The notes beneath the pieces are model-generated. The model was not told the origin of the DNA and searched no databases. It saw only the letters and a list, made by a program, of their open reading frames with translations. Of a stretch of 64,000 nt of DNA, positions 1 through 64,000 are shown one piece after another (position 1 is the first letter of the stretch; the number at the start of each line of letters is the position of its first letter). The stretch covers positions 186,001 to 250,000 of the forward strand of contig NW_027266276.1 in the NCBI RefSeq assembly GCF_022045235.1. The letters are read 5' to 3'. A program made the position numbers and the translations under genes. Source of the stretch: Haliotis cracherodii (Eukaryota).

Positions 1-12012: not shown

Positions 12013-12850
12013 CTGGCGAACTATCCATAGCCAGGATGAAATCACCAACCGTGAATCCACTCCTGTTCCTCGCTCTGTCCACAGTCGTGCCCCTGCTTTT
12101 CCTTAAAGTTGCACGTTTACTGCTTATCTGTTTAGGTGTTCTACCATTAAGTTTCTTGGCAATGAGGGTGTTGATATGTTTACACCCATGGTAGACTTGC
12201 TCATACTTGTCAAGTATCATGACTTCACGACTCGTCCATTTTTGCTTCCGCGGGTCGGCCTCCTGACGAACACGTTTACGCCTGAATTTCTCCGCCGATC
12301 GACCTTCCTGCCGCTGCTTGTTCCTGAGTGCAGGGTGTCTATGCCTTGCGTGCTGTGATAGACCCGCTTTCGTGTAGAAGGTCATAGGACATGCACCGCA
12401 CTTATGCTCCCCAATCCTCCTGCTTGGCTTGGGTCCTCTGCACTTACCGTGATGGCATATGGTCCCATGAAGAGTGGAGAATCTCTTCTTGCAGGACCTA
12501 CATGTGAATTTCAATGGAAGACTGGGGTGCTTGCGCTCCCTGTGGGTCGTCATGGCTTTTGCGGCAAGAAAGGCCTCCTGGCAACAACAGACCGTGGGCT
12601 GGAAGGGGATGAGGATTTCTGCGAAATCGTCACAAATTTACATCGGTTGGAGAATATTTCCGCCAGCTCTCCCCTCGGGTCTTGAAACAGCGCGTGGACT
12701 TGTAGCCAACGGGATCTCATCCATTCCTTCAGTAGCGGCATTACGGTAATGTCCAGCTAGTCCGAGAAACAGCCCAACCAAAACCTATTCATGTCTCAGT
12801 GCACAGATTCCTTTTCAGTTCACTGGCCTTCTCCCTTTTCAGTTTGAAGT

Positions 12851-12891
<41 letters not shown>

Positions 12892-13037
12892 ATTGAATTT
12901 CTTCAGAAATCACAATGAAAGTAGTGGTATTTCAACTGCGTACATTGCTGCACTCCCACCTATGCTACACCTTTCATGTCGCTTCACAATGCCTAACTGA
13001 AGTCAAGCTCAACAGGGTCTTCTTTCCACGCCGAGGA

Positions 13038-13089
<52 letters not shown>

Positions 13090-13090
13090 T

Positions 13091-13139
<49 letters not shown>

Positions 13140-13148
13140 TTTTGGCTA
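12851..13148 (-). rRNA. 28S: Permuted 28S mini-cassette (downstream 237 bp fused to upstream ~60 bp of the R2 target)
   Basis: ttaagagagtcatagttactcccgccgtttacccgcgc (upstream flank) is joined through ...ttcttcagaaatcacaatgaaagtagtgg... to the downstream flank ending tttggcta. Confidence 0.95.
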
Positions 13149-16100
13149 TTAGTAGAAGAATCAGCGATAATTCTTATTGCGCCATCAGTTTGGAGGTGTC
13201 ACACCGTTCACCGTTACAGCTCAACTGTTGATCCCCACAGCTTCCCCATCTGGGTTGGATAACCTCTGATGGCTAACAGCCATTTCCAACTTCTGAGAAG
13301 GTTCTCTCTTGTCGGCTCGGCATTCCGACCCTTCTCTGCACAAGTGCAAGCTGGAGCGAGGTTCTCCATTAGTTCTGACAAGGTCATTACTAATATGAAA
13401 TTAACTGCCACGACAGTATGTTTCCCATATTGAGAGGCCATATGGTATAACATTAAAGAAATAGAGGTCCTACTAAGGGACGACATCTCTCGTGTGATGT
13501 CAAATGAGTGAATACTCCGAGCATCGCCTTGATGTCAGATTACTCTAACAGGCATAATGTTATTGACTAGCTGTGATCTGGAACCTGCTCCATTGGTATG
13601 AAACACAGAACGCAATTTAAATTTAATTATTTAATGCAGTTAAATACCTTTACCAATTAACACAATCTTGTTTTTGTACTTATGACTAACTAAAATACAT
13701 GTATGTCTTGTCTTGTCTATTTAGTACTGTCGTACTTCCGGATAACCCATACCTCTATATTAATGGTTATTACTTAGATTTATATTGTTATAACTCATAG
13801 TAGTTAAACACCATCACCGATACCAACACCAACTTATATACATAATCGTAATAATATTTTACGACTGCCTGTTTAGAGTATAATACAACGGATTTGATCA
13901 TTGCTAGAATGATCTATACATATATATATTAAAACACATGAAACACAACCATTCAGGAGTAAAAGTACTCGTAGCATGAAATATTAAAACTCTTGATTAT
14001 AATAAAATCGGTGCATATATGACAATATATGCGAAAAGAAAGACCTGCGTGAGGTGTAATCCCAGAAAAGTGAAAGAAAAATTGAAAAATTGTGGTATAA
14101 CTTGTTATATCCACTGAGTGGTATACCGCCGTATACCACTCTATTCCTGTTACAGGAATAAAAAAAATGGGATGTTACATAGTATTAGTATGCTTGATAC
14201 TAATCTATTTAATATTATACCGATAATATTATTAGAAAAATATATCTCTTCATGCTCATTGTGCTCTCGTGTCTTCTTCTCATATGCATCCGATCTGTAT
14301 GTGTTCCGGCAGTCCTCTTTCATCCACTCGCCAAGATGTAGGTGTGTTGGATCCTCATATACATGTCTCGCCTTATGTATATAGAGTGTACGCAGTACCT
14401 TATCTACTCGCCGTTAGACAATCGGCATCAAATCTGATGTAAATAACCATTTTATACATGTACATATAATGGTATAACGCAATATACCTATAGCTTATTC
14501 ACTCGCCGTCAGATAAGCCGGGCTATGCCCTATGCCATGCCGAACTCAGTAATGCGGCTGGTTATACCTATATATATATAGGTTTGCGTTGACCGGACGC
14601 TACGCTTCGAATCGGCTTATACTCATGGTATATTCCGATGTACCCAAGTGACAACAGCTGTATGAGAGATATTGTTGTACAAACGGAAATTATACAGCCG
14701 CCGTGTCGGCCAATAAAAACATAGTAATTGATATTTACAGAGTAATATGTACATATTTATATACTTGTAATATCTAATGATACCAAGCGCCAAGATCACA
14801 ATCTGTCTCATCAAGCTGTTAGCACTCATGTGTCCCTGTTCAGTGCCGAGTAGGATTCCATAGTGATTATGCGACGTTCACATGGTTCAATCCGAGATTG
14901 CCGTTTTCGATCCTCTTTACTGGTCCATGAATAGTCGCAGCAGTCTTATGGTATTGCACAGAGCCAGGAGACAAAAGTATTTGGCACTGTACCTCGGGAT
15001 GCCAAGGACCTCGAGCACCTTGTAGCATCGGGGCAACCAGCTACCCCTCGCTCCGAGAGGGAGGCCATAGACCTCGCACTGTGACGCCCCAGTTCTCTCC
15101 ATAACCGAAGGTACAAGTGGTCTGTATTTTCTCTCCTTTTCCTTGGCCGCCGCTACCAAGGCCCCCTTGTTTGGGTCCAATACGACCGTCACATCAACTA
15201 CTACTGCCTTCCCGTCTTTCACGCAGACTAGGTCGGGCTTGAAATAGGCATCCCCCAGACGTAGTCTGGGTTTGCACAATACTGCCCAACCTCGGAGCTT
15301 GGCAGCAGTTGATACGGCGGTGCATATCTTGTTATGTCTTTTGATTCGGCTCCGCTTGACAAAACCACAGTGTCCGCTGATGTGACCCAATGTTTCCGTA
15401 TGAAAACCACACCGCCTGCACTTCACATCACCTGTCGCTCGTCCCCGATGCAGCGCCTCCCTAGTGGGGTAGGTGTTGGTGCGCAGCTTTACAGCCAGTG
15501 AGTACTCGGACTCTGAGAGGGTCTCACCTTTTAACCACCAGTTGGCCGCTTTGTTGTCCCGTATCAATCTTGCTCCCAGCCCTTGGGCCGCATGGGCGTA
15601 CCAGGCCGTCCTTTGTGTGTTACGACACCAGTTTCGGGCCTTTCGGCCCTTGAGGTTTGTAGCACACTCCGGAAGCCCCCATTTGTCTACCAGCTGTTTA
15701 AGGTGCCCCCTAGCATTAATCTCTTCACTGATTGTCACAGCATCAGGTCACCAGAGTTTACTACCCGACTTTTCGACTGCACAATGCTACAGGGAACCAT
15801 GTACCGCAAACATGGTAGGCCCAAACCTCCATCTCTACTACTGGTGTAGAGAAAAGCAGTTGCAACCGATGGGTGAAGATGGAGCCACTCTATGACTTTC
15901 CCTCTCACTATGTTGTCCAAGTGATTGAGCGTCCCGCAAGCGGGCCCCACTGTCGCGAGAGAGTATTGGAGACGGGGAACCGCGTACTTGGTGAGGAGGC
16001 ACACTTTTTGGCGGGGTTTTAACGGCGCGCCGGATATACCTTTGCACCATTCGATCAGCAAATGAGACCAGGTCTTCCCTGTAGTCCCTACCCACGGGTC

Positions 16101-19100
16101 GATAAGAGCGCCGAGGTACTTGACTGATGTACCTGGATCAATCCATGGGATTTCGCCTTCATCGAGTACCGCCGCTACTTCCATGTTCACCGTGTACGTC
16201 TGTTTCCCGTCTTCGGGTGTGATAGTAAAGCAGTATGACTTCCGCACGTTTAGCTTTAGACCAGTATCCCGGCAAAACATCTCTACCAGGCCCAGGTTGG
16301 TTTGAAGTCCGTTTATGTCACCACTTGCAAGACCCGTATCATCGGCGTACCCCATTGCCGTGATCGCCATCCCCGAATCGAGATGGTATCCAGTTCCTCG
16401 TTCCTCTAGGAGACTGAATAGAGGGTCGATTGCCAAATTGAACAACAAAGGAGAGAGGGGATCTCCCTGCTTGATGCCTCTTTTGATCTGAATCAGGGAT
16501 GTCTGACCTTTAGGTGTCGTAAACCGAGTACTAGCGCCGGTGTACAAATCTTCTACTATTTCTAGCAGGCGATTATGCGCACCATGTCGCACCAGCCCGT
16601 TCCTCACATGTGAATGCGACACCGTATCAAACACTTTAGACAGATCTAGAAGGGCCACGGACAGTGCTCTTCCTTTCTTTTTCGCATGCTCAATCATGGA
16701 TGTCAGTAGTTGGATATTCTCTATGCAACCAGCTGCCTTAGTAAACCCGCGCTGTCTAGGATGCAGTGTGACTGCGTCTTGCAACCTGCTAGCTAGGACT
16801 TTCGTGTATAGTCGTACTACGACTGACGCAATGGTGAGTGGACGCCAGTTGCCTATGTTATTCGGCTCACCCCCTTTCGGCAGTAGTATGCTCCTATTCC
16901 GCTTGAGTTCATTAGGGATGGTTCCGGACAACAAGAAGCAGTTGCAAAGTGTCGCCATTACCCCCCCCCCCCCCCCCCCGTCCCCGTCTTGTCAAGCTTC
17001 TTTAAAGCACCCAGTCGTATACCATCCGGTCCCGCTGCAGTGTCAGCTTTCATCTTTGACATTGCGGAGAGTATTTCCCTCGGCTCAATTGGCTTCAATA
17101 TATTAGAGTTGTCAATCAACTTGCTGGGAACAGGGTAATCGGCCAGATTTACCCATCTGTCGCTACCCTCGAATCGTTCTTTATAGACTGTTTCGATTTC
17201 CCCAATGGTTACTGGACATGCAGTATCCAGTTTCCCATCAAGAATCTCTTATACCAGTCTAGATCGATCAAACGCTTGTTCCTAAGCGCGGGGTGTCTAT
17301 GCCTAGTGTGTTGTGCCAGACCCATTTTTGTGTAGAAGGTCATAGGACACACACCGCACTTATGCTCCCCAATCCTCCTGCTTGGCTTAGGTCTTCTGCA
17401 CTTACCGTGATGGCATATGGGCCCATGAAGAGTGGAGAATCTCTTCTTGCAGGACCTACATGTGAATTTCAATGGAAGACTGGGGTGCTTGCGCTCCATG
17501 TGGGTTGTCATGGCTTTTGCGGCAAGAAAGGCCTCCTGGCAACAACAGACCGTGGGCTGGAAGGGGATAAGGATTTCTGCGAAATCGTCACAGATTAGCA
17601 TCGGTTGAAGAATATTTCCGCCGGGTCTCTCCTCGGGTCTTGAAACAGCGCGTGGACTTGTAGCCAACGGGATCTCATCCAGTTCCTCGTTCCTCTAGGA
17701 GACTGAATAGAGGGTCGATTGCCAAATTGAACAACAAAGGAGAGAGGGGATCTCCCTGCTTGATGCCTCTTTTGATCTGAATCAGGGATGTCTGACCTTT
17801 AGGTGTCGTAAACCGAGTACTAGCGCCGGTGTACAAATCTTCTACTATTTCTAGCAGGCGATTATGCGCACCATGTCGCACCAGCCCGTTCCTCACATGT
17901 GAATGCGACACCGTATCAAACACTTTAGACAGATCTAGAAGGGCCACGGACAGTGCTCTTCCTTTCTTTTTCGCGTGCTCAATCATGGATGTCAGTAGTT
18001 GGATATTCTCTATGCAACCAGCTGCCTTAGTAAACCCGCGCTGTCTAGGATGCAGTGTGACTGCGTCTTGCAACCTGCTAGCTAGGACTTTCGTGTATAG
18101 TCGTACTACGACTGACGCAATGGTGAGTGGACGCCAGTTGCCTATGTTATTCGGCTCACCCCCTTTCGGCAGTAGTATGCTCCTATTCCGCTTGAGTTTG
18201 TTGGGGATGGTTCCGGACAACAAGAAGCAGTTGCAAAGTGTCGCCATTACCCCCCCCCCCCCCCCCCCCCGTCCCCGTCTTGTCAAGCTTCTTTAAAGCA
18301 CCCAGTCGTATACCATCCGGTCCCGCTGCAGTGTCAGCTTTCATCTTTGACATTGCGGAGAGTATTTCCCTCGGCTCAATTGGCTTCAATATATTAGAGT
18401 TGTCAATCAACTTGCTGGGAACAGGGTAATCGGCCAGATTTACCCATCTGTCGCTACCCTCGAATCGTTCTTTATAGACTGTTTCGATTTCCCCAATGGT
18501 TACTGGACATGCAGTATCCAGTTTCCCATCAAGAATCTCTTATACCAGTCTAGATCGATCAAACGCCCAGAGTTGTTGTACCCTTCTATACTCCGCCGCT
18601 TTACCCCGAGATCGGCCCCGCTTGGTTTTCCTGTGCCCGATGTTTTTTCTTTTCTTCCTTTGTTTTTCCGCCCTGTTCGTCATTCGCCCTAGCTGAACAA
18701 GCATGTCATCGTAATCCCCAACACAGGTAGGGCCATCCAAACAGTTTTGCAGCAGAGCTACAGCGCGGTTGCCATGTGGGTTATCAGACATCGTGTCTTT
18801 AACCTTCTCATAGTAAAGTCGGAATTGCTCCCTTCTTTGATCATCCGTTATCTCGCTAGGAGTCCCTTCGATCCCACCTTCGCCCGCTAGGGGTTCCGGT
18901 GAACTATCCATAGCCAGGCTGAAATCACCAACCGTGAATCCACTCCTGTTCCTCGTTCTGTCCACAGTCGTGCCCCTGCTTTTCCTTAAAGTTGCACGTT
19001 TACTGCTTATCTGTTTAGGTGTTCTACCATTAAGTTTCTTGGCAATGAGGGTGTTGATATGTTTACACCCATGGTAGACTTGCTCATACTTGTCAAGTAT

Positions 19101-20112
19101 CATGACTTCACGACTCGTCCATTTTTGCTTCCGCGGGTCGGCCTCCTGACGAACACGTTTACGCCTAAATTTCTCCGCCGATCGCCCTTCCTGCCGCTGC
19201 TTGTTCCTAAGCGCGGGGTGTCTATGCCTAGTGTGTTGTGCCAGACCCATTTTTGTGTAGAAGGTCATAGGACACACACCGCACTTATGCTCCCCAATCC
19301 TCCTGCTTGGCTTAGGTCTTCTGCACTTACCGTGATGGCATATGGGCCCATGAAGAGTGGAGAATCTCTTCTTGCAGGACCTACATGTGAATTTCAGTGG
19401 AAGACTGGGATGCTTGCGCTCCATGTGGGTCGTCATGGCTTTTGCGGCAAGAAAGGCCTCCTGGCAACAACAGACCGTGGGCTGGAAGGGGATAAGGATT
19501 TCTGCGAAATCGTCACAGATTAGCATCGGTTGGAGAATATTTCCGCCGGGTCTCTCCTCGGGTCTTGAAACAGCGCGTGGACTTGTAGCCAACGGGATCT
19601 CATTCATTCCTTCAGTAGCGGCATTACCCGCACCGTCAGTCTGTACTTCCCCCGAATGGCCTGGGTTTGGATCCCCCAGTCTTACGTCAGAGTACAACGG
19701 GAACCCTTGTTGTAAATGACGGCTCGGATAGCCAATTTTTCGAATTGTCACTCCGGCAGAGGACAAAACGGCAGCGTTTGACCCCCTCGCGGGGATCCGG
19801 CGCCTTGCATCCGTATTGCGACGATTTACGTTTGTATTCATCATGAGGTTATGGGATTTACATCCGTTAACATGAGGGAGGATTTAGCCTGACTCTCGCG
19901 AGTCAGCTGATAGCTCCACCGCGCAGAGGTACCTCCCAGTAGGACCGTGCCCCGGCGGATAACTCATGTTAGTCTACATATGCAGGGCTTTTCACGCGAA
20001 GAACTCGGTAATGTCCAGCTAGTCCGAGAAACAGCCCAACCAAAACCTATTCATGTCTCAGTGCACAGATTCCTTTTCAGTTCACTGGCCTTCTCCCTTT
20101 TCAGTTTGAAGT
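13149..20112 (-). mobile_element. R2 retrotransposon copy 2, full length with a 1.29-kb internal duplication; reconstructed about 5.7 kb, ORF about 1210 aa (19844 to 14917)
   Basis: Same termini as copy 1. ZF CCHH, CCHC, CCHH and Myb (KWTSREVMIL...RTPKQI) in 18540-19844. RT GIKQGDPLSP and YADD in 15735-16958. Endonuclease in 14917-15738. Stop at 18540, frameshifts at the poly-G tract and near 15737. Confidence 0.96.
19868..19971 (-). ncRNA. Candidate HDV-like ribozyme core in the R2 5' UTR
   Basis: Minus strand reads GGGAGG U ACC-UCUGCGC-GGU GGAGCUAUC AG CUGACUC-GCGA-GAGUCAG G CUAA AU CCUCCC, consistent with P2, P3/L3, P1', P4, J4/2 and P2'. The 5' strand of P1 was not identified. Confidence 0.6.
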
Positions 20113-20153
<41 letters not shown>

Positions 20154-20262
20154 ATTGAATTTCTTCAGAAATCACAATGAAAGTAGTGGTATTTCAATTG
20201 CGTACATTGCTGCACTCCCACCTATGCTACACCTTTCATGTCGCTTCACAATGCCTAACTGA

Positions 20263-20293
<31 letters not shown>

Positions 20294-20307
20294 CGAGGAT
20301 TCCAAGC
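20113..20307 (-). rRNA. 28S: Second copy of the permuted 28S mini-cassette, truncated on the downstream-flank side
   Basis: Same internal fusion junction as 12851-13148. It breaks after ttccaagc into diverged R2 3' UTR. Confidence 0.93.
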
Positions 20308-20637
20308 TGTCATTTCCAGCTTATAAGAAGGCTCTCATGTCGGGACGGCATTCCAACCCATTTTTGTATGAGCTCAAGTTGGAACAGTGTTTACCTATCA
20401 GGCAATGAATAAGTCATTTTCGGAAAAGAAATTCAACTGCCTCGACAGGATGTTTCCCATATTGAGAGAAAATATGGTGTAACATAAAAAAATAGAGTTT
20501 TTATTGAGGGATGACAACTCATTTGTTGTCTGAGTGAATAGTCTGTACATCCTTTGATGCCAGATTACTGTAATGGATAATATGTTATTGACAAGATGTG
20601 ATCCGGTTCCTTGTTCCACATGGTATAAAAGACAATA

Positions 20638-21674
20638 CAGTGGTCCCTCGTTATTGCGCTCTTCAATGTAGCGGTAAAGCATGGCTCCCAAAATTTAATA
20701 ACATTTTTAATAAACTCAACTTTTCCAATGACACAATGTTTTCCCCATCTCAGAAAACATTATCAGCTGATCACCTTGATCATGTAACACCGGAAATACC
20801 AGTCAACAAATCCATACTGAAGTACGCAATTTTATCCTATTATTATAATATCTGGTAATAAAAACATTGCTCATTGTTTATCTGGACTGGGTGTTTGCAA
20901 TATATTTTATTAATTATATTCAAAATTTCTTTCAATAATTATAATAATGTTTACAATAATTACGGCTAAATCGAATGCGAAGTGATTGGTAGATCACACA
21001 ACTCGCTGTTATTTAAAGCAACCAGATTACCGCTATTGACGCCTTGAAACAAACTTTAGTTGCAAGAGAATGGATACACATATCATAAATGCCGTACCAT
21101 GACTTGCTAAAGTCATATTTGAGGCAGTTTGAGCATTAAGTGTCAACATAACGATTTTGCAATTGAAAGACATGTAGCGCAGGAAGTCCCTACGGTGACT
21201 GGTCAAAATCGTTCCATATGTCAAAATATATCTGGCATACCATCTGTACCAAAGGGCAACGCTTATGGTTCTTATAATTTTAAGTATCTATGTTGGAAGC
21301 TGCAACTAAAAAACATGATATTGGAATATATTATTCCTGATAAAATAATAATTTCAGATACAATTTCTTCCGACCATATTGCATCCAAATTCTTTGAAGT
21401 TGTATCACTGGGTACGTTTTAACTGAATCACCGGTAGATTGGGAGGAAACGTGTGCACAGCTGATTGCTATTTCCGGCTTAGTTTACGAGAAAATACACA
21501 CGGTAATCTTAATCTCTGCATATAAAACAATGCCTTGGAAAGCAGGAAATACATTTTAAATGATCGTGACTTGTGTAGTTTTATTTCAATTTTCATACAT
21601 TTATTGAACAAATCATCTATAATGCTCATCAATTATTTGGACCCTGAAGGTAGCGTTGTAGCGAGGGATCACTG
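20638..21674. mobile_element. Tc1/mariner-type MITE
   Basis: TIRs cagtggtccctcg / cgagggatcactg with TA on both sides. No ORF. Confidence 0.85.
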
Positions 21675-22415
21675 TATGTACAACTGTTAACAGTTTATTG
21701 AGCATGTTTTATTTTCTCATGCTCTATTGTGTTTACATTATTATATTATGTGAGTTTGTTTACACGGAGTATTATTGTTATTATGGACATTAGCTTTTTT
21801 CGAGACTATGATTATATTAAAACTATGACCGCCACCAGCATGTATGTCGAGTCTTATTTGTTATGTTTCAATTTTCGTGGATGCAAACAAATGCAGATCC
21901 CCTCAATGATGGATAATTGAAAAACAAATATTTGTCAGTTACGGATGGATACAAATATAAATATATATAGATATATATATAAAAACCAACACCATGAAAA
22001 CTTTTAAGTATGTGCTTTTCAGAGATATATTCTGTTGTCTGCAAGCCCTTGGTGTTGGGCGGCGCCTTGGTATTATAAAATATGATGCGTTTGTTGCATG
22101 AATGAAAAGATATGGGGTATATTTTATATTAAAACTTGTAACAAAGCTGTATGAAGGAGTATATTACTCGAGACATATCATATTAGAATATCTTTGGAAA
22201 TTAAAATTGGTACATATATACATAGAACTATTCTTCAAACCTCCGTATGAGGCTATGCGAACTCCCCGACATTGAAAAATAATATAGAAAAATTGATATG
22301 TATATTTCTATACTACCATGCTGTCATATCACCATATGACAGCACTATTTCCCACGAGAAGGGAATACAAAATGGGAGAAAAATAATGATAATGAGATAT
22401 ATCTTAGTATTCAGT

Positions 22416-22749
22416 GGACCACCTCTGTGATCTAGTGGTAGAGTCCAGTAAGCGGAAGGTCCGGGGTTCAATCCCTGGCCGCATCATACGATTATACTTG
22501 TTGTTACCCTGTCTGGCACTCGGCATTAAGGGGCTAAAACAAGGACTGGTCGGCTCGGAGTCAGTATATTGTGTCTGAGTGGGGTATTCATATTAAACTG
22601 CGGCATGGTATCTCAGTGAGCTAGCACTATAATTGGCATAAGTCCGGACTAGTACAAGCAGCCACACACACAGATACATGTGCATGCACGTCGTTCTGTG
22701 AGTGCAATAATCTCTGACACAACTTTAAACCCCATTTCACCTCACCACC
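22416..22749 (+). mobile_element. tRNA-derived SINE with Meta/Deu(Nin)-like central domains
   Basis: A/B boxes; ctggcactcggcattaaggg...gactggtcggctcggagtcagtata...cagtgagctagcactataa. Imperfect TSD tagtattcagtg / tagtattctgcg. A reverse fragment lies at about 36950-37085. Confidence 0.8.
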
Positions 22750-23689
22750 TAGTATTCTGCGATAATATTCGTGATATAGTTCTTGTACCGATTCCAATCT
22801 GTAAGAGGTAGTCAATCTCTTGATCAATCATAGGCTTGTTGCAGACCTTCATTGTGGTGTCCCCTTCTTGAGAGCATCCCAGTTCCATCCTGTCAACTGT
22901 ACCCTCTGGTAGAGCGATGTCTTTGTTCATCTAACTCGCCAAGATGTGTTTCAGGTTAGTGGTTGTTTCATTCCAATCCATTCTACAAAAGTAATATGCC
23001 TTGTATAGAGGAATAGATTCTTAGGTATAATGCAATAATACCTTCTGTTTATTTACTCGCCGGAAATAAACAGGGGATACGCCCTAAAGTACTGTCGGAA
23101 ATGCTAGAAAACTGCTTTTTGCCTGTTAAACAAAGATATAATTTTCCAAAAACTGTTATTGAAATATCGAGAATCTACCAATCGCCCTACCTGTGGTTTG
23201 AAGTATTTCAGTCACAAGGAGTCCTATCGACAAGTTTACAGGAGACAAATTCGACCGAAGTTCACATTAATTCTAAGTCCAATGATGGCAATCTGAAACA
23301 GACTATAGAAATATGTGCACGTGACTGCGTTATAATGATTATTATGTAGTCTTCATAAAACAACTAATCCACACACAAAAACATTTTGAGAAAATTCTAC
23401 ATGTGCATCTTCTAAATGACAAAATGATGCTGTGTTTGGTTTGTTAACCTTGTTCCTATGAGGCATGTTACATTACACTTGCATACCCATAACCATGGTA
23501 CACGATCTGGAGTCTGTACTTGGAAATGTATACAAGTTCTTTACACTTTAGAGAGATAGAGGGAAACCATTTATTAATTTAGATAGGGGGAATTACCAAA
23601 CTGCCCAAGTCTTCAATTCATACCATCAAGTCTACTGTATGATAAGGAAACTAGACAGTAAAGGGGTGGTCTCAAAAACAAAACCGGGA

Positions 23690-23995
23690 CATAAAAGGAT
23701 ATTAGACAGCTTTGATACGGGGTGATTAGGCATATAGTGTAAAGCTTTATGAGCAGAAGGTAACCCTGACTTGTAGTAGAATTTGGGAGGAATTAAAGAT
23801 ACAATTAATGTTCCCAGACTGCACTAACTATTGCTTTTCAAGAGATGGGATTTCAATACACTGCCCGTGGCGATGGCCAAACACTTTTCACGGGAAAATA
23901 CTCCATCCTGTCTATGAGGTCACATTATCTCCGAACCAATTAATAACTGCCACAGTCAGGGCATCCAGATAATTTACCTTGATGAATCATTCGAC
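23690..23995 (+). pseudogene. IS630-Tc1-mariner (Sailor-like) transposase fragment
   Basis: KMGFQY, RSHYLR and IIYLDES-like motifs in broken frames. Confidence 0.45.
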
Positions 23996-24007
23996 TGACT
24001 ACATGTA

Positions 24008-25424
24008 TACTGAACAACAAAAGTTCCTGTGATATTGAATAAGATTTAATGCAAAGTTATGATTTTTTACCAAATCTGAAACAATTTCGGTTTGCAACAG
24101 ATAAAAGACTCCTGTAAGTGTTCAAATGGTTTAATTTGCCATACTGACTTCAGCAAATGTGTGATTTCCTAAAAAAACATGAACATGCCAAAATGTCAAT
24201 TTACAAATCAATAGCGTGTGTGTCCACCTCTGGTTGCGATGCAAGCAACACATCTTCGTCTCATGGAATGGACCAGGCGTCGCACAAAGTCCTCTTGGAT
24301 ATCTGTCCATATCTGCTGGAGCATGTCTCATCCCACACGTGCTCGATTGGTGAGAGATCAGAAGAGCAAGCCGGCCAGGGGATGACATTCACGTTTTGTT
24401 GAAGAGAATCCTGAACAAGTCGAGCAATAAGGGGCCGGGCATTGTCATGTTGAAAGGTAATGCCTGGGCCATGACGATGCAAAAACAGTAGAACAACGGC
24501 AAAAATGGATGATCTCATCGCGGTAGCGCTGTCCATTGAGATTACCCTCTACCACTATCAAACAGGTCCTCTGTCTTGCTGTAATCCCACCCCATACCAT
24601 AACACTGCCGCCCCCGGACCGATCTTCTTCCATGACACAATGATTGACGTAACGTTCACCTCGATGTCGGTACACTCAAAGCCGTCCATCGCTGTGCCTG
24701 AGGGGAAAACTCGTCAGTGAAAAGAACTTGTCCCCACTGCATGGCCGTTCAGCATAGACGCTGTCTGCACCACTGTAGACGTGCTTGAAGGTGGTTTCCT
24801 GTCAAAATGGAATGCCTGGTGGGTCTTCTGGCGACAATCCCTGAATATCTGAGGCGACGACGTACGGTTTGTGAAGATATTCGTCGAAGGCAAGGGATGC
24901 TTCTTGCAGTCACTGTTGCTGGCTGGAATCGATTTTGTAGGTGTGTTGTTTTAATCCAGTTGTCTTGTCGATTATTGGTTACGCTTGGTCTGCCACTCCG
25001 AGGATGGTCTCTGACTGCATTCGTCTGTTGCCAACGTTGCCATAAACACCAAATGGTGTTTCTGTGGACATTAAATTGTCTTGCAACATCGATCCTGCTT
25101 CAAGCATGCCAATGGCTCGCAGACTCTCATTTTCGGACAGGCATGGCATTTCGTAATGTTGAATAATTGCGTAATTTTGTCATTTGTCTGAGTGTTTGTT
25201 GTCAGCACAATGCTAAACAATGCATATGGAATCCCATTCTTGGGCAGTGAAATGTATGGGGCTTGCATAAAAGTCAACTTTTGCATGGAATGCATGCTTT
25301 TTCTGTAGCAGTTGCGTTTTTGTGACTTGATTCCATACATGTACTACAATATTGAAAACCAAACTTTACTTGTTTGAAAAATACACTAAAATATTGGTGT
25401 CACAGGAACTTTTGCTGTTGAGTT
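24008..25424 (-). mobile_element. Tc1 DNA transposon with degenerate transposase
   Basis: TIRs tactgaacaacaaaagttcctgtga / tcacaggaacttttgctgttgagtt with TA flanks. Motifs GGGSVMVWGGI, FQHDNARP, WPACSSDLSPIEHVWD. Confidence 0.9.
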
Positions 25425-27844
25425 TATATCTATCTATATCTATCTCTATCTATACATATACATATATAACAAAGTATGAGTTATCTAGAATAACTGTCAT
25501 AAAATAATCTTCCGATTATCTGTACAATATTTCAGTGTTACCAAGATGACGATCTGTCTCATATTGCCGATACAACTCACAAGTCCCTGTTCAGTTCCGA
25601 GAAAGATTCCAAAATGAAGATGCTGCGTTCATTTGGTTCAATTTGGGATCAACGTCTTCGATCTTCCTTACTGGTCCATTAACAATCGTCAGAGCCTTAT
25701 TGAGTTGCGCAGAGTCAAGAGACAAAAGTACTTGGTACTATACCTTTGGATGCCATGGACCTCGCGTACCTTGTAGCATCTGAGCAACCAGCTACCTCTC
25801 GCCATAGATCTCGCACTGTGACGCTCCTGTTCTTTCAAGTACTGATGGTATGAATGGCAAATATTTTTTCACCTTTTCCTTAGTCGCCGCATCTAAGGCC
25901 CCCTTATTAGGGTCCCATAGGACCCTCACATCTCTTACCGAGTCTGGGTTCAGACAATACTGCCCAGCCATGGAGCTCGGCAGCGGTCGGTACGGCTGTG
26001 CATATCTTGTTGTGTTATTTGATTCAGCTCCGTTTGCCCACTGACATGTCCAAGCGTCTCTGTATGAAAACCACACTGCCTGCACTTCACATCAGCTGTC
26101 GCATGTCCCCAATGCAGCGTCTCCCTAGTGGGTTAGGTGTTGGTGAACAGCTTAATAGCCAGTGAGTACTCGGACTTGGAAAGGGTCTCCCCCTGTAACC
26201 ACCAGTTCGATGCTTTATTGTTCCTCTGTAGACATGTGCCTAGCCCTTGGACTGAATAGGCGTACCAGGCCATCCTTTGTTTGTTACAACACCAGTTTCG
26301 GACTTGATGGCCCTTGAGTTTTGCAGCGCACTCAGGAAGCCCCCATTTATCTACCAGTCGTATAAGGCACTCCTCCGCAATGATCTCTTCATTGATTGTA
26401 TGCAACAGATCTTTAGAGTAAATAACCTGACTTTTTGATTGCACAATGCTAAATGGAACCATGTACCAAAGACAAGGGAGACCTAATCCTCCGTCTCTAC
26501 TACAGGTGTAAAGAAAAGCCGATGCAACTGTTGGATGAAGGTGACTTTATTTTTCACAATGTTGTCCAAGCGATCGAGCAACACATAAGCAGGTGGGTGT
26601 CTCGTGTCCCAGTGTCGCGAGAGAATATTGGAGACGGGTAATCACGTACTTGGTGAGGAGGCACACTTTTTGGCCGGGTTTAAGCGGCACTCCGGATATG
26701 CCTTTGCACCATTTGATCAGCGAATGGGTCTAGGTCTTCCTGTGGTCCCTACCCACAGATCTACACCAGCGCCAAGGTACTCATAATATCTCAGAGTTGC
26801 CAATCAACTTGCCGGGAACAGGGTAACCAGTAAGATCAACTGCAAGGGTGCAAGCAGTGTTAATCTGCTTACACCCTTGGTAGACTACCTCATACTTGTC
26901 TAGTATCATGGCTTCACGACTTTTCCATTTTTGTGTCCGGGGGACAGCCACCTGACGAACCCATTTTCTTCTAAATTTCTCTGCTATTCTGCCTTCCTTT
27001 GGAATGTGACATGGCCATGACCTTAAACTAAAACCTCCTAAATATCCCACGCTCATACACTCGTTACTCCCACACTGCCCACACAGCTTGCTCACACTCT
27101 CATCATCTCTCATACAGCTTCCATATTTCCGCCACTATCGTACTCCTAGTTCCTATCTATAATCTATTACCTAGGCATACATAATAAACATGATAGGACA
27201 CATTCAATCGAAATATAATTGTACCAATGCTGCTACGCAACTGAACAAGTTCACTTGTAACTGTAGCAATTATTTCAACACATTTACAATTCAAGTATAT
27301 ACCCCTGTTCACTTCTTTTGAACCACAGTCTACCTCAAGATGTTACGCATGTCATCGATCCCAATTGCGTGGATCGATGCTCATGATATCAATCACTGGA
27401 TTGTCTGGTCCAGATTCGATTACTTACAGACCACCGTCATATAGCTGGAATATTGCTGAGTTCAACAACAAACAAACAAACAATCATACATACATATAAG
27501 CCTGTCACAAAGCCGGCTCTTTCTGATGGTGAGCAGCCCTTACACCTTGAGTGCCCCGAGCTACGCCCTCACATCACTTGACCATGAGCTGCATCCAAAC
27601 GTCTTGCTACGAGTCCCGTGCCAGTCCAAGCTACGAGTCCCGGACACTACACAACCAAAGACACATTACTAACAGTGTCTGATACCATTCCTATAACAAC
27701 CAAGAATGGGTTTACACACATAATGGAGTAACTTACATATGGTAAGCTGACATTGTTTTACTCAAACAAGTTTTTCAACATGCAGAGAGTATAATATCCA
27801 GCTTAAACCTACGCCAATGACGAGGTTATTTACATACAAATGTG

Positions 27845-27970
27845 CCTTGCTCAAATAACCTTTGTCAACTGCACTGACCCCGACTTACTGCAGGCAGAGT
27901 TACTTTGCTCAAATAACCTTCATCAACTGCACTGACCCAAACTTACCGCAGGCAGACTTACTTTGCTCAC
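27845..27970. repeat. About 58-bp tandem repeat, 2 copies
   Basis: ttgctcaaataacctt..tcaactgcactgaccc..acttac.gcaggcaga repeated. Confidence 0.7.
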
Positions 27971-28519
27971 CCAGAGGTACAGTTACAGTGACAGGAAACT
28001 ACATGTTGTAGTTAGAACTTATAAAGTGATGTTTACGTACTATTGGACAGGACGTACTACATTGGCACCGAAGCGAGGCTCATATGTACGACTTTGTGAG
28101 GTATAGACTGTATACAAAATTATGTAAATTCCAATCTCAAATGACATACTGCATATAATCACAAATTATTAAAGAAGACATAATACGTATCAACAATACA
28201 ATCAATAAAAGTATAACACTCACACCACGAAAGCCAGGGACATCACACAAACCGCAGGGTCTAACCAAGACACACAGTCCAGACACACAGACCAACCTGG
28301 TCAACATTTCTCCAGTGACTTCCCAGCATTAAGATTCAAATAAATGGTTATATGTACAAATCAAGCAAAGCATGCAAGCCCGTCCACTCACTTCAACCAG
28401 CTTACATAACTTCATGCTCATAATCACTTACAGTTCAACCACTCTTGTCAGACCACTCTCCAGCACACAACCCATACATACAGTCAAACCAAATTAAAAT
28501 GACATTGTGATCTTGACAG

Positions 28520-29700
28520 CGTGCACTGGTATTGGACAAAGTGTTGAGAGATACGACGGTGTTGATCTTCAGTGATTTGTCAATATGTGTTTATAGAATG
28601 TATATTTTTGTGCCCAGACACTTGCATTATTTGGTGGGCTGGAACGACGCCCTTTCTGGACAGTGATTGTATCATGTGTTTCCTAGCACTGTGATTACTA
28701 ATGCGTTTGTCAGATGAAATGTTGGCTTTTGAAGCCACGTTTTTCATTAGTGCACCATGGCTGCCTTTTGAACCGAGACTTGCCAGATTTGGGACACCCT
28801 CTTGTGTTTGCTGCAAGATAGAATGAATCTTCCCTTCCCTGAAAAATTGCTGGGTCTTAAGTCGGGGAACACCTTATACACGTTGACTGGACAACGTGAG
28901 GGGTCATCGGGTTGGGCTCAGGCCCTAGGTGTCACAACAGTAACACCCACGGGGTCGTCTCCGGTTCGGTTTTGGATTGCCGTTCAACATACTCAATGAA
29001 TTCATGATTATCAGAATCTGGTTTCAACTGAACATCCCCCCCAAGTCATTCTTCTGTGTGGAGTTATTGACTGTAGACCGCAAAAATTGTATTGTTCCAC
29101 CATAGAGTGTTTAATATGTATTCAGGTGTGTTAGTGCCAAGCTGGCCTGCATCTCGGAATTGTTTTATTTCACTGTTGGAAATAGGTTCCTCCCTATAAG
29201 GTAGGTTAACCCTTTACCTGTTTTTTGTTTTTTTGTTTTTGACTTGATGACATCCCGCATTTTGGAAAATTCAATTGAATCTGAAAGTGAGAAGCCATAA
29301 TCTTTGTGTTTTAAGTGACAATCTAAACTGCCCCTGAATCCAATGAGTGAGCTTGTTTTGTACTCGGAACCATCCTGTTTCCTAACGCCAGTGAAAACCT
29401 CGCACATGATCGTGTAAAAATGAGTGGGAGGGATAACTTCGATTGGGCATTGCTCATTCAGCTTTTCTGAAAGAAACTGTTTGACAACTCGCATGTTGAG
29501 TATACTTTTTATCGGGTTTGCATTTTCATTTTCTGCCAGAAATTTGTCAAAGTCGCCATCATGTACATCAACAAATCAACATCAGGGATGTTATTTGTGT
29601 CATCCAAGAAATCATTATCCATCAAATCATCCAAAAATGATTGATTTAGACCAAAATGTTGGCGAGTGGCAGACATTGAAGTCACGGTTTCAGGAATCAT
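28520..29700 (-). pseudogene. Crypton-type tyrosine recombinase (DUF3504-like) remnant
   Basis: SNHSARK...IMQVSGHKNIHSINTY (HxxR, H, Y catalytic motifs) and VRKQDGSEYKTSSL...LDCHLK upstream. Frames are broken. Confidence 0.8.
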
Positions 29701-30279
29701 GAGTAGTCTATAACAAGGGACTTGTCGCTCACCCATGTCAGTTTTTACCACAAAGACGTTGAAACTGGTCAATGGGTGTATTATGTTCCCTACTCTTCCA
29801 ACCAATTATCCGTTAATCTTCACAATATCGTTCATTTTTATCAGGGACAACAAAGTCGCCATTGTTGTTTACATGTAGGAATAGCCTCTGATGCCAACAG
29901 GCAGAGTAACAAGCCACCACACTTCATTGTCCCCTCGATATAAGAACGGAAGCGCTTATACGACTTCCAGGGTATGGAAATGATCACCTTTCTTTGTACT
30001 GTACAATCTTTCAGCACAAGGAATTATCTATGTTCAGCCTTAACGACTAAATACGTCAATATTTTAATTCATCCCATGACAAATCTGTCGGCCTTAGATA
30101 ATGAGGCACCTCCCTTCATGGTCACCTCAAAATAAGAATGGGAGTGCTTACATGGCACTCTGGTACATCAATGTCTCTTGTGAATGGTTGAGGAGCGGGT
30201 TGATTTTGTCTACATGGGATTTGTCTGATGAAGACATTTTCCAAGTATCATCATGGCACAACACGATCAGAGACCGGCT

Positions 30280-30930
30280 TACACTTTGTCAGTGGCAAAT
30301 GCTCCTGGGATTGCTCACGTCAGCCCAGGATGTGACAAGCTGAGGTCGACAACACTTGGTCCGATCCAACAGTTCCTGGCACCTTTCTTTAGAGGTCAGG
30401 ATCCTTGGCCTATCTGTTGCTCTACCCCCTTACCTCAGGAGTCATTTCAGCTGGTGGACAGTAGAGTCGAACATCTTAGGACGCATCTTCTTAACAGAGT
30501 TATCCCGGATGTCCCACCTGTTTGTAGACACCTCTACAGGTTGGTCCTGTGCACTTGGCATATCAACAACTCAGAGTTGAAGGCGCTCAGGCCTTATCAC
30601 ACTGGCAGGAGCACCTCCAGTACACTCAACTCGCCATCTCCACCAACAACCTCATGGTGGCCTGGTGCCTGCACCATCAGGGGACGACACACTCTCACTC
30701 CCTCCTTCAACAGACATTCCGGTTCTTGCATCTGGTAGATCGGCATGGCATACGTGTCCTGGTCCAGCACATTCCTTGATGTTGGACCATTTGGGCCAGA
30801 CAGGGTAGCTCCCTCAGAATGGAAGCTTCCTCCTGAGGTTTTCATCTCGTGTGTAAGTGCCTAGGTCATCCCAACATTGCCCATGTTGCCACTTGCCAGA
30901 ACTACCAGATTGCATCTTTTGTCTCCCCGA
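30280..30930 (-). repeat. Interspersed repeat also at about 60040-60670; probable retroelement coding remnant
   Basis: Long alignable block (agaggtcagga.ccttggcctatctgttgctc...cagggtagctccctcagaatggaagctt). No diagnostic domain recognised. Confidence 0.6.
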
Positions 30931-31404
30931 TCCCAGACTGACTCATCTTAAGAGCGCAAGGGGCAATATTGAACAGGGTTGCTTTGGCACATTGACCTTT
31001 GACTCGAGACCTTTATGATGATAGGTGGCATTCCTCTGGAACCTTTTGTAAAGGAAAGGACCTGGACCCCACAACTGTGTCGCCTCAATTCTTTGCTGAA
31101 TACGTCCCTTATCTGCATACCAAGCCACACCTGAGAGTAGTGGTGTCTATTAAGCCAAAAAGACTATTGCACTATCAATAACTATTGCAAACAACTATTG
31201 CAATAACTGTTGTCAACCATTACTCCATCCTTTGGGATGAAATATTTTAACAATCAATAAAACATTTGAAACTTTACCATGTTTTGTTTTATTTTTGAAC
31301 AGTAAACAATACCAATCATACCAAAATGTGAAACAAAACTCTCTCATGGTAGAATAAGAACTTATTTCACTGCTGATTTAACTTGAAAAACAATGTTAGC
31401 ACTA

Positions 31405-32952
31405 CAGTCTGTTTGACTCCAAATGAGAACGATGAATTGCAAAATAACTGGAAATCCAGAAAAGTGTGAACAACAAAATCTGAATTTTGTTTAATTTAAG
31501 ACCCATGACTAATGAAGTTCTTTAAGAAACTATCATGTAATTTTGTATAGAAATGTGTACATGACACGTAGGGAGACAAACCGTGGAAGGCACAGCGCAA
31601 GCACGGTCTGCACGTGCTACACAGTGACCGTGTTCATTCAATGACAAGATGCGCTACTCAGCAGATGTTAAACAGTTGATGTTGAATGTGTATGATTTCT
31701 TTAGAAGTGAAGCAGAAAGAGCAAAGCCTTTTTATGCAATTAATAAATTCTTGAAACGAGCTTCAAAAGCTCTTGGTATGTCCCCTCAGAAACTTAAAAA
31801 TGTTGTTTGTCGACGAGATACAAATAGTCAGGCCAAGGCGGTAGGGAACATGTCAAAACCACGCAAGGTTGATAAATTAGACAGTTTTCAGAGGGATCAA
31901 GTCATGAGACATGGGTAAATGTGTCACACACAGCCAGCAGACAGTGGGTACCCAGTGGTGACTGTAAGGAGTCTGGTAGAAAGTTACCAATGGGAAAGGG
32001 TGAAAGACTCATAGTTCTCCATGCTGGTTCTGCTAGTCAGGGTTTTCTCCCAGACTGCCCCCTGTCTTTAGAGCCAAGGCCAAAGACAACAGGGACTACC
32101 ACACAGAAATGAATGGCAATGTATTTCTGGAGTGGTGAAAGATAAATTAGTCCCTGCTTTGCCTACCAAGTCTCTCATTGTCATGGACAATGCATCGTTT
32201 CTTGGCTGCAACGGAGGAACATTACCTTTCCTTCTCGAGCGACGAAACCACAGCTTCTCGAGCGATGAAATCATCAAAACTATGAAACCTGACCCCGTGT
32301 ATAAAGTTGACAGTTACATCAAGGGTCAGGGTCACGCTGTCTTAAGACTGCCACCTTATCACGGCGACCTGAATCCAATCGAGTTGGTATGGGACATCGT
32401 CAACGTCAAGGGTGACGTTGGACGATCGAACACAATGTTCAAATTACGAGACGTTGAACAACTTGTAAAGGAATCCCTTGGTCGGGTAACAGTGAAAACA
32501 TGGAGGCGTTGTGTGGCCACAGTCGTTGACGAGATAGAGCCACGTTATTGGTCACGAGATGGACTACGGCCAGCAACAGTCCAACCTATAATAGTGGCTG
32601 TCGGTTCAGGCACCAGCAGTTCCGACAACGAGATCTATGGCATGAGCGAGTCAGAATGTGACTGAAATTATCATGAGATGGCCCCTCTAACGCTCTGTCG
32701 TTTCCCCTACCACAGAACTGCAGTGCATGCGCTGTGCCTTCCACGGTTTGTCCCCCTTACGTGTCATGTACACATTTCTATACAAAATTACATGATAGTT
32801 TCTCAAAGAACTGGGTCTTAAAATAAACAAAATTCAGATTTTGTTTGGTACAGGGTATTCATGGTCAAGTACCGTATTGATGTTTCATACACTTTTCTGG
32901 ATTTCGAGTTTATTTTGCAATTCATCGTTCTCATTTGGAGTCAAACGGACTG
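31405..32952 (+). mobile_element. IS630-Tc1-mariner transposon, Sailor(DD82E)-like, with ~210-bp TIRs and an internally deleted transposase
   Basis: TIRs cagtctgtttgactccaaatgag... / ...ctcatttggagtcaaacggactg with TA flanks. Motifs GKGERLIVLHAG, DYHTEMN, IVMDNAS, LRLPPYHGDLNPIELVW. Confidence 0.85.
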
Positions 32953-33378
32953 TAGTTAGCACTATATATTACTTTTCCAATGACACGATGATTCCTCCAT
33001 CGCAGACAACATTATCAGCTGATCACCGCCATCATGTAACACCGGAAATACCAGTCAACAAATCCGAACTGAAGTATGCAAATATGTTTTATTAATAATA
33101 TTCCAATTGTCATTCAATAATTATATTAATGTTTACAATAATTCCAGCAAAATCCTATGCGAAGTGATCGGTAGATCGCACAACTCACCGTTATTTACAA
33201 CAACCACGTTCAGATTACCACTATTGATGCATTGAAACGAACTTTAGTTGCAAGAGTATGAATACACATATCATAAATGCCGTACCATGACTCACTAAAA
33301 GTCATTTATAGTTGTAGCTGCCACTATATATAAACTCACATGCAAAAGAAACGCAAGTCGAGTATGCAGTAAACAGGT

Positions 33379-34657
33379 TAACTAAGACAAAATTGTTATG
33401 GATGAGCAACTTCTTAATTACAATTGGGCGACGTTTCGGTGTAGATTCTAACACCGTTATCAAGCAAATGATGTACAAACTAGGTATGAGCATAATATAT
33501 ATACATAACAATAGATAGATGTTTATATAACAGATAAGGTTGAAGTACACTGATTGATAGGTAGTTATGATAAACAAGTTTATACAAGAGATAGGGTTGA
33601 TGTACAGTGATTAATGGGTATGGGATTAACACAAGGATTACTAAGAAGGAATCTAACCACCCACCACAAGTCAAGAGAGGCATCATCTCCACCCTAGCCA
33701 GACGAGGCAAAAACATCTCCTCCACGCCCCAACTCCTTGAAGCCGAACTCAACCTTCTCCGCACTGTCTTCACCAGTTACAACAATTACCCTGTCAAGTT
33801 AGTCAACCAAACCATCAATAGCACCCTCTACACCAGTGATAAACCTCCCTGCCAACAAACAGCCCCTTTCGTCATCAGCCTGCCCTACATAGGAACTACA
33901 AGCCATCAGATCCGCAGACTACTTAAACGTGAAGCCAATATAGATGTTCTGTTCCAGAGAGGCCAGAGAATTCAGAACCTCCTCAATGCCACAGGTAAAC
34001 CACCAAGCACACGCCACCAAGATCCAGCTGGTGTTGTGTACCATATAGAGTGTGAATGTGGTGACTAATATGTAGGTGAAACTTCAAGACCTCTCAACCA
34101 ACGCTTAAAAGAACATCATACCTCTGTCCCAAAAAAAGACTCTAAATCTGCTATCTCTGACCACACCCAAATCCACCCCAGCCTCAATATTAAGTGGGAC
34201 AACGTCAACATCTTAACAACAAACCAGAAAGACTTCAAGCTCAGAAAATTTAGAGAAGCCATTTACATCAAAAGAATTCAGCCAGCCATAAACAGAGATC
34301 AAGGATACTACATCCCTCCAGCTTACCATGATCTCATCAGCTCGCCAAAACAAAACAATTATCTCCCCACTGGCTTCCCATACATTGCTTCTTAGTAATC
34401 CTTGTGTTAATCCCATACCCATCAATCACTGTACATCAATCCTATCACTTGTAAAAACTTGTTTATCATAACTACCTATCAATCAGTGTACTTCAACCTT
34501 ATCTGTTATATAAACATCTATCTATTGTTATGTATATATATTATGCTCATACCTAGTTTGTACATCATTTGCTTGATAACGGTGTTAGAATCTACACCGA
34601 AACGTCGCCCAATTGTAATTAAGAAGATGCTCATCCATAACAATTTTGTCTTAGTTA
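33379..34657 (+). mobile_element. 5'-truncated Penelope-like element (RT C-terminus and GIY-YIG) with inverted pseudo-LTR
   Basis: SNHPPQVKRGII, SLPYI, GVVYHIECECGD*YVGETSRPLNQRLKEH. About 270-bp inverted repeats at 33379-33648 and 34388-34657. Confidence 0.9.
34569..34612 (+). ncRNA. Candidate minimal hammerhead ribozyme variant in the Penelope pseudo-LTR (mirror copy at about 33424-33467, minus strand)
   Basis: UUGAUAA-C-GGUG...CACC-GAAAC-GUC: core with U3:A8 replacing C3:G8, stem II GGUG/CACC, minimal stem III. Stem I is weak. Confidence 0.5.
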
Positions 34658-34855
34658 CCATCCCAACTTCTAAATGCCACTCAAAGAAGTATACATGTTG
34701 TTTATTTTCAACAGTAAAAACAAGAAATACTAATAGGGCAAGATTGACAAAAATCTGACTGAAGACAGTTAAATGGATTAAAAGGCAGATGACATAATCG
34801 TTTTTTTCAAATGTTAAGAGCTTACACAGTTTTTGGTCAATACCCAAAATGTCAG

Positions 34856-35600
34856 TCAATACCTGGTCTGACCACCATTAGCATTGATCACTGCCACACA
34901 TCTCCTGTACATTGAGTGGATCAGACAATTTGTGAAGGCCCTAGGGATCCTCCTGCACACATCCAGAGCAGCTGTGCGTAGTTCATCGGCAGTTGTAGGG
35001 ACTGGGGGCACATTGTGCAGACGCCTTTGAACCTCATCCCACAAGTGTTCGATGGGGTTCAGATCAGGGCTGAGGGCTGGCCACGGTAGAACACGGATGT
35101 TGTGTTGTTGCAGAAAGACCATGGTAGCTCTGGCAATATGGGGACGAGCGTTGTCCTGCTGGAAAATGTGTTGTTGATGTTGTGCAAAAAATCGAACAAC
35201 ATGGGGTCTGATCACTTGGTCGATATACCGCTGAGCAGTGACGCCGTGTCCCCGACCTTGACCAACATTCAGAAAGCACATGGGTCCAAGTCTCGCATTA
35301 AGTCCGATCCCTGCCCATATCATGACGCTAGGTCCACCCCATGGATTCCTCTCCACAACGTTTCTGTCAGCGAAACGATCACCTCGACGCTGCCAAATTC
35401 TGACTCATTCGTCTGCATGGGAGACACAAAAGCGACTTTCATCAGAGGAGATGACATGCCTCCACTCACCGGGATGCCAATTGCAATGACCCTGTGCCCA
35501 CTGAAGTTGTGCTTGTCGATGCCGTGGTTGGAGAACAGGACGACGTGCTGGTCGGCGACATCTGAGGTTGTTGGAACGGAGACGTCGGATCACAGTGTAT
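34856..35600 (-). pseudogene. Tc1 transposase remnant
   Basis: WRHVISSDESRF, GGPSVMIWAGI, FQQDNARPH, WPALSPDLNPIEHLWD. Confidence 0.88.
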
Positions 35601-37454
35601 ATCACAGGATATTTTTTTTATGTATGGAACAATTTGAATAGTCACTGCAGGGGCTTCCCACGCTACATGTATTTTGATTGCGAAAACCTTATGTTGACAT
35701 TTACTGGTCAAACTGCCTCAAATTAACACGATTGGAATATATTATTCCTGATAAAATAATAATTTCAGACACAATTTCTTCCTATCATTGCATCAAAATT
35801 CTTTGAAGTTGTATCATTGGGTACCTTTTAATTGAATCACCGGTAGATTGGGAGGAAACATGTTCACAGCTGATTTGCTATTTCCGACTTAGTTAACGAG
35901 AAAATACACACAGTAATCTTAATTTCTGCATATAAAACAATGCCTTGGAGAGCAGGACATACATTTTAAATGATAAATCATTATGTCTAGTGATGTTTTA
36001 TATCAAATTTCATACTTTTATTGACCAAGTTTGTTATACCTGTTTATTTACCTGAATTCGTTGAAGGAATACGATGTGGTTTTTTTTTACAGCACATATT
36101 AATACTCGATAAATTGTTTTTTACACTATGAATCATTAATAACTTATATTTTAATATTTTTTTAAACTCTGAAAGATGTAACATAAATCGTGCAAGGTAG
36201 GCAGAACATGTATACTGTTTTCTTGGTCATCTACCACCTTCGACTCGACCTTCGTTAAACTGCTGATCATCTATAACGCTCGTCAATTATTTATACCCCG
36301 AAGGTAGCGTTGTAGCAAGGGATCACTGTATTGTGTGCTATTCAATCAGAATACGTTTTCAGCTTTTCATAAAGACAACACTAAAGTGTTATGAAATAAA
36401 ATAAGTATGTACACTATTGAAACTATCAATATTCAACTCTTAAATTGACAGTATCGATTGCAAAACGTGACGTCCATTGATAAATTGATATTGGGGCACT
36501 CACTATTGCAATACATCGATAGTCTGATGTATCGTTGCACCCCAACTGAAAGGTAAACTAAAAGTGGAGTAGCGGGTATGCAATTAAATGTAACCAAATT
36601 AATGAACTGAGATAAACAGATGAGGACACTAGACTGCACATAACCCAACTTAAGACCCAGGACTGGCAAGCAAGTTCTTTGCTTTGAATAATCATCTAAA
36701 TCAAAGTATAAGCTAAAATTATATAGACATGCTTTGTTACAGTACTGGTTAGTGTTTATCTTAGAAACATTTTGACAAGTAACTTTTTGTGGTCCAACAA
36801 TCTGTTATCATGCAAAGGGAGATGCCATGAAGCCATGCTACTTCATTAATAAACCAAAATATTGACTTGGCATAACAACAACTTTCACCTACTGTTATCA
36901 GTCAAATTATTACATTGAACATATATTTGTTTGTAGGTTCATTGTATGTGGGTGTGGGTGCTTGTATTAGTCTGGACTGATGCCAATTTATAGTGCTAGC
37001 TCACTGAGATGCCATGCCACAGTTTAACATGAATACACCACTCAGACTCAGTATACTGACTCCGAGCTGACCAGTCCTTGTTTTCCTAATGTTTTCACTT
37101 TGGTGTACAATATACATCACATTCTAAAACACTGTTTTCCTGTAACTGAAATATGGTAAATGGTGCATGGTTCTGGTCAGTTGAAGTATTTCCTGTAACC
37201 TAAATTAAATATTAAAGACACAAGACCAAAGTTAAGTCTTCTAACAAATTCTTTTGAAAAATGGTATAATTGTTAATAATATCATAGAATTATTAAAAAT
37301 AACTATTTTGACCTAAAATTAACGTTTTGTCATGCTGACCCTTAAATGTTTGAAGCATGGAAAAGCCCTGCTCACATCCAGTTTTTATATGATACAATCA
37401 GTGTTTGCCTATTATCCTGTCTTCAGTAGTAATGTGTTTTAATGTGTGTTTCAG

Positions 37455-37562
37455 GAACTGACACTAAGGTCAAGCCAGAACTGGGCCAGGTACAAGGTCA
37501 TGACAAGGTATCAGCACAAATGGCAAGTACAACAGAGGGCAAGGTACAGACACAAGTGCAAG
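37455..37562 (+). CDS. Possible isolated 108-bp host exon (phase 1-1)
   Basis: gtgtttcag|...caag|gtaaac splice signals. Open frame TDTKVKPELGQVQGHDKVSAQMASTTEGKVQTQVQ. No homology recognised. Confidence 0.3.
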
Positions 37563-38524
37563 GTAAACAATACTGTTTTTACTTTTGTGACAAAGTACTG
37601 TGATAAGCAGCTAGTTGGTCATAGTATACACTGCCTTGACCTTCATAGCTGATGTCCTTTGTACAAGATGGTAGGCATGAAGGTCAATGAACTTGCTCTG
37701 GCCAAAACAAACAGTACAATTTGACACATACATGAGTATATACTGGGCAGAAGCTCAAGCTAAAACATTACACACGATAGTAAGGTGATAGGAACTTAAT
37801 ACTATCCCATCCAAACCACATGTCTGCCAGGGCAATGAGGGAATGGAAAACCTTTTAAGTTGTTGCTGCCAATATATTCATCCTGCTGTATTGTAACAAT
37901 CTCATGCAGGTAAATGTCTAAGACACAATTAATGGACATGTCAGGGTGTTTGATCATCTCAAATGTATATGACGTACAGTAAAACCTTGTTATAATGAAT
38001 TCCAAATAATTGTTGATAGCAGTTCATTTTATCCACGATTCAATACACTCAAAACTTAGTCTGCCATTTTGGATGTGCCCACGATCCATATTAGTCATGG
38101 TCAAATTAACACAACTGTATATAACCATTCATATTCAATATGCTCGTACAGGCCACTAATGTATTGGAAACTTAATTTCATATAAACTAGTGAAAGAATG
38201 AAATTTGTTAAGGAATTACTTGGACATTAACCAACAGAAATATTGCAGCACTCATATTCCGTAGAACAGTATGTGTAGTCTTTTGACATTTCTCCATGTC
38301 ACCTTCAGTCATCTGAACAAATGTTTGATAATTAGGACTCAACTGGGTAAGAGGGATCATCAGATACTGCTTGTAATGAACTGAAGGTGAAACCATGTGT
38401 TATGTTTTAGGAATTATTTTTGGAATCAGGATTGAACTGGTGATAAGATCACGGAAACTAGTCGTGTGAGCAGTTACAAAGGTGATTTACAACTGATTGG
38501 AGTAGTAGTGTTTCACAGCTAGGT

Positions 38525-40033
38525 CAGACCTGTCAACCCCTCATCATGACAATGGGAGAGATTTGGCTTCAAAATGGGGGAGATTTGCATCCAAAGGGGC
38601 AGACTTTTGAAATAGTGAATATAAGAAGATAACTTTCATATAAAAATATTTTTAGACAATGATTAATAATTTCTTATAAGTACAACTTACTTTATTTCTG
38701 TTTGCATTTTCCTCCTCTGAGAATAAACCTAGCACAATCTACCCATATCACATTCATTCAAAGATCATCTCAGATAATCACAGATATTGACAATAAACAA
38801 TCTGTAGCTTGACCAGTTGACGATGTGTTCAATCCGACCAACTGTCATGGTTCGTCATAATACAGGTTTTTGTGCAATTTGGTTACAAACTATGCCAAAG
38901 AAATATTAAGTGCATTTATCCTGACGCAACATGATCACCCTTAATTTCTTTCAGATATGTTTATTTTATTCTGTCTACGGTAGTCTGTTTACTTTGCTTC
39001 ATAAATGTTCTAGAAATGTTCAAGTTATTCTGTTTCCAAGAAATGTATGCCATATTTGGAAGTACTATTATATTTTACAACATTCTATGAATGAAAAGAG
39101 CCTTGTCGTTGTTGACCTTTCTGACCTTGATGTGTATTAATCTCATTGGTTGACCAATACTGTTGTATTCAAATAAGTTTGCCGATCAGCAACGCCAGCA
39201 AACTATTTGCCAATAAGCTTGTGTAAAATAATCACATGATAAATACTTTCGATATTTGAGCTCTGTGTGTTGATATTTCTGTGCAGACGAGTCACAATGT
39301 CAGTCAAAAGGAAATTTAAAAATGTTACTTAAATTTTGACTTTGAAACCCCAACTGTGAGGAAGTCTGAACATGTAACTCATTGTTATTTCGACTACCGA
39401 ATCAACCAATCATTCTTGAGACGGCACTTGCTGGTCATGTTTTGTTTTCATTTCCGAGAGTTCAAATGGCATAACTTTGAGGTATACTGTATTGATGTTT
39501 TACAAAGTTTCTGACAAATCTGATAACCAATAAAGTCATGTATAACTGGGCCAGCCATGTGTATTTTTGTTCTTAAATTATGGAGGAATAAACAGGGTAA
39601 GAACATAAGTGATAAGTACTCTGTTAACGTTGATTATTCATTTCAAGTTCAACCCTTGACATGCTTTAGGCACCTGTTAGGACTATCCCAGTTTCTTAAC
39701 AGTTTACAATGTTAAATCATTCACCATATGGATTTAATTACCAATTGATGTCTGTCATTAGAAGTTGCTTATCAGGGAGTCTCCCGGACCGATCGGGAGT
39801 TATCATATGCATGTATGCAAACTCATTTAATATTATTCATAAAACTTACTCGTAGATTTCCGTAATCGTAAACGTCCTGTTCTTTGTTTTTTGCTCAAGG
39901 GATAATAGAGGGGAAGTTTTAAGATAATGAAAAATTCTGTTTTGCAGGAGAAATGGTATCTCATGCGTGAGACTGGGAGATTTTATCAAATTGTGGGAGT
40001 CTTCTACAAAATGCGGGAGGGTTGACTGGTCTG
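38525..40033. mobile_element. Non-autonomous DNA transposon, hAT-like termini
   Basis: TIRs cagacctgtcaacccctc / gagggttgactggtctg with subterminal gggaga motifs. No clear TSD. Confidence 0.55.
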
Positions 40034-42189
40034 CTGGTTGTATTTCACACTCTTTAAGGCTCAGTAATATGTTGTTTAACAACGCACTCAGCAATATTCC
40101 ATTTATATGGCGGCGGTCTGTAAATAATTTAATCTGGACCAGACAATCCAGTGATTGATATTATCAGCATTGAGATACAATGACAGGCATCAAACTAGTC
40201 AGCGAGTCTGACCACCTGATCCCTTAGTGGCCTCTTACAACAAGCATGTTTGTTTCTGCTGTTTGCCTTCATTTTAGCCTTTGTGAATTGTTTTGAAACA
40301 GATCATTCATGTCATTGGTCAAGGTCATCTCCTTCAACTTAGTTTACCGGAAACATAAAACTGGGAAAACATATCCTGAAGTTCATTTAAGCTGTAAAGC
40401 TCTGACGTGTATCAACCGCTACATATTTTCAAGGTCAAAGGGAAGGCTATTTGCTATTTGCTATTTTTATCTGTTTTGCCTTTTCAAGAAATTTCTGTTG
40501 TAAATCTTTGTGACCTACTGCCAATGATAATGCCATATTTGTCATTCCATCTATTCCGTCATTGGACCATCTTCCCATTGCAAGGGTGTTAACTGACTAA
40601 AAGTCCAGTTTCCACGTTTGCCGAACTAGACTGGAAATTCCAGGCTTGATCGTAGCACCACCAGAGGCATTTACGAGTAATGTCCCTTCTACGTCCCTCC
40701 TCCTGACCTGTTAGATTCCATTGGTTATATCGCGTGTATTTGCTTCAAACAAAATGACAAGCCCCCCGTGAAAACGATCTGATTGATAATCAAGATCTAT
40801 ATTGTAATAAAACAGGTTTTACCCTGCGGAGTGCATCAAATCACTTGAGCATCTTAATTAAAAACATAAAAAAAATTGTGAAATATCTGTCAGTGCCAAG
40901 TTGAAGGTACAAATACTTTGCAAATCCTGCAGTCGACTGAAATCCATGTTGTTTAGTTTGTAATACGATTTCGTTAGTCCAGCAAAACTGTAACTCAAGA
41001 AGTGTGGAAACACAACTTTATAGTCAGTTAACTCCCTTTCCTTGGGAAGATGTCGGTGGACAACATGATTGGTTAATATAATGTACACATGGATGAAAAT
41101 TAATATAAAAAACGCAAGTCCAAGTCTATTATGATTCTGGAAGGACCAGTGACATTTCCTTGTGTAGTACCTCTTTTATCATTGACTAGATGGCACTCCG
41201 TAGCAGATCAGTTTTGCAGACAAATGAAGATAGAAATTATTTTCTAACACTGATATGGCCCTAGCCACCATAGGATCTATTCACCATGTGTGTTGACGTT
41301 CATCCATTAAAAGCTGTGCATCATTTTAGCTGATTGAGGTTGTCATAATGACATTGTCATCTATTGACTATTTTGGGTGCTGTAAGGTTTGAAGAATTTG
41401 ACAACCGCTGCCACTGCCACACAGTTTTTAAGACAGGGTGCATGGCTGAGGAATCATCTCACAGAGGTGTTTCTTTAATGTCTGGTCAGATATCTGTGCA
41501 ATCCTGTTTGGGATGCTTTTGTACACCTTTGCAGCAAATGATGAAGCTGTATAAAGGGGTCATGGGCAGGCATTGTATCATATGTGGGGTTGTCCTGACA
41601 AGGTTCTGTCATCTGATGTACCAATTGCTGGTGGTGCCAATAACAATGTCTTGAGGCTGTGCTCTGTGGAACATACTTTTGTAGGCCTAATCATGATGTT
41701 TCTCATGCAGCATGTGGTTCCCATGTGCTTTTACTTTCTGTATTGTTGGTTTTATGATGTTTCTATTCATTTAACTGATTTCATTTTGATGATTCCAGCA
41801 ATGCCAATATTAACTTTGTACCAAATGACATCTTATTCATGCTAATTATTTCATATGAGTATGTCAGCATCACCAATGTTTTTCGGTTTTTGTATGATTT
41901 CAACGTAGGTATATCAAGTGATGGCATTCTTATAATAAACAGTGGCAGGTCATGGGGATGGTCTTTCAAGCAGCAGAAAATGATATATTTTCAATGTTCA
42001 GTTGAATTCTACCAGAGGTTCATTCAACATATGGTACTTGAGACCATATGGTATTCGTGAAAATCTCGTTACTCATAATGAAGTGTAATACCCTGTTCCT
42101 TTCTAGCTTCTGGTGAAATTGCATATGGTAGCATTGATAGCAGTATAAGGACGTTTGGCCTGACATAACAATATGGACTGATGGCTAAA

Positions 42190-44341
42190 AGTTATCTTGG
42201 CCTGAAACAAGAACAAATGTTGATGTTGCATACAGGGTGAATGTAGTAGTCCTGGGAGAGTTGAGATGCCATAGTAAAGATGTTGGGGTCAACTTCTCTG
42301 GCACAATATGCTCCCAGTTTGTCGGAGAAGACACACATATTATGAGCTAACAAAGCACGATTACTTGTTCTGCTGGGCATACAGGGTGAATGTAGCAGTC
42401 CTGGGCGAGTTGTGATGGCAGTGTTTGGATGTCGGGCCCGACAACAATTTGACGTCTTGGCTGATGATGACTCAAATGGTCTGAAGCAAGTCAAAATGAT
42501 GATGTTGCATACAGGGTGAATGTAGTAGCACTGGGAGAGTTGTGATGGCAGTGTTTGGATGTCGGGCCCGACAACAATTTGACATCTTGGCTGATGATGA
42601 CTCAAATGGTCTGAAGCAAGTCAAAATGATGATGTTGCATACAGGGTGAATGTAGTAGCACTGGGAGAGTTGTGATGGCAGTGTTTGGATGTCGGGCCCG
42701 ATGAAACAATTTGACGTCTTGACAGATGATGACTCAAATGGTCTGAAGCAAGTCAAAATGATGATGTTGCATACAGGGTGAATGCAGTAGCACTGGGAGA
42801 GTTGTGATGGCAGTGTTTGGATGTCGGCCCGACGAAACAATTTGACGTCTTGACAGATGATGACTCAAATGGTCTGAAGCAAGTCAAAATGATGATGTTG
42901 CATACAGGGTGAATGTAGTAGTCCTGGGAGAGTTGAGATGCCATAGTAAAGATGTTGGGGTCAACCTCTCTGGCACAATATGCTCCCAGTTTGTCGGAGA
43001 AGACACACATATTATGAGCTAACAAAGCACGATTACTTGTTCTGCTGGGCATACAGGGTGAATGTAGTAGTCCTGGGAGAGTTGAGATGCCATAGTAAAG
43101 ATGTTGGGGTCAACCTCTCTGGAACAATATGCTCCCAGTTTGTCGGAGAAGACACACATATTATGAGCTAACAAAGCATGATAACTTGTTCTGCTGGGCA
43201 TACAGGGTGAATGTAGCAGTCCTGGGAGAGTTGAGATGCCAAAGTATAGATGTTGGGCCCAACCAAATAGCATACAGGATGAATGTAGTAGCCCTAGAAG
43301 AGGCCTAACAATTTGACATCTTTGCTGATGATGTGAAAGGCGAGTTGGCCGAAAAAAGACAAAATGATGATATTGCATACAGGGTGAATGCAGTAGCACT
43401 GGGCAAGTTGTGATGGCAGTGTGTGGATGTCGGGCCCGATGAAACAATTTGACGTCTTGACAGATGATGACTCAAATGGCCTGAAGCAAGTCAAAATGAT
43501 GATGTTGCATACAGGGTGAATGCAGTAGCACGGGGCGAGTTGTGATGGCAGTGTTTGGATGTCGGGCCCGACAACAATTTGACGTCTTGACAGATGATGA
43601 CTCAAATGGTCTGAAGCAAGTCAAAATGATGATGTTGCATACAGGGTGAATGTAGTAGTCCTGGGAGAGTTGAGATGCCATAGTAAAGATGTTGGGGTCA
43701 ACTTCTCTGGCACAATATGCTCCCAGTTTGTCGGAGAAGACACACATATTATGAGCTAACAAAGCACGATTACTTGTTCTGCTGGGCATACAGGGTGAAT
43801 GTAGCAGTCTTGGCGCGTTGTGATGGCAGTGTTTGGATGTCGGGCCCGACAACAATTTGACGTCTTGGCTGATGATGACTCAAATGGTCTGAAGCAAGAC
43901 AAAATGATGATTTTGCATACAGGGTGAATGCAGTAGCACTGGGCGAGTTGTGATGGCAGTGTTTGGATGTTGGGCCCGACAACAATTTGACGTCTTTGCT
44001 GATGATGACTCAAATGGTCTGAAGCAAGTCAAAATGATGATGTTGCATACAGGGTGAATGCAGTAGCACTGGGAGAGTTGTGATGGCAGTGTTTGGATGT
44101 CGGGCCCGACAACAATTTGACGTCTTGGCTGATGATGACTCAAATGGTCTGAAGCAAGACAAAATGATGATGTCGCATACAGGGTGAATGCAGTAGCACT
44201 GGGAGAGTTGTGATGGCAGTGTTTGGATGTCGGGCCCGACGAAACAATTTTGATGTCTTGGCTGATGATGACTCAAATGGTCTGAAGCAAGACAAAATGA
44301 TGATGTTGCATACAGGGTGAATGCAGTAGCACTGGGAGAGT
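42190..44341. repeat. Satellite subfamily A, about 130-bp unit, with four 149-bp-type units carrying captured Gypsy RT sequence
   Basis: Period 130-132 (42421, 42551, 42681). Palindrome tgtcgggcccgaca in most units. Confidence 0.95.
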
Positions 44342-44849
44342 TGCGATGGTTGTGTACTGACACAGAGGGTGACAAAAAGAGCTGGATGATGTTGCACATT
44401 AGATGAAGGCAGTGTCACCTAGCTGTAGGAATGTGCCTCTTGTTCACTCTGAAGATTCTGTGGGCTTGCCCAGACCGCTTGCCCCTTAAGGCGACCACTG
44501 GGAATAACGAGCACTGTGCTCGGACCGAATTCAGCTGGCAACCAACACTCTCATGACGTGACTGGACAGTGAGCTTCCTTCCTGTTGTATGAGGTAGAAA
44601 TGGTACATCGATAGACTGAGCAAGCGATTTGAACACAAGCCACAATTCTCCATGGTCAGCTCGAGCAGTGGCTCTTGTGTTTAAACTTGTTTTTCTTGCA
44701 AAGTTCTTGAACATTCGAGAGATCGACTGGGTTCGTTTTGTCAGACTGGCGATTAGACATGCAGTCAGAGTGACTTGACAGATGGGTAGCGGTGGCAGTG
44801 ACAAATAATTGTCACTGCGAACCCAATCGAGAGGCAATGTGATGTGCAT

Positions 44850-46440
44850 GCAGTTCAGAGGTTAAAGAAACACAGTTATGGTAACCATAGCAACCACAAA
44901 GGTAGAGTGAATCAGACATGTCAAAGTTGTGGGAAATGTCATTCAGCTGATGAACAATGTCCTGCAGTTGGGAGAGCCTGTTTGAATAAGATGGGTCACT
45001 ATGCATCAGTGTGTAAAAGTGAGAATCGACATCTGCAGATGGGAAGAAACTATCAGTTTAGATGAGGTCTAGGAAGATTCCACAGTAACAACAATCACTG
45101 AAGTGCTGCACCAAATAGAATTCACAGAACACAACAACAATCTTCTGAGCATTTCTTTACTGGATCTATTGAGAAAGGTCAGGAAATTTTGCGACAATGG
45201 CTGCAAATGGCAGAGCCAAAATAAACATGAAGTCTGATTCATGTGCCCAAATGAGTGTCTTATCTGATGAAGAAATCAACAGAGTTCATATCAGAGCAGG
45301 TCCACTGCATCCAACTCAACCCAGACTTACAACATTACGATGCCAGTAGATTACCAGTCATCACTGCTCACAACCTTCAATACTCCATTTGGGCGATGTC
45401 GATTTCTAACATTACCCTTTGGCTTCAAGAATGCAAGTGAGATATTTCAAAAGAGGATGGGCAGTGCTTTTGAGGGTTTTTGGAACATACTTATCTGACA
45501 GTTGATGACATTCTCATCACAGATAGCGCAACAGCTTAGCATGATGTTCACCTGAGATAAATGCTCCAGAGGACCACATAGAAGGGTATGAAGCTGAATC
45601 AGATAAAACTCAGCTTTGTCAACAAGAAGTGAAATTCCTTCGGGGCATTTTTATGACTGAAGGCATGATGCCAGGTCCTGAAAAAGTTCCAGTAGTCAAG
45701 GACATGAACACTCTTTCTTGCAAGAAGGAACAGAAAGGCAACTTAGGCATGTTAACCTATCTGGCACAATATCCTCCCAGCTTGTCAGAGAAGACACACA
45801 TATTATGAGCTAACAACGCACGATAACTTGTTCTGTTGGGCACCAGAGCATGAGGAAACTTTTCAAGAGATTAGGAATATGATCACAAAGTCAGCAGTGC
45901 CTATATTACAGTATTTTGACAAAAATGCCAGTGACTCTAGAGACTGATGCATTGCCTTGTCTTGGGGTTGTCATATTTCAAGAAAAAGAACCAGAAGCTT
46001 TTGCATCAAAGGTGATGACAGATTCACTGAGGAATTATGCCCAAATATAACAGGAGATGCTTAAGATTCTATTTGGTTTCACTACTATCTGTTTTGAAGA
46101 AACTTCAAAGTCAGGACTGATCATAAACTGCCGGAAGTTGTATTCAAGAAGCCATTACATGTTTCTCTGAGACTTCAGATCTATGATGCGGATGTAGAAT
46201 TCACGCCTTGGAAGAATGTTCCTGTAGCACACATGTTGTCATAGACTCTTCATCAAACAATGATTTTCTGTTGAGGTAGATATTCAATCATATGTGCATA
46301 TGGTGACAAGTAACTTACAAGTATCAGACAAGAAGCTAGAACAGATTAGAAAATAAAATAGTGAAGATGACCAACATGTGATCCTTACTAAGATCATCAT
46401 GAATGAATGGCCTGAGACTTTGACATTATTGTCCAAGTAG
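44850..46440 (+). pseudogene. Degenerate Gypsy gag-pol (zinc knuckle, RT, RNase H)
   Basis: CPAVGRAC..KMGHYASVC; LPFGFKNASEIFQKRM; VDDILI; RNYAQI. Many stops. Confidence 0.8.
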
Positions 46441-46776
46441 CATCAAGGAATTATTATGGTTTTGTTCTGAGATACAAAACCTTCCAAATGGCGTGTATTT
46501 TACAAAAATAGAACAATAAAAAGGCATATGATTGGTTGATACACAATGGGGATGAATGGCTAGACAGAAGGGAATACTTAATCCTGTTAATCCTGTTGGA
46601 CTGGCACTAATCTTGTGACATTTACTGGGTGCTTAAAGAGATTATGGTATCACTATAGACGAGCTTGTATGGGGGCTAATCCTTAATGAGTCTAAATTGA
46701 AGTATTTGCTTAATGTTATTCTAATATAGGTGATGACAGATTTACTTGAATAAAATAGTTCAAGGCAATCTATAAG

Positions 46777-47070
46777 ACTATGTAGACATATCTTTCATCT
46801 TATTGAATAGTATGTCTGGAAGATGAGTTTACGTTACCTTAGGCTAGTATTTATCTGAAAGCTTTAGATCTATTAAACTATGTAGACATAACTTTTGTCT
46901 TATTGAATAGCATGTCTTGGAGATGGGTTTACGTTACCTTAGGCTAGTATTTATCTGAAAGCTTTAGATCTATTAAACTATGTAGACATAACTTTTGTCT
47001 TATTGAATAGTATGTCTTGGAGATGGGTTTCGCGTTACCTCAGGCTATCATCTATCTACAAAGCTATAAC
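46777..47070. repeat. 100-bp tandem repeat, about 3 copies
   Basis: actatgtagacata...gttaccttaggctagtatttatctgaaagct at about 46777, 46877 and 46977. Confidence 0.85.
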
Positions 47071-47799
47071 TGAAATTACAAATATTTTGTATAGGTCATT
47101 TTTCCCATGATTAATATGTACTACTCGCCGCTCTATAATCATATGAAATTTTGTGTAAACATTACACAATGATAGCTTGTAAAAGCGCTTGCTGTGGATC
47201 TGATTAGTATATACTTAATTAGTATAAATGATATATCATGATAGAATTTTGGAATTTGAGGTGAACTTAATGTGGTTGGCAGCATCAGATGGAGTTTAGT
47301 CTGGTGGGCTGGCAGCGAACAATTATTTGTCACTCCCACATCCAACCCATCTGTCAAGTCACTCTGACTGCACGTCAAACTGCATGTCCGACAGAAGAAA
47401 CCAGGTTGATCTCATGACCGTTCAAGAACTTTGCAAGGAAAACAAGGTTCAAACAGGAGAGCCACCACTCCAGGTGACCATGGAGATTCGTGTCCCGTAT
47501 TCTAATCGCTTGTTCAGTCTATCGATATACCATTTTCCATCTCATGCGTCAGGAAAGAATCTCACAGCCAATCACATCATGAGAGGGTTGGTCGCCAGTT
47601 GCAATACGTCCCAGCAGAGTGCTTGTTGTTCCCAGTGCTCGCCTTTGGATGTGAGCTGTCTGGGCAAGCGCACTAAATTGTTGGTGTGGACAAAAGGCAT
47701 TTCCCCCACCTAGGTGATACTACGTTCATCTAATGTGTAACATCATTCAGTTCACTTTGTCACACTCTGTGTCACTACAGTACCATCACAGTTATTACA

Positions 47800-50700
47800 T
47801 GAATCAAATGGTCTGAAGCAAGAAAAAGAAACAAGAAAACAAAGTCTTGGCTGATGATGAATCAAATGGTCTTAAACAATGACTCATATGGTCTGAAGCA
47901 AGATAAAATAATGATTTGCATACAGTAGACCTCCGAGAGATGTGATGGCAGTGTTTGGATGTTGGGCCCAACAAAAGAAGTTGAAGTCTTGGCTGATGAT
48001 GGCTGAAGGAGAGGTGGCCTGAAGCAAGACAAAATGATGATGTTGCAAACAGGGTGTGAATGCAGTAGCCCCCTGAGAGATGTGATGACAGTGTTTGGAT
48101 GTTGGGCCCAACAAAACAATTTGATGTCTCGGCTGATGATGGCTAAAGGCGAGTTGGCTTGAAGCAAGACAAAATAATTATGTTTCATACAGGGTGAATG
48201 CAGTAGCCCCAGGAGTGATGTGATGACAGTGTCTGGATGTTGGGCCCAACAGAACAATCTGATGTCTCGGCTGATGATGGCTAAAGGCGAGTTGGCTTGA
48301 AGCAAGACAAAATAAAGATGTTTCATACAGGGTGAATGCAGTAGCCCCAGGAGGGATGTGATGACAGTGTCTGGATGTTGGGCCCAACAAAAAAAGTTGA
48401 TGTCTCGGCTGATGAATGCTAAAGGCGAGTTGGCTTGAAGCAAGACAAAATAATGATGTTTCATACAGGGTGAATGCAGTAGCCCCAGGAGGGATGTGAT
48501 GACAGTGTCTGGATGTTGAGCCCAACAGAACAATTTGATGTCTCGGCTGATGAATGCTAAAGGCGAGTTGGCTTGAAGCAAGACAAAATAATGATGTTTC
48601 ATACAGGGTGAATGCAGTAGCCCCAGGAGGGATGTGATGACAGTGTCTGGATGTTGGGCCCAACAGAACAATTTGATGTCTTGGCTGATGATGGCTAAAG
48701 GCGAGTTGGCTTGAAGCAAGACAAAATAATGATGTTTCATACAGGGTGAATGCAGTAGCCCCAGGAGGGATGTGATGACAGTGTCTGGATGTTGGGCCCA
48801 ACAGAACAATTTGATGTCTCGGCTGATGATGGCTAAAGGCGAGTTGGCTTGAAGCAAGACAAAATAATGATGTTTCATACAGGGTGAATGCAGTAGCCCC
48901 AGGAGGGATGTGATGACAGTGTCTGGATGTTGGGCCCAACAAAAAAATTTGATGTCTCGGCTGATGAATGCTAAAGGCGAGTTGGCTTGAAGCAAGACAA
49001 AATAATGATGTTTCATACAGGGTGAATGCAGTAGCCCCAGGAGGGATGTGATGACATTGTCTGGATGTTGGGCCCAACAGAACAATTTGCTGTCTCGGCT
49101 GATTATGGCTAGATGCGAGTTGGCTTGAAGCAAGACAAAATAATGATGTTTCATACAGGGTGAATGCAGTAGCCCCCGGAGGGATGTGATGACAGTGTCT
49201 GGATGTTGGGCCCAACAGAACAATTTGATGTCTCGGCTGATGATGGCTAAAGGCGAGCTGGCTTGAAGCAAGACAAAATAATGATGTTTCATACAGGGTG
49301 AATGCAGTAGCCCCAGGAGGGATGTGATGACAGTGTCTGGATGTTGGGCCCAACAAAACAATTTGATGTCTCGGCTGATGATGGCTAAAGGCGAGTTGGC
49401 TTGAAGCAGGACAAAATAATGATGTTTCATACAGGGTGAATGCAGTAGCCCCAGGAGTGATGTGATGACAGTGTCTGGATGTTGGGCCCAACAAAACAAT
49501 TTGCTGTCTCGGCTGATGATGGCTAAAGGCGAGTTGGCTTGAAGCAGGACAAAATAATGATGTTTCATACAGGGTGAATGCAGTAGCCCCAGGAGGGATG
49601 TGATGACAGTGTCTGGATGTTGGGCCCAACAGAACAATTTGATGTCTCGGCTGATGATGGCTAAAGGCGAGTTGGCCTGAAGGAAGACAAAATAATTATG
49701 TTGTATACAGGGTGAATGCATTAGCTCACGGAGAGATGTGATGGCATGTTTGGGCCCAACAAAACTATTTGATGTCTCGGCTGATAATGGTTAAAAGAAA
49801 GTTGGCCTGAATCAAGAAAAGGGATGATGTTCCAAAAGGGTGAATGCATTAGCCCTGGGATAGATGGGATGGCAGTGTTTGGATGTTGGGCCCAACAAAA
49901 CAATTTGATGTCTGGGTTGATGATAGCTAAAGGTGAGTTGGCCCGTAGCAAGACAAAATGATGATGTTGCATACAGTGTGCATGCAGTGGCTCACGGAAA
50001 GATGTGATGACAGTTTTTGGATGTTGGGCCCAACAAAACAATTTGATGTCTGGGTTGATAATGGTTAAAGATGAGTTGGTCTGAATCAAGTCAAAATAAT
50101 GATGTTGCATACAGGGTGAATGCATTAGCCCTGGGATACATGGGATGGCAGTGTTTGGATGTTGGGCCCAACAAAACAATTTGATGTCTTGGTTGATGAT
50201 GGCTAAAGGCGAGTTGGCCTGAATCAAGACAAAATGATGATGTTGCATACAGGTTGAATGCAGTAGCCTCCGGAGTGATGTGATGGTAATTTTTGGATGT
50301 TGGGCCCAACAACAAAATTTGATGTCTTGGTTGATGATGGCTAAAGGCGAGTTGGCCCGTAGCAAGACAAAATGATGATGTTGCATACAGGTTGAATGCA
50401 GTGGCTCACGGAGAGATGTGATGGCAGTTTTTGGATGTTGGGCCCAACAAAACAATTTGATGTCTTGGTTGATAATGGTTAAAGATGAGTTGGTCTGAAT
50501 CAAGTCAAAATAATGATGTTTCATACAGGGTGAATGCAGTGGCTCAGGGAGAGATATGATGACATTTTTTGGATTTTAGGCCCAAGAAAACAATTTGATG
50601 TCTTGGTTGATGATGGCTAAAGGCGAGTTGGCTTGAAGCAAGACAAAATAATGATGTTTCATACAGGGTGAATGCAGTACCCATAGGAGGGATGTGATGA

Positions 50701-53700
50701 CAGTGTCTGGATGTTGAGCCCAACAGAACAATTTGATGTCTCGGCTGATGATGGCTAAATGCGAGTTGGCTTGAAGGAAGACAAAATAATGATGTTTCAT
50801 ACAGGGTGAATGCAGTAGCCCCAGGAGGGATGTGATGACAGTGTCTGGATGTTGGGCACAACAGAACAATTTGATGTCTCGGCTGATGATGGCTAAAGGT
50901 GAGTTGGCCCGTAGCAAGACAAAATGATGATGTTGCATACAGTGTGCATGCAGTGGCTCACGGAAAGATGTGATGACAGTTTTTGGATGTTGGGCCCAAC
51001 AAAACAATTTGATGTCTGGGTTGATAATGGTTAAAGATGAGTTGGTCTGAATCAAGTCAAAATAATGATGTTGCATACAGGGTGAATGCATTAGCCCTGG
51101 GATACATGGGATGGCAGTGTTTGGATGTTGGGCCCAACAAAACAATTTGATGTCTTGGTTGATGATGGCTAAAGGCGAGTTGGCCTGAATCAAGACAAAA
51201 TGATGATGTTGCATACAGGTTGAATACAGTAGCCTCCGGAGTGATGTGATGGCAGTTTTTGGATGTTGGGCCCAACAAAACAATTTGATGTCTTGGTTGA
51301 TAATGGTTAAAGATGAGTTGGTCTGAATCAAGTCAAAATAATGATGTTTCATACAGGGTGAATGCAGTAGCCCCAGGAGGGATGTGATGACAGTGTCTGG
51401 ATGTTGGGCCCAACAGAACAATTTAATGTCTCGGCTGATGATGGCTAAAGGCGAGTTGGCTTGAAGCAAGACAAAATAATGATGTTTCATACAGGGTGAA
51501 TGCAGTAGCCCCAGGAGGGATGTGATGACAGTTTTTGGATGTTGGGCCCAACAGAACAATTTAATGTCTCGGCTGATGAATGCTAAAGGCGAGTTGGCTT
51601 GAAGCAAGACAAAATAATGATGTTTCATACAGGGTGAATGCAGTAGCCCCAGGAGGGATGTGATGACAGTGTCTGGATGTTGGGCCCAACAGAACAATTT
51701 GATGTCTCGGCTGATGATGGCTAAAGGCGAGTTGGCTTGAAGCAAGACAAAATAATGATGTTTCATACAGGGTGAATGCAGTAGCCCCCGGAGTGATGTG
51801 ATGACAGTGTCTGGATGTTGGGCCCAACAGAACAATTTGATGTCTCGGCTGATGATGGCTAAAGGCGAGTTGGCTTGAAGCAAGACAAAATAATGATGTT
51901 TCATACAGGGTGAATGCAGTAGCCCCAGGAGGGATGTGATGACAGTTTTTGGATGTTGGGCCCAACAGAACAATTTAATGTCTCGGCTGATGATGGCTAA
52001 AGGCGAGTTGGCTTGAAGCAAGACAAAATAATGATGTTTCATACAGGGTGAATGCAGTAGCCCCCGGAGTGATGTGATGATAGTGTCTGGATGTTGGGCC
52101 CAACAGAACAATTTGATGTCTCGGCTGATGATGGCTAAAGGCGAGTTCGCTTGAAGTAAGACAAAATAATGATGTTTCATACAGGGTGAATGCAGCAGCC
52201 CCAGGAGGGATGTGATGACAGTGTCTGGATGTTGGGCCCAACAGAACAATTTGATGTCTGGGTTGATGATGGCTAAAGGCGAGTTGGCCCGAAGCAAGAC
52301 AAAATAATGATGTTTCATACAGGGTGAATGCAGTAGCTCACGGAAAGATGTGATGACAGTTTTTGGATGTTGGGCCCAACAGAACAATTTGATGTCTCGG
52401 CTGATGATGGCTAAAGGCGAGTTCGCTTGAAGCAAGACAAAATAATGATGTTTCATACAGGGTGAATGCAGTAGCCCCCGGAGTGATGTGATGATAGTGT
52501 CTGGATGTTGGGCCCAACAGAACAATTTGATGTCTCGGCTGATGATGGCTAAAGGCGAGTTGGCTTGAAGCAAGACAAAATAATGATGTTTCATACAGGG
52601 TGAATGCAGTAGCCCCCGGAGTGATGTGATGATAGTGTCTGGATGTTGGGCCCAACAGAACAATTTGATGTCTCGGCTGATGATGGCTAAAGGCGAGTTC
52701 GCTTGAAGCAAGACAAAATAATGATGTTTCATACAGGGTGAATGCAGTAGCCCCCGGAGTGATGTGATGACAGTGTCTGGATGTTGGGCCCAACAGAACA
52801 ATTTGATGTCTCGGCTGATGATGGCTAAAGGCGAGTTCGCTTGAAGCAAGACAAAATAATGATGTTTCATACAGGGTGAATGCAGTAGCCCCCGGAGTGA
52901 TGTGATGACAGTGTCTGGATGTTGGGCCCAACAGAACAATTTGATGTCTGGGTTGATGATGGCTAAAGGCGAGTTGGCCTGAAGTAAGACAAAATAATGA
53001 TGTTGTATACAGGGTGAATGCAGTGGCTCACGGAGAGATGTGATGGCATGTTTGGGCCCAACAAAACTATTTGAAGTCTCGGCTGATAATGGTTAAAAGA
53101 AAGTTGGCCTGAATCAAGAAAAAGGATGATGTTCCAAAAGGGTGAATGCAGTGGCTCACGGAAAGATGTGATGACAGTTTTTGGATGTTGGGCCCAACAA
53201 AACAATTTGATGTCTTGGTTGATGATGGCTAAAGGCGAGTTGGCCTGAAACAAGTCAAAATAATGATGTTGCATACAGGGTGAATGCAGTGACTTAGGGA
53301 GAGATGTGATGACAGTGTTTGGATGTTGGGCCCAACAAAACAATTTGATGTCTGGGTGATGATGGCTAAAGGCGAGTTGGCCTGAATCACGACAAAATGA
53401 TGATGTTGCAAACAGGGTGAATGCAGGGTTTCAGGGAGAGATGTGATGACAGTGTCTGGATGTTGGGCTGGGCAAAACAGTTTGCGGTCTTCACTGATGA
53501 TGACTCAAATGGTCTGAGGCAAGACAAAACAGGGGTTTTGCATATGCTGTGAATGCAGTAACCCTGGGAGAGATGAGATGGCAGTGTTTGGATGTCAGAG
53601 CCTATGAAACAGTTTGAAATCTCTGCTGCTGATGAAACAAATGGTCAAAAACAATGACTCAAATGGTCAGACAAGACAAAATCATGATGTTGCATACAGG

Positions 53701-54290
53701 GTGCAGTAGCCCTGGGAGAGAGGTAATAGCAGTGTTTGGATGCCAGCCCAACGAAACAAATAATGTTTTGGCTGATGATGACTCAAGTGGTCTGAGGCAA
53801 GACAAAATGATGATTTTACATACAGGGTGAATGCAGTAGCCCTGGGAGAGATGTGGTGGCAGTGTTTGGATGTTGGGCCGGACAAATCATTTGCAGTCTT
53901 GGCTGATGATGACTCAAATGGCCTGAAGGAAGTAGATATAGGGGTGTAGTTTGCTGCTCAAATGTTCAAAGTAATAGCTCAAGTTTAACATTTGGCACAT
54001 GTTGAAATGTAGGGATGCCTGATCTGGTTCAAAGGCGAGTTGGCCTGAAGTATATATACATTAATATAAATTGAAACAAGTGTTTATAGAGTTGTCCTTA
54101 AGAGAGTTGTGGTTTCAGTGTACTGATGGTCTGACAAAGTAAGCAGTAGCCCTGGGACAGTTGTGATTGGAGTTTATGTATGTCGGGTCTGACTAAACAA
54201 TATCTAAAGGCGAGTTGACCTTCAGCAACAAAAATTAATAATGTTGAATGCAGGTTGAATTAAGTTGCCCCAGGAGAGTTCTGAGGAAGC
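47800..54290. repeat. Satellite subfamily B, 141-bp unit, about 40 copies, decaying at both ends
   Basis: Unit gatgttgggcccaacagaacaatttgatgtctcggctgatgatggctaaaggcgagttggcttgaagcaagac... with higher-order blocks (e.g. 49900-50300 resembles 50880-51260). Confidence 0.97.
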
Positions 54291-54584
54291 CATGCTTCCA
54301 TAGTGTATTTCTCCACAAAGTGTGCACATCAGTTTTAGTTCTTATCTTTATCATTGCAAAACCATATTGAAGTCAATCTTATAAATAAATATGTCAACAG
54401 TACTAACTTTAAGAATGCTCATTTGATCATATTCGTACAAAAACTGTCAAAAGTTATGAAATCTGTGACATGGTTCAGTCACAACACTAATCCAACACCA
54501 GCCCCGCACATTCTTGTCAGAGAAAAGATGGCTCTACCTACCTGTCCCAGCAAGGGTTAAAGGATATATAACATCTATCCTTCT

Positions 54585-54860
54585 CCCGAAAGATGGCTCT
54601 ACCTACCTGTCCCAGCAAGGGTTAAAGGATATATAACATCTATCCTCTCAAAAGATGGCTCTACCTACCTGTCCCAGCAAGGGTTAAAGGATATATAACA
54701 TCTATCCTCTCGAAAGATGGCTCAACCTACCTGTCCCAGCAAGGGTTAAAGGATATATAACATCTCTCCTTCTCTCGAAAGATAGCTCGATCTACCTACC
54801 TGTCCCAGCAAGGGTTGAATGAAATGAACCTCTCCTCTTCTTCTCTCAAAAGAAGGTTGT
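54585..54860. repeat. About 62-65-bp minisatellite, 4 copies
   Basis: aagatggctctacctacctgtcccagcaagggttaaaggatatataacatctatcct repeated. Confidence 0.9.
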
Positions 54861-57412
54861 GCCAACCTATCCCATCAATGGTTAAGTGTTAAATGATAAG
54901 TATTGGAGAAAACATGCTTACAAGGTATTGGTAGACAGAGCATGCCCTGTGGAGAGGGAAAAACCAAAGGGGCGAAGCCCCCCCCCCCCCCCCCCAGTTT
55001 TTTTCTGACCCCCAGGGCATGCTCTGTCTACCAAAACCGAGGGAAAGTGTTTTTCCATACTTATAAACCGAAAAAAGAAACTTAAAAACAACATTTATCA
55101 AAATTTTTTATGCTTCAAACATACTTTCCATGAACCTTAGGAAACGAGCGTAAAAAATATCTGTTGCTGGCGTACAGATCTTGAAAAGGACATTCTAAAA
55201 ACCAGTGTGGCTTATCAACACCTCTGTAGCCTCGTGGTACACTCACTGGTCTACAGATATGAAGGTTGCGAGTTCAATCCTCGGGAATATAAAGAAAACA
55301 TTTGTCATTTGATTTTTCATTTCATTACATGTTACAATCTGAATGGAAGTTACATTAATAAAATACCCAGGACATTATATAAAATCCCTGGGATATTATA
55401 GCAAATATGACTTGAATATCCTATAAAATCCCTGGCATATTATATAAAATCACAGGGACATTACAACATCCCTGTTTATGATATTTAACCCGACTGGAAA
55501 GTAAAACCTCACAATAGGTTTTAATCCCTATAGAAAGAAGTCTCTTACTTAATAGCGCTCCCAATGAATAGGTTTATAAGGAGTTTTAATCACACTTACC
55601 GGGTATTGTGTCTACAGTCTTTTGCTTGTAAGCCCATAATCTTTGTCAGTTTCTGGAAGTAAGTGTAAATGCAATTTGATTTCTATGTAATTACATTTTT
55701 TCTGTAGACTACAACAATGGCTAAGCTTATGGCTTTCCAAATTTATATAATTAGTTATTATTTTCACTTTTCAAATTTCTTGTAACAAACATTTCGATTT
55801 TTGCCTTGGTGTACCTTGTGCCAAGCTTTAACTGACGTAGTATCCTTTCTCAGCGAGCTATCTCAACTGCAGTTATTTCATTTTCTCAACAAATATCCCC
55901 TTGGTGGTAGCATATTATTGGTATGTTTGTGATCGATTTGCGAATACAATGTAGTCATATTTTGTTGTATTTTACTTGTTAATTCAAACCACTGCAAGAC
56001 CACAAGCTTTGCATGCCACATGTTTATTCTGTTTGGTACATATTGTTGTACAATTGAGGGTTGCCATCCAGATGTTTTGTTTTTACAACTAATATTTCAG
56101 TTACTGTGTTTATCTCAGTTCATATCAGTATTTTGAATTACTGTTATGAGTCATTATATCTCGTTTGGCATAGGTGCTTCAGACAAAACATGACTTACGT
56201 CGCTTTGCACTTTGTTTACTAATATTTGATCTGCCTTGTGTACTATCAGTTGTTAGTGTTATACTCATGATCATCGATTGTTGTTGCATAAACTTCACTA
56301 TCATTCATGAATCAGGTAATTATAATGTTTCAGGTTTATGGATTATGATTTCAATGTGTTGCAAGTAGTTAATTACTTTATCTTTTTCATTTTGTCCTTG
56401 TTAGTAAACCTAATTATTTTACTGTGTCAATGAGTAGTAATGTCGCCATTCAGACTTTGTCATGTTTCTATGGTCACTCTTTGTTGGAGACAAAACCATA
56501 AGGTTTAGGTTGCAGTGTGGGTTCAAATCCCGGATGGGACTCAACCCTCGAAAAGTACTGGAATCTGTACTATACTTAGAAAGCTTTATCCAAAGTATAA
56601 CATTTCTACATTTGACAACTCTCTAAAATAGCAATTTTGTGTTCATAGCTTTCCGCCATGGGAGCCATGCCAATTTACATTTGTCAGAGGGGTACGCAAA
56701 GTACTTGATCTGAACAACCAGTTGTCAGACTTTCATTTTTGTGGAAGCCTTGGTGGTTGAGTGGGTTAGATCGCTGACTTTGTGTGCTGGTGATGAGGTG
56801 CCTCACTCTGGCAGTGTTGGTTTGAATCCCGGATGGGACTCTTTGTTAAAACCATAACAGCAGTTTTATTTTCTTTGAACAGGAGTCATGGAGATCTCTT
56901 GTTCAAGCGGATGCTGAAGTTGTCTTGGCTGTTATCGACTCCTTGGTGGTGAGTGCTGATCATCAGCTACACACATGATATTTCAGTTGTACCAAACATA
57001 TTACAGTCTTTTTGGGTATTATGTTACTTATCAGTATTAAGTGGTTTTCAAGTAATGAGATCTATTTCATCAACATAAAAACACCTTTCATTATCATGTG
57101 AATTCATTCTATCATTTTTTAACTTGTCCTGCATTACACCTTAACCAGAAAGAAGAGCTGTGTGAGGTCTTGCTGAAGAAAAGTTGTTCCAACTGGTTCT
57201 GTGGCTAATCCCATAACACAACTCCCATGTGACCACGGAAGTGATAACTTCAGGTGTCATCGCATTAAAACTTTGGCTAAATTTGATGACAATAAATGCC
57301 ATCACCTGAAGGGATGATGCAAATCTAGCTGGGGATTTAGCAAAGGTACTGTAAGTCCCCTAGCATGGTGATCTACCCTCAGCTGCTGGCGATCTACAGC
57401 CCTTTTTTATTA

Positions 57413-58530
57413 CCGTATTTTCTTGAGTATAGTGCACACTTTTTTTCGGAAAAACACAGCTGTGTAGAAGGGGGTGCGCATTATACACGAATTATGAGTT
57501 TGGATGTTTTTTCCTCCCATGGAAAGACATTACGTACCGTGAGCACGAAACACCGGAAATACCATGTCAACAAATCCATACTGAAGTACGCAAAATAATT
57601 ATGTAATTACACTGTCTGTCTATAAAAAGTGTTCTTTGTATTTCTGGACTTATGTTTGTAACTTACTTCATTAATTTTATTCAAAATTCCTTATAATATT
57701 GTTTTTATTAATTTCGGCGAAATCGTGTGTGAAGCGATCGGAAGATCGCACAACTCACCGTTATTAACAGCAACCACGGTCAGAATACCGCTATTGACGC
57801 CTTGAAACGAACTTTAGTTGACAGAGAATGGATACATATATCATGAATGACATACTTTGACTCGTTAAAATTCATGTTTGTTTTTGTTTGACGATTCTAT
57901 GTCAACATGAAATTCTCGCGCTCACGTGTTCACGTGCGCGTGAGCCTTGACGGTGACTGGTCAGACATGTTCCATGTAAAAAATAATACCCGGGAATAGC
58001 GATCAGCTGCTTCGCTTAGGGTTATTATTATTTTAAATATGTTTAGTAAAGGCTGCATATAATTAAGAAAATAATGGAATATATTATTCCTGATAAATAA
58101 AATAGTTTCAGATACAATTGTTGCCGATCCTTGCATTAAAAATCCTATAAAGTTATATCACTGGGTGTGTCTTGACCGAATCACCGGTCGATTCCAAGAA
58201 AACGTGTGTACAGCTGATTGCTGTTTCCGGCTTAGTTTACGAGAAAATACACAAGGTAATCTTAATCCCTAGATATAAAACAATGCCTAGCAGAACAATA
58301 AATACTATTTAAACGGTAAATAAACATGTCTGGTGATTTTTTATCTCAAATTTCGAATTTGTACTGACGAAGTTTCTCAGCACCCGTTCGCTTGCCGGAC
58401 TTCGCTGAAAGGGTACGGTGTAAATTTTTTCTGCGTATAATATTAAAATTTCTTTTTTTCCAAAATATTGAACCCGCTAGAGGGGGGGGCACATTATACA
58501 TGGGTGCGCACTATACTCAAGAAAATACGG
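57413..58530. mobile_element. pogo/Tigger-like MITE
   Basis: TIRs ccgtattttcttgagtatagtgc / gcactatactcaagaaaatacgg with TA flanks. Confidence 0.88.
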
Positions 58531-61500
58531 TATGTATTGTTACATATGGTGATATCTTTTTGTGGTCGTATTTTACTTTTAAATATTAATCTGTTATATT
58601 CTAGTTATTTTACTGTCCATCAATGACAGGTTTGTATTCAATCTAAATATATGTATTCTTGTCATGATATGGCTGAAATATTGCCGATGTGATGTTAAAT
58701 ATGAACTCACTCACTCACACTTCGTGGTCACTTTCTTTCGTGTCATTCATTTTGCATTCTTTATGTTGCTTGGTACTTCTTATACATTGTTGTACCTATG
58801 CTTCCCTATGGTTATTAAAGTGTTTTATTCACCTTTCTTTGCGTAATCTTATCCCTTAACCTCAGTTTTCTGGGATTTAGAATATTATATACACACACAA
58901 TCATGGTGGAACCGAATTGTGATTACATGTTCTGCTCCATTGCAGATTTATGTCCCGTTGTAATTAGTGCCGAGGTAACAAGTCTGGCTGGACCCCCACC
59001 CTTTGTCTGGACTGCTCCGATACATGTTTGACAGCTAAAAATGTAGCTTATGCATACACCTCTCTCCCACAGCCTTCTCCAAGTACTGCTACATCTCCAC
59101 TAGCTAAGGCTATTCCATCTTCTTCTGGCTGGAAGCCCCTTCCAGCGTCTAGCCCTCAAGATGTATCCCCCCCCCCCCCCATTGTCTCTTCTGTCTATGT
59201 TAATGGGAAATTATGTCTACATTATCAACATGTCTATGACCACCCCAGTCCCCAACTACAAAGGGCACTACTGGTGCTAGCATTGGCGCCCTTGGCTCAC
59301 CGTGATTCTGAACTTCACTCCTGAGCAGCTACACTGTGCATCGCTGCTCTCATCGCTTCTGGGATTCTGTGACCACCATGACACTGGCACCACCCTGGGC
59401 CCAAACAAACCAGAGATAGGCCTGTCATCAATGCCAGTGCCAGTGCTCTTGACCCCACACTTCCAGCTTGTGCCTTAACAGTTCCTCCAGGCTCCCTACT
59501 TGGATCCCTCCTTGGATCCTTCCTGGCTGTAGATGATGCAGTCCATGTTCCAGCAGACACAGGCCCAGGTGTGGATAAATAAGACACTATTGGTCCAAGG
59601 CTACCCCTATTCCGCTGGACCTGATCCTGAAGGTCTTAGCATTGGATGATGAATTTTGGTGTTCAAGGTTCCTCAGGTGAGTAAGGATGATTTCCATATC
59701 CATGCATTGGACGCGGCAGACATAGCTCACAACCTTGTAGTCAGACCTCGCAGACAGAAGTTAACTGTCATACGATTTGTCCCAGATTACTGCGTAGGGT
59801 GATTTACATGTCATGTGTCAAGGACACTCTGACTTCAAACATCACCAGCCAGAATTAGATCAACTGACCTAATGGGAGCCATGCAGTGTATTTGTACCGA
59901 TTGGTTTGCATGCTTACTTGTACGTAATGCTGCAATGTATTGTCAAGGCACGACACAATGAGAGACACTCTTGAAATGGACTATTGAAATCTTCCAGACA
60001 GACGTATCTTACATCTGCTAGCCACTCTTCAACAGCCGCTATTACTTTGTCAGTGGCAAGTACTCGCGTCGGCCCAAGATGTGACGAGATGAGGTCAACT
60101 ATAATTTGCACCTGATCCAACAGTTCCTGGCACCTTACTTAAGAGGTCAGGACCCTTGGCCTATCTGTTGCTCAACCTCCTTACCTCAGGTGTCATTTCA
60201 GCTGGTGGACAGTAGAGTCAAACATCTTAGGAAGCATCTCCTCAACAGAATTATCCCTGATGTCCCACCTGTTTGTAGACACCTCTACAGGTTGAGGACC
60301 ACATGACCTCATAGTTGTGGTCCTGCGTACAGCACACTTGGCACATCAACAACATGAAGGTGAAGGAGCTCTGATGATATCACACTGGCAGGGGCACCTC
60401 CAGTACTATTAACTCGCCATCTCCGACGACAACATCATGATTGTCAGGGGATGACACACTCTCACTCCCTCCTTCAATAGACATTCGGCAGGGCATATGT
60501 GTTCTGGTTCAGCACATTCCCAGATGTTGGAAAGTTCCAGGTTAGACAGGGTAGCTCCCTCAGAATGGAAGCTTTCTCCCAAGGTTTTCATCTCATGTGT
60601 CAGTGCCTAGGTCATCCCAACATTGCCCTTGTCGCCCCTTGCCAGATCGCACCCTTTGTCTCTCCTTCTATTACTGAGATCGTCACACTGTTTGGAAAGC
60701 GGAAATCACATCTTTCAATTGTCGTACTGTTGCTGCAGAATTGTCGCCATACATCGTTGGGATTGTGACTATCGGTCAACTTCCTGGCAGGAATGTTTTC
60801 AACCAGTAGACATTTGGTCTGATTCAACTTGCCCACTGGTTGTCTGGACGAGGTTTTGTTTTGCGACGTTCTCCTTAACCCCGTTGTTTAAAGTGCCATT
60901 GTTTAAGAGAGATGACTTGCAGGTTTCCATCGAAACAGAGCTTCTGGTGGACAGCAACTGTATCAGAACTGGCAGATCTTCAATGTTCCAGCTCATTAAA
61001 CCTGTTTGACCCACATCTCGGGATCATCGTTGACTGGTCTCGCATATCACGGTGTATCATATAGCTCTGCACTGTCCCAGCCATCCGACGGCGACATCGA
61101 TATCGCCGGCACCAAACCTCCTCTACCCTTAGCGCCATTTTTTCCTCAAAGAGGTTCTTCCTCGGCGCTCCCTGGGTTTCCCACCAAGCTCCGGTGCTCC
61201 CGCATTTTTTTGCAAAACACCACTTGTTTGTCTACCACACAGTTTATTGAGGATTGTCCTCGTTTCCGTCTCCAATGCGGCTTTCTCGGCTGCTGCACAG
61301 AGTGCTTTACATGTCACCTGCCAAGTACTCTGACTGTAAACCACTCCGACCGGAATTAGGTCAACTGACCTATAGCAAGCAGTGCAATGTATTGCTACAG
61401 ATTGGTTTGCATGCTTACATGTACATATGGTGCAACCACTCAACCAGACACCTCACGCAGTCCATCCATGTACAGATGATGGAAAAGATAGACCTCTGCT

Positions 61501-62337
61501 GCCAACACGGCAGTAGATAGGCACCACATTTCATCACCCCCTCGCTATAAGAGTGATAGCGCTTATATGGCGTTCAAGGGATGGAATATCTTCAGCCTTG
61601 GCCTCCAGATACACCGTCGATTTTCTAATTTTGTACCAAGACCATTCCATCGACCCGTTGACTACATGCCTAGTATCGTGTTGTCGTCCTTCATATATCG
61701 TCACCTCGATATAAGAACAGGAGCGCTTATACGACGCTCAGGGGATGGAAACGATCACATTACTTGGTGCAGCATAGTGTGATCTACCAGAACCACAGTT
61801 ATACATATTTCGATACGCTGAGCGAGTCCCATCGACCTCTCTGGTGTTTATCACCCCAGACAAGAGTGCTCTACTGTGTTCCACATTCTCTCTTTGGTCA
61901 GTTCTAGTTTTTGGATACCAGGCTCATTCTATTTCTGTCACCTATTCGGGTTTTACTTTTTGCATCGACTCCACCAATGCCGCTGATTCTCTGATACCCG
62001 TGTACCTCTCTGGTGTTCCTCACCTCAGATTAGAGGGCTCTACTGCGTTCTTTCGCTCTTGGGAATGATCGTAGATATTGACACCGCCGCCTCTGATTTC
62101 TTCGATACTCTGAGCAGGGCCCGTCGAACTCTCTGGTGTTTATCACCTCAGATTAGAGTTTTTCCTTTTGCATCGACTCCTGAAGACAGGAATGGTCATA
62201 GATGTTCCGGTCATCACTTGTATGCGGTGCGGATTCATTGGACAGGGTTTATTGTGGATCACATCTGAAGGTATGCCCACTGGCCATGCTGTCTGATAAA
62301 GATGCAATACGGAGTAATGCAGGATTAGTTAAACAAA

Positions 62338-62653
62338 TTAGTAAAATCGAAATATTTTTTACATATGTATACTTATCCTGTATTACAAAGTCTAAGTGAC
62401 CTCCCTTCGCTACTCTGCCTCCCCACGAAGTTTCAGATTTTATGTTTCAAGCATTTATGTGTTTTGATGTGACATCATGACTTCTGGGTCACATGCCGAC
62501 TCTGCGAGGGGGCTGCCTTCTACCGATGGGAATAACCTTTTTTCAGCAGCTGGATCTCACGCAGTTCGTCTCTCTGTCAAAGACAGCAGTAAATGCAATG
62601 CAGAGTAATGCAGGATAAGTATACAAATGTAAAAGATATTTCGATTTTACTAA
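62338..62653. mobile_element. Small inverted-repeat element (MITE-like)
   Basis: tagtaaaatcgaaatat...tatacttatcctgtattac / gtaatgcaggataagtatac...atatttcgattttacta. Confidence 0.55.
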
Positions 62654-62892
62654 GTTTATCATATAATTGAAGTGTTGGGTAATATATCTACATCTGAATA
62701 CTGTTAAGTTTCTTGTGTGGTTCAAATGCATTTTCAACTAAATAACTGATGTACACTAATGATCATATGGCAATGTTTCATGGAATATTTTATGTGCTTG
62801 TTTTAGGTTATGTCATGCGTACCATGAATTCTGGTTGAATAGAAGAGAATCAAGAGTGGATTTGCTTTTGTCCTTTTTACCCATTCACAAAA

Positions 62893-62912
62893 TGGTGTCA
62901 GAAGTAGGATTC
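62893..62912 (+). other. LTR-retrotransposon primer-binding site (tRNA-Leu complement)
   Basis: tggtgtcagaagtaggattc follows ...cattcaca+aaa and matches the reverse complement of a tRNA-Leu 3' end. Confidence 0.55.
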
Positions 62913-64000
62913 ACCAACACGAAAATTTGAAGAGTTGTCAAGTGGTTTTTACAGATAGATGAAGTTTGTCAATAAGGACCAGTTGTTACAGTGGAATGGT
63001 GAACAATACTGTGATGACAATAATGACTTGTCTGACTGTGGCAGCACCTGTGTGATTCATCAGGCCAGCCTCCCTTGTAAGTCAGCACATTCCATGTCAC
63101 CTGGATTTCATTGTAGATGTGCACAGTATTGTTATTATCAGTTATTTATGACATATCTCTAACAGATTCCATTTCCAACTATGTGTTGTTGTATTTTGGA
63201 TAATACTATTGATTGTTTTATTGATATTTTATTGATGTAATCTACTCAGCCCTAATAAGTTGTTCTCTGTGCTGTTTTGTTGGATCAAAGCTAAGTGGGT
63301 AAAACTCATGGAAGTAATTTTCTCTCTCTAATATTGCGCTGGGCTTGTGGGGAGGTGGCATTAATATTGAGTCACATTTTTTAGTTTGGGGTCAGCAGTT
63401 GCATGATAATTTCAAGATTTACAGTGATAATTTGACACAACCAGATTCAAGAGAGAACAGGGAGATTTACCTCAATCTATATACAGGTAATCTGCGAGTC
63501 CTAGGTATTCTTGGTTGTGAACACTCAGTGTCCAGACATTACAATGGGGGCTCGAGGGTGACAGGATCTATCAGCAGCAAAGTTTATGTGATGCCTTTTG
63601 CTTCTTTTAGAAAACGGTTCCTTGTTTGAAACAAGTGACTGAGGAAAGAAAATCTGACATGGGTTGTCCAAACATCAATATATTGAGTGTAATTCTTATC
63701 AGATCAGGAAAATCAAATTTACACGTTACATTTTACCTAAGTTCAGTTATTCCAGCATCCATACTCTTTTGCATCTAATTGGACTTTGAGTGGATATCCA
63801 TTAGCGCCCATACTACCACAGGAGCATTAAATTATCTGAACCCGAAATAGTTTTGAAATGGCATCAATGTTGAGTCTTGTGACACATACTGATTGTTTTC
63901 AGCTCTCCGGGCAGATACCCTATCCACTGTAACATGGAGGTGGCTACTACAGTTCAGAAATTGATCAGGCATGTCAAATTTCAAGGCCATCATAAAGGTC

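Follow-up and report, generated by a model that had tools for sequence, protein, structure and literature searches.

Permuted 28S segments between decayed R2 retrotransposons at an rDNA-adjacent locus of Haliotis cracherodii

Background

Three R2 retrotransposons lie head to tail in a 64,000-nucleotide stretch of the Haliotis cracherodii genome (contig C13, positions 186001-250000; this whole stretch is called the window below), and between them stand short pieces of the 28S rRNA gene in which downstream sequence comes before upstream sequence. How did such permuted 28S segments come to separate retrotransposons? A reading of the window from its letters alone (the sequence-only reading) took them to be part of the mobile unit. 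The permuted segment, or cassette, would be carried as a 5' extension of the R2 RNA, and its insertion would rebuild the target TTAAGG|TAGCC, giving a self-renewing landing pad and head-to-tail arrays.

We compared the window with the whole assembly (1.18 Gb in 80 contigs), taking as canonical 28S reference an assembled rDNA unit of the same genome (L042; unit of about 9.6 kb). The reading that we favour, at a probability of roughly 60%, is that the junction inside the cassette arose once and was spread by local exchange and by segmental duplication, in an array that is now decaying beside the rDNA.

Results

Layout of the array and identity of its elements

The canonical 28S sequence round the R2 site reads ...AATGTGATTTCTG, then 24 nt, then AAGAAATTC...CTCTTAAGG|TAGCC.... 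All R2 and 28S parts of the window lie on the minus strand and are described here in the R2 sense, with 28S positions counted from the R2 site. The order is c3, cassette 2, c2, cassette 1, c1, a block of 28S +1 to +237 and a decayed 28S remnant, which agrees with the succession of copies, cassettes and 28S flank proposed in the sequence-only reading. The features are the following:

20311-26984, minus strand: R2 copy c3, divergent, heavily decayed and 5'-truncated
20113-20307, minus strand: cassette 2, with the two-step junction and its 55 nt of upstream 28S, the downstream block being reduced to +104 to +237
13149-20112, minus strand: R2 copy c2, with its ORF interrupted and about 1.29 kb duplicated internally on C13 only
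12851-13148, minus strand: cassette 1, 298 bp of permuted 28S
4653-12850, minus strand: R2 copy c1, an A-clade R2 with a broken ORF
8842-12014, plus strand: LTR retrotransposon fragment (Ty3/gypsy-type) inside c1, with RVT_1, RT_RNaseH, Integrase_H2C2 and rve domains
4416-4652, minus strand: 28S +1 to +237 flank block directly 3' of c1, 98.3% identical to canonical rDNA
4001-4415, minus strand: remnant of old, decayed 28S at the array end, from about +238 to +662 relative to the R2 site, with an Rfam match

The Rfam match (LSU_rRNA_eukarya) covers 4001-4531. In the reading that we favour, the three dead R2 copies would form a relic head-to-tail array on an orphan 28S fragment, about 175 kb from the rDNA array at the chromosome end. 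Elsewhere in the window there are two long satellite arrays (42180-44350 and 47880-53930) with a strong G-over-C skew of 0.27-0.35; their self-matches suggest a period of about 130-138 bp, and they resemble each other at about 78-80%.

Comparison with the genome's own rDNA defines the ends of the elements. Their 3' junctions read ...CTACTAA|TAGCC and their 5' junctions ...CTCTTAA|ACTTC with the GG of the target lost; that of c1 reads ...CTCTTAA|ACTTCAAACTG. The elements thus sit in the sense orientation at the 28S site TTAAGG|TAGCC, the position that characterizes R2. Pieces of the ORFs match solved vertebrate R2 proteins such as R2Tg (E-values of about 1e-98 and 1e-31) and, more weakly, the Bombyx R2 protein (3e-51). 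Three C2H2-type motifs are seen in the R2 translation, and the Pfam RVT_1 match to the R2 ORF is weak. Judged by these matches, the elements are A-clade-like R2s, in agreement with the R2 plan of one ORF that runs from N-terminal zinc fingers and Myb through a reverse transcriptase to a C-terminal restriction-like endonuclease. An Rfam search of 19300-20320 for a 5' HDV-like ribozyme matched no ribozyme family at E <= 10, R2 ribozymes being poorly covered by the models.

Stops and frameshifts are present in every R2 copy. On C13, c1 bears the gypsy-type LTR fragment as well as a 379-bp deletion near its 5' end, neither of which is found in its paralog on contig C11 (see below). The internal duplication of c2 (about 1.29 kb; 16388-17275 and 17677-18566, rearranged), of which the two copies are 99.3% identical, is likewise missing from the C11 paralog. 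Since C11 has none of these three changes, they are recent and specific to C13. Copy c3, at the 5' end of the array, is the most decayed. It can be aligned with c1 only in patches, at 73-82% nucleotide and 59-81% amino-acid identity (67% over the longest stretch, of 236 aa), and it has suffered large internal deletions of the ORF and gained about 4.9 kb of foreign DNA in the 3' UTR. Copy c3 is a divergent lineage. No 28S sequence was found upstream of c3.

Anatomy of the cassettes

In cassette 1, positions 13148-12912 correspond to 28S +1 to +237. Through a TGT overlap the block passes into 8 nt of upstream 28S, GATTTCTG, after which 24 nt of 28S are skipped at a TG overlap. The remaining 55 nt (12905-12851) are upstream 28S, 100% identical to the rDNA, and end in TTAA, the GG of the target being absent. 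Set against canonical rDNA, the structure is exactly that given in the sequence-only reading: 237 bp of downstream 28S, TGT and about 60 bp of upstream 28S, with a skip of about 24 nt at TG. Its count of two differences between 12912-13148 and 4416-4652 is also exact, and direct comparison bears out the identity of the two 106-bp stretches of R2 5' end that adjoin the cassettes (12745-12850 and 20007-20112).

The 23-mer junction motif occurs in the window at 12899 and 20161 only. The recurrence of the two-step junction at 20161 had been part of the earlier proposal; the motif is indeed there, but the second cassette is not full length, retaining only +104 to +237. It differs from cassette 1 at two positions in 195 bp and meets c3 by a non-homologous join, of c3 position 5523 to 28S +104, which also takes away the final 132 bp of c3. 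Cassette 2 is found in the same truncated form on C11 and on contig C2. Overall the cassettes are 98-100% identical to canonical 28S.

An origin of the 24-nt gap by skipping of a hairpin was considered and rejected. A 6-nt inverted repeat does flank the gap, but its bases pair elsewhere in the conserved 28S fold and the stem is not formed in a single-sequence fold. As the skipped 24 nt are not a loop in the conserved fold, the skip carries no RNA-specific signature.

The junction is confined to one locus and its segmental duplicates

The sequence-only reading called for a genome search that should find the junction at many loci. A whole-genome search with the cassette and the R2 5' end gave five instances at three loci, of which two are in the window, two at C11:20.344-20.351 Mb and one at C2:0.159 Mb. 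The corresponding arrays occupy C11:20.344-20.356 Mb and C2:0.153-0.160 Mb, and each of the three array loci is within about 150-190 kb of a contig end that carries 28S. The flanks of the C11 and C2 arrays are 97-99% identical to those of the window over kilobases on both sides, and the three loci are therefore segmental duplicates rather than independent insertions. The junction is thus restricted to the C13 locus and its duplicates on C11 and C2.

The shared segment extends over at least about 29 kb, at 97-99% identity, on the three rDNA-adjacent chromosome ends (window 1-29379, C11:20.335-20.365 Mb and C2:0.145-0.175 Mb), and is mirrored in orientation on C11. It looks like an rDNA-flanking segmental duplication and resembles the junction regions of nucleolar-organiser chromosomes.

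The C2 array has a shorter order: c3, cassette 2, c2 and then directly the flank, with no c1. Since the c2 of C2 is nearest to that of C11 (99.4%), and c1 is kept on both C13 and C11, c1 was lost on C2. The arrangement left is exactly the product expected from recombination between the two 237-bp blocks.

Misassembly had been named in the sequence-only reading as a finding that would overturn it. The region is repetitive and near the rDNA, so that a chimeric join could be suspected, but the five assembled instances at three loci bear private substitutions, and read-derived contigs from four runs contain three sampled 31-mers that cover the junction; all four runs belong to one study, probably that which produced the assembly. 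We consider an assembly artefact scarcely credible. Contigs from further runs of this species lacked the same three 31-mers, though this does not prove them absent there, and no other species has them.

Other R2 copies have ordinary 5' flanks and the rDNA units are empty

If the cassette were part of the mobile unit, it might be expected with R2 copies elsewhere. A dispersed copy at C13:4.1 Mb (L037) has 148 nt of contiguous upstream 28S, including the 24 nt skipped in the cassette, followed by a TTAA|ACTTC 5' junction; its downstream 28S amounts to TAGCCA only. In another, on contig C5 (L039), upstream 28S runs uninterrupted for about 130 nt, and about 49 nt of downstream 28S follow the element. 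Both lack the junction and have ordinary upstream 28S at their 5' ends, against the claim that the cassette moves with R2. A junction confined to one duplicated locus, together with R2 copies of ordinary flank elsewhere, had been named in the sequence-only reading as the outcome that would overturn it, and this is largely what we observe.

These two copies (L037:3781-8917, at C13:4.1 Mb, and L039:2314-7411, at C5:7.04 Mb) belong to different R2 lineages and form discrete modules in non-rDNA DNA. In both, the 28S leader starts at about -150, and the 28S tails measure 6 nt and about 49 nt. The common start suggests that R2 RNA in this genome carries a long, defined 28S leader. As each consists of a 28S leader, R2 and a short 28S tail, copies derived from co-transcripts integrate ectopically here.

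The junction had also been expected inside true rDNA units. In 13 of the 13 units assembled (the rDNA arrays being under-assembled), upstream and downstream 28S are 3 nt apart, and so their R2 sites are empty. Uninserted 28S genes lie at C23:76.72-76.75 Mb, C12:82.35 Mb, C10:29.30-29.32 Mb, C75, C13:15 kb and C11:20.50 Mb. Every R2 copy found is degenerate and outside these 13 units; in this genome R2 seems to have died out, or almost so.

Read depth gives a similar picture. Reads were mapped to c2 only, over 13149-16380, beside cassette 1. Two independent Illumina samples, at about 1.6x genome coverage, yielded 22 and 71 reads on c2 at 90% likeness or more, or depths of about 1x and 3.3x. In contigs of the source run the depth is about 8.5 on the c2-specific 3' UTR and 40-75 on the conserved ORF. 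This fits about 5-9 ORF copies, in line with the roughly eight copies of the assembly, and a further R2 population of high copy number is absent, as far as reads of low coverage show. Junction words are missing from all runs on record as RNA; a single putative RNA run yielded no contigs on c2, a weak piece of evidence.

Two kinds of short 28S fragment were met in these searches. In the canonical rDNA unit (L042:1775-1892; C23:76732001-76742000), two tandem 71-bp repeats lie in the intergenic spacer just past 28S, and each holds 28S -47 to +2, the upstream half of the R2 target site, with CTCTTAAGGTA or CTCTTAAGATA at its end. In addition, short diverged fragments of about +1 to +95 are scattered in unrelated DNA: L024 (C23:4.31 Mb), L025 (C80:6.27 Mb), L026 (C56:20.9 Mb), L027 (C4:4.62 Mb) and about 15 more. 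We considered whether the latter might be tails of R2 insertions, and rejected this as no R2 precedes them.

Independence of c1 and c2 within a diversified family

The ORFs of c1 and c2 differ at 25, 34 and 69 first, second and third codon positions, respectively (NG86 dN/dS 0.24), so that the changes are many and largely silent, as had been noticed from the sequence. The codon-position pattern equals that of either copy against the dispersed copies L037 or L040, and the third-position excess is larger than in true paralog pairs (Fisher p 0.046), as independent active ancestors would also give. In the mid 3' UTR the divergence between c1 and c2 rises to 22-23%, far above that of the ORFs, which again upholds the sequence-only reading. 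The 3' UTR tree groups c1 with L037 and c2 with L040, both with 100/100 support. No inactivating lesion is common to c1 and c2. The codon pattern, the 3' UTR divergence and the trees show c1 and c2 to be independent members of a diversified R2 family and not in-situ duplicates, which bears out the sequence-only reading on this point. A simple tandem duplication of one unit of R2 plus cassette was accordingly rejected, c1 and c2 being neither sisters nor sharers of an inactivating lesion.

The mid 3' UTR (13149-14900 and 4653-6380) is hypervariable among all R2 copies, at 10-30% pairwise against about 4-5% in the ORFs. In the tree of the 5' region, L037 groups with c2. Such conflict between trees from different parts of the element indicates recombinant R2 lineages.

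The independence of c1 and c2 would also be expected if an array of 28S mini-fragments had come first, with tandem units of about 301 bp (55 + 8 nt of upstream 28S, an intact site and 237 bp of downstream 28S) into which different R2 lineages were then inserted independently by normal target-primed reverse transcription. Such an array would account for the identical spacer junctions and for the precise, species-typical TTAA|ACTTC and CTAA|TAGCC junctions of both c1 and c2, the same as in L037, and short 28S fragments including target-site halves are duplicated elsewhere, for instance in the intergenic spacer. Against it, neither an empty mini-fragment nor an unoccupied junction exists anywhere in the assembly, and it leaves unexplained both the abutment of c3 on +104 and the boundary in the flank described below. 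We regard this history as improbable.

The array does not show the signs of serial reinsertion

The geometry of a self-renewing landing pad works on paper, and precedents exist for its parts: 5' additions can become fixed in an R2 subfamily, as did a U12 snRNA segment in D. ambigua (PMC3414825), and R1 tandem arrays arise by reinsertion into a regenerated target (PMC2718515). However, the array itself speaks against it. The intact site TTAAGGTAGCC is absent from the window and from 30 kb of each paralog, so that no TTAAGG|TAGCC is left in the array to serve as a landing pad. Serial reinsertion predicts the youngest copy at the 5' end; the most decayed copy, c3, is found there, in contradiction of this prediction, and no upstream 28S precedes the array. 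Nor did the cassette diverge in step with the element, as a mobile part of it should: the two cassettes differ at 2 of 195 positions and remain 98-100% canonical, whereas the R2 bodies, with c1 and c2 not sisters, are 4-25% apart. With the restriction of the junction to paralogous loci, the ordinary flanks of L037 and L039, the empty rDNA sites and low R2 depth and, weakly, the putative RNA run with no contigs on c2, these observations make a mobile cassette highly improbable.

Gene conversion and a sharp boundary between young and old sequence

Divergence between c1 and c2 is uneven. Three patches of near-identity stand out against 4-23% outside them:

28S +104, via the cassette junction, to about R2 position 280: 0.4% divergence
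R2 1301-1830: 1.9% divergence
R2 2461-2920: 0.4% divergence

Besides these, the final 113 bp of R2 with the 237-bp block are nearly the same at the end of c2 with cassette 1 as at the end of c1 with the flank. As there are several such patches, the stretch of identity over the cassette and its 106 bp of R2 is just another of these conversion tracts and reveals no special property of the cassette. In the patch at R2 2461-2920, the c2 of the window has private differences that are missing from the c2 of C11, and thus conversion went on after the loci had separated. Together with the loss of c1 on C2, the near-identity patches show active gene conversion and unequal exchange.

The flank 3' of c1 is composed of segments of different age. 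Comparison with canonical 28S in the three paralogs gives:

+1 to +212: 0 of 212 positions with substitutions common to the three paralogs
+213 to +246: 2 substitutions common to the three paralogs (+213 and +235), both also in the cassettes
+247 to +662: 41 of 356 aligned positions substituted alike in the three paralogs, and 60 positions deleted

The first and the last of these segments differ strongly (Fisher p 2.6e-9), and the boundary, at about +213 to +246, coincides with the end of the cassette. The 63 nt of upstream 28S in the cassette show no difference from canonical. Hence the 28S parts of the cassettes, like about +1 to +212 of the flank, still had the canonical sequence shortly before the segmental duplication. 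The flank beyond the boundary and c3 are much older.

Two histories fit the boundary, neither of which requires a mobile cassette. Conversion by 28S and R2 copies of the rDNA may have replaced the inner parts of an old array of mini-units, with the 237-bp and 55-nt blocks as arms and old alleles left only at the outer edge. Alternatively, a young block may have been patched into an old relic of c3 and 28S; this block would have been concatenated cDNA of co-transcripts or a piece of an array that stood in the rDNA. The sequence-only reading had offered, as its own alternative, a homology-driven placement of R2 with 28S beside an older R2; this is compatible with the young/old boundary.

The patching could even have been a single event of reverse transcription. 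A break in the old c3-28S relic would have been repaired by copying R2/28S co-transcripts: the 28S tail of an RNA anneals to the old downstream 28S and primes in register, c1 and its 28S leader are copied, the enzyme switches at a microhomology to another co-transcript (c2), landing on its 28S tail, and then jumps once more, and the far end is joined non-homologously inside c3, the junctions being made identical by later conversion. Such an event would explain why the boundary at about +213 to +246 is in register and falls at the end of the cassette, why the left end is non-homologous (c3 position 5523 to 28S +104), and why the block is built from different R2 lineages. It is also in line with the modular, ectopic L037 and L039 in non-rDNA DNA and with the template jumps of the R2 reverse transcriptase in vitro and in vivo (PMC3414825, PMC3774820). 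Yet it demands about 12 kb of continuous cDNA with two jumps and still needs later conversion for the identical two-step junction; the 24-nt skip is no hairpin loop in the conserved 28S fold, and template switching at the DNA level leaves identical scars. On balance we hold this course of events to be unlikely.

Discussion

The origin that we favour for the permuted 28S spacer is a rearrangement scar that arose once. Its TGT and TG overlaps would fit a polymerase template switch, made either by the R2 reverse transcriptase jumping between R2/28S co-transcripts or by microhomology-mediated DNA repair between neighbouring R2-occupied 28S genes; the RNA and the DNA route seem to us about equally probable. 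The scar would then have spread locally by unequal exchange and gene conversion among the repeated 28S/R2 segments of the array, not by retrotransposition, and rDNA-resident copies of 28S and R2 probably also took part in these exchanges. Segmental duplication of the rDNA-adjacent region would have carried it between the chromosomes of C13, C11 and C2. The single origin of the junction, the directions of conversion and the polymerase responsible are what we infer from these patterns.

Some observations sit less easily with this single-origin scar. As c1 and c2 are independent insertions, duplication of one unit could not give two identical cassettes, and conversion that copied the junction across a spacer would have been needed. 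A junction of the same age as the flank (11.5% diverged) should also show some old alleles at the outer edge of the 63 nt, and none are there. The juxtaposition of canonical +1 to +212 with old sequence from +247 onward would likewise call for homology-limited conversion or for insertion of a young block, which counts against our explanation.

The spacers may instead have acted as a passive capture site, at which the 28S arms (237 bp and 55 nt), or a 28S tail annealed at a break, repeatedly brought copies of different rDNA-resident R2 variants, or of their co-transcript cDNAs, into the relic outside the rDNA. In that case the array would preserve a record of R2 lineages, assembled by reverse-transcriptase template jumping or homology-driven capture and not by normal site-specific insertion. 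We hold this proposal to be unlikely.

The closest known system is found in Drosophila. The tandem-like R1 arrays of D. melanogaster have one identical junction of downstream and then upstream 28S, which was read as an amplified unique event (Stage & Eickbush 2009, PMC2718515); in these insertion site rearrangement (ISR) junctions, a duplication of downstream 28S is followed by an upstream 28S tag (PMC2718515). As in the abalone locus, a spacer of downstream and then upstream 28S stands between successive rDNA-specific elements, with the same junction in each. The element here is R2 instead of R1, though, and the spacer pieces are longer (237 + 63 bp, against up to 17 bp and 16-27 bp in the R1 ISR). 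The elements of the R1 ISR arrays are copies of one, while those of our array are independent lineages. Amplification of a unique unit, as in R1, is thus matched by the identical spacer junction and not by the elements, which are not copies of each other.

R1 also forms tandem arrays by reinsertion into its 14-bp target-site duplication (PMC2718515). These too are head-to-tail arrays of 28S-specific elements with 28S between the copies, and for R1 the regenerated target explains the serial insertion. In contrast to our array, the R1 spacer is the duplication only, and the arrays lie in real rDNA with upstream 28S at the head; here the head has neither an intact site nor upstream 28S, and the copy at the 5' end is the oldest.

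For R2 itself, variant 5' junctions are known with upstream-28S leaders, tandem duplications of 13-28 nt and template jumps to U12 snRNA or tRNA (PMC3774820, PMC3414825). They resemble the present case in having upstream 28S at the R2 5' end and microhomology joins typical of template switching, and they set a precedent for extra 5' sequence joining a subfamily. The known R2 28S leaders are at most 36 nt long (PMC3774820, PMC3414825), and none of the studies consulted reports downstream 28S at the 5' end of an R2. In our case, unlike theirs, the extra sequence was not propagated past one duplicated locus. Non-rDNA R2 relics have been characterized as incomplete, diverged, outside functional 28S genes and unable to seed an active population (PMC2718515). 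The copies studied here are likewise incomplete and diverged, but they stand in a fixed order with conserved spacers between them, and the array is present in triplicate, on three chromosome ends. Our literature search found no description of R2 arrays with spacers of downstream and then upstream 28S, which is not proof that none exists, and tandem R2 arrays are not described in a recent pan-animal R2 survey. In the reading that we favour, the array is an R2 counterpart of the relic R1 arrays in Drosophila heterochromatin.

If the cassette were mobile after all, R2 would renew its own target, and models of R2 persistence in rDNA would change. As it stands, the array shows that rDNA-adjacent regions gather and shuffle dead R elements, and it offers a clean natural case in which adjacent retroelement copies are marked by gene conversion tracts. 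Three chromosome ends are seen exchanging rDNA-flanking sequence, and the sharp boundary between young and old sequence may record RNA-templated or homology-limited repair.
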